64,000 nt of DNA from Haliotis rufescens (Eukaryota), in NCBI RefSeq assembly GCF_023055435.1, contig NW_025964372.1, positions 21,266,001-21,330,000 on the forward strand. The letters run 5' to 3'. A model generated the notes under the pieces. It ran no database searches, had not been told where the DNA came from, and saw only the letters and a list, made by a program, of their open reading frames with translations. The translations under genes were made by a program, and so were the position numbers. Every line of letters starts with the position of its first letter. Positions within the stretch are counted from its first letter, which is position 1. Positions 1-64,000 of the stretch are shown piece by piece.

Positions 1-1031
1 ATGCACTTACTTCATGTCTCAACACCTGCACTTAATACATGTCTTAACACCTGCACTTACTACACGTCTCAACACCTGCACTTACTACATGTTTCTACAC
101 CTGCACTTACTACATGTCTCAACACCTGCACTTACTACATGTTTCTACACCTGCACTTACTACACGTCTTAACACCTGCACTTACTACACGTCTCAACAC
201 CTGCACTTACTACATGTTTCTACACCTGCACTTACTACACGTCTCAACACCTGCACTTACTACATGTCTCAACACCTGCACTTACTACATGTTTCTACAC
301 CTGCACTTACTACACGTCTTAACACCTGCACTTACTACACGTCACAACACCTGCACTTACTACATGTCTCGACACCTGCACTTACTACACGTCACAACAC
401 CTGCACTTACTACACGTCACAACACCTGCACTTACTACATGTCTCGACACCTGCACTTACTACACGTCACAACACCTGCACTTACTACACGTCACAACAC
501 CTGCACTTACTACATGTCTCGACAAATGCACTTACTTCATGTCTCAACACCTGCACTTAATACATGTCTTAACACCTGCACTTACTACACGTCTCAACAC
601 CTGCACTTACTACACGTCTCGACAAATGCACTTACTTCATGTCTCAACACCTGCACTTAATACATGTCTTAACACCTGCACTTACTACACGTCTCAACAC
701 CTGCACTTACTACACGTCTCGACAAATGCACTTACTTCATGTCTCAACACCTGCACTTACTACATGTCTTAACACCTGCACTTTCTACACGTCTCAACAC
801 CTGCACTTACTACACGTCTCGACAAATGCACTTACTTCATGTCTCAACACCTGCACTTACTACATGTCTTAACACCTGTACTTACTACACGTCTCAACAC
901 CTGCACTTACTACACGTCTCGACAAATGCACTTACTACACGTCTCAACACCTGCACTTACTACACGTCTCGACACCTGCACTTACTACATGTCTCAACAC
1001 CTGCACTTACTTCATGTCTCAACACCTGCAC
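1..1031. repeat. 25-bp minisatellite (cacctgcacttactacatgtctcaa), paralog A intron 4, runs off the window
   Basis: Direct tandem periodicity, more than 40 copies. Confidence 0.95.
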
Positions 1032-1116
1032 TGACCACTTTCTATATCTCAACCCACTAGTGACGACGCTCCAGTGTTCTTGTTCTAGTAGATATTCCCC
1101 TTCCCGCTCTACCTAC

Positions 1117-4100
1117 CTTTGCCTGTACTGCTAGATGGAACGCCCCCTTCTTGAAGGGCAGCAGGGATCCCCCGTGGTTCCTCTTTCCCTCGGGGAAGAT
1201 CCACACCTTGCACTGCAGAGGACATGAATTACATTGTCTTTATAGACTGTCACATCCATAATTGTCTCTGCATAAACATGCACTGTACTACATGTTCTGT
1301 GGCACTCATATGGGCTGCGGACGTGCCCTTGTACGTCAACCTCGACTGATAGCGTCTATGTACGTCAACCTCGACGACAGCGTCTCTTTACGTCAACCTC
1401 GACTACAGCGTTTATGTACGTCAACCTCGACTACAGCGTTTATATACGTCAACCTCGACTGCAGCGTTTATGTACGTCAACCTCGACTACAGCGTCTCTT
1501 TACGTCAACCTCGACTACAGCGTCTCTTTACGTCAACCTTGACTACAGCGTTTATGTACGTCAACCTCGACTACAGCGACTCTTTACGACAACCTCGACT
1601 GATGTCGTCTCTGTACGGCAACCTCAATTGATGGCGTCTCTGTACGGCAACCTCAACTGATGGCGTCTCTGTACGGCAACCTCAACTGATGGCGTCTCTG
1701 TACGTCACCCCGGACCTATAGCCTTTCTGCACCTTATCCCTGACCTACACTAGTTACGCGTTGACCTTGACCCACCTTGTCTCTGTTGATGATGTCAGCT
1801 GTCTTCGCCATGGTGGACATGGCTTTCTCCTTGTCCAGGCGGTCAATGAAAATGCCACCGCTCAACCATATCGCCAGTCCGAAAGGTCCTGCTGCGTACT
1901 TAATCTCCTTCTTTGCCAGACATGTACAATTCGGGGGCTTGATAACAGCCATTCCTGGGTGTACAAATATAACATCACGTCAGTAAGCACGTCATCCTAA
2001 ATGCGCCGCAATGCGCTGAGGAGGGTTGTGTCCCTTGGGCACGCCAGAAACCTATGATTGTTTCGCCCGGTTCGCTCCGAGTATGTTTCTAGGTTTGTCA
2101 GCACCACATCTGTGTTCGTGGGTTTCACCGAAGCGGTAAACATCAGTGACCAGCATCACTTCGAGTTTTCCTCCCACATCAAGCTGACACGCCGTGATAT
2201 AACTGGAATCAGAGACCATATACCGGTATATGGTCTTGCTGGAATACTGTTCGAAGCTGCGTTACACCCAACTCACTAAGCCACATCACCTAACACGCAT
2301 AATGATGATATTTTACGAGCGCTTTGTATTCTCATAAAATCATCCAGCTGGTTCAGAATACCTTGTTTCACCAACGTGTCACTCATCAATGAGATGTATT
2401 GAGATTTGTGATTCACCTATGATACCAAGGGTTATGTGCGAGTCCCTGAGACCCTGAGAGATCTGTGTCTCACACATAAGATCCAGGGAGATCTGATTCA
2501 CCTTTGAGATGTAAGGCGATCTGGCTCGCCCGTGAGATCTATGGAGATCTGACTCGCCCATGAGATCCAGGGAGATCTGACTCATCCATAAGACAGAGGG
2601 AGATCTGACTCGCCCGTGAGATCTATGGAGATCTGAGGTCTAGGGAGATCTGACTCACCCATGAGATCAAGGGAAATCTGAGACTCGCCAATGAGGTCTT
2701 GGGAGCCCTGACTCACCCATGAGTTGTGGAGAGATCTGACTCACCCATGGGATAATAGGAGCTCTGACTCACCCATTAGATCCAGGGAGCTCTGACTCAC
2801 CCATTAGATCCAAGGAGCTCTGGTGGTTGGACACTAGGATGTACGGTTCATCTGAACGGAGGTTCTCCTCATCAATCACTTCCGTATGGATACCAAACGC
2901 CTTCCGCACCAGGTTGAACGCTACAGCAGCATAACTGAAATATAGCATCCAGTTATAATAAAGAGTTATGTCAGAGTGATCTACAGCCTTTTAATACACA
3001 AACTCACTACTTATTGGTATAACAGATAACAAACACGCTATACCTGATACTACAGAGAACATACACTACCCACTGAGTGAATGAGTGAGTGAGTGGGCGA
3101 GTATTCAGCCGCATCTACCGAATGGTACATTTTACACTGTGTAACAGACACCACCCCCTTAAACACCAGGTAACAGACACTACCCCCTTATACCACAGGT
3201 AACAGACACTACCCCCTTATTCCACAGGTAACAGACGCTCCCCACTTATACACCAGGTAACAGACACTACCCCCTTATACCACAGGTAACAGACACTACC
3301 CCCTTATACCACAGGTAACAGGCGCTCCCCACTTATACACCAGGTAACAGACACAACCCCCTTATACACCAGGTAACAGACACTACCCCCTTATACCACA
3401 GGTAACAGACATTACCCCCTTATACCACAGGTAACAGACACTCCCCACTTATACACCAGGTAACAGACACGATCCCCTTATACACCAGGTAACAGACATT
3501 AACCCCCTTATACACCAGGTAACAGACACTACCCCCTTATACACCAGGTAACAGACACTACCCCCTTATACCACAGATAACAGACACTTCCCCCTTATAC
3601 CACAGGTAACAGACACTACCCCCTTATACCACAGGTAACAGACATTACCCCCTTATACCACAGGTAACAGACACTACCCCCTTATACACCAGGTAACAGA
3701 CACTACCCCCTTATACCACAGGTAACAGACACTACCCCCTTATACCACAGGTAACAGACACTACCCCCTTATACACCAGGTAACAGACACTACCCCCTTA
3801 TACCACAGGTAACATACGCTCCCCACTTATACACCAGGTAACAGTCACTAACGCCTCAAACCACAGGTAACAGACACTCCCCACTTATACACCAGGTAAC
3901 AGACACTACCCCCTTATACCACAGGTAACAGACACTGCCCCCTTATACACCAGGTAAAAGACGCTCCCCACTTATACCACAGGTAACAGACACGACCCGC
4001 TAATACCAAAGGTAACAGGCACTCCCCACTTATACACCAGGTAACAGACACTTCCCCCTTATACCACAGGAAACAGACACTCCCCACTTATACACCAGGT

Positions 4101-5549
4101 AACAGACACTACCTGCTTATACCACAGGTAACATACACTACCCTCTTATACCACAGGTAACAGACGCTCCCCACTTATACACCAGGTAACAGACACTACC
4201 CCCTTATACCACAGGTAACAGACACTACCCCCTTATACACCAGGTAACAGACACTACCCCCTTTTACCACAGGTAACAGACATTACCCCCTTATACCCAA
4301 GGTAACAGACACTACCCCCTTATTCACCAGGTTACAGACACCCCCCCCCCCTTATACCACAGGTAACATACACTAGCCCCTTATACCACAGGTAACAGAC
4401 ACTCCCCACTTCTACAACAGGTAGCAGACACTAGCCCCTTATACCACAGGTAACATACACTCCCTTATACACCAGGTAACAGACACTAGCCCCTGATACC
4501 ACAGGTAACAGACACTCCCCACTTATACACCAGGTAACAGACACCCACCCCTTATACCACAGGTAACAGACACTAGCCCCTGATACCACAGGTAATAGAC
4601 ACTCCCCACTTATACACCAGGTAACAGACACCCACCCCTTATACCACAGGTAACAGGCACTACCCCCTTATACCACAGGTAACAGGCACTCCCCACTTAT
4701 ACACCAGATAACAGACACTACCCCCTTATACCACAGGTAACAGACGATACCCCCTTATACCACAGGTAACAGACACTCCCCACTTATACACCAGGTAACA
4801 GACACTACCCCCTTATACCACAGGTAACAGACACTACCCCCTTCTACAACAGGTAACAGACACTCCCCACTTATACCACAGGTAACAGACACTACCCCCT
4901 TATACCACAGGTAACAGACACTCCCCACTTCTACAACAGGTAACATACACTACCCCCTTATGCAATAAGTAACAGACGCTCAAACGCCTTTACATCATGT
5001 TTACAGACGCTCCCCACTTATACAGCAGATAACAGACGCTATCCCCTTATACTCTACGAAACGAACACTACCCACTTATATAACAGGTAACAGACACTCC
5101 CCACTAGACTAACATCTAGTCTCTGAAATAAACATCGTTTACAGAAAAAAAAAGTTGTTAAATTATAGTTAGAAAATATAATAATAAGGAGCCCAGAGAC
5201 TTTCTTCATTTTCAGATAATGCAGTAATCTAGACTTGCCAAACCCTATAGGCTTGCATGGGCTGTATTGGATATATTTGTTTCAGGGTCTGCATGACAGA
5301 CGCTCCCCACTTATACAACAGAGAACAGACTCTCCTCACCAGCAGAGGAGCTTGGAAAACATGGCGGACATACCTGAAGTTGTTTAAGTCTTTCGGTTTG
5401 AAGAGAGACAGAATTGTGACCCCTGACCCTATGGCTGTGAGGAGCACGTAGTAGATGGCGAACTTGACGTAGTACTTGAGGGTGTGGCTAATTTGGAGGA
5501 GCACCGGGAGAACCAGGAGGAAGACCAGCAGTACCACCCACACATACAT
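1117..5549 (-). CDS. AGPAT1/2: AGPAT1/2-like lysophosphatidic acid acyltransferase, paralog A (3'-partial). Exons 5549-5374, 2934-2801, 1954-1776, 1212-1117; exons 5-6 should lie left of the window
   Basis: Hand-spliced with GT-AG junctions and continuous frame. N-terminal TM segment [15 protein letters not shown], motif I NHQSSLD, motif II FIDR, motif III variant FPEGKR followed by [12 protein letters not shown]. Exon 2 (134 nt) and exon 4 (96 nt) sizes match paralogs B and C. Confidence 0.93.
1330..1710. repeat. 28-bp minisatellite (tacgtcaacctcgactacagcgtttatg)
   Basis: Tandem periodicity. Confidence 0.9.
1992..2277 (+). mobile_element. SINE family S1
   Basis: Similar to 24320-24598. Confidence 0.75.
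2378..2823. repeat. 28-bp minisatellite derived from the paralog A exon-2 donor junction
   Basis: Unit tgactcacccattagatccagggagctc is the reverse complement of the exon end plus gtgagtca. Confidence 0.9.
3140..5110. repeat. 29-bp minisatellite (acaggtaacagacactacccccttatacc)
   Basis: Tandem periodicity, about 65 copies. Confidence 0.95.
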
Positions 5550-6151
5550 TCCGGGGGGTCAGCACGGGGGGCACAATACGGACACACAATTCACGCTTGT
5601 AGTTACACGGCTTGCTTCACGCTAGCTGCGCGGGTTGATTCGCCTGTTTCCGCTTCTGTTTTCACTTTCGTTTTCACTTTCCTTTTCACGTCTGTTTTCG
5701 GTCAGTTATTTCCTTCACGTAGGGGTTCGATCAGCTATAAGCTTCACAAACTGTACATTCCGTGAGAGCAAATACGGGGAGCCTTGCCGAACTGTACACT
5801 TGACAACATTGGTATGTGGGTCACGTGACAGCAAGTGTCCACGAGGCGGATGTTTGTGTGAAGCACGTGAATCTGTTGCAGGAGGAGGTGAGATGCGGGT
5901 GAGGTGGGGCTTGAGGTGCAGGTGTGATGTTGGTGAGATGGGGCGGTGGTTACAGCGGTAGAAACCCTCACTTTGACTGAGGGGACTGTACAATCAGCCA
6001 GTCAGGTCGGGATGACCTTCTCCCACAGTGCACGCTTCCAGCACTGATATATGACATGTATTGTAACCAGTGTCAGCGAGGCCATCGTGGCGACGTGTGA
6101 CAAATATCGGTTATCAGCTCATGTAGAGCAAGAAACAGAACGTTGGGAAGT

Positions 6152-9100
6152 GCGGGGCTCACCAGTAACAGGGGTGTGTAGCAAGGGACATAACACTGGG
6201 GAGGGCGGGGCTCACCAGTAACAGGGGTGTGTAGCAAGGGACATAACACTGAGGAGGGCGGGGCTCACCAGTAACAGGGGTGTGTACCAAGGGACATAAC
6301 ACTGGGGAGGTCAGGGTTCACCAGTAACAGGGATGTGTAGCAAGGGACATAACACTAGGGAGGACGGGTCTCAACAGTAACAGGGGTGTGTAGCAAGGGA
6401 CATAACACTGGGGAGGTCAGGGTTCACCAGTAACAGGGATGTGTAGCAAGGGACATAACACTAGGGAGGACGGGTCTCAACAGTAACAGGGGTGTGTAGC
6501 AAGGGACATAACACTAAGGAGGGCGGGGCTCACCAGTAACAGGGGTGTGTAGCAAGGGATAACACTGGGAGGGAGGGACTCACCAGTAACAGGGATGTGT
6601 AGCAAGGGACATAACACTGGGAGGGAGGGGCTCACCAGTAACATGAGTGTGTAGCAAGGGACATAACACTAGGGAGGGAGGGGCTCACCAGTAACAGGGG
6701 TGTGTAGCAAGGGACATAACACTGAGGAGGGAGGGACTCACCAGTAACAGGGATGTGTAGCAAGGGACATAACACTGGGAGGGAGGGGCTCACCAGTAAC
6801 ATGAGTGTGTAGCAAGGGACATAACACTGGGGAGGGCGGGGTTCACCAGTAACATGAGTGTTTAGCAAGGGACATAACACTGGGGAGGTCAGGGTTCACC
6901 AGTAACAGGGGTGTATAGCAAGGGACATAACACTGGGGGGGGGGGGGGGGGGGGGGGGGGGCGGGGTTCACCAGTAACATGAGTGTATAGCAAGGGACAT
7001 AACACTGGGGAGGGCGGGGTTCACCAGTAACAGGGGTGTTTAGCAAGGGACATAACACTGGGGAGGTCAGGGCTCGACAGTAACAGGGGTGTGTAGCAAG
7101 GGACATAACACTGGGAGGGCGGGGCTCACCAGTAACAGGGATGTGTGGCAAGGGACATAACACTGGGAGGGCGGGGCTCACCAGCAACAGGGATGTGTGG
7201 CAAGGGACATAACACTGGGGAGGGCGGGGTTCACCAGTAACAGCGATGTGTAGCAAGGGACATAACCCTGGGAGGGCGGGGTTCACCAGTAACAGCGATG
7301 TGTAGCAAGGGACATAACCCTGGGAGGGCGGGGTTCACCAGTAACAGCGATGTGTAGCAAGGGACATAACACTGGGAGGGCGGGGCTCACCAGCAACAGG
7401 GATGTGAAGCAAGGGACATAACACTGGGAGGGCGGGACTCACCAGCAACAGGGATGTGAAGCAAGGGACATAACACTGGGGAGGTCAGGGTTCACCAGTA
7501 ACAGGGATGTGTAGCAAGGGACATAACCCTGGGAGGGCGGGGTTCACCAGTAACAGCGATGTGTAGCAAGGGACATAACACTGGGGAGGGCGGGGTTCAC
7601 CAGTAACAGCGATGTGTAGCAAGGGACATAACACTGGGGAGGGCGGGGTTCACCAGTAACATGAGTGTGTAGCAAGGGACATAACACTGGGGAGGGCGGG
7701 GTTCACCAGTAACAGGGGTGTTTAGCAAGGGACATAACACTGGGGAGGTCAGGGCTCGACAGTAACAGGGGTGTGTAGCAAGGGACATAACACTGGGAGG
7801 GCGGGGCTCACCAGTAACAGGGATGTGTGGCAAGGGACATAACACTGGGAGGGCGGGGCTCACCAGCAACAGGGATGTGTGGCAAGGGACATAACACTGG
7901 GGAGGGCGGGGTTCACCAGTAACAGCGATGTGTAGCAAGGGACATAACCCTGGGAGGGCGGGGTTCACCAGTAACAGCGATGTGTAGCAAGGGACATAAC
8001 CCTGGGAGGGCGGGGTTCACCAGTAACAGCGATGTGTAGCAAGGGACATAACACTGGGAGGGCGGGGCTCACCAGCAACAGGGATGTGAAGCAAGGGACA
8101 TAACACTGGGAGGGCGGGACTCACCAGCAACAGGGATGTGAAGCAAGGGACATAACACTGGGGAGGTCAGGGTTCACCAGTAACAGGGATGTGTAGCAAG
8201 GGACATAACCCTGGGAGGGCGGGGTTCACCAGTAACAGCGATGTGTAGCAAGGGACATAACACTGGGGAGGGCGGGGTTCACCAGTAACAGCGATGTGTA
8301 GCAAGGGACATAACACTGGGGAGGGCGGGGTTCACCAGTAACAGGGGTGTGTAGCAAGGGACATAACCCTGGGAGGGCGGGGTTCACCAGTAACAGCGAT
8401 GTGTAGCAAGGGACATAACCCTGGGAGGGCGGGGTTCACCAGTAACAGGGATGTGTAGCAAGGGACATAATCCTGGGAGGGCGGGGCTCACCAGTAACAG
8501 CGATGTGTAGCAAGGGACATAACCCTGGGAGGGCGGGGCTCACCAGTAACAGCGATGTGTAGCAAGGGACATAACCCTGGGAGGGCGGGGTTCACCAGTA
8601 ACAGGGATGTGTAGCAAGGGACATAATCCTGGGAGGGCGGGGCTCACCAGTAACAGCGATGTGTAGCAAGGGACATAACCCTGGGAGGGCGGGGCTCACA
8701 AGTAACAGCGATGTGTAGCAAGGGACATAACCCTGGGAGGGCGGGGTTCACCAGTAACAGGGATGTGTAGCAAGGGACATAATCCTGGGAGGGCGGGGCT
8801 CACCAGTAACAGCGATGTGTAGCAAGGGACATAACCCTGGGAGGGCGGGGCTCACCAGTAACAGCGATGTGTAGCAAGGGACATAACACTAGGGAGGGCG
8901 GGGTTCACCAGTAACAGGGATGTGTAGCAAGAGACATAATCCTGGGAGGGCGGGGCTCACCAGTAACAGCGATGTGTAGCAAGGGACATAACCCTGGGAG
9001 GGCTGGGCTCACCAGTAACAGCGATGTGTAGCAAGGGACATAACCCTGGGAGGGCGGGGTTCACCAGTAACAGGGATGTGTAGCAAGGGACATAACCCTG

Positions 9101-9327
9101 GGAGGTCGGGGCTTACCAGTAACATGAGTGTGTAGCAAGGGACATAACCCTGGGAGGGCGGGGTTCACCAGTAACATGAGTGTGTAGCAAGGGACATAAT
9201 CCTGGGAGGGCGGGGTTCACCAGTAACATGAGTGTGTAGCAAGGGACATAACCCTGGGAGGGCGGGGTTCACCAGTAACATGAGTGTGTAGCAAGGGACA
9301 TATAACACTGGGAGGGCGGGGCTCACC
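6152..9327. repeat. 52-53-bp G-rich minisatellite, GC box in most units
   Basis: Unit ctcaccagtaacaggggtgtgtagcaagggacataacactggggagggcgggg, about 60 copies. Confidence 0.95.
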
Positions 9328-9631
9328 TGCTATTCGACTTTGTATGTGTTTGTGACGGGTGCCCCCATTGCAGCAGGATAATCGCACCTTTATGATAACA
9401 CCTGGTGTCATAATAGTGATTCATAAGCACATACGCCTGACATAGTCAGGAATCGCTCAGTTGACTAAACCACTACATATTACGGTCTAATGGATAGATT
9501 GTTTGCAAATGTAACTTATCTACCTTTGTCCAGAACATTAAACTCCAGCTCCCTACAAGAACTCTGGGGTCACTGTGGATGAATCTGGTGCCATCAATGA
9601 CTAGAAGGCTGCTGGACAATGGTAATACAGA

Positions 9632-9825
9632 CAATGCTCAGACCCCTTGGTAACGCACCATCAAGAGGGATGGCACCATTCTCAAACCCCTGGACCACGC
9701 ATCATCTGGAGGGATGGCACCATGCTCAGACCCCTGGACCACGCATCATCTGGAGGGATGGCACCATGCTCAGACCCCTGGACCACGCATCATCTGGAGG
9801 GATGGCACCATGCTCAGACCCCTTG
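9632..9825. repeat. 44-bp tandem repeat, about 4 copies
   Basis: catgctcagacccctggaccacgcatcatctggagggatggcac. Confidence 0.85.
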
Positions 9826-9896
9826 AAGAGTGGATGGTAAAGAGGAGGTCTGTGATTGCCTTGTCGGCCCGGAGTTAGTATACTGTCTCTGTGTGG

Positions 9897-9930
<34 letters not shown>

Positions 9931-10103
9931 CACCTTTTCACCTCACCAAGTATCTTACTTAGTACACCATTTTTGAAATGCCTCCCAAGCAAGTTATAAA
10001 TAGCAAAATACAATTCTATAAATCAAAACCCCTTAACTTTGTTTTAAAGATGGTTGTTTTAAGCGAATAATCAATACAAAACTATTTGATGACGGGAAGT
10101 TTG

Positions 10104-10109
10104 TTTATT
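10104..10109 (-). promoter_or_regulatory. Probable polyadenylation signal of paralog B
   Basis: AATAAA on the minus strand about 140 nt after the stop codon. Confidence 0.55.
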
Positions 10110-10248
10110 CTATACACATATGTACACTAAGACCTTGACCTTGTGCAGTGCACATGACGCCTCGTAACTATAACATTACGCACGATGTTCACCGCCACAA
10201 GGTACGTGGCAATGTCAAAGGTTGTCAATATCACGTCGCATAACGTTG

Positions 10249-13200
10249 CTATGACGTCGTTTTGTTGTAAACATCCAGCATCCGTTGTCGTATATCTTCA
10301 GTGAGGGCCCCGACGTCGTCCTCAGTCAACCCTGCGGTGGAGACCGGCGGCAGTGCAGTGATGGTGAAACGTCCTGTGGAATATATACACCCTCGAAAGT
10401 CGTCGATGATGTCAATCAACACACATAAATAGTCATCGCATACACACACACATAAAACTAGCACATATATACAGTAAATTACGTTTATAACGAACACGCT
10501 TATAACGAACTGACGGATATAACCAACTGTGTTTGGTCCTGTCCGTTTGCTCTATATATTCCGTACATTTGCTTTTGTCGTACTCCGGTTATAACGAATT
10601 AAAATTAGTGGTCCCTTTGAGTTCGTTATAACCGTAGTTTACTGTAGAGGTTATCACGCGAGTGTCTTTTGGGATAATGACAATAACCAGACATTTGTAT
10701 AGCGCTAGAATCCAGTTAAAGCAATTGCTCGAAAGCGCTTAAGGAGACAACATTCCACTGGATACATAACAGCAATTGTGACTATGTGAAATCGTGATGA
10801 TGGCCGAACATATAACACAGGCCCGGGAAGAACTAATCGTATTGTTTGATATTAAGCCTCTGTGAAAAGGTCAGTCAACTGTGCCTTGAATTTTTCTGCT
10901 CCTTAAAGGGGAAGTGTACACGCAAAAATCACTTTCTTTCTTTTTCTAAACAAAACGCAATTTTAGAATTAGTTAGTATCTGTGTTTGAAAATATACACT
11001 CATTTTTTTTCACAGTGAAAGTAGGAAGCTCACAATAGTGTTAAAATGATATGCCGTTATGAGGCCTTCGTTTTACGAGCGAAATAGGCCTGAGTTATCC
11101 CCCTTAGATTATGACGTAATTGGTGCCAATTAAACTGGGTCCCTGTCTATTCTCAACGCAAAAGATATCAAGGACCAGTTTGCGGTAAAACAACATGGTC
11201 TACGCCACACTCCGGCGCAGTGGTGACTCAGCATAACACAATTCTGGCTGGCATCTGAGACGCTAGAATCACAAAACTGTACCTACACCACCTGGAGCGG
11301 CTCTAACAAAGCATGATGACGTCATAATGTTTATCAATTGGCACCAATGACGTCATATTGCAAGGGGCATAAGCCATGGTGTTTTTGTTATGGAAATAGA
11401 ACACTTGGTAAATGTGAAAAATATAAATCGTTTTAATGCAAAAAATATGTTAATTAAATATGATGTTTTTATATTTTTGTCTATGACACTTCTATGTTAA
11501 CACTTTTAATGTGGAAAAAGTACAAGAAAAATTGGTTCATTTCCGTGTGAACTTGCCCTTTAATGTTGGCTGGGATAGAGCAAGGGATCTGCTCTTGAGA
11601 AACAATGGTCACCAGACGTATTGAGAGGACACAAAGAAGATGTTGGCCATTTCATGTCAAGGCTCTGGTTGACGTATACTCCTGAACGAGCTCCAGGAGG
11701 TAGAGTGAAGAAAGGCCATGTCATGTTTTGAACACCAGCATGGGGATCTTGAACTTTATTCTGCCAATAGGTCTTGTAAGACGGGACTTATATGGTGACA
11801 TTTTCTTGTTTTTTGGACAAGTAGCCAGGATGTGACAAAACACATGGCTCTACCAAAGTGGCAACTGTCTTGGTGATAATCAACTTTCTAATTTGGCCGA
11901 AGTTCCTGATGTTGTAGTGTGCCCTTATGGTGTTTGACACAGAGCTTAGAAACAAGTGAAACATCACATCCAGGTCTCCGGCTTCCAGGTCTCTGGGTCC
12001 CATGACCAAGCCCCGAATCCCGACCCTGAGAGTGTTGCCCCGTGAAGATCCGGGGTCTTCAGCAACCCACGCTTGCCGAAGGAGGCGACTATGCTTGTCG
12101 TAAGAGGCGACTAACGGGATCGGATGGTCAGGCTCCCTGACTTGGTTGATGCATGTCATCGTATCCCAATTGCGCAGATCAATGCTGATGATGTCAGTCA
12201 CTGGATTGTCCGGTTAAGACTCGAATATTTACAAACCGACGTCGTATAGCTAGAATATTGCTGGGTACGGCGTTAAACAATAAACAAACAAACAAACTGT
12301 CTGAGAGGTGGGAGTATTAATTCGTCTGGCTGACATTGAGCATATGATGAGTGACCGATGTGTCCGAGCAATATCTCCCAGAGGTGTAGTGTAAATAGTC
12401 GTAGTCCGGTCCTAGTACAGCTCCTTTAGCCATCCTATAAATATCCCATACTAGGAATAAACACTGTACTTATACAGCCTTGTCGTGATAACCTCCATCT
12501 AAATCACATAATGTTATTCTTAAATCCCATTATAGAAAACGTATCTCGCAAATGATACTTTCCCCACACTTACAACAGGTCACAGTCATCCTGTGAGACA
12601 CACAGAAAGACACATTTATATTGTGGGACACACACATACACATACACGCACACGCACATATATGTATACACGCACGCATGCACACACACACAAACGCACA
12701 CACAAGGACACAGCCACGCTGTGGGACACACACTACTCACCTGCATCAAGCCGTTTCTTCTTCTCGTAGAAATGATAGCCCGAAAACACCACGGGGACAA
12801 CTGGTACCTGTCACAGAACAAACATGCAGATTACCCCGGTGACCGCTCACTGCCCTGTACATATATTAAATATACCTGTACTGCTTCCCTGTAAAAGTAC
12901 TGCTTACCCATATCTCATCTGTGATCTACTGCTTCCCCATATCTCATCTGTGATCTACTGCTTACCCATATCTCGTCTGTGATCTACTGCTTCCCCATAT
13001 CTCATCTGTGATCTACTGCTTCCCCATATCTCGTCTGTGATCTACTGCTTCCCCATATCTCACCTGTGATCTACTGCTTCCCCACATCTCGTCTGTGCTT
13101 GTACTGTGACCACATGTCTCACCTGTGCTTGTACTGTTTCCCTGTATCTCACCTGTACTTGTACTGTGGCCACATGTCTCACCACATATCTCACTTGTCC

Positions 13201-16200
13201 TTGTACTGTGACCACATCTCTCACTTGTGCTTGTACTGTGACCACATGTCTCACATGTGATTGTACTGTGACCACATATCTCACCTGTGCTTGTACTGTG
13301 ACCACATGTATCACCTGTGCTTGTACTGTGACCACATGTCTCACCTGTGCTTATACTGTGATCACATGTCTCACCTGTGCTTGTACTGTGACCACATGTC
13401 TCACCTGTGCTTGTAGTGTGACCACACATCTCACCTGTGCTTGTACTGTGACCACATGTCTCACCTGTGCTTGTACTGTGACCACATGTCTCACCTGTGC
13501 TTATACTGTGACCACATGTCTCACCTGTGCTTGTAGTGTGACCACATATCTCACCTGTGCTTGTACTGTGACCACATGTCTCACCTGTAATTGTACTGTT
13601 TCTCAATATCTCACCAGTGCTTGTAGTGTGACCACGTGTCTCAACTGTGCTTGTACTGTTTCTCCATATCTCACCTGTACTTGTACTGTTTCTCCATATC
13701 TCACCTGTGCTTGTACTGTGACCACATGTCTCACCTGTGCTTATACTGTTTCTCCATATCTCACCTGTGCTTGTAGTGTGACCACATGTCTCACCTGTGC
13801 TTATACTATAACCACATGTCTCACCTGTGCTTGTACTGTGACCACATGTCTCACCTGTACTTGTACTGTTTCTCCATATCTCACCTGTGCTTGTAGTGTG
13901 ACCACATGTCTCACCTGTGCTTGTACTGTTTCCCCACATCTCATCTGTGCTTGTACTGTTTCTCCATATCTCACCTGTACTTGTTCTGTTTCTCCATATC
14001 TCACCTGTGCTTGTAGTGTGACCACATGTCTCACCTGTGCTTGTACTGTTTTCCCGCATCTTATCTGTGCTTGTACTGCTTCCCCATATCTCACCCGTGC
14101 TTGTGCTACTTCCCCCTGCCTCACCTGTACTTGTGATGTGGTCTCACATCTCACCTGTGCTTGAACTGCTAGGTGAAATGCTCCCTTCTTAAATGGTTGC
14201 AGTCCTTTCTTGGGGTTGCGTTTTCCTTCAGGGAAAATCCAGACAATGACCTAAAAAAACAACTAAATGGTCAGCGAATGATTAATTTACAGCATATTCT
14301 TCCTCTTGATGGTGCGAGAGTTAGGGCGAGTGAGGAATAACGCATGTTGATATCACCAGACACACGTTCTTCCTCTTGGCGGTGTGAGGGCTAGGGTGAG
14401 TGAGGGATAGCGCATGTTGATGTCACCAGACATACATTCTTCCTATTGACGGTGTGAGGGCTAGGGTGAGTGAAGGATAACGCATGTTGATGTCACCAGA
14501 CATACATTCTTCCTCTTGACGATGTGAGGGCTAGGGTGAGTGAGGGATAACGCATGTTGATGTCACCAGACATACATTCTTCCTCTTGACGGTGTGAGGG
14601 CTAGGGTGAGTGAAGGATAACGCATGTTGATGTCACCAGACATACATTCTTCCTCTTGACGGTGTGAGGGCTAGGGTGAGTGAGGGATAGCGCATGTTGA
14701 TGTCACCAGACATACATTCTTCCTCTTGATGGTGTGAGGGTTTGGGTGAGTGAGGGATAACGCATGTTGATGTCACCAGACACACATTCTTCCTCTTGAT
14801 GGTGTGAGGGTTAGGATGAGTGAGGGATAACGCACGTTGATGTCACCACACACACATTCTTCCTCTTAATGCTGTGAGGGTTAGGGTGAATGAGGGATAA
14901 CGCACGTTGATGTCACCAGACACACATTCTTCCTCTTGACGATGTGAGGGGCAGGGTGAGTGAGGGATAACGCAATTTGATGTCACCGTACACACATTCT
15001 TCCTCTTGACGGTGTGAGGGTCAGGGTGAGTGAGGGATACCACGTGTTGATGTCACCAGACACACGTTCTTCCTCTTGATGGTTGAGGGTTAGGGTGAGT
15101 TAGGGATAGCGCATGTTGATGTCACCAGACACACATTCTTCCTCTTGACGGTGTGAGGGTCAGGGTGTGTGAGGGGTAACGCACGTTGACGTAACCGAAC
15201 TGACACAGTACTCACATTCTTCCTCTTGATGGTGCTCGCGGTGTTGACCATGGTGGAGATGGCGCTTTCGTGGTGCATGCGGTCGATGAAGATGCAACCA
15301 CACAGCCAACACGCAAGGCCGAACGGGCCGGCATACAGCAGCTCCTTCTTCGCAAGGAAGGTACACCTGCGGGGAATCATCATGCTCACACCTGCAATAC
15401 AAGAACACAGCATCAACTAGCTCACACCTGTAATACAAGAACACAGCATCACCTAGCTCACACCTGTAATACATTTACACAGCATCACCTAGCTCACACA
15501 TGCAATACATTTACACAGCATCACCTAGCTCACACCTGTAATACATTTACACAGAATCACCAAGCTCACACCTGCAATACAGGTACACAGCATCACCTAG
15601 CTCACACCTGCGATACAAGTACACAGCATCACCTAGCTCACACCTGCAATACAAGAACACAGCATCACCTAGCTCACACCTGCAATACAAGTACACAGCA
15701 TCACCTAGCTCACACCTGCAATACATGTACACAGCATCACCTAGCTCACACCTGCAATACAAGTACACAGCATCACCTAGTTCACACCTGCAATACAAGT
15801 ACATAGCATCACCTAGCTCACACCTGTAATACATTTACACAGCATCACCTAGCTCACACCTGCAATACAAGTACACAGCATCACCTAGCTCACACCTGCA
15901 ATACATGTACACAGCATCACCTAGCTCACACCTGCAATACAAGTACACAGCATCACCTAGCTTACACCTGCAATACAAGTACACATCATCACCTAGCTCA
16001 CACCTGTAATACATTTAAAAAGCATCACCTAGCTCACACCTGTAATACATTTACACAGCATCACCTAGCTCACACCTGCAATACATTTACATAGCATCAC
16101 CTAGCTCACACCTGTAATACATTTACACAGCATCACCTAGCTCACACCTGCAATACAAGTACACAGCATCACCTAGCTCACACCTGCAATACAAGTACAC

Positions 16201-19200
16201 AGCATCACTAAGCTCACACCTGCAATACAAGTACACATCATCACCTAGCTCACACCTGTAATACATTTAAAAAGCATCACCTAGCTCACACCTGTAATAC
16301 ATTTACACAGCATCACCTAGCTCACACCTGCAATACAAGTACACAGCATCACCTAGCTCACACCTGCCACACAAGTACACAGCATCACCTAGCTCACACC
16401 TGCAATACAAGTACACAGCATCACCTAGCTCACACCTGCAATACAAATACACAGCATCACCTAGCTCACACCTGCAATACATTTACACAGCATCACCTAG
16501 CTCACACCTGCAACACAAGTACACAGCATCACCTAGCTCACACCTGCAATACAAATACACAGCATCACCTAGCTCACACCTGCAATACATTTACACAGCA
16601 TCACCTAGCTCACACCTGCAATACAAGTACACAGCATCACCTAGCTCACACCTGCAATACAAGTACACAGCATCACCTAGCTCACACCTGCAATACAAGT
16701 ACACAGCATCACCTAGCTCACACCTGCAATACATGTACACAGCATCACCTAGCTCACACCTGCAATACAAGTACACAGCATCACCTAGCTAACACCTGCA
16801 ATACAAGTACACAGCATCACCTAGCTCACACCTGCAATACAAGTGCACAGCATCACCTAGCTTACACCTGCAATACAAGTACACATCATCACCTAGCTCA
16901 CACCTGTAATACATTTAAAAAGCATCACCTAGCTCACACCTGTAATACATTTACACAGCATCACCTAGCTCACACCTGCAATACATTTACATAGCATCAC
17001 CTAGCTCACACCTGTAATACATTTACACAGCATCACCTAGCTCACACCTGCAATACAAGTACACAGCATCACCTAGCTCACACCTGCAATACAAGTACAC
17101 AGCATCACTAAGCTCACACCTGCAATACAAGTACACATCATCACCTAGCTCACACCTGTAATACATTTAAAAAGCATCACCTAGCTCACACCTGTAATAC
17201 ATTTACACAGCATCACCTAGCTCACACCTGCAATACAAGTACACAGCATCACCTAGCTCACACCTGCAACACAAGTACACAGCATCACCTAGCTCACACC
17301 TGCAATACAAGTACACAGCATCACCTAGCTCACACCTGCAATACAAATACACAGCATCACCTAGCTCACACCTGCAATACATTTACACAGCATCACCTAG
17401 CTCACACCTGCAACACAAGTACACAGCATCACCTAGCTCACACCTGCAATACAAATACACAGCATCACCTAGCTCACACCTGCAATACATTTACACAGCA
17501 TCACCTAGCTCACACCTGCAATACAAGTACACAGCATCACCTAGCTCACACCTGCAATACAAGTACACAGCATCACCTAGCTCACACCTGCAATACAAGT
17601 ACACAGCATCACCTAGCTCACACCTGCAATACATGTACACAGCATCACCTAGCTCACACCTGCAATACAAGTACACAGCATCACCTAGCTAACACCTGCA
17701 ATACAAGTACACAGCATCACCTAGCTCACACCTGCAATACAAGTACACAGCATCACCTAGCTGACACCTGTAATACATTTACACAGCATCACCTAGCTCA
17801 AACCTTAAATACAAGTACACAGCATCACTTGGCTCACACCTGTAATACATTTATACAGCATCACCTAGCTCACAACTTTTATACATTTACACAGCATCAC
17901 CTAGCTCACACCTGCAATACAAGTACACAGCGTCACCTAGCTCACACCTGCAATACATGTACACAGCATCACCTAGCTCACACCTGTAATACAAGTACAC
18001 AGCATCACTAAGCTCACACCTGCAATACAAGAACACAGCATCACTAAGCTCACACCTGCAATACCAGTACACAAGTACACAGCATCACCTTGCTCACACC
18101 TGCAACACAAGTACACAGCATCACCTAGCTCACACCTGTAATACAAGTACACAGCATCACCTAGCTCACACCTGTAATACCAGAACACAGCATCACCTAG
18201 GTCAAACCTTAAATACATGTACACAGCATCACCTAGCTCACACCTGTAATACAAGTATGCGGCATCACCTAGGTCAAACCTTAAATACATGTACACAGCA
18301 TCACCTAGCTCACACCTGTAATACAAGTATGCTGCATCACCTAGCTCACACCTGTAATACAAGTACACAGCATCACCTAGCTCATACCTGCAATACAAGA
18401 ACACAGCATCACCTAGCTCACACCTGTAATACAAGTACATAGCATCACCTAGCTCACACCTGCAATACAAGTATGCGGCATCACCTTGCTCACACCTGCA
18501 ACACAAGTACACAGCATCACCTAGCTCACACCTGCAATACAAGTACACAGCATCACCTAGCTCACACCTGTAATACAAGTACATAGCATCACCTAGCTCA
18601 CACCTGCAATACAAGTACACAGCATCACCTAGCTCACACCTGCAAAACAAGTACACAAGTACACAGCATCACCTTGCTCACTACTATAATACATTTACAC
18701 AGCATCACCTAGCTCACATCGGTAATACAAGTACACAGCATCAACTAGCTCACACCTTAATACATTTTCACAGTGACACAGCAATACAAGAATACAGTAT
18801 CACTTAGCTCAGACCTGTAATACATTTACAGTGACACATGGTTCACTCCAGCAATACTGACATCCATTACAGGATTAAAAACGAGGAAGTCTTCTGGACT
18901 AGATCGTATTACAAATGAATATCTAAACTCTTCAGCTTCAAAATTATTACCATTTCATACTAAATATTACACAGTTAACACACAGCCCTGACGGACTCAC
19001 GTGAACACTAAAACAGTTAACACACAGCCCTGATGGACTCACGTGAACACTGAAACAGTTAACACACAGTCCCGACGGACTCCACGTGAACACTGAAACA
19101 GTAAACACACAGCCCTGACGGACTCACGTGAACACTGAAACAGTTTACACACAGCCCTGACGGACTCACGTGAACACTGAAACAGTTAACACACAGCCCT

Positions 19201-22200
19201 GACGGACTCACGTGAACACTGAAACAGTTAACACACAGCCCTGACGGACTCACGTGAACACTGAAACAGTTAACACACAGTCCCGACGGACTCCACGTGA
19301 ACACTGAAACAGTAAACACACAGCCCTGACGGACTCACGTGAACACTGAAACAGTTTACACACAGCCCTGACGGACTCACGTGAACACTGAAACAGTTAA
19401 CGCACAGTCCTGACGGACTCCACGTGAACACTGAAACAGTTAACACACAGTCCTGACGGATTCACGTGAACACTGAAACAGTTAACACACAGTCCTTACG
19501 GACTCACGTGAACACTGAAACAGTTAACCCACAGCCCTGACGGACTCCACGTGAACACTGAAACAGTTAACACACAGCCCTGACGGACTCCACGTGGGCA
19601 TTGAAATAGTTAACACACAGCCCTGACGGACTCACGTGAACACTGAAACAGTTAACCCACAGCCCTGACGGACTCCACGTGGGCATTGAAATAGTTAACA
19701 CACAGCCCTGACGGACTCACGTGAACACTAAACTAATTAACACAAAGCCATAATAACAATAAAATGTATAATGTTGGAACTAAAACAAGATAAAAATCGA
19801 CTGTCTATTTCAAGTTTGAGCTTGGACAGTGGGCTTGGAATTTGGCGCGTTTCTATATCCGACTGATATGTCATATCTTTTGCGACACAATAGGCGATGC
19901 TTGAGTGAATGAGTGAGTTTTGAAAAGTATTCCAGTTATATCACGGCGTGTCAGCTTAATACTGAGGGGAAGGCCCGAATGGATGCATGTCTCAGATGTT
20001 TACCACTTTGGTGAAACCCACGAGCACGGGTAGGGTGCTGACAAAGCTAGAAACTAATCAGGGCAAACTGGGATTACAATCCACAAACATAGGTTCCTGA
20101 CGTGCCGAAGGGACGCAACTCTGCACAGCGCATTGCTGCGCCTCAGACGACATGGCCATGTGTGACCCTAAGCAATGCTTGAAATGTATGTAAGCAGGGT
20201 ATGAAACTCCCAAAAATTTCAGCTAGACCACAGGACTGGCTACCTGAAATACTTGCCAGCCCTGACCAAAACCTGCCTGCCCACTATAATCATATGTTTC
20301 TCTGAAGGGATGGGGATTGCATAATAACAGCTCTACAAACAACATACCATAATTCTTTGCAATAACATTACATATATTCCACTACAATGCGTGATATACT
20401 TTGAATGTAAATCACGACGCGGAAAATAAATGCTTGCTTCAGATTGCTTGCTCTTTTACAGAAAGTTCGTACATTTTGTTTTACCAGAAGTAGTATTTTA
20501 ATAGGGGAAATTATGTTTTCATTTTAAATTGGTTCAACAAAACTAAATTATAAATATTCTGATTAGTAAAACTAGTATCTCATTAGGTAAAGTATGTTTA
20601 CTCAAAATATTTATGATCTCTAAGACTCTATGTTCACAACATGTCTGTACGACTGCAAAACTTTTAACTAACTGTGATACCTGGTTTATCCACCGTAGCA
20701 AACCTTTATATCTTCACAGATGAGAAGAAATTACAATTTTATCAACAAGTAAAGAATTTTTATTATCTTTGATATATCTTATTAGAAAGGATACCCGCAC
20801 TATGGTGTAGAGTTAACATTTTGGGGAGTAATATACAATGTAGCGTAGCGCAACTGAGACCGGGAACCAGGTTTGTTGTGTAGGAAATTAATAGACCAAT
20901 CAGCGTGTGCGTCACACGGCGGAGAAGGGAGTTTTCCAGTCGTGTATATTGCACGGCATTGGTCCACTATTTGCACGATATCGTGTATACAGACGGTCCT
21001 TTTGTAGCATAAGCACATCGCTAAATTTTAGGTTGTCTAAAAGCTAACAGGGTTTCTTTTTGGTTACATTTTATCATTCATTATACATGTGAATTAATGC
21101 TCATCAACGGGAAATATTTAGAATATTTTCACATATGAAATATAAACCGACCATCGGGCAGGGAGATTTGAAAATCTGGCAGCCCGAGTTGAAATCACCC
21201 CGTCTCGGACGGTCGGGCAGGCAGGTATTTCGAACACTGATGTAAGTAACGTATAATGATGTAAAACAACAATGTTTGAGTATATACAGCTGCATACTTA
21301 TACATATTTCTTTAAATCAAGTCGAAAACCCTCTGAAAAACATTGGCTGCAACCCATGGCGCTTCAATCACTATCTTCACTAACACCACGCGTTCGCGTT
21401 TCATTTAGTCATGCAAGAATGGAAATAAAAATAATGTGTTTTCAATGTGGAGCTGAGCGTTCGGTTCTAAATTCAATTTATATCTACAGATAACCTAGGC
21501 AGTTAAGAAAACACAGTAGATTACCTCCTAAATGATTAAGGTAAGAAAATCCACGGTTTGACAAACTCTTACCCAGAAAGTCAAGATGGCGCCGGTGGGT
21601 AAACATTAGCAGAAATTTCTTAGGATTATGGGAATATTTTGGTGGTTTTTTTTATGTTAATTATCTAAAAGAGAAGCTATCTCTGGCGGTTGGACAACGC
21701 CTACATACACGCAGGATGTTAAAATATGCGTCTATCCGGTAGCCCGTGGCTTTTTTCTTTGCTTTCCTGCAAGTGAAAACAATCTGGCGACTGGCTAGCC
21801 TATTTTTCTTAGATTTGCCCCCTTCTAAAATAGAAAATTTTCGCTTGAAGAATAAGATCAAGTTCCAAAAGCAATAGTTCCTGTTATTCAGCTCTCGCGA
21901 TCTCGCTAGCTTTGTAGTTCAAACCTTTTTGAAACTTGAAATATTTCCCCTCTCTGCTACCAGATTTCTGCTTGTATTTGGAAGGGAAACTTAACTCTGA
22001 ATTTGACGAGTTAACAACTGTTTAGCTAGTCCGGCTTGTCAGTACTGATGACAAACTATTTCACACATCGCACTAACGAGTAAGTTGGACACAGCATACC
22101 TATGAAGTCGAGCGAGCTCTGGTGGTTAGACACGAGAATATAGGGCTTGTCTGACTCCAAGTTGTGCAGATCTCGCAACTCTGCACGGATCCCCAGCAAT

Positions 22201-24880
22201 AAAGAACAGACACCGAACGGTGGTATCAGATATCTGAAACACACGTAAATATACATAGTAGGTCTCAGTCCACAGCGTGAGCTATGTCGTCTAACATCAC
22301 TAGGTACACAGTACCAACACAACAATGCTCCATGCATAAAGTGATACACGTTCACGGCACATTTTTTCTCTTAGAAAATGTGAAAAACACGTGCCGCTTG
22401 GGAAGCCGAAACTACCCGTGCAATAAGAATATATAAATGATATGGACGACATGTCAGACAGTCAGTTACAGTTTTATTATGGCAGCGGTGGGATATAAAA
22501 AAAAATACTGATATATAACACCAAAAAAAACCCAACAACAAAAACCAAAAAGAAAGGCCACGACTGACACTCGAACAACGTGAGCAGGACCTGGGTATGA
22601 CACAGATTGGAGCCACCCATGCCCACATCGCTAACCTGATGCAACGTTAACGGACAGACCGGACAGACATCAGGCAGACAAACAACAGGCAGACCCAGGG
22701 TAACTACGCCCAATGAGACCGGTAATTGCGTGCTTTGCATTTCCGAAATCCATTCCTGATAGTGACGTCAACAGCGATGATTGCCTCTGTAGGGCATATA
22801 ATTAGTTGACAGACAGTGGCCAGGCCAGGAACAGGGGCTTACAGACATTACAGAGGACAGCGCAACATCATCGTCAGAGTTGGGCCTGGACTATACGTCG
22901 TTCGCGTTGACGTGACAGGCAGAGAGTCATCTTTACTGATGAAAGCCGGTTCTGTCTGTTCTGAACTGAAGGAAGACAGCGTGTTTACCGTCGAAGGTGA
23001 GTGAGTGAGTGAGTATGGTTTTACGCCGCTTTTAGCAATATTCCAGCAATATCACGGCGGGGGACACCACAAATGGGCTTCACACATTGTACCCATCTCG
23101 GGAATCGAACCCGGGTCTTCGGCGTGACGAGCGAACGCTTTAACCACTAGGCTACCCGACCGCCCCCCGTCGAAGGTGAGGACGAACGCCGGCATATGAC
23201 GTTCAGGAGGTAAGCTCCGTATGGAGGCGGGGGGTTTATTGTGTGAGGAGGAACTGGAGGGCAGGTGAGAACACCATTGGTCATCGTTAACGGAAATTTG
23301 ACAGCTCAGCGATACATTGGTGACATTCATCGCCCGATTGTCCTACCACTTCTACAACAGTTGCCACGCGGTGTCCTTGTCCATGGTGTCCATGATAACG
23401 CCAGACCCCATACAGCCCCAATAGTACAGAGCTTCCTTGCAGCCAACAACGTCAACGTGTTGCCGTGGCCTGCACGCTCCCCAGACATGCCCCCGATAGA
23501 ACACCTCTGGGATGCCATGGATCGTCGTGTTCAACAGCGACCAACCACATCCTCCAGCCAACCGACAAGAACTGATCAAAGCCCGACAAGAAGAATGGCG
23601 ACGTATCCCACGTGAGGTCATCAGATGATGAACCGGGGAGTTATTGCGTGTCTTGTAGCAGGGGAATGCCATACACGCTATTAATGTGACGTGTCATTGA
23701 ACGATTTGAGCGATTTTTAGATGTGTGTGCCCTTTGATTACGTTCTATCACACACATATCTCTACACACTCCATTCTATCACACACATTTCTCTATAAAC
23801 GTCATTCCATCACACACATATATCTACACACGCTACTCTATCACACACACACACACATATCTCTACACACGCTATTTTATCACATATAGATCTTTACACA
23901 CCCTATTTTTCACACACATATCTCTACACACGATATTGTATCACACATATCTCTACACACGCTACTCTATCACACACACATATCTCTACACACGCTATCC
24001 TTCACAAACATATCTCTACTCGTGCTATTCTATCCCACACATATCTCTACACACGTTATTCTATCCCACACATATCTCTACACACGTTATTCTATCCCAC
24101 ACATATCTCTACACACGTTATTCTATCCCACACATATCTCTACACACGTTATTCTATCACACACATATCTCTACACACGTTATTCTATCCCACACATATC
24201 TCTACACACGTTATTCTATCACACACATATCTCTACACACGTTATTCAATCACACACATATCTCTACACACGTTACTTTTTCACACACATATCTCTATTC
24301 GTGCTATTCTATCCCACAAGGGGGCACGGGTGGCCCATTCGTCTAAAGCGCCGCGATTCGCTGTGCAGAGTTGCGTCCCTTGGTCACGCCAGAAACCTAT
24401 GATTTTGGGTTCGAATCCCGGTTCGCCCCGATTATGTTCCTAGGTTTGTCGGCACCATACCCGTGCTCGTGGGTTTCACCGAAATGGTAAACGTCGGAGA
24501 CCTGCATCACCTCGGGCTTTCCTCCCACATTAAGCTGACACGCCGTGATATAACTGGAATACTGTTAAAAGCGGCGTTACAACCCAACTCACTCACTCTA
24601 TCACACACATAGTTCTCTACACGTGTTTTTCCATCACACACATATCTCTCTATACGCACTATACTATCCATCACAGATCTCTACACATATATCATAGAAT
24701 CATGGTTCACCTGAAGTTGTTGGCGTTACCGGGGCTGAGCAACGACAGCAACATCACCACGACAGCAGACGCCGACATAAACGTGTAGTACGTCAAGAAC
24801 TTCACAAACAGCTGGACCGTGGGCTTCAGTTTACACATCACCCACACCACGCCCAGCAGGCCCAAACCCACCAGCCACAT
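10249..24880 (-). CDS. AGPAT1/2: AGPAT1/2-like acyltransferase, paralog B, about 255 aa. Exons 24880-24711, 22233-22100, 15391-15216, 14250-14155, 12807-12741, 10373-10249
   Basis: Six exons (170+134+176+96+67+125=768 nt), all GT-AG and in frame to TAG. Motifs [24 protein letters not shown]; AATAAA on the minus strand at 10104-10109. Confidence 0.93.
10472..10644. mobile_element. Small TA-TSD MITE (pogo/Tigger-like)
   Basis: ta|cagtaaattacgtttataacgaac ... gttcgttataaccgtagtttactg|ta. Confidence 0.75.
10680..11960 (-). mobile_element. L2/CR1-type LINE 3' relic, interrupted by a TTAA element
   Basis: [26 protein letters not shown] resembles the L2 ORF2 C-terminus; tail-like tttgtatagcgc..gctcgaaagcgct at about 10695-10740. 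Confidence 0.55.
10907..11559. mobile_element. Non-autonomous DNA transposon with TTAA TSD (Kolobok-like)
   Basis: ttaa|aggggaagtgtacacg ... cgtgtgaacttgccct|ttaa; internal inverted repeat at about 11101-11135 and 11330-11368. Confidence 0.7.
12039..12297 (+). mobile_element. SINE family S3 with Nin-like core
   Basis: gcttgtcgtaagaggcgactaa core and (aaac)n tail; several copies in the window. Confidence 0.8.
12880..14168. repeat. 30-bp minisatellite (29-bp variant distally) derived from the paralog B exon-4 donor
   Basis: Unit tcacctgtgcttgtactgtgaccacatgtc; minus strand reads GTACAAGCACAG|gtgaga. Confidence 0.95.
14295..15234. repeat. 70-bp minisatellite derived from the paralog B exon-3 donor
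   Basis: Each unit carries acattcttcctcttga, i.e. TCAAGAGGAAGAAT|gt on the minus strand. Confidence 0.95.
15384..18835. repeat. 36-bp minisatellite derived from the paralog B exon-3 acceptor
   Basis: Unit gctcacacctgcaatacaagtacacagcatcaccta, about 95 copies. Confidence 0.96.
18970..19745. repeat. 42-bp minisatellite with CACGTG in each unit
   Basis: acagttaacacacagccctgacggactcacgtgaacactgaa. Confidence 0.93.
19902..20168 (-). mobile_element. SINE family S1
   Basis: Reverse-complement similarity to 24320-24598. Confidence 0.75.
20195..21239. mobile_element. hAT-like non-autonomous element (tentative)
   Basis: cagggtatgaaa ... tttcgaacactg imperfect TIRs flanked by atgtaag on both sides. 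Confidence 0.4.
22555..23683 (+). pseudogene. Degenerate Tc1-like transposase interrupted by a SINE (paralog B intron 1)
   Basis: RLTLEQREQ-like N-terminus, [10 protein letters not shown] at about 22930, [22 protein letters not shown] in ORF 23265-23615; contains stops and frameshifts. Confidence 0.85.
22997..23168 (-). mobile_element. Short tRNA-derived SINE (family S2), full length with TSD
   Basis: A box tagcctagtgg, B box ggttcgattcc, (actc)n tail; TSD ccgtcgaaggtgag. Confidence 0.88.
23742..24690. repeat. About 31-bp CA/TA-rich minisatellite interrupted by a SINE
   Basis: atcacacacatatctctacacacgttattct. Confidence 0.88.
24320..24598 (+). mobile_element. SINE family S1: tRNA-like head with long A-B box spacing, V-like core, (actc)n tail
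   Basis: tggcccattcgt A-like box, ggttcgaatcc B box, core gtgggtttcaccg..ttcctcccac; five copies in the window. Confidence 0.82.
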
Positions 24881-24909
24881 GATGCTCGGTCTGTACAGAT
24901 GGAGGAACT

Positions 24910-25420
24910 CTGTGTTGTCGTGGTACCCACCGAGGGCGACGAAGTGTTGTCGTGGTATCCACCGAGGGCGACGAAGTGTTGTATGTCGTGGTACCCACCG
25001 AGGGCGACGAAGTGTTGTGTTGTCGTGGTATCCACCCAGGGCGACGAAGTATTGTGTTGTCGTGGTAACCACAGAGAGCGACTTGTGCTGTCGAGGTTTC
25101 CACCGAGAGCGATTACTTGTGTTGTCGTGGTAGGCACAGAGAGCGACGACGTGTTGTGCTGTCGAGGTATCCACCGAGAGTAACTACTTGTGTTATAGTG
25201 GTAGACACCGAGAGCGACGACGTGTTGAGCTGCCGAGGTATCCACCGAGAGCGACGATGTGTTGTGTTGTCTGGGTATCCACCGAGAGCGATTGCTTGTG
25301 TTGTCGTGGTATCCACCGAGAGCGACGACGTGTTGTGCTGTTGAGGTATCCACCGAGAGCGACGACGCGTTTTTTTGTCGTGAACGACGACTTGTGTTGT
25401 GTATCAATCGAGAGCGAAGA
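24910..25420. repeat. About 33-37-bp self-complementary minisatellite just upstream of the paralog B ATG
   Basis: gtgttgtcgtggtatccaccgagagcgacg units. Confidence 0.88.
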
Positions 25421-25959
25421 CGCGTGTCAGATGTGATAACGTCTTCAGCCAACAGAGAAACCTCCACCTTCTTCAAACTGCGGGCAGCCAAAGTGGTCCA
25501 AGTAAGGAAACCCTTCGAACGATAGTGAATAATAGAGAGCCGAGTTCATAGTCTAGCGACCGTGTGTGACCTGCTACTCATATCTCGACAGACACGCTTA
25601 TCTGCTGCAGGTGATGTCACGGGGACTCGGCTATCTCTCACACAGTATGACTATATTCAATAGGTATGGCACAAATGTGCCACGCGTAGTCCGAGCTTGT
25701 AAATCGGTGTAATAATACAACAATACAACCATGTATATGTCTTGCCTTACGTTATAATCTTCTATGCTATCAGATGGTCGTAAGCTCAACTTATCTGTCA
25801 ACCCCATCACATGAAACTGTAATCTGTCATCACTCGAATGAACTTCGTACTATTAGTTGTTTCTTTGTTGCCGCACTCAGCAACATTCCAGCTATATGAT
25901 GGCGGTCTGTATGTAATCGAGTATTGGTCAGACAACATAGAAAGACTTGACCTAATGAT

Positions 25960-26300
25960 TGTAAAATGATGTAATTTTCAACATAATCCTTTTCCATCTT
26001 TTTTTAACGGGTGGGGTAACGATGTTGGGAAGATTTTAGACCGGTTTCATAGACGTCCCCTCAGTTGTCCACAGTTGCTATAACGTCATCGTTCGAGTCG
26101 TAATAGGTTCCTGGTAGAGCTTTCTTCATGTTTGGCAACAGATGGAAGTCTGACGGAGCCAGATGTTGGGTGCTGAAGGAGTTTAAAGCCACATACGTAG
26201 ATAGCTATGGCAAGAACTCATATGTGTATTGGCGCATTTAATTGCCCTGGTGGAAGAGAACAACCTTTCCGGATCAGCTTCAAACAAAGATCGTCAAACT
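25960..26300 (-). pseudogene. mariner-type transposase C-terminal relic
   Basis: Minus strand reads LAPSDFHLLPNMKKAL..YDSNDDVIA and KDYVEN, resembling mariner YSPDLAPSDFHLF..GDYVEK. Confidence 0.65.
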
Positions 26301-26319
26301 GTGTCGTCCACACACTTAT

Positions 26320-26625
26320 AATTTTTTAATTTGAAGTTTACACGATATACTACTTTTCCATTGGACGAGAGGTCGGTCACATGACCCCGAAATTGTTCAT
26401 AAGTGTATGAAGAAACGTTCTTTCTGAACATTTAGACCCTTTATTCTTGAACCCAAGCTCCGACGTTCATACAGTTTGGCCCTCACTCTATGAAGGTTCA
26501 TACTCCAATGAACTCGCACAACGTGAAAGTCGATTCTTAAATGAACCACAACTTCGCAGTCATGTAACCGACCTCTCGTCCAATGGAAAAGCTGTATATT
26601 GCGTGAACTTCAAATAAAAAGATTA
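26320..26625. mobile_element. MITE with about 65-bp imperfect inverted repeats
   Basis: tttgaagtttacacgatatactacttttccattggacgagaggtcggtcacatgac pairs with gtcatgtaaccgacctctcgtccaatggaaaagctgtatattgcgtgaacttcaaa. Confidence 0.7.
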
Positions 26626-26629
26626 TTGT

Positions 26630-27692
26630 ATTACCCATAGTCTTCTAGTCATATACACCTTACTGTATAACCCAAAAGTCTTCTAGTCACATACACCTTG
26701 CTGAATAACTACGTTTTCTAGCCATACAGACCTCACTGTATATTTCATACGCTCTCTAGCCATATGCACATTACTGTATATCCCCTACAATCTCTAACCA
26801 TATATACCTTACTGTATAACTCCGTCTTCTAGCCATATAGACCTCACTGTATATCCCATAAACTTCCAACCATGTACACCTCACTGTATATCCTATAGTC
26901 TTCTTGCCACATACACCTTACTGTATACCCCATACACTCTCTAGCCATATACACCTTACTGTATATCCCATACACTCTCTAGCCATATACACGTCACCGT
27001 ACAACCATAGACTTCCAGCCATAAAGACCTTAACGTGTATCCCATACACTCTCTAGCCATATATACACCTTATTGTATATCCCATACACTCTCTAGCCAT
27101 ATACACGTCACCGTACAACCATAGACTTCCAGCCATAAAGACCTTAACGTGTATGCCATACACTCTCTAGCCATATATACACCTTACTGTATATCCCATA
27201 CACTCTCTAGCCATATACACGTCACCATACAACCATAGACTTCCAGCCATAAAGACCTTAACGTGTATCCCATACACTCTCTAGCCATATATACACCTTA
27301 CTGTATATCCCATACACTCTCTAGCCATATACACGTCACCATACAACCATAGACTTCCAGCCATAAAGACCTTAATGTGTATGCCATATACTCTCTAGCC
27401 ATATATACACCTTACTGTATATCCCATACACTCTCTAGCCATATACACGTCACCGTACAACCATAGACTTCCAGCCATAAAGACCTTAACGTGTAACCCA
27501 TACACTCTCTAGCCATATATACACCTTATTGTATATCCCATACACTCTCTAGCCATATACACGTCACCGTACAACCATAGACTTCCAGCCATAAAGACCT
27601 TAACGTGTATGCCATACACTCTCTAGCCATATACACCTTACTGCATATCCCATACACTCTCTAGCCATATACACCTCACCGTATAATCCATA
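26630..27692. repeat. About 38-bp minisatellite with a 114-bp higher-order unit
   Basis: ccatatacaccttactgtatatcccatacactctctag. Confidence 0.9.
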
Positions 27693-28237
27693 GTACATGT
27701 ATTTTATGCATACATCACAAAGCAGTGATAAAGATTCCATAAAATAGTTTATTTGTAACAATTCTCCGTATGCTATAAATGGATCACATGGATATATCTT
27801 GCTACTACCATCAAATGTGGAGATAAGACCTGGCAATAAATATGACATATACAAACCAATAATCCAGATATGTTGAGAATGTTCTTGGTCCATTGTGGTT
27901 CCTTATTTGTGAGTCTAATTTACCAAATATCACATCATTACACACATGTACACTTCTATCAATTATGTACAAATCACATTGTCTATATACTTCCTTGCAC
28001 ACAGATATGAAATTGATACAGCTAACATTTCTAAGCTACAGTCCACTCAGATACACATGACATGTTGGCATGGTAACATATCTTAGCATGGTAACATGAC
28101 ATATAAGCATGGTAGCATATTAACCCTGGGATCAGAGCCTTCTGTCTGCCACCAGCCACCCAGCTCGGGGGTGAGGAGGCAAGATTGGTGGACTCTAGGG
28201 AGACAGTGTAAGGGATCAAGCTTGGAATGGAGGGGGG

Positions 28238-28600
28238 CAAGGGTCCAGCTATCGAGAGTGGGTAAAGGTACAGGGTCCAGCTATCGAGAGTGGGTAAAGG
28301 TACAGGGGTCCATCTAGGGGTGGGGGGTGGGGTGGAGGCAAGGGTCCAGCTAGGGAGTGTGGGTAAGGGTCCAGCTAGGGAGTGTGGGTAAGGGTCCAGC
28401 TAGGGAGGATGGTAAGGGTCCAACTAGGGAGGGTGGGTAAGGGTCCAGCTAGGGAGTGTGGGTAAGGGTCCAGCTAGGGAGGGTGGGTAATGGTCCAGCT
28501 AAGGAGGGTGGGTAAGGGTCCAGCTAGGGAGTGTGGGTAAGGGTCCAGCTAGGGAGGGTGGGTAAGGGGTACAGGGGGTGGTGGGTAAGGAGTACAGGAG
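28238..28600. repeat. About 25-bp GGG-rich minisatellite
   Basis: gggtaagggtccagctagggagggt units. Confidence 0.88.
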
Positions 28601-30678
28601 GACGAGCTGTGAGGTAACACAGGCTTAACTTACACACACATACAAACTAGAGGAGAATGCTCCCCTTCATATACAAACTGGCTGATAATCAGACATCTAC
28701 AAAAAAAGTGAGGGAGGATTTTACCCTGTCAAGAACTTTTGTTCACGTGAGCTAACACAAATTTAAATATCTATAAGTTAAATATTGAATTATAATTGGG
28801 ACCATACTTCCATTGATGTCTGTGGACAAACAGCGAAATGTTATTCCAGACCTTGTTAGCGAGGATAACTTCTGTCCGATGCTGTTGGGCAGGTCTACAT
28901 AAACGTTACAGCAAGATCACTCTACGCCCATAATTTGTCAATCCAAATATCTTTTTCTGATGATTTTCCGAGAAACGGAACATCCGAATTAGGAGATTTC
29001 CTTGCAAAAAACATACGGATTCTAATCAGATCTCTGTAAGTAACACAAAAAGTGTAAGAAAACAGTTTGATTTCAGGAAGAACATATCATCACTAGACAA
29101 GGTGGACTAGTACCCTTAGAACCCTACTGGCAGTACCCTGATAATTCCAGAATCTGACTTCCAACACAGAATCATAATAGGCTGATTAGATTAATCAAGA
29201 TTAGAATGCTTCATCAACTGTATTCCTGTGATGCACCAAGACAGGTGCCTGCTTGTCATAAGGACATGTGGAGACACAGAAACTGACTGTTCGAGAGACA
29301 AAGTCCCAGTCTGCAGCAAACATGAACAATATGATTCAAGGTACCGGTACTATACATCTTCCTGATGTAAGAGACTTAACTGACTGTAAAAGTCCAGTTT
29401 CCACCCTTGCTGAACTAGGCTGGGATTAAGGAGCTATATTTGGGCTGGACTAACAAGTCTATGCATAGTCCAATTAAAATCGCATAAAGAAATCAATATC
29501 CAGTTCGTAAACAACATGGATTACAACATGCACGTTTTAGTTGACTGCAGGATTTGTAATGCATGTGTCCTATCAACTTGTCATCAAGATATATTTTCCA
29601 AATCTCTTCCTGTTTTAAATCAAGGTGCTCACGTAATTTAATGCACTTCGTGGGGTAAGACCCGTTTGATTACAATATAAATCTTAATCATCGATCAGAT
29701 CTTGTTGACTAGGAGCCACCATTTTGTATGAAGCAAACCCAAGTGATATGAGTGGTGAAAGGGACTTAATTCCTAATAGCCACCATTGGTGCTACGATCA
29801 AGCCCAGGAATTCCAGTCTAGTTCGGCGCTGTACACCACAGTTTAACCATATCAATAATGACCTGCATCCCCAAGGTAAAACTTTAATAAAATGCACAAA
29901 AGCACTGTTCCTCACCTGGAAAATTCACACCGAGCTGAAAAGATCTACATAATGTAATGTTCAACAAGTAAATGTCGTATCAAATGGCTATGTACTGCAC
30001 ATGGTGTACTCCACATGGAGTAAGAGGACAGCATGCTTACATAAAATTCTCAAAACTTGAACAATAATATTAGTATCACCCATTTACAAAAGTATTTTCC
30101 GAGATCATTAACAATGGCAAAGATTGTGTTCAGATTATCAAACCCAAAAGAAACTTGAAACCTGCCTTACATTTAATGTCTACATTTTGATTACAGTGAC
30201 ATAACTCATGTATATACCGGGTACTGAACAAAAAGTCAGGGATCATGAATATTTTTGGGGATGTTTATTTGTAGTGAAGACTGATCAAAATTATCCCCCA
30301 AAATATTCATGATCCCTAACTTTTTATATTAGTTTATATCTATCAGCCTCTCATTCAACATCCGGTTTGATGTTGATGATTGCGAGCCTCTCACTGAACA
30401 GTGAAGGAAGCAATTCCACTTCAGATCAATGATACAAATAATAGCAATCATGTGTAAATGAGGATTTGCTTCTAGAGTGGAGTTTGTCATGAAAAACATC
30501 ATATATAAGTCCAGCAGAATAAAGCTGTAGCATAAAATACAGTATAAACATGCAATGGCATGTAGTGGAAAGCACACGTATTGTACTAAATCTTCCAATC
30601 AAGAAAGTTTGAGTTAAATGAATTCTAAAATCAGTTATCCATCTGAGTTTTATGAAGTTTGACAAGTTGCTGCAGATA

Positions 30679-33600
30679 CTACTTGATGGTAGTTGTGACT
30701 CTGGGTTGACGTGACTCTAATGATGTTTGATTGAAGGCATCCAGCATTTGCTGCCTGACGTCCTCGGTGAGCCCCGCCACGTCGTCGTCCGTCCTGCCCG
30801 CTGTCCTCACGGGGGGAAGACATGTGATGATGAATTTACCTGGGACACACAATAACAATGACATGTCTTACGCTGCAACATTCCAGCTGTAAACAAGCAT
30901 GAAATACTCATATCCCCCGCAATTATGACATGTCCACCAGGCACCAGTTCACTACTAGACCTATCTATGCGCCACGTTTGGTGAAGAAATGTCATACGGT
31001 TTTCAAGATCTGCTCCATTTTCAGTCTAAGTCAAAGTCGTTGTCATGGAATCTCGAAATTTTTTATTTTTTTAAAATCCCAAACCATCAAAAGGCACCAG
31101 TTCACCACTAGACCTATCTATGTGCCAAATTTGGTAAAGATATCTCTCACAGTTTTTGTGTTCTGATCCATATAGTGCCCCTGACAAACTAGTGATTGAT
31201 ATCACGATCAGCAACATTGGGGTACGATTACACGCAATCAACCAAGTTACTGAACTGGCCACCTGATCCATATAGTGCCACCAACAAGCATAGGGACTTC
31301 ATTTATCAAGGTTGTTATATAAACATTATCATGAAGAATACCCGAGACCCATTTTATTTGACATATACTTACATTTGATTTGACAGAAACTTACATAAAG
31401 GTCAGGCCATTTAATTTGACGGAGACTTTATTTGATTCGAAGGAGCTTAGCACAAAGGTCAGGTCATTTATTTTGATAAATACTTACATATATAGTCGTC
31501 ATTTGATTTGACAGAGACTTGTAAACAAAACGGTCAGGTCATTGATTTAGTGGCTAAATACATAGAGGTCGTTTCATTTGATATAATGGCTACTTACATA
31601 AAGGTCAGGTCATGATTTAGTGGCTACTTACCTAAAGGGAGTTTTTATTTGATTTGACAGCTACTTACATAAAGGTCAGTTTATTTTAATGTACCCCAAA
31701 AAATCCCCTGTGGTACACACGAGTTACAGCAGGTGCAAATCCTCTAGCATCTATAATAAGCATGACATTGAGAACACTCCTTGCGACATAAGTCGAGGTT
31801 TGAGCAAACATTTACAGAGGTTCAAATTAGGCTCAAGATCAAGTTATATGATTAGAAACTGAAAATATCAAATAGAGGTTATCATGCGAGTGTGTTTGGG
31901 GATGGTAAATATCCTGCATTAGGAATAAACATTGTATTTAGCGAGCCTTGGCGAGCTAAATACATAGTGTTTATTCCTAATGCAGGATATTTACCATCCC
32001 CAAACACACAAGCGTGATAACCTCTTTATCATATAATGTCATTCTTTAATTCTGTGCTTCAAAATCGCTTTCCCTCTCTCACAAACAATACCGAAACATT
32101 GCAAGTTTTCCTGGAATGCGCGCATTAATATTTATTACGTCTGAGGGTAAGTGATGTGTCAGTCGGACAGTGACAGTAGCCAATATAGTTCCAACTGAAA
32201 TCTCTTTCTTATACAGTGGCGAAGCAACATATACGCAATGGGTGTTTTTAATTGCCTTTTGCGGCAATCCATCGGTCTGTCTGCTGGAGTAACTGCCCTT
32301 TGTCAAAGGGAAGCTACTCTAATCCTAGTCTATGAGACGTCACAGCCACGGTCAGACGTTGTTGACAGTCGGTCTGTCCTGTCCTGTTAAGAAGTGTAGT
32401 CAGATGTACACACAGCGACAAAACGAAACAAGGTAACAATTTAAACATATTTCAGCCAAATCCAACTCTTTTAATTTGTGGAGAAAGGTTCAAGCCGCAG
32501 AGGACTACAAGCACAGATATGGCTACTGATCCCACTTGGCTAGGCCTCGTGGCTTCGCAAAATTGTGTCGAAATTTATATCTTCAAAGTTGCCAAAACTT
32601 ATAAAATGCCTTAGCTACGTCACAGTTAGACACTGATTTTCAGTATATTAGACTGTTCTTTTGATAATGAAAGCAATTGTCTCTGTAGTTTCTCCAGATT
32701 CCCGATGGTTAATTCTGACTCGATCCCCAAATGACGAGGACAACGCCATGTTTGTTTATAAACAGTGAAAGTAGTCCCTACTTGACCTTTGATATTTGCA
32801 TCTCTATCCGCATATGACCCCAACGGATATCGTTTTCATCCGTTGGCTTTATCCTGCCGAGAAACCTACCCATTATATGATAAAGCAGATTACGTGTCAA
32901 ATCTCTTGTCATGTTTGCCTCCTAGTCTCTACTTACCTGTGTCAAATCTCTTGTCACGTTTGCTGTAGAAGTCCGAGTAGGAGGAGAAGACAACAGGTAC
33001 AACTGGAACCTACAATACAAGGAGAGTGGTAAACATGTTAAACACAAGCACAGATAAAACACAAGCAAAATGTACAACACAGAGTGTACAATACAAGCAG
33101 GGTACAAGACAGAGTGTGCAATACAAGCAGCGTGTACCGTATTTTCTTGAGTATAGTGCGCACCCATGTATAATGCGCACCCTCCTCTAGCAGGTTCAAT
33201 ATTTGGGAAAAAAAGAAATTTGAATATTCTGCGCAGAAAAAATTTACACTGTACCCTTTCAGCCAAGTCCAGCAAACAAATGGGTGCTGAGAAACTTCGT
33301 CAGTACAAATTCGAAATTTGAGATAAAAAATCACCAGACATGTTTATTTACCGTTTAAATAGTATTTATTGTTCTGCTAGGCATTGTTTTATATCTAGGG
33401 ATTAAGATTACCTCGTGTATTTTCTCGTAAACTAAGCCGGAAACAGCAATCAGCTGTACACACGTTTTCTTGGAATCGACTGGTGATTCGGTCAAGACAC
33501 ACCCAATGATATAACTTTATAGGATTTTTAATGCAAGGATCGGCAACAATTGTATCTGAAACTATTTTATTTATCAGGAATAATATATTCCATTATTTTC

Positions 33601-36600
33601 TTAATTATATGCAGTCTTTACTAAACATATTTAAAATAATAATAACCCTAAGCGAAGCAGCTGATCGCTATTCCCGGGTATTATTTTTTTACATGGAACA
33701 TGTCATTTATGATATATGTATCCATTCTCTGTCAACTAAAGTTCGTTTCAAGGCGTCAGTATCGGTATTCTGACCGTGGTTGCTGTTAATAACTGTGAGT
33801 TGTGCGATCTTCCGATCGCTTCACACACGATTTCGCCGAAATTAATAAAAACAATATTATAAGTAATTTTGAATAAAATTAATGAAATAAGTTACAAACA
33901 TGAGTCCAGATATACAAAGAACACTTTTTTTTACAGCCAGTGTAAGTACATGAATAATTTGCGAACTTCAGTATGGATTTGTTGACATGGTATTTCCGGT
34001 GTTACGTGCTCACAGTAATGTCTTTCCATGGGGGAAAAACATCAAAACTCATTCATTCGTGTATAATGCGCAACCCCTTCTACACAGCTGTGTTTTTTGG
34101 AAAATAAAAGTGCGCACTATACTCAAGAAAATACGGTAAATCACCAAGTGAACATTACAAGTGTGTGTACGTGTGTGTGAATACCCCTCTCAGACACAGT
34201 ATACAAACTTCAGCAGAGGTATTATGTCTACAGAGGAGGCAGATTCTCACCTGGGCCTGCACAGCGAGGTAGAAGGCGCCTTTCTTGAACGGTAAAATGG
34301 AGCCTGAATGGTTGCGGGTACCCTCAGGAAAAATGAACACTTTCACCTGTAAGAAGCAGAATAAACCTTTAGTTCATAGTTAGAAACAATGGTTAATCTC
34401 ATGTACTGAGAGAAGAGATATAAGTCTATGATTATACATCATCAGGGTCTCGTTACCAGTGAGTAAGTGAGTGAGTATGGTTTTGCGCCGCTTTTAGCAA
34501 TATTCCAGCAATATCATTGTGGGGAACATCAGAAATGGGCTTCACACATGATACCCATCTCGGGAATCGAACCCGGGTCTTCGGGATGATGAGCAAACGC
34601 TTTAACCACTAGGCTACCTGACCACTCCATCTTGTTACCAGAGTCTTCAACAGCATCTACGTTTCCAGACAGAGTCTGTGTCACCAGAGTCTATGTCATT
34701 AGAGTCTACATCACCAGCATCACCAGAGACTAGACCACCAGTCTACATTACCAGTCATTAGAGACTATGTCCCAAAATACTACATCACCAGAGTCTACGT
34801 CATTAGAGATTAGCACACCAGAGTTTTAGCTCTACATAAAGAGTCTACCAGAGTCTATGTGACCAGAGACAATGTCAGCAGGGTCTATGTCACCGGTGAT
34901 TATGTCAAAAGTATCTACTCCACCATAATCTATGTCACTTGTTTTCAGTGGTTTTTGTCACATATAATTTCATGCATCAGTCAGAGTGCCTGACATAGTG
35001 GACCCATCAGTTTTCATATTTACATTGTTTTTATTGATGAAGTCTGCAGTATCTTTGATTGTGCTGACAGCCCGGTCATGGTTGAGACGATCAATGAAAA
35101 CTGTTCCACACAGCCATGCTGCCAGTCCAAATGGCCCAGTGTACATCAGCTCCTTCTTAGCCAAGCTGGTACAACGTGACGGCCATATCTCCATCATACC
35201 TGCAACACAGTCAGCTTACAGCTGTGGCACAAGTCAAAATACTTCCTCCATTCAGCATATGTTCAGTTACAGGAAGGAATTCAAGTCATCATATGTCCTC
35301 CATTCATCCACCTCCATGGGTAATATAAGTAGACATAGAGTCATATACCCTTGGAATACAAGGACATACGGGGAGTTATACAATATTATACAAGGAATAA
35401 TGCAAAGGCTTACAATTACATGGGGTAAAGCAAGGACACACAGTGAGTAATAGTGTGTGTTTTTGTTGTTTGACGCCGCACACAGCATTATCATGATTAT
35501 TCCAGCTATATGACCAGATGACAGCAGTCTGTAAATAATCAAGTCTGGACCAGACAATCCACTGATTGGCATCATGAGCATTTATCTACATAATTGGGAA
35601 AAAATGACATGCACCAACCGAGTAAGCATGTCTAACAATCTGATTCCATTAGTTGCTTCTTACAACAAGTATAGTCATCTTTTACGACAAGCATGGGTTG
35701 CTGAAGACCTATCCCACCCCAGATCTTCACGGGTTACAGGAGTTATATATAGGGTAATACAAAATACAAGGACATACAGGGAGTTATACACAGGTAATAC
35801 AAAGACATACAGGGAGTTATACATGGGTAATACAAGGACATACAGGGAGTTATACACGGGTAATACAAAGACATACAGGGAGTTATACACGGGTAATACA
35901 AAGACATACAGGGAGTTATACACGGGTAATACAAGGACATACAGGGAGTTATACACGGGTAATACAAAGACATACAGGGAGTTATACACGGGTAATACAA
36001 AGACATACAGGGAGTTATACACGGGTAATACAAAGACATACAGGGAGTTATACACGGGTAATACAAGGACATACAGGGAGTTATACACGGGTAATACAAA
36101 GACATACAGGGAGTTATACACGGGTAATACAAGGACATACAGGGAGTTATACACAGGTAATACAAAGACATACAGGGAGTTACACATGGGTAATACAAGG
36201 ACATACAGGGAGTTATACACGGGTAATACAAAGACATACAGGGAGTTATACACGGGTAATACAAGGACATACAGGGAGTTATACACGGGTAATACAAAGA
36301 CATACAGGGAGTTACACATGGGTAATACAAGGACATACAGGGATTTATACACAGGTAAAACAAGGACATATCTAACGGTAATAGATGACTCACCAAAGAA
36401 GTCAAGAGAGCTCTGATGGTTGGACACCAGGATGAAAGGTTTATCTGACTCAAGGTTTTCTTTTCCTCGGAGTTCGATCTCAATTCCAAACAACTTTCGG
36501 ATGTTCTTGATAGCAGAGCTGACATACCTATCAAACACACACATCACATATCTTTATAATGTACAATAAAACACATCTGTGTTTTAATCGACATGGGACA

Positions 36601-37317
36601 ATCTCATTAATATCAGATCTTTCTCTTGACATCTCCCTAGCCAGGGCAGGTGTTACGATTTATGTTGCAGGGTACACACACACCCTTCACCTTCGAACCC
36701 CTTCATTGTATATTTGCAGTGTATACACACACACACATACACATACACACACGCACATTCGTTATATATATTGCTAGGTACACACACAAATCATTTATGT
36801 AGGTCAGGGTTAGGGCAACCTTACATCCCAACACAGGAAAAAATTGAAGCAGCCGTTACGGGTGAAAATCTTTCCTCGGTCTATTCCTGCCCGGACTAAA
36901 TTTCCAGCTGAACTGATCATCGTTAATACAATCACGCCCTCAGGTGCGCTAACAGTGTCCTCGGCGATAAGCTAATGTAGGAAGACTTGTCGAGTGTTGC
37001 AAACATTGCTATAGAGTAGGTCTCCAAATTCATGAAAGGAAAACAAGGAAATTTTGAGTGAAGTCGTCGCACACAAAACACCTCATTTTGTTATCGTCTG
37101 CTGCGTTCAGATGTAAACATTCATTGGCTAACCTGTAATTCGTGACATCCTTCGCTCGTGGAAGACTCAGGAAAATCACAATGAATGCCAAAACATTCAC
37201 AATGACATAGTAGAAGAAGAACTTGGCATAATACTTGAACGTGCTGTTCAGCTCGTACAGAATGGGTAGTATCAACAAGAATCCGATGACAACCCACTGC
37301 AATACGTCCAGCGCCAT
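30679..37317 (-). CDS. AGPAT1/2: AGPAT1/2-like acyltransferase, paralog C (canonical), about 274 aa. Exons 37317-37133, 36527-36394, 35199-35024, 34346-34251, 33009-32937, 30839-30679
   Basis: Six exons (185+134+176+96+73+161=825 nt), GT-AG, in frame. Motifs [33 protein letters not shown]. Confidence 0.95.
30892..31298. mobile_element. Helitron/HINE-like non-autonomous element (tentative)
   Basis: Starts aacaag; duplicated internal block caccagttcac..agacctatctatg..tttggt; gatccatatagtgcc repeated near the end. Confidence 0.4.
31874..32885. mobile_element. Element with a long terminal hairpin plus a short inverted repeat (Crypton-like non-autonomous architecture, tentative)
   Basis: Hairpin 31874-32025 with about 70-bp arms; ctttatcatataatg (32024-32038) is inverted at 32871-32885. 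Confidence 0.55.
33137..34136. mobile_element. 1.0 kb Tc1/mariner-superfamily MITE, probably young
   Basis: Perfect 27-bp TIRs ccgtattttcttgagtatagtgcgcac / gtgcgcactatactcaagaaaatacgg with TA on both sides. Confidence 0.88.
34458..34624 (-). mobile_element. tRNA-derived SINE, family S2
   Basis: Similar to 22997-23168; TSD-like tctYgttaccag. Confidence 0.85.
35455..35733 (-). mobile_element. SINE family S3
   Basis: Reverse-complement similarity to 12039-12297; inserted in the 33-bp array. Confidence 0.75.
35735..36372. repeat. 33-bp minisatellite in paralog C intron 2 (degenerate copies continue at 35270-35445)
   Basis: tacacgggtaatacaaagacatacagggagtta. Confidence 0.94.
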
Positions 37318-38639
37318 TTCCACCAGTTTTCACGCGTGACAAAGGTTATTGCCGTAAAGTGGTCTGATGTAACGTAAAGCAAAACGGTAGTGTCGCAAAC
37401 GCTTACAGGCACCTTATTGGTCAAACCAACGTGATTTTTTAATGTAATCCTTATGTTAAAAGACATTAAAATAATACTTTTGTTATTTACTCTTCTGTGG
37501 GTCTGCGGACAGTCCCACAATATATATATATATCCGTTCTTGGGTCAAGCATAGATCTAGTGTTGCGAAGTCAGATAATAGAAATTATGCGATTTGAGAA
37601 TTTTCGGGTTCAGCCCTGGGAGGCTGATCTCTATTAAAAAAAAGGTTGCCGAATGACCAACCTCGCTCTCCAAAGCCGTTTGCTTCTAGCCTGGATGCAC
37701 AAACTACGACCATTAAAGGGCGATCTGGCCCTGGACTTTGATTCAAAAATCCCCTATACTTTATTTGTCTGCTGCATGGTTCCTATGTTATTATATATAC
37801 CAATTTAACAGTCAGTGACGGATTACCCTGGTTACACATACAGGCTCCTCCATGTACAATGTCAAGAACAGGACACACAGGAATATTGCTGACTGAAGGC
37901 CCCCGTAATATAGCAGGAATATTGCTGACCGCAGGCCTCCGCGATGCAACTGGAATATTGCTGACTACACGCAGACCGCCATGATAATAGCTCTAATATT
38001 TCTGACTGCAGGGCGATGTATATAGCTCGAATAATTTTTACTGCAGGACTATGTGTATATATATTAAAGGCATATTGCTGACTGCGGCGTAAAACAACAA
38101 ACTGGTCCTGCGTTTTTCAAATAAAAAGAAATAAAGTTTCTTTTGGTTTATTTTTGTGTGCTGATATTATTTTTCATTTTCGTCTATAAGTCTGCTCTCC
38201 CTGTTTCGAGGCACGCCCCGTGGCGGGATGACATACTTCTCATGACACACTTCTCGTCAGGGGAGCTAGATACATGTGGTATTTCATAGCAGTGTAATCC
38301 TGTGCATTTTGTTCACTTTCTGCAGGGAAATAAGACACGTAATTATGTTCTTTGTTTTCTATGAAAAAAATACGTATACACATGTTTACACTGAAAACGT
38401 AAACAAAGAATGATGTCGAATCCCCCTTATGGTAGCCCCTGAAATAGATATATCGAACTGATAGGTAGGTCTTGCCAACAACTCCCATGCTAATTATGAT
38501 ATGCTCAACGTTCGTGTTGTGTGACTGCACTAACTTTGTCTGAAGAACCTCGTTGGTGATCATTTGGCTAAATCTAGAGATTTTACGTGCGTTTCAAAAT
38601 AGTGATGTGCGGATGTTCGCTGTGCAACCACAACACAAT

Positions 38640-39560
38640 CTCACCCTTCCCGTGTCCATCTCTCCCTTTACATTTCGTTCTTTTCCTGTCCATGTCGATA
38701 TGTCCATTCCTATGTCGACCTCTCCCTTCCCATGTCGACCTCTCTATTCCTTTGTTGATCTCTCTCGTCTCATATCTATATCACTCCCTTGTCGATCTCT
38801 CCCTTCTCATGTCAATATCCCCCTTCATGTGTCGACCTCTCCCTTCCTATGTCGAACTCTCCCTTCCCATGTCGACCTCTCCCTTCCTATGTCGACCTCT
38901 CCCTTCCCATATCGACCTCTCCCTTCCCATGTCGACCTCTCCCTTCCCATGTCGACCTCTCCCTTTCCATGTCGACCTCTACTTTCCAAAGTCGACCTCT
39001 CCCTTCCTGTGTCGACCTCTCCCTTCCCATGTCGACCTCTCCCTTCCCATGTTGACCTCTCCCTTCCTATGTCGACCTCTCCCTTCCTATGTCGACCTCT
39101 CCCTTCCTATGTCGACCTCTCCCTTCCCATGTCGACCTCTCCCTTCCTTTGTTGATCTCTCTCGTCTCTTATCTATATCCCTCCCTTGTCGATCTCTCCC
39201 TTCTCATGTCAATATCCCCCTTCATGTGTCGACCTCTCCCTTCCATGTCGACCTCTCCCTTCCATGTCGACCTCTCCCTTCCCATGTCGACCTCTCCCTT
39301 CCCATGTCGACCTCTCCCTTCCTTTGTTGATCTCTCTCTTCTCTTATCTATATCCCTTCCCTTGTCGATCTTTCTCTCAGCATGCTGATCTTCCCTTTCA
39401 AATGTCGACTCTCTCCTCCCCTTGTCAATCTCTCCTTTCCCATGTCGACCTCTCCCTTCCCATGTCGATCTCTCCTCTCTCATGTCAATATCACCCTTTA
39501 TGTGTCGACCTCTTCCTTCCCATGTCGATCCTCCCTTCTCATGTCAATCTATCCCTTCCT
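38640..39560. repeat. 20-bp pyrimidine-rich minisatellite (gtcgacctctcccttcccat)
   Basis: Tandem periodicity. Confidence 0.92.
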
Positions 39561-39645
39561 TTATCTGTTTCTCGATTTAGTGATGTCGGTGATTCTTTTA
39601 TGATATTTTAAAATCGAATTTGTGATGTCTTAAAATAATGGTGAT

Positions 39646-39891
39646 GTTTGTTTGCTTGTTTGTTGTTTAACGCCACACTCAGCAATATTACAGCTTTATG
39701 ACGGCGGTCTGTAAATAATCGAGTCTGGACCAGACAATCTGGTCATTGACATTATGCGCATCGATCCAGGCAAATGGGATACGATGACATGCATCAACCA
39801 AGTCAGCAGGCCTGACCAACCGATCCCGTTAGTCGCCTCTTACGGCTAGCATGGGTTACTGAAGATCTATTCTAACCCGGATCTTCACGGT
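39646..39891 (-). mobile_element. SINE family S3
   Basis: Reverse-complement similarity to 12039-12297. Confidence 0.8.
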
Positions 39892-40371
39892 TTAAAAAAA
39901 TGGTGAATTTTAAGATAATAATAATGAGAATGTGTGACATTATTAATTCATTTTTGACTTATCTCCCTTGATTGGAGTGTTGTATTAGAAGGGGAGATTA
40001 GGAGTGTTATATATTTGCCAAATGTCATGTTAGCTTATCAGATGACAAAATGTATATTATTACTTAAAAAGCACAAAGAAATAAACCCATCAACTTATAT
40101 GCGTGACCTGACAGATAATAATATTGTTGCCTAGATGCTAATATATTGTGGTGTGCACCAAGATGTTAAGAAATCAAAACACGGGTTTCAAATGATCAAT
40201 AATTCTTTTACTGATATCAATGAATCAAGTTATTGATGTCATAAAAAACGCGATACGCGTGCAGCACGTGCGCTGTCGTGTAGAAGTGTCAGTCACGTGG
40301 AAAATATGCTGCAGATGCACGGTAACGGTGTGTTTACGTGTACGGCGGGAGTCACCGTCTTGGTCGGGAAA

Positions 40372-43300
40372 TGTCTGGTTCTACAGGGGGATATCGTCAA
40401 CACCAAGGAGGGGTGAGTTGTATGTTATTGTCTGGTTCTATAGGGGAATACCGTCAACACCAGGGAGGGGTGAGTTGTATGTTATTGTCTGGTTCTACAG
40501 TGGGATATCTTCAACACCAGGGAAGGGTGCGTTGTATGTTATTGTCTGGTTCTACAGGGTGATATCGTCAACACCAAGGAGGGGTGAGTTGTATGTTATT
40601 GTCTGGTTCTATAGGGGAATACCGTCAACACCAGGGAGGGGTGAGTTGTATGTTATTGTCTGGTTCTACAGGGGGATATCGTCAACACCAGGGAGGGGTG
40701 AGTTGTATGTTATTGTCTGGTTCTACAAGGGGATATCGTCAACACCAGGGAGGGGTGAGTTGTATGTTATTGTCTGGTTCTACAGGGGGATATCGTCAAC
40801 ACCAGGGAGAAGGTGAGTTGTATGTTATTGTCTGGTTCTACAGGTGGATATCGTCAACACCAGGGAGGGGTGAGTTGTATGTTATTTTCTGGTTCTACAG
40901 GGGGATATCGTCAACATCAGGGAAGGGTGAGTTATATGTTATTTTCTGGTTCTACAGGGGGATATTGTCAACACCAGGGGAAGGTGAATTGAAAATAATG
41001 TTTTGGTTCTACACGGGGGTATTGTCAACACAGGGGCCGGGGAGGGTGCGTTGTATGTTATTGTCACGTTCAAAAGGGGGATATTGTCAACACCAGGGAA
41101 AGGCGCGGTGTATGTTATTGTCTGGTTCTACAGGGGGATATTGTCAACGCCAGGAAGGGGTGCGTTGTATGTTATTGTCACGTTCTAGAGGGGGATATCG
41201 TCAACACCAGGGAAGGGTGACTTTTATGTTATTGTCTGGTTCTAGAGGGGGAAATCGTCAACATCAGGGAAGGGTGCGTTGTATGCTATTGTCTGGTTCT
41301 ACAGGTGGATATTGTCAACACCAGGGGAGGGTGCGTTGTATGTTATTGTCTGGTTCTACAGGGGGATATTGTCAACGCCAGGAAGGGGTGCGTTGTATGT
41401 TATTGTCACGTTCTAGAGGGGGATATCGTCAATACAAGGGAAGGGTGCGTTGTATGTTATTGTCTGGTTCTACAGGGGGATATCGTCAACACCAGGGAGG
41501 GGTGCGTTGTATGTTATTGTCTGGTTCTACAAGGGGATATTGTCAACACCAGGGAAGGGTGCGTTGTATGTTATTGTCTGATTCTAGAGGGGGGTATTTT
41601 CAACACCAGGGGAGGGGTGAGTTGTATGTTATTGTCTGGTTCTAAAGGGGAATATCGTCAACACCAGGGAAGGGTGAGTTGTATGTTGTTGTCTGAGTCT
41701 ACAGGGGGATATCGTCAACACCAGGGAAGGGTGACTTTTATGTTATTGTCTGGTTCTAGAGGGGGATATCGTCAACACCAGGGAAGGGTCCGTTGTTTGC
41801 TATTGTCTGGTTCTACAGGGGGATATCGTCAACACCAGGGGAGGGGTGAGTTGTACGTTATTGTCTGGTTCTACAGGTGGATATTGTCAACACCAGGGGA
41901 GGGGTGAGTTGTATGTTATTGTCTGGTCCTACAGGCGGATATTGTCAACAACAGGGGAGGGGTGAGTTGTATGTTATTGTCTGGTTCTACAGGGGGATAT
42001 CGTCAACACCAGGGAGGGGTGAGTTGTATGTTATTGTCTGGTTCTACAGGTGGATATCGTCAACACCAGGGAGGGGTGAGTTGTATGTTATTGTCTGGTT
42101 CTACAGGGGGATATCGTCAACACCAGGGAAGGGTGAGTTATATGTTATTGTCTGGTTCTACAGGGGGATATTGTCAACACCAGGGGAAGGTGAATTGAAA
42201 ATAATTTTTTGGTTCTACACGGGGGTATTGTCAACACAGGGGCCGGGGAGGGTGCGTTGTATGTTATTGTCACGTTCAACAGGGGGATATCGTCAACACC
42301 AGGGAAAGGCGCGGTGTATGTTATTGTCTGGTTCTACAGGGGGATATTGTCAACGCCAGGAAGGGGTGCGTTGTATGTTATTGTCACGTTCTAGAGGGGG
42401 ATATCGTCAACACCAGGGAAGGGTGACTTTTATGTTATTGTCTGGTTCTAGAGGGGGAAATCGTCAACATCAGGGAAGGGTGCGTTGTATGCTATTGTCT
42501 GGTTCTACAGGTGGATATTGTCAACACCAGGGGAGGGTGCGTTGTATGTTATCGTCTGGTTCTACAGGGGGATATTGTCAACACCAGGGAAGGGTGAGTT
42601 GTATGTTATTGTCTGGTTCTACAGGGGGATATCGTCAACACCAGGGAAGGGTGACTTTTATGTTATTGTCTGGTTCTAGAGGGGGAAATCGTCAACATCA
42701 GGGAAGGGTGAGTTGTATGTTATTGTCTGGTTCTACAAGGGGATATCGTCAACACCAGGGAAGGGTGACTTTTATGTTATTGTCTGGTTCTAGAGGGGGA
42801 AATCGTCAACATCAGGGAAGGGTGCGTTGTATGCTATTGTCTGGTTCTACAGGGGGATATTGTCAACACCAGGGGAGGGTGCGTTGTATGTTATTGTCTG
42901 GTTCTACAGGGGGATATTGTCAACACCAGGGGAGGGTGCGTTGTATGTTATTGTCTGGTTCTACAGGGGAATATCGTCAACACCAGGGAGGGGTGAGTTG
43001 TATGTTATTGTCTGAGTCTACAAGGGGATATTGTCAACACCAGGGGAGGGTGCGTTGTATGTTATTGTCTGGTTCTAGAGGGGGATATTGTCAACACCAG
43101 GGAGGGTTGAGTTGTATGTTATTGTCTGGTCCTACAGGGGGATATTGTCAACACCAGGGAGGGGTGAGTTGTATGTTATTGTCTGAGTTTACAAGGGGAT
43201 ATTGTCAACACCAGGGGAGGGTGCGTTGTATGTTATTGTCTGGTTCTACAGGGGGATATTGTCAACACCAGGGAGGGTTGAGTTGTATGTTATTGTCTGG

Positions 43301-43655
43301 TCCTACAGGGGGATATTATCAACACCAGGGAAGGGCGAGTTGTATGTTATTGTCTGGTTCTACAGGGGAATATCGTCAACACCAGGGAAGGGTGCGTTGT
43401 ATGCTATTGTCTGGTTCTACAGGGGGATATTGTCAACACCAGGGGAGGGTGCGTTGTATGTTATTGTCTGATTCTACAAGGGGATATTGTCAACACCAGG
43501 GAAGGGTGCGTTGTATGTTATTGTCTGATTCTAGAGGGGGGTATCGTCAACACCAGGGGAGGGTGCGTTGTATGTTATTGTCTGGTCCAACAGGGGGATA
43601 TTGTCAACACCAGGGAAGGGTGCGTTGTATGTTATTGTCTGGTTCTACCAGGGGT
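40372..43655. repeat. 57-bp minisatellite, about 57 copies
   Basis: tgtctggttctacagggggatatcgtcaacaccagggaggggtgagttgtatgttat. Confidence 0.95.
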
Positions 43656-43753
43656 TGCCTATGTCGGGCAACTCGGTGTTGTAGGAAGTATTTTTACACA
43701 TTTTCATATTTTGCATTTATTTGAATGCCATTTATGAGTTTAACTGCTGTTTT

Positions 43754-43879
43754 GAGTGTATATGGTTTTACGCCGCTTTTAGCAATATTCCAGCAATATC
43801 AAGCAAAAGGCTTCACACATTGTATCCATGTCGGGAATCGAACCCGGGCCTTCGGCGAGACGAGCGAACGCTTTGACCA
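43754..43879 (-). mobile_element. tRNA-derived SINE, family S2 (internal deletion)
   Basis: Similar to 22997-23168. Confidence 0.8.
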
Positions 43880-43983
43880 TAAGGCTACCCCGCCGCCCCT
43901 TAACTGCTTTAGACCGGCGACAACTCCTGGAGATGCTTGCTGATATTCGAATTAAGGTAATGCGTAGTCCTTTATTCACACGA

Positions 43984-44222
43984 TGTGCAGAGTTGCGTCC
44001 CTTTGGCACGCCAGAAACCTATGATTGTGGTATCGAATCCCGGTTCGCCCCGATTATGTTTCTAGGTTTGTCAGCACTATACCCGTGCTGGTGGGTTTCA
44101 CCGAAGTGGTAAACGTCTGAGACCTCAATCTCTTCGGGCTTTCCTTCCACATTAAGCTGACACGCCGTGATAAAACTGCAATAACGTTAAAAGCGTCGTT
44201 AAACCTAACACACTCACTCACT
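43984..44222 (+). mobile_element. SINE family S1 (5'-truncated)
   Basis: Similar to 24320-24598. Confidence 0.78.
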
Positions 44223-44309
44223 TCTTTATTCACAAAGCACTCATGGTAATAAAGTAAACGGCTACGAGATCGTTCCTGATCAAGGCCCAGTAAGGCAAGT
44301 TGTTTCATG

Positions 44310-47300
44310 TATGGCGAGTAATACAAACGCGGGCGAGTAGTGCACAGGGTGGCTAGTAATGCATTGAACAGGAGGCCGAGTAATGCACAAGAGCAGGAAT
44401 ACTGCACTCGAGGCCGACTGATGCATAAGATGGTGAGTAATGCATAAGAAGGCGATCAATGCACAAGAGACCGAGTAATGCACAAGAGGGCGATTAATGC
44501 ACAGGAGGACGAGTAATGCACAAGAGGACGAGTAATGCACAAGATAACGAGTAATGCACAAGAGGGTGAGTAATGCACAAAAAGACGATTAATGCATAAG
44601 AAGGCGATTAATGCAGAAGAGGACGAGTAATGCACAAGAGGACGAGTAATGCACAAGAGTGTGAGTAATGCACAAGAGGACGAGTAATGCACAAGAGGGT
44701 GAGTAACGCACAAGATAACGAGTAATGCACAAGAATATGACTAATGCACAAAAAGACGATTAATGCATAAGAAGGCGATTAATGCAGAAGAGGACAAGTA
44801 ATGCACATTGGGACGATCAATGCACAAGCTAGTGAGTAATGCACAGGAATTCGAGTAGTGCTCCAGAGGCCGTTAGATGCACAAGGGGACGAGTAATGCA
44901 CAAGAGCAGGAATAATGCACACGAGGCCGAGTAATGCACAAGAGGCCAATTAACGCACAAGAGGCCGATTAATGCACAAGAGGCCGATTAATGCACAAGA
45001 GGACGAGTAATGCACAAGAGGGCGAGTAATGCACAAGAGGGTGAGTAACGCACAAGATAACGAGTAATGCACAAGAAGGTGACTAATGCATAAAAAGACG
45101 ATTAATGCATAAGAAGGCGATTAATGCAGAAGAGGACAAGTAATGCACATTGGGACGATCAATGCACAAGCTAGTGAGTAATGCACAGGAAGTCGAGTAG
45201 TGCTCCAGAGGCCGTTAGATGCACAAGGGGACGAGTAATGCACAAGAGCAGGAATAATGCACACGAGGCCGAGTAATGCACAAGAGGGCGATTAATGCAC
45301 AGGAGGACGAGTAATACACAAGAGGACGAGTAACGCACAAGATAACGAGTAATGCACAAGAGGGTGAGTAATGCACAAAAAGACGATTAATGCATAAGAA
45401 GGCGATCAATGCAGAAGAGGACAAGTAATGCACATTGGGACGATCAATGCACAAGCTAGTGAGTAATGCACAGGAAGTCGAGTAGTGCTCCAGAGGCCGT
45501 TAGATGCACAAGGGGACGAGTAATGCACAAGAGCAGGAATAATGCACACGAGGCCTAATAATGCACAAGAGGCCAATTAACGCACAAGAGGCCGATTAAT
45601 GCACAAGAGGCCGATTAATGCACAAGAGGACGAGTAATGCACAAGAGGGCGAGTAATGCACAAGAGCGTGAGTAATGCACAAGAGGGTGAGTAACGCACA
45701 AGATAACGAGTAATGCACAAGAATATGACTAATGCACAAAAAGACGATTAATGCATAAGAAGGCGATTAATGCAGAAGAGGACAAGTAATGCACATTGGG
45801 ACGATCAATGCACAAGCTAGTGAGTAATGCACAGGAAGTCGAGTAGTGCTCCAGAGGCCGTTAGATGCACAAGGGGACGAGTAATGCACAAGAGCAGGAA
45901 TAATGCACACGAGGCCTAATAATGCACAAGAGGCCAATTAACGCACAAGAGGCCGATTAATGCACAAGAGGCCGATTAATGCACAAGAGGACGAGTAATG
46001 CACAAGAGGGCGAGTAATGCACAAGAGCGTGAGTAATGCACAAGAGGGTGAGTAACGCACAAGATAACGAGTAATGCACAAGAATATGACTAATGCACAA
46101 AAAGACGATTAATGCATAAGAAGGCGATTAATGCAGAAGAGGACAAGTAATGCACATTGGGACGATCAATGCACAAGCTAGTGAGTAATGCACAGGAAGT
46201 CGAGTAGTGCTCCAGAGGCCGTTAGATGCACAAGGGGCCGAGTAATGCACAAGAGCAGGAATAATGCACTCGAGGCCGACTGATGCATAAGATGGTGAGT
46301 AATGCATAAGAAGGCGATCAATGCACAAGAGACCGAGTAATGCACAAGAGGGCGATTAATGCACAGGAGGACGAGTAATGCACAAGAGGACGAGTAATGC
46401 ACAAGATAACGAGTAATGCACAAGAGGGTGAGTAATGCACAAAAAGACGATTAATGCATAAGAAGGCGATTAATGCAGAAGAGGACGAGTAATGCACAAG
46501 AGGACGAGTAATGCACAAGAGTGTGAGTAATGCACAAGAGGACGAGTAATGCACAAGAGGGTGAGTAACGCACAAGATAACGAGTAATGCACAAGAATAT
46601 GACTAATGCACAAAAAGACGATTAATGCATAAGAAGGCGATTAATGCAGAAGAGGACAAGTAATGCACATTGGGACGATCAATGCACAAGCTAGTGAGTA
46701 ATGCACAGGAATTCGAGTAGTGCTCCAGAGGCCGTTAGATGCACAAGGGGACGAGTAATGCACAAGAGCAGGAATAATGCACACGAGGCCGAGTAATGCA
46801 CAAGAGGCCAATTAACGCACAAGAGGCCGATTAATGCACAAGAGGCCGATTAATGCACAAGAGGACGAGTAATGCACAAGAGGGCGAGTAATGCACAAGA
46901 GGGTGAGTAACGCACAAGATAACGAGTAATGCACAAGAAGGTGACTAATGCATAAAAAAGACGATTAATGCATAAGAAGGCGATTAATGCAGAAGAGGAC
47001 AAGTAATGCACATTGGGACGATCAATGCACAAGCTAGTGAGTAATGCACAGGAAGTCGAGTAGTGCTCCAGAGGCCGTTAGATGCACAAGGGGACGAGTA
47101 ATGCACAAGAGCAGGAATAATGCACACGAGGCCGAGTAATGCACAAGAGGGCGATTAATGCACAGGAGGACGAGTAATGCACAAGAGGACGAGTAACGCA
47201 CAAGATAACGAGTAATGCACAAGAGGGTGAGTAATGCACAAAAAGACGATTAATGCATAAGAAGGCGATCAATGCAGAAGAGGACAAGTAATGCACATTG

Positions 47301-49175
47301 GGACGATCAATGCACAAGCTAGTGAGTAATGCACAGGAAGTCGAGTAGTGCTCCAGAGGCCGTTAGATGCACAAGGGGACGAGTAATGCACAAGAGCAGG
47401 AATAATGCACACGAGGCCGAGTAATGCACAAGAGGCCAATTAACGCACAAGAGGCCGATTAATGCACAAGAGGCCGATTAATGCACAAGAGGACGAGTAA
47501 TGCACAAGAGGGCGAGTAATGCACAAGAGCGTGAGTAATGCACAAGAGGGTGAGTAACGCACAAGATAACGAGTAATGCACAAGAATATGACTAATGCAC
47601 AAAAAGACGATTAATGCATAAGAAGGCGATTAATGCAGAAGAGGACAAGTAATGCACATTGGGACGATCAATGCACAAGCTAGTGAGTAATGCACAGGAA
47701 GTCGAGTAGTGCTCCAGAGGCCGTTAGTTGCACAAGGGGACGAGTAATGCACAATAGCAGGAATAATGCACAAGAGCAGGAATAATGCACACGAGGCCGA
47801 GTAATGCACAAGAGGACTAGTAATGCACAAGAGGGTGAGTAACGCACAAGATAACGAGTAATGCACAAGAGGCCGATTAATGCACAAGAGGACGAGTAAT
47901 GCACAAGAGGGCGAGTAATGCACAAGAGGGTGAGTAACGCACAAGATAACGAGTAATGCACAAGAAGGTGACTAATGCATAAAAAGACGATTAATGCATA
48001 AGAAGGCGATTAATGCAGAAGAGGACAAGTAATGCACATTGGGACGATCAATGCACAAGCTAGTGAGTAATGCACAGGAAGTCGAGTAGTGCTCCAGAGG
48101 CCGTTAGATGCACAAGGGGACGAGTAATGCACAAGAGCAGGAATAATGCACACGAGGCCGAGTAATGCACAAGAGGGCGATTAATGCACAGGAGGACGAG
48201 TAATGCACAAGAGGACGAGTAACGCACAAGATAACGAGTAATGCACAAGAGGGTGAGTAATGCACAAAAAGACGATTAATGCATAAGAAGGCGATCAATG
48301 CAGAAGAGGACAAGTAATGCACATTGGGACGATCAATGCACAAGCTAGTGAGTAATGCACAGGAAGTCGAGTAGTGCTCCAGAGGCCGTTAGATGCACAA
48401 GGGGACGAGTAATGCACAAGAGCAGGAATAATGCACACGAGGCCGAGTAATGCACAAGAGGCCAATTAACGCACAAGAGGACGAGTAATGCACTAGAGGC
48501 CGATTAATGCACAAGAGGACGAGTAATGCACAAGAGGGTGAGTAATGCACAAGAGGGTGAGTAATGCACAAGAGCGTGAGTAATGCTCAAGAGGGCGAGT
48601 AACGCACAAGAGGACGAGTAATGCACAAGAGGCCGATTAATGCACAAGAGGAGAAATGCTCAAGATCGCGACTATGCACAAGAGCACGTGTAATGCATAT
48701 TGGGACGAGTAATGCACAAGCTATTGAGTAATGCACAAGCTATTGAGTAATGCACAGGAAGTCGAGTAATGCACAAGCGACCGATTAATGCACAAGAGGT
48801 CGATTTATGCAAAGGATGGTGAGTATTGAATAGGAGGTCGAGTAATGCACAAGAGGACGAGTAATGCACAAGGGGCCGATTAATGCATAAAATTTTGAGT
48901 AATGCACATAAAGGCGAGTAGTGCACAAGAGGGTGATAAGTGCACAAGAGGAGGAGTAATGCCCAGAGTGGCTAGTAATGCACAGGAGGACGAATGATGC
49001 TCTGGATGACGGGTAATACTCATGATAGCGAGTTTTACAAAGGTAGAACGAGCTATTCCCTTTGAGGCGAGTAAAGCTCTATATGGTGAGCAATGCTCTA
49101 TATGGTGAATAATGCTCTATATGGTGAATAATGCTCTATGAGGTGAGTAATTCTCTATATGGAGAGTAATGCTCT
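44310..49175. repeat. 19-bp minisatellite with higher-order structure, about 250 copies
   Basis: gacgagtaatgcacaagag. Confidence 0.95.
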
Positions 49176-49571
49176 GGCGGTGCACAGGAAACTACGTATT
49201 ACAGTCAGGGTTTAACAAGTGTTAAATGTCCAAGACTGAATCAACACTACATTTTAGACAAGGCTACAGCTATTAGCACCACCTGATTCAACACTATAGC
49301 ACGCACCTGTCGCACGTGCAGACTGTTAAGTGTCTCCTATTTGTGCAGGCAAATCTCAGGTTACAGGTTATCATATACACATAATGCAGCAGGAAAGATG
49401 AGCTTAGACGGATCCTCTGCCCGTACACGTGAGTGTAATATTAGTTGCACATGGTATAATGAGTTCATAAAACGCTTCTACAGTACTTAGTGTACATGTT
49501 TAAATGTACTCAAACGTCACCATTTTAGTTGCACATGGTGTAATGTACTCCTATAATAGCTATGGTATTAG

Positions 49572-49770
49572 GACCGCCTCCGTGGCCTAGTGGTAGGGCG
49601 TCTGCACGGAGGGCGGAAGATCCTGTGATCGATCCGAAGCTCGATGGTCAGCTCGGAGTCAGTATGCTGTGTCTGAATGGGGTATTCATGTTTAACTGCA
49701 GCATGGTATCTCAGTGGTCTAGCACTATAAAATCGGCATTAACCCGGACTAGTACAAGCAGCCGCACACA

Positions 49771-49810
<40 letters not shown>

Positions 49811-49886
49811 CACACGCACACGTGTATGCACATCGCTATATGAGTGCAATAATCTTGAACGCGACGTTTAACCCCATTTCACGTCA
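49572..49886 (+). mobile_element. tRNA-derived SINE with Meta/RUDI-like core and internal (GCAC)n
   Basis: tggcctagtgg A box; tcagtggtctagcactataaa core; gcgacgttaaacc tail; TSD ctatggtattag. Confidence 0.7.
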
Positions 49887-49894
49887 CCTATGGT

Positions 49895-50607
49895 ATTAGT
49901 TGCACATGGTGCAAGCTACTCATATAAACGCTATCATAGTAGTTGCACATGGTGTAATGTACTCATATAAACGCTATCATAGTAGTTGTACATGGTGTAA
50001 TGTACTCATATAGCGGCTATCATAGTAGTTGCACATGGTGTAATGTACTCATATAAACGCTATCATAGTAGTTGCACATGGTGTAATGTACTCATATAAA
50101 CGCTGTCATAGTAGTGGCACATGGTGCAATGTACTCATATAAACGCTATCATAGTAGTTGCACATGGTGTAATGTACTCATATAAACGCTGTCATAGTAG
50201 TGGCACATGGTGCAATGTACGCATATAAACGCTATCATAGTAGTTGTACATGGTGTAATGTACTCATATAAACGCTATCATAGTAGTTGCACATGGTGTA
50301 ATGTACTCATATAAACGTTATCATAGTATTTGTACATGGTGTAATGTACTCATATAAACGCTATCATAGTAGTGGCACATGGTGTAATGTACTCATATAA
50401 ACGTTATCATAGTAGTTGCACATGGTGTAATGTACTCATACAAACGCTGTCATATTAGTGGCACATGGTGTTATGTACTCATATAAACGTTATCATAGTA
50501 TTTGTACATGGTGTAATGTACTCATATAAACGTTATCATAGTATTTGTACATGGTGTAATGTACTCATATAAACTCTGTCACAGTAGTTGCACATGATGT
50601 AATGTAT
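49895..50607. repeat. 43-bp minisatellite (degenerate copies also at 49440-49570)
   Basis: tagttgcacatggtgtaatgtactcatataaacgctatcatag. Confidence 0.92.
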
Positions 50608-50772
50608 TGCTTCAAAAGCAATCATGTGTCATGTAGGTGTATATAGATAGAGATAAATACACCTGATTGTGGACACAGATATATCACTTGGTGATTGCTT
50701 TTCTATGTGGCAGTGTGCCTCAGTAGTTGAGAATCACTTGTTTCTTGTTTTTAGAAATCCAACATTTTCAAC

Positions 50773-53700
50773 ATGCTGTCCCGAAAGGACCGCAGCATCA
50801 TTGTCGGTTCATGCGCAGTCGTGATGGTGACCCTCTTCCTGCTGCATTCACCTGTGGTAAGTGAGGACATCGTTACGAAGGATAATTGGTGACCCTCTTC
50901 CTGCTGCATTCAGCTGTGGTAAGTGGGGACATCGTAATGGAGGATAATTGGTGACCCTCTTCCTGCTGCATTCACCTGTGGTAAGTGAGGACATCGTAAC
51001 GAAGGATAATTGGTGACCCTGTTCCTGCTGCATTCACCTATGGTAAGTGAGGACATCGTAATGGAGGATAATTGGTGACCCTCTTCCTGCTGCATTCACC
51101 TGTGGTAAGTGAGGACATCGTTACGAAGGATAATTGGTGACCATCTTCCTGCTGCATTCAGCTGTGGTAAGTGGGGACATCGTAATGGAGGATAATTGGT
51201 GACCCTCTTCCTGCTGCATTCACCTATGGTAAGTGAGGACATCGTAACGAAGGATAATTGGTGACCCTGTTCCTGCTGCATTCAGCTGTGGTAAGTGAGG
51301 ACATCGTAACGAAGGATAATTGGTGACCCTGTTCCTGCTGCATTCACCTGTGGTAAGTGAGGACATCGTAACGAAGGATAACTGGTGACCCTCTTCCTGC
51401 TGCGTTCACCTGTGGTAAGTGATGACATCGTATTGAAGGATAATTGACAGCAGCCGCATCAACATATAACTGATGTCAAGATTGTTCAACCGAACTCATG
51501 CACTAAACACAACATGCGAAAAAGAAAGTAAAAACGGTTTGCGTGTTATTTACTGTTTCCGAACAGACCACTGATATTTGATATTCGGATTTTCGGTGGG
51601 GTGAGGGATTGTGTATGGAGAATGAATAATTTTTGAAATAACACTATGAGCTTAAATATGTTTTTTAATTATCTAAAAATTTTGTAGCTCATAGCACCTT
51701 TATTTTTGATAATATAAAATGGCCAGTCCCTAAAAGAACATATCATTCATACCAAGGAAGTAACAAGTTTATACGTTACAGGAAGACAACAAGAATTCCC
51801 TCTCACAAAATACCTTCATCCAAAATATGGTTTGGTTTCCATGCTGAAAGGTCATTTGTTGTAAAGGCTGCTAGTGTACACCATCTCAAACTGGTATTCC
51901 AGCCTCCATCACTTTGTGTGGTATAAACGGGTTTTTTTACCATTAAAATGCTGGGGAACCTCTATATGTTTCTTAGATAAGAAGCCCGAATGGTTTGATC
52001 GTCCAACCACCTGTCTCCAGCCCTGACCAACTCAGCGAGGATACAGAGTCACATAAACGGAGCATGCCATTGATTGATAAATCGCCACTCGCCCAGCTCC
52101 GCCATCTTGGTTCGGTAAGATTTACAGTGCCAAAACCCGTGACATGATTTTGGTGTTTATTTTCAGTGAAAGGAACTCTCTGGCAATATAGAAACTGATG
52201 TTGGCTAACTCATCACTCTTGCAAAAGTATCCTCCTCCTCACATTTTAAAATACGGTTAATCCTAAATTTTCCAGCCGTGAAGATCTGGGTAGAGAATTG
52301 GTCTGCTTGAATCCATGCTTGCAGTAAAATTCGACTGTGCTTGTCGTAAGAGGCGTCTAACGGGATCGGGTGATCAGACTTGCTGACTTGGTTGATGCAT
52401 GCCATCGTATCACAATTGCGTAGAACGATGCTCATTTTGTCAAATGATTATTTTCAGACCGCCGCCATATAGCTGGAATATTGCCGAGTGCGGCGTTACA
52501 CGACAATCAAACACACAGAATACTTACATTTCAGGGATTGTTTCGTTTTGTTTTCACACTTGATAAAGTAAACGGACTCCTATTGCATTCTATGTAGATA
52601 TTTTTATCAGAAACATCAGAAAATAATTTAACATATATATTCTTGAAGCTACATGCAAATGTTCAAGATGGCCGCCGTGATTCACTGAAATTCTTATGCA
52701 TTCATTTCCATTTTATTTCATAAAGAAATTAATGTCAGCATTTATGTTTCGGTCATTTTCAAAATAGTTTTTTAAAAAAACGTCACACTAATTCATTCAA
52801 CTATCACTTACTATCTTGTGTATGGTTTCTTTATGATGGTGGAAACACTGATAGACACAATTAATAACAAACATCAATGAACAGAGTTATTCACGAAGAA
52901 CCCAATTCAACACTCTGAATAATATGCCCCATCACTGAACTTCTTGCAGCCATGTTAGGTTTGCGCTCCATCCAGATGTCATGTCACGTGTTAGGTTAGC
53001 GCTCCATCCAGATGTCATGTCACGTGTTAGGTTAGCGCTCCATCCAGATGTCATGTCACGTGTTAGGTAAGAAGTCCATCTAGGTGTCATGTCACGTGTA
53101 AGGTTAGAACTGCATCGAGGTGTCACATCTGGTGTAAGGCGAGGCCTTTCCAGGCATGACAAGTTGGTCGTATTGTGTGGGCTTCGTGCAGCTTCGTTGT
53201 GTTTCGGCAGGTGGATCTTCCTTCCAAGGGCGTGCTTGAGAAGCTGAACAGTTCCACGTTGTACAAGATCTACCACAGGTAACCCGCTTCATACTCTCCA
53301 CACACTCCACGAGGCATGCACGTGATGTTATGCTCTGCTTTTCATTTGCCTTGTCAACTGGCGGTGTCATACCAAAATACGGTGAAATATGGCACTTGTT
53401 ACCCTGTCCGGCGTTCGGCATTAAGGGCATAAATCAAAGACTCGTAGGCTCGAAGTCAGTATATATCTTGTCAAAAGATTTTTCACGGGAATATGTTCTG
53501 TTCTTCAGTTACCTTGACAACATCAACTACTTATGTCACCGGAGATTGCGGATGGGGAAGGTTGGTGATGGAGGCTGGGAAGTGTGTGACGATGAAGACT
53601 TTCGGCCAATCACACCGTGCCTTGTATATTCGTTTGGGTGAGTGGAATATTTATTGCTCAGCTCAACTGGGATTTAGGTAAAGGTGGTGAAAGTATTCTC

Positions 53701-56700
53701 CTCTGACACCACATGAAACTTCTCCTGACATCACGGTTTTAACCTGTCCTGTTCTGACATCTGACAGAACCTCTGCTTTTCTGACACCACAGAGGGGCGG
53801 TCGGGTAGCCTTGTGGTTCGCTCGTCACGCCGAAGACCCGGGTTCGATTCCAGATATGGGGACAATGTGTGAAACCCTATTCTGGTGTCCCCCGCCGTGA
53901 TATTGCTGGAATATTACCATAAAACCATACTCACTCACTCACTGACACCACAGATAAAACATGTCCTCTCACACGACGGATAAAACCCACCCCTCGCCGA
54001 TATCATGGTCGTCATGGTTACCATATACAATATTAATATATATTGAATGTTCCTCCAGGCACACTGAATGCATACAGAACGTTCCTCCATAGACCCATCT
54101 TGAATGTGTTCAATACGTCCCTCCATACGCCATGAAAGTTTATATATTGTTTATCCATACACCCTGAATGAATACACAACGTCCATCTATACACCCTGAA
54201 TGTATACACAACGTCCATCAATACACCCTGAATGTAAATACAACGTCCATCCATACACCCTGAATGTATACACAACGTCCATCCATACGCCCTGAATGTA
54301 TACACAACGTCCATCCATAAACCCTGAATGTATACACAACGTCCATCCATACACCCCGAATGTAAATACAACGTCCGACCATACACCCTGAATGTAAACA
54401 CAACGTCCATCCATACACCCTGAATGTATACACAACGTCCATCCCTCTCTATATCCTGTATTGTACACAACGTCCATCCATACACCCTGAATGTATACAC
54501 AACGTCCATCCCTCTATATATCCTGTATGTATACACAACGTCCATCCATACACCCTGAATGTAAATACAACGTCCGACCATACACGCTGAATGTATACAC
54601 CCTGAATGTATACACAACGTCCATCCCTCTATATATCCTGTATGTATACACAACGTCCATCCATACACCCTGAATGGACACACAACGTCCATCTATACAC
54701 CCTGAATGTATACACAACGTCCATCCATATGCCCTGAATGTATACATAACGTCCATCCATAAACCCTGAATGTATACACAACGTCCATCCATACACCCTG
54801 AATGTAAATACAGCGTCCGACCATACACCCTGAATGTATACACAACGTCTATCCATACACCCCGAATGTATACACAACGTCCATCCCTCTCTATATCCTG
54901 TATGTATACACAACGTCCATCCATACACCCTGAATGTATACACAACGTCCATCCATACACCCTGAATGTATACACAACGTCCATCCATACAACCTGAATG
55001 TAAATACAACGTCCGACCATACACCCTGAATGTATACACAACGTCCATCCATACAACCTGAATGTAAATACAACGTCCGACCATACACCCTGAATGTATA
55101 CACAACGTCCATCCATACACCCTGAATGTATTCACAACGTCCATCCCTCTATAAATCCTGTATGTATACACAACGTCCATGCCTCTACACATCCAATATG
55201 TATACACAACGTCCATCCATACGCCCTGAATGTATACACAACGTCCATACCTCTATACATCAATATGTATACACAACGTCCATCCCTCTATATATCCTGT
55301 ATGCATACACAACTTCCATCCATACGCCCTGAATGTATACACAACGTCCATACCCCTATACATCCAATATGTATACACAACGTCCATCCCTCTATATATC
55401 CTGTATGCATACACAACGTCCATACCTCTATACATCCAATATGTATACACAACGTCCATCCATACACCCTGAATGTATACACAACGTCCATCCCTCTATA
55501 CAGTTCACTACTATGTTTTTAAGATGTATTATATTGTATCTGCAGCATCAACCACGACTTCTCATTTGATGACGACATCGCGAAGAACTACCGGTGCCAG
55601 GTCTTGTCCTTTGACCCGAGGTAAAGTCAACAGATAGCTGTTTCAAACGTTTTGTAGACAACGATGTACATAATCTGCTTGCACTTACGACAGTGTTCAG
55701 ACGGAGATGCATATCATATATATAACTACGAAGGTAAGGCGAACTGGTCGTGGCCTCACAGAGAAACCCGTTCGAAGCAAATTGTTTACACGTTAATTTT
55801 CAATATAATCAACCTGTGACATCAATACACAATGCGCTTGACATCGCACCACCCGCCAAAGCCACCGCCCCACCCGCCGCCGCACCACCCGCCATCGCCC
55901 CACCCGCCAACGCCCCACCCGCCAACGCCCCAGCCGCACCACCCGCCGCCGCCCCACCCGCCACCGCCCCATCAGCATAAAAGAAACCACCGTCATTTGT
56001 GATCTTATTAAAATTCTTTTACAAAAAATACCCAAAGTCCAATATTAACTTAAATCCCATCACCGTGTCTGTTTAGGGATTAATTCATCTATTTTAGGAC
56101 ACACATGTTGAAATCTCATATCACACAAACCACTATCTAGGAGGCAACGAACTCTTCGATTTCCCCTCGTATTCAGACAGCCGTTGAAGACAATGTGAAA
56201 GAAGGGTAGGAAGATGGGTTTCATTTTTATTATTACTTATTTAAAATGATGCTATCTGACTATCTCGAGGTGTAGGAGATAAAAGAGAGATTTTACTTTT
56301 ATTTTTTAACTTTATTGAAATGATGCTATCAGACTGGCTAATCGCGTATAGTTAAGTGAAGACCCAAACTGGCCACGTGGCGGTTGGAGGGCGTGAGATA
56401 GAGCTATACGCAACGATATACCCTGGAAAACATTTATAAAAAGGGGATGTTTAGCGATTCCTCTGATTTTGCAGTATGAAAGTGAAGAGCCACAAGAGGT
56501 CGCCTCGGGTTCATTTCTATAAGCTGGGCATCGCTGGCAGCGACAAGGTGGTAATGAAGAAAGGCTGGGAACTACGATCACTGTCGTCATTCAAGCGGCA
56601 GTTTAAACATACGGAGGTAAGCCTCACCACTTTCAGCACTTCACTCAACGTGCAGAAGTAAGCCTTCTCCCTTCCATCAGTACACTCATGTATACAGAAG

Positions 56701-57981
56701 CAAGCCTTCTTCCTCCCATCACAACACTCAACATACAGAAGCAAGCCTTGCCCCTTCCATCACAACATTTAACATAGAGAAGTAAGCCTTCTCTCTTCCA
56801 TCACTACACTCAACATACAGAAGTAAGCCTTCTTTATTCCATCACTACACTCAACATAGAGAAGTAAGCCTTCTCCCTTCCATCACTACACTCAACATAC
56901 AGAAGTTAGCCTTCTCCCTTCCATCACTACACTCAACATATAGAAGTAAACCTTCTCCCTTCCATCACTACACTCAACATACAGAAGTAAGCCTTCTCCC
57001 TTCCATCACTACACTCAACATACATAAGTTAGCCTTCTCCCTTCCATCACTACACTTAACATACAGAAGTAAGCCTTCTCCCTTCCATCACTACACTCAA
57101 CAGACAGAAGTTAGCCTTCTCCCTTCCATCACTACACTCAACAGACAGAAGTTAGCCTTCTCCCTTCCATCACTACACTCAACATACAGAAGTAAGCCTT
57201 CTTTATTCCATCACTATACTCAACATACAGAAGTAAGCCTTCTCCCTTCCATCACTATACTCAACAGACAGAAGTTAGCCTTCTCCCTTCCATCACTACA
57301 CTCAACATACAGAAGTAAGCCTTCTTTATTCCATCACTATACTCAACATACAGAAGTAAGCCTTCTCCCTTCCATCACTACACTCAACATACAGAAGTAA
57401 GCCTTCTCCCTTTCATCACTAAACTCAATATCACAATGAATGTGTCAAGCATTTCTTTTTTCCAACATTCTGAAGCATAATGATTATTTTAAGAATTTTC
57501 TGGGACAATGTATGTTTTTCGATAAAATCACAGTCAATCAAATTGTCAGTCCCTAAGTTAACTGTGTTTCACTGTGTTCACTGTGTTTCACCGTGTTTCA
57601 CCGTGTTTCACTGTTTTACTTTTCACCGTGTTTCACTGTTTAACTCTGTTTCACTATGTTTTCACTGTGTTTGTGTCGCAGCGCATCATCGACGTGTTGA
57701 AGATGGACGTGGAGGGTGCGGAGTGGAGTGCCCTGCCGCAGATGGTGTCGTCGGGGCAGCTGAGCCGGGTGCGACAGCTGTTTGTGGAATTCCACGGGGC
57801 ATTCAAGGCCCGAGCCGCGTCCGTACCTGCCCTCAAGCTGCTGGAAGACCTGCACGCAATAGGCTTCCGCAAGTTCTATGTCCACAAGAACCGCGTTTGT
57901 CGTGTCAAGTCTCCAGATTTCCCCGTCTTGAGAACCGCGTGCTATGAGGTTCACTATGTGAATATCAATCTACTGGAATAA
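50773..57981 (+). CDS. METTL24: METTL24-like (Methyltransf_22/FkbM-type) methyltransferase with N-terminal signal anchor, about 265 aa. Exons 50773-50856, 53211-53278, 53509-53637, 55546-55620, 56475-56616, 57682-57981
   Basis: GT-AG exons join in frame (798 nt). Family motifs: GKVGDGGWEVC, CLVYSFGI, DFSFD, SFDPS, IDVLKMDVEGAEW, QLFVEFH, CYEVHYVN. Exon 1 reads MLSRKDRSIIVGSCAVVMVTLFLL after an acceptor at 50754. The 5' exons are less certain than the 3' exons. Confidence 0.85.
50826..51446. repeat. 62-bp minisatellite derived from the METTL24-like first coding exon donor
   Basis: ggtgaccctcttcctgctgcattcacctgtg|gtaagtgaggacatcg.., 10 copies. Confidence 0.94.
52277..52512 (+). mobile_element. 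SINE family S3
   Basis: Similar to 12039-12297. Confidence 0.75.
52950..53130. repeat. About 36-bp short tandem array
   Basis: atgtcatgtcacgtgttaggttagcgctccatccag. Confidence 0.8.
53794..53943 (+). mobile_element. tRNA-derived SINE, family S2
   Basis: Similar to 22997-23168; TSD ctgacaccacaga. Confidence 0.85.
54100..55500. repeat. 32-36-bp minisatellite
   Basis: atgtatacacaacgtccatccatacaccctga. Confidence 0.93.
55845..55972. repeat. 15-bp C-rich repeat
   Basis: (cgccccacccgccaa)-like units. Confidence 0.8.
56606..57430. repeat. 41-bp minisatellite derived from the METTL24-like exon-5 donor
   Basis: aacatacagaa|gtaagccttctcccttccatcactacactc versus the true junction aacatacggag|gtaagcc. 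Confidence 0.93.
57560..57670. repeat. 10-bp repeat (actgtgtttc) abutting the last-exon acceptor
   Basis: Tandem periodicity. Confidence 0.8.
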
Positions 57982-58010
57982 ATGTCTTTGTACTGTTTTT
58001 AAACATTAAA
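57977..58010 (+). promoter_or_regulatory. Candidate polyadenylation signals of the METTL24-like gene
   Basis: AATAAA overlapping the TAA stop (57977-57982) and ATTAAA at 58005-58010. Confidence 0.45.
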
Positions 58011-58129
58011 TTGTTTGGGTTAGCGCCACTGTGCTGTTAATATTAAGGCAGTGGTCCCACAACATCACCACTACACCAAAACTGCCGCACAGCTACAACA
58101 CAACAACGCATACTTTACAGCTACGTCAC

Positions 58130-59065
58130 AGTAAGACAATAACTACATCACAGGTACACTATAACTACATTGTACATCCCAGGTTCGTCACGTCTACATC
58201 ATAACTTGTACATGACAGGTACGTCATAACTGCATTGTACATCACAGGTACGTCACAACTACATCATAACTTGTACATGACAGGTACGTCATAACTGCAT
58301 TGTACACCACAGGTACGTCTCAACTACATCATAACTTGTACATGACAGGTACGTCATAGCTACATTGTACATCCCAGGTACGTCACAACTACGTCATAAC
58401 TACTTTGTATATCACAGGTACGTCACAACTACGTCATAACTGCATTGTACATCACATGTACGTCACAACTACGTCATAACTACATTGTACATCACATGTA
58501 CGTCACAACTACGTCATAACTACAATGTATATCCCAGGTACGTCACAACTACGTCATAACTGCATTGTACATCACAGGTACGTCACAACTACGTCATAAC
58601 TTGTACATGCCAGGTACGTCACAACTACGTCATAACTGCATTGTATATCCCAGGTACGTCACAACTACGTCATAACTGCATTGTATATCCAAGGTACGTC
58701 ACAACTACGTCATAACTACATTGTATATCCAAGGTACGTCACAACTACGTCATAACTGCATTGTACATCACAGGTACGTCACAACTACGTCATAACTACA
58801 TTGTACATCACAGGTACGTCACAACTACATCATAACTTGTACATGACAGGTACGTCACAACTACGTCATAACTGCATTGAACATCCAAGGTACGTCACAA
58901 CTACGTCATAACTGCATTGTACATCAAAGGTACGTCACAACTACGTCATAACTACATTGTATATCCCAGGTACGTCACAACTACGTCATAACGGCATTGC
59001 ACATCACAGGTACGTCACAACTACATCACAACTACATCATAACTGCATTGTACATCACAGCTGCA
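58130..59065. repeat. About 40-bp minisatellite
   Basis: caggtacgtcacaactacgtcataactgcattgtacatca. Confidence 0.92.
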
Positions 59066-59194
59066 TTGTCTGATCTGGACCCGATTTTTTACAGACCGCC
59101 GTCAAATAGCTGGAATATTGCTGAGTACGGCGTTAAACAACATACATCACCACATCATTGCAACTAAATTGCCACCGCATTGAGACTAGGGTGT

Positions 59195-61812
59195 AGGGAT
59201 GACAGGGAGAATCTAGAACTCCACCAAACCGGCTGTAGTGGTGGCGAATCTAAGACTCAAGTCAACGCGCGGGTGTGGCGATGACAGGGAAAATCTAGGA
59301 CGCCAACCAACACGTGGCAATGATGACAGGGAGAATCTTGGACGCCAACCAACACGTTGCAATGATGACAGGGAGAATCTAGGACGCCAACCAACACGTT
59401 GCAATGATGACAGGGGGAATCTTGGACGCCAACCAACACGTTGCAATGATGACAGGGAGAATCTAGGACGCCAACCAACACGTTGCAATGATGACAGGGA
59501 GAATCTAGGACGCCAACCAACACGTTGCAATGATGACAGGGAGAATCTAGGACGCCAACCAACACGTTGCAATGATGACAGGGAGAATCTAGGACGCCAA
59601 CCAACACGTTGCAATGATGACAGGGAGAATCTTTGACGCCAACCAACACGTTGCAATGATGACAGGGAGAATCTAGGACGCCAACCAACACGTGGCAATG
59701 ATGACAGGGAGAATCTTGGACGCCAACCAACACGGGTGTGGCGATGACAGGGAGAATCTTGGACGCCAACCAACACAGGTGTGGCGATGACAGGGAGAAT
59801 CTAGGCCGCCAACCAACACGTTGCAATGATGACAGGGGGAATCTTGGACGCCAACCAACACGGGTGTGGCGATGACAAGGAAAATCTAGGACGCCAACCA
59901 ACACGTGGCAATGATGACAGGGAGAATCTAGGACGCCAACCAACACGGGTGTTGCGATGACAGGGAGAATCTAGGACGCCAACCAACACAGGTGTGGCGA
60001 TGACAGGGAGAATCTAGGACGCCAACCAACACAGGTGTGGCGATGACAGGGAGAATCTAGGACGCCAACCAACACCGCTGTGGCGATGACAGGGAGAATC
60101 TAGGACGCCTACCAACACAGGTGCGGCGATGACAGGGAGAATCATGGACGCCAACCAACGGTGTTGCAATGACAGGAAGAATCTAGGACGCCTACCAACA
60201 CAGGTGCGGCGATGACAGTGGGAATCTAGGACGCCAACCAACACGGGTGTTGCAATGACAGGGAGAATCTAGGACGCCTACCAACACAGGTGCGGCGATG
60301 ACAGTGATAATCTTGGACGCCAACCAACACGGGTGTTGCAATGACAGGAATAATCTTGGACGCCAACCAACACAGATGTGGCGATGACAGGGAGAATCTA
60401 GGACGCCAACCAACACGGGTGTTGCAATGACAGTGGGAATCTAGGACGCCAACCAACACAGGTGCGGCGATGACAGGGAGAATCTTGGACGCCAACCAAC
60501 ACAGGTGTGGCTATGACAGGGAGAATCTAGGACGCCAACCAACACAGGTCCGGCGATGACAGGGAGAATCTTGGACGCCAACCAACACAGGTGTGGCGAT
60601 GACAGGGAGAATCTAGGACGCCAACCAACACGGGTGTTGCAATGACAGGGAGAATCATGGACGCCAACAAACACAGGTGCGGCGATGACAGTGGGAATCT
60701 AGGACGCCAACCAACACGTTGCAATGATGACAGGGAGAATCATGGACGCCAACAAACACAGGTGCGGCGATGACAGTGGGAATCTAGGACGCCAACCAAC
60801 ACGTTGCAATGATGACAGGGAGAATCTAGGACGCCAACCAACACGGGTGTGGCGATGCCAGGGGAGAATCTTGGACGCCAACCAATACGGAGGTGGCGAT
60901 GACAAGGAGAATTTTGGACAACAACCAACACGGGTTTGGCGATGACAGGAAGAATCTAGGACGCCAACCAACACGGGTGTAGCGATGACAGGGGGAATCT
61001 AGGACGCCAACCAACAGGGCTTGCGTTATAGTCTGGGAGAATCTTGGACGCCAACCAACGGTGTGGCGATGACAGGGGGAATCTAGGACGCCAACCAACA
61101 CGTTGCAATGATGACAGGGAGAATCTTGAACGCCAACCAACACGGGTGTGGCGATGACAGGAGGAATCTTGGACGCCAACCAACACGGGTGTGGCGATGA
61201 CAGGGAGAATCTAGGACGCCAACCAAAACGGGTGTGGCGATGACAGGGAGAATTTTGGACGCCAACCAACATGGGTGTGGCGATGACAGGGAGAATCTAG
61301 GACGCCAACCAACACAGGTGTGGCGATGACAGGGAGAATCTAGGACGCCAACCAAGACGGGTGTGGCGATGAAAGTGGAATCTTGGACTCCAACCAACAC
61401 GGATGTGGCGATGACAGTGGGAATCTAGGACGCCAACCAACACAGGTGTGGCGATGACAGGGAGAATCTAGGACGCCAACCAACACGGATATGGCGATGT
61501 CAGGGGGAATCTTGGACTCCAACCGACACGGGTGTGGCGATGTCAGGGGGAATCTTGGACGCCAACCAACACAGGTGCGGCGATGACAGGGAGAATCTTG
61601 GACGCCAACCAACACGGGTGTGGCGATGACAGGGAGAATCTTGGACGCCAACCAACACGGATGTGGCGATGACAGTGGGAATCTAGGACTGCAGCTAACA
61701 CGGGTTCAGTGGTGACATCGATACTCGAACCAACGCGTGTGCGTTGATGCCGAATCTGGAACGCCCACCATCACGGGTGTGGCTATGAGAGAGAATCTAA
61801 GCTAACACGGGT
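59195..61812. repeat. 42-bp minisatellite
   Basis: gatgacagggagaatctaggacgccaaccaacacgttgcaat. Confidence 0.95.
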
Positions 61813-61868
61813 GCTCCCTCTTTCACAATGGACCCTTAATCGTTATAGCAACATTTTTCCAAGCATTA

Positions 61869-62090
61869 AGTGAGTAAGTGGGGTTTAAACCCCCTTTAAC
61901 AGTATTCCAGTTATATCAAGGCGTGTCAGCTTAATGTGGGCGGCAGGTCTCGGACGTTTACCACTTCGGTGAAAACCACGAGCACGGGTATGGTGCTGAC
62001 AAACATAGAAACATAATCGGGGCGAATCGGGATTCGAACCCACAATCATAGGTTTCTGGCGTGCCCAAGGGACGCACCTCTGCACAGCGT
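61869..62090 (-). mobile_element. SINE family S1 (5'-truncated)
   Basis: Reverse-complement similarity to 24320-24598. Confidence 0.78.
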
Positions 62091-62486
62091 CCAAGCATGA
62101 AACTAGTTATTCTCAATAGGAATTTTCCGTTCATAAATTCTTGATAAACAGTTAAAAAATCAATATTCGGAGAATGTTGTATCCTTTAAAAATTTAAAAC
62201 AATACATGTATACTCAACAACAAATGTTCCTGTGACACGAATATTTTAGTGTATTTTTCAAACAGAGTTTGATTTTCAATATTGTTGTACATGTATGGAA
62301 TCAAGTCACAAAAACTACAACAGAAAAGCATGCATTCCATGCAAAAGATGACTTTTATGCAAGCCCCATGTATTGAATGGGTATTAAAACGTGCGTTAAC
62401 GGGATTCCATATGCCTTGTTTAGCATCGTGTTGACAACAACCACTTAGAAAAACAACAAAATAACGCAATTATTCAACATTACGAA

Positions 62487-63393
62487 ATGCCACGCCTGTC
62501 CGAAAATGAGCGTCTTGGTATGCTTGAAGCAGGATCGAGTCAACGTGATGTTGCAAGACAATTTAACGTCCACAGAAACACCATTTGGTGTTTATTGCAA
62601 CGTTGGCAACAGACGAATGCAGTCAGAGACCACCCTCGGAGTGGCAGGCCACCCGTAACCAATAATGACAAGACGAAATCGATTCCAGCCAGCAACAGTG
62701 ACTGCAAAAAGCATCCCTGGCCTTCGACGAATATCTTCACAAACCGTACGTCGCCGCCTCAGATGCGCAGGGATTGACGCCAGAAGACCAAGACGTCCCA
62801 TTTTGTCAGGAAACCACCGTCAAGCACGTCTACAGTGGTGCAGACAGCGTCTATGTTTGGACGGATTCGAGTGTACCGACGTCCAGGTGAACGTTACGTG
62901 AATCATTGTTATGGAAGAAGATCGGTTCGGGGGCGGCAGCGTTATGGTATGGGTTGGGATTACAGCAAGACAGAGGACCCGTTTGATACTGGTAGAGGGA
63001 AATCTCAATGGACAGCGCTACCGCGACGAGATAATCGGCCCTGTTGTTCTACCGTTTTGTTGTCGTCATGGCCCAGGCATTACCTTTCAACATGACAACG
63101 CCCGGCCTCATATTGCTCGACTTGTTCAGGATTCTCTTCAACAAAACAACGTGAAAGTCATCCCCTGGCCGGCTCGCTCCCCTGATCTCTCACCAATCGA
63201 GCACATGTGGGATGAGATGGATCGGCGCCTTCGACGTCAACCACGTGTTCCACAGACACTCCAGGGACTTCGAAACATGATCCAGCAGATATGGACAGAT
63301 ATCCCACAGGACTTTGTGCGACGCCTGGTCCATTCCATGAGACGAAGATGAGTTGCTTGCATCGCAACCAGAGGTGGACACACACGCTATTGA
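62487..63393 (+). pseudogene. Tc1-like (DD34E) transposase, frameshifted, with the segment carrying the first catalytic Asp deleted
   Basis: MPRLSENER..HTH..PRSGRP; FQHDNARPH followed 34 residues later by E in WPARSPDLSPIEHMW; GGHTRY C-terminus. Frameshifts, premature TGA at 63349, and the expected FSDESRF block is missing near 62850. Confidence 0.9.
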
Positions 63394-64000
63394 TTTGTAA
63401 ATTGACATTGTGGCATGTTCATGTTTTTTTATGAAATCCCGCATTTTCTGAAGTCAGTATGGCAAATTATACCATTACTTTAGAATTCGTACCTTCAAAG
63501 GTTCTTAATAGAACACATTGAAATAGGGCATGATGTCTCAATATTATATGTGAGATATAGTTCGTCCTTGCTTTGAATCCAAAAGATAAATCGCGTAACG
63601 GGCATATTGTGTTTCGTCAAGTCATATCGCTCCAGCTTAAAGATACCAAAGAAGACTCTCGTTAAAACAGCGGAGGATCTAATACAAAGTTTATTATTAT
63701 TAACGTAAAACGTATATTTTTTTGTTTTCGAATGAGGAAGTAAAAACGATTGCATTAAGTACATGTGTACTTATCACTTGGTAAGCTAGAGCCATTGGAA
63801 CCCAAGATCGATACTGGCATCTACACATATGCTACATTATTCATGGAAGGATTAGATTACTCTGTGAGATATTGCATTTGTCATGGTGCCATGATCTTGA
63901 GGTATTAGAATTTCAAGGACGATATTGTAACTGATAGACATTCACCTAATACATCGACATAAAATATTCATTTGGTAGGATGACGAATTTTCAGATATCT

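Follow-up and report, generated by a model that had tools for sequence, protein, structure and literature searches.

We find that the long 36-bp repeat preceding exon 3 of an abalone AGPAT-like gene of lipid synthesis is, with a probability of about 0.78, an array of tandem copies of that gene's own intron-2/exon-3 boundary (a "mirage"), likely neutral, whose 94 copies are likely ignored by the spliceosome since only the last site of the series precedes a full exon. Most likely it is a repeat that the gene tolerates, of the kind described in lancelets, not a device that lowers expression, and position next to a full exon is likely what decides the choice of acceptor.

The array lies in a 64,000-nucleotide stretch of the Haliotis rufescens genome (contig NW_025964372.1), referred to here as the window, to which all coordinates apply. 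The host gene, AGPAT-B, is on the minus strand, with the coding part of exon 1 at 24711..24880, exon 2 (134 nt, with a phase-1 donor and ending at 22100) at 22100..22233, exon 3 (176 nt; acceptor 15391, donor 15216) at 15216..15391, exon 4 (96 nt) at 14155..14250, exon 5 at 12741..12807, and the coding part of exon 6, through the stop, at 10249..10373. This model is identical at 255/255 residues to H. rufescens XP_048245620.1, and the gene structure proposed in an earlier sequence-only reading of the same DNA is supported, as are the phase of intron 2 (phase 1) and the end of exon 2 at 22100 proposed there. H. rufescens, H. cracherodii, and H. asinina all have a full-length 255-aa ortholog with a collinear exon-3 start. 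Because the collinear GVAMMIP is present in H. asinina, we rejected the possibility that the array has invaded the start of the exon.

The array occupies 15392..18838 on the minus strand and parses into 94 decoy units upstream of the true acceptor at 15391, so the approximately 95 sites described by the sequence-only reading are real. TRF assigns it a period of 36, 93.5 copies, and 91% matches over 15384-18764, to which a degenerate 59-bp tail adds the remainder up to 18838; the far end as a whole (18683-18838) is degenerate. Each unit consists of approximately 28 nt from the 3' end of intron 2 and the first 8 nt of exon 3, i.e. it spans the junction, and the splice dinucleotide is widely retained among the decoys (AG in 92/94, YAG in 87/94, YAG|GT in 86/94). 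The spacing is mostly 36 nt, with two 44-nt spacings and one 59-nt spacing disrupting the register, and the 90 regular units fall into 37 distinct types. Because a 900-bp duplicate is present within it (a recent copy of a 25-unit block, 15932..17731, minus strand, with 2-6 mismatches per 900 nt vs ~78 for random unit pairs), we conclude that the array grew by block copying. Its 95 near-identical sites all go back to a single founder unit. The array thus has the features of a mirage: it is head-to-tail and minisatellite-like, its unit spans a junction, and many but not all units carry the splice dinucleotide. It also has those of concerted evolution, in the 25-unit block copy, a true unit that is unique over 25 nt, and degenerate units at the far end.

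The authentic acceptor region (15392..15416, minus strand) matches the decoy consensus at 23 of 25 intron positions and at the first 8 exon bases. The two exceptions are at -25 and -13, where the T of the true site is replaced by a purine in the decoy consensus; the T at -25 creates a yTnAy branch-like word with its A at -22. Exact matches to the true site are found in three decoys over the last 18 nt and in none over the last 25 nt, and the TTCTT variant of the true site recurs in only 4 of the 87 YAG decoys, in agreement with the earlier claim that the true site is slightly better than its copies. In pyrimidine count the decoys (7-12, mode 10) and the real acceptors (8-13) overlap; weakness of the decoys themselves is thus not enough to account for their silence, which points to position. 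The locus does, as claimed, offer a natural test of how an acceptor is chosen: the site that is used comes after 87 decoys no weaker than many real acceptors. The branch word was rejected as a full explanation, as yTnAy is found at -18..-30 in only ~7 of 18 real acceptors; moreover, it is not exclusive to the true site (2 of 92 decoys also have it). The T-to-purine changes at -25 and -13 could reflect selection weakening the decoys; as two events, they are not significant. A unit extending further, over exon positions +9..+19, is less likely than a chance likeness, with 5/11 positions differing there vs 2/33 elsewhere.

Contigs of all three RNA-like runs examined (X1, X2, and X10) join exon 2 to 15391 and show exon 3 correctly joined at either end, so regular splicing of the main mRNA, the product to which these contigs speak, is undisturbed. 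X1 and X2 come from two studies of one organism (A) and X10 from another (C). Their RNA nature is our guess, none being recorded as RNA; 14 such runs match part of the stretch, and the three examined all contain spliced contigs. The raw-read entries listed were miRNA libraries. Among these three we found no contig joining exon 2 to a decoy, contigs being prone to drop rare or NMD-cleared forms, and, in X1 and X2, no array-like contig with a loose end of exon 2; the aligned stretch covered only 59 nt of the array. Low-level leakage to the decoys, cleared by NMD, would therefore be compatible with these data. Array-like units are also found in X2 and in X19, a run with another organism label, where some carry the TAG discussed below. 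X19 is without cover at ~15343-15383, leaving its 36-bp units unbridged to exon 3, and other loci may be the source of some array-like pieces in this run (7 differences and 3 gaps in 47 nt); its summed depth was not taken as a copy number.

Five further junction-spanning arrays, with mixed frame outcomes, are present in the window. Two are donor mirages in AGPAT-B itself (minus strand): a 70-bp repeat behind exon 3 (14296..15196; ~13 copies, 12 GT decoys), which is bridged to exon 3 in X19, and a 30-bp repeat behind exon 4 (12897..14168), in which 28 of 29 GT decoys are in frame and 8 are both in frame and stop-free. AGPAT-B therefore contains three mirages, two of them flanking exon 3. A 28-bp donor mirage lies behind exon 2 of AGPAT paralog C (2469..2822, minus strand), and a Methyltransf_22 gene on the plus strand has two, a 62-bp repeat behind its predicted first exon (50825..51446) and a 41-bp repeat behind exon 5 (56606..57428). 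Paralog A (30679..37317, minus strand) has junction-spanning arrays at 0 of 10 splice sites, and nothing similar was found at the counterpart of the exon-3 acceptor in paralogs A and C. In total, 6 of 37 splice sites in the window have such arrays, and of the 26 intragenic arrays, 6 cross a junction where ~1.2 would be expected, approximately 5-fold above a hand-built null that assumes uniform nucleation, for four genes in one window. TRF arrays occupy 53% of the window, and the higher GC content of exons (51% vs 41%) could bias the enrichment. An excess of this size implies that simple neutrality is insufficient without a mutational bias.

What would follow from the use of a decoy can be predicted from the frame. 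When the decoys are joined in silico to exon 2, all 87 YAG decoys lead to a premature stop within 27 codons, as the sequence-only reading had anticipated; TAG is at codon 3 in 84/94 decoys, and the stop is immediate in 78 of the 87 YAG decoys (77 TAG, 1 TAA). That reading attributed the stop to a period that is a multiple of three, which we reject: the frame begins anew from exon 2 at every decoy, so the stop is independent of the period, which affects the outcome in just the 9 decoys whose stop is not immediate. It is highly improbable, in our view, that the array is a selected device, kept because its in-frame TAG feeds NMD and so tunes AGPAT-B. The prevalence of immediate stops and the TAG-bearing units in X19, under another organism label, would fit such a role; however, because the near-identical sites are copies of one founder, the stop counts as one event, not 78, and its prior chance was ~40% (had the window's 18 real acceptors been copied in a 36-nt unit of the same layout, 8 would carry a stop in frame; among 486 layout variants, 200 do, 41%). 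The TAG probably came with the original intron, where it stood at -28..-26, and was inherited once with the founder. Judged by column variability, its conservation does not exceed that of the rest of the unit (its three columns each vary in 4 of 90 regular units, the median column in 3), and with the recent block copy left out, the stop is missing from 7 of 64 units. The stop-free, in-frame decoys of the sister array at the exon-4 donor, the lack of a counterpart at this acceptor in paralogs A and C, and the transcription of the gene with splicing to 15391 and no decoy isoform among the contigs of the three RNA-like runs likewise weigh against it. The proposal of a built-in poison array attenuating the gene in proportion to its length is thus unsupported.

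An unselected quantitative leak is also unlikely: the decoys would take a measurable share of exon-2 splicing, NMD would clear the products, and array length would, as a by-product, become a cis-eQTL for AGPAT-B. The YAG decoys, with pyrimidine counts like those of real acceptors, could sustain such a leak, and products that all end in a premature stop would be invisible in contigs; against this, the three RNA-like runs yielded no exon-2-to-decoy contig, the pseudo-sites of human F7 are silent even in frame (PMC1557585), and amphioxus mirages gave normal RT-PCR products (PMC3087553). A self-correcting ladder, in which a decoy splice rebuilds a donor (TAG|GTGTGA) that is re-spliced to 15391 and leaves the mRNA traceless, is very unlikely. 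YAG|GTGTGA occurs in 79/94 decoys, and the rebuilt donor scores 2.5 vs 3.2 for the native exon-2 donor (real donors, 0.2 to 8.8, on a crude matrix from only 18 window donors), but AG|GT is common in the window (9 of 18 real acceptors) and derives here from a split Gly codon, the true junction rebuilds the same site and yet exon 3 is retained in contigs, and the exon junction complex (EJC) is reported to repress re-splicing (PMC8184009, PMC6224609). Finally, the near identity of the 900-bp block pair (2-6 mismatches) might suggest that the copy number is largely an assembly artefact. This is extremely unlikely given the diversity of unit types, the recurrence of an internal variant carried by 4 window units in an independent contig of X1, and the array-like units in X2 and X19; any doubt about the assembly is limited, at most, to the block duplicate.

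For the mirage that we favor, a plausible history would begin with one small duplication across the junction, perhaps aided by a partial likeness of the intron end to exon positions +9..+19, followed by expansion through slippage or unequal exchange. At the true acceptor, U1 bound at the 15216 donor would stabilize U2AF and U2 across the 176-nt exon (exon definition), as would exonic sequence that the decoys lack. Splicing to a decoy would yield either a longer exon (212, 248, 284 nt, and more) or a pseudo-exon of 11 nt. Against its nearest neighbors, the true site is likely helped by a slightly better branch-like word and pyrimidine tract. Rare mis-splicing would yield an NMD target, making the array cheaper to tolerate; this would not be its purpose.

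As a tolerated mirage, the array is of modest importance: it adds a mollusc to the lancelets in which such structures have been described, and its copies far outnumber those of the lancelet globins. The donor mirage on the other side of exon 3, together with the series of decoys, makes exon definition directly testable, and the local junction excess, if genome-wide, would bear on why minisatellites start at exon edges. A more far-reaching scenario, which we consider improbable, is that decoys are used at a real rate with an outcome (NMD after TAG, or rescue by re-splicing) that scales with copy number, making a hypervariable mirage a heritable dial on a lipid enzyme in abalone, and that splice junctions are preferred sites of mirage nucleation in this genome. 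If such nucleation were true, it would suggest a splicing- or exon-linked mutational process widespread in marine invertebrates, and should leakage scale with length, arrays of this type would amount to expression variants that have been overlooked in farmed abalone.

In poison exons and other regulated AS-NMD systems, the premature stop lies well upstream of later junctions, as it would after use of an abalone decoy; the abalone array differs in having no isoform seen in contigs, no sign of selection on the stop, and no paralog counterpart. It resembles recursive-splicing ratchet points and RS-exons in that the acceptor is directly followed by GT, but the rebuilt donor is only middling and the AG|GT is inherited from the exon start (compare PMC8605326, PMC6224609). 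The human F7 IVS7 VNTR, with a 37-bp unit, is closer: in both cases a unit of 36-37 bp extends across an exon boundary and only the exon-adjacent site is used, and in F7 the pseudo-sites are silent even when in frame and stop codons did not explain the choice, for which 5'-to-3' scanning was proposed (PMC1557585). However, F7 is a donor-side case with 5-9 copies and identical sites, whereas the abalone acceptor used is the last of 95, so that first-come scanning from the 5' end of the intron cannot explain its choice. In the open-access literature, we found neither a mollusc mirage nor an acceptor-side VNTR case.

The closest likeness is to the amphioxus mirages, described in Adh3, troponin C, the globins BflGb6 and BflGb9, and PGBD5, with normal RT-PCR products and no splicing defects (PMC3087553, PMC3902484, the source of the amphioxus comparisons that follow). 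Both are minisatellite-like tandem copies of an intron/exon boundary with AG/GT in many but not all units, and the abalone unit of 36 bp is within the 10-72 bp reported for amphioxus Adh3. In both, the boundary units are unlike a homogenized interior, mRNA splicing is normal, and acceptor as well as donor boundaries are hit. Length differences between haplotypes or cells are a further mark of mirages as a class; the contigs set against the abalone array were short and collapsed. The abalone differs in being a gastropod mollusc, not a cephalochordate, in having 94 units vs 3-6 in BflGb6, and in having three mirages in a single gene, two of them around one exon.

Three AGPAT-like genes (PF01553) lie in tandem on the minus strand of the window, in the order C, B, A (1-37317); its plus strand encodes a Methyltransf_22 gene. 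Broken reading frames at ~62400-63350 (+), recognised by their motifs, are presumably those of a Tc1/mariner-like transposase. Tandem arrays called by TRF make up 53% of the window, and PMC6905558 describes a length-polymorphic intronic minisatellite in another abalone gene. The six exons of gene B lie at 24880-24711, 22233-22100, 15391-15216 (exon 3, 176 nt), 14250-14155, 12807-12741 and 10373-10249, all on the minus strand, and encode a 255-aa product identical to Haliotis rufescens XP_048245620.1 (255/255), with 249/255 and 208/255 identities to H. cracherodii and H. asinina, respectively. This paralog is divergent, sharing ~55% identity with the A type, and all of its close matches come from Haliotis. 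The H. rubra B model, of 151 aa, takes the exon-3 Met as its start, which may reflect a break in the gene model at the array-bearing intron. A 35-37 bp array (24911-25382, minus) starts ~30 nt upstream of the gene B start codon, likely in its 5' UTR or promoter.

TRF and unit parsing place the 36-bp array of the exon-3 acceptor at 15384-18838 (minus), with 94 decoy copies preceding the true acceptor (15391), just as the sequence-only reading had described this repeat. The AG is kept in 92/94 decoys and YAG in 87/94; among the latter, the third codon is a stop in 78, and translation in silico ends within 27 codons for all 87. The boundary unit is distinct: the decoy consensus mismatches it at -25, at -13 and from +9 onward, three decoys are identical to it over 18 nt and none over 25 nt, and a yTnAy word whose A falls at -31 to -18 is present at the true site and in 2/92 decoys. 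The true site has 11 pyrimidines at -20 to -4, within the 8-13 spanned by the window's 18 real acceptors, and the decoys have 7-12 (10 in 54/92); accordingly, the true site is slightly better than its copies, yet the copies match many working acceptors. A block of 25 units is present twice, with 2-6 mismatches per 900 nt versus ~78 expected for random units, a sign that the array grew recently through the copying of blocks. Three of the four decoys closest to the true site (15463-15535, minus) belong to a purine-rich variant, and one lacks the AG, which could reflect local selection or chance clustering. Just upstream of the 36-bp array, a 42-bp array (18971-19749, minus) has units with an acceptor-like word followed 7-8 nt on by a donor-like word, an arrangement that, as read from sequence, resembles a micro-exon ladder.

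We compared contigs from four of the 24 runs listed (X1 and X2, two studies of organism A; X10, organism C; X19, organism D) over 15115-15450. Contigs of X1, X2 and X10 span exon 3 and extend into exon 2 on the acceptor side and exon 4 on the donor side; therefore, gene B is transcribed, with both true sites in use in the assembled form. Exon-2 sequence is absent from the array-like contigs of X1 (138 nt) and X2 (66 nt). X19 contains a contig joining exon 3 to a 70-bp array at the exon-3 donor, as well as 36-bp-like units with the TAG, unbridged to the exon. Because assembly into contigs drops rare forms and NMD would thin decoy products, these data portray the main product only.

The sequence-only reading took the in-frame TAGs for a built-in poison-acceptor array that could attenuate gene B through NMD, and attributed the stop to a phase-1 intron and a period that is a multiple of 3. 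The period is not what creates the stop, and since the 94 units stem from one founder, the stop is a single event. When 8 exon and 28 intron bases were copied in simulation at each real acceptor of the window, an in-frame stop arose at 8/18, and nearby layouts gave one in 200/486. Among the 90 regular units (four irregular units excluded), each of the three TAG columns has 4 variant units, against a column median of 3; with the duplicate block removed, the variants number 4, 3 and 3 among 64 units (median 1.5), and the stop is lost in 7/64. In the 30-bp array at the exon-4 donor of gene B (12897-14168, minus), which stays open in frame for 117 codons, 28/29 GT decoys keep the frame, 8 of them free of stops as well; products of these 8 would not be removed by NMD, yet ortholog proteins have no insertion at this position. 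A selected poison device is unlikely. Attenuation by the decoys is unsupported, a low-level effect being compatible with contigs that miss rare or NMD-thinned forms.

Junction-spanning arrays occur at 6/37 splice sites of the four genes. Besides the exon-3 acceptor and the exon-4 donor of gene B, they lie at the exon-3 donor of gene B (70 bp, 14296-15196, minus), which gives exon 3 decoys on both flanks, at the paralog C exon-2 donor (2469-2822, minus) and at two donors of the Methyltransf_22 gene (50825-51446 and 56606-57428, plus); the first of these, a 62-bp array, has 9 copies within two mismatches of the donor region. Among intragenic TRF arrays with a period of at least 10, 6/26 span a junction versus 1.2 expected (P ~0.001), or 5/25 versus 1.16 without the focal array (P ~0.005), an excess that is a lead only, given a crude null of uniform placement, a single window and more GC-rich exons. 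A two-copy 30-bp repeat (33061-33130, minus), left out of this count, lies ~50 nt upstream of the paralog A exon-5 acceptor and resembles its pyrimidine tract; it is possibly a decayed mirage, as minisatellites made of a copied intron/exon boundary are termed.

The 36-bp array probably began with a duplication spanning the intron 2/exon 3 junction, which was presumably tolerated since a full exon was left in place. Which acceptor is used likely follows exon definition, a general principle of splicing: the last acceptor alone would pair with the donor at 15216 to define a 176-nt exon, and the decoys next in line would make exons of 212, 248 and 284 nt. Alternatively, in a recursive rescue, exon 2 could be spliced to a decoy, rebuilding a donor that is then re-spliced. 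On a matrix built from 18 donors, the rebuilt site reaches 2.5 and the native donor 3.2, and the word of the rebuilt site is retained by 79/94 units. However, AG|GT is found at 9/18 real acceptors of the window, and exon 3 stays in the mRNA even though its junction with exon 2 recreates this donor.

Exon definition is also treated in the human F7 study (PMC1557585), where the choice of site in IVS7 is left unexplained by stop codons; IVS7 is the donor-side counterpart of the abalone acceptor array. PMC3087553 defines the amphioxus mirages as intron/exon boundaries duplicated in the manner of minisatellites, in which the AG/GT is often retained, regular splicing is undisturbed, length varies and boundary units stay outside homogenisation; PMC3902484 adds PGBD5 and troponin C. 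Of the six defining features, the five that the data can address are shared by the abalone array; the sixth is length variation. Our searches of the open-access literature yielded no mollusc mirage. The abalone array is real and belongs to this already described class, adding a mollusc example to the mirages of amphioxus.
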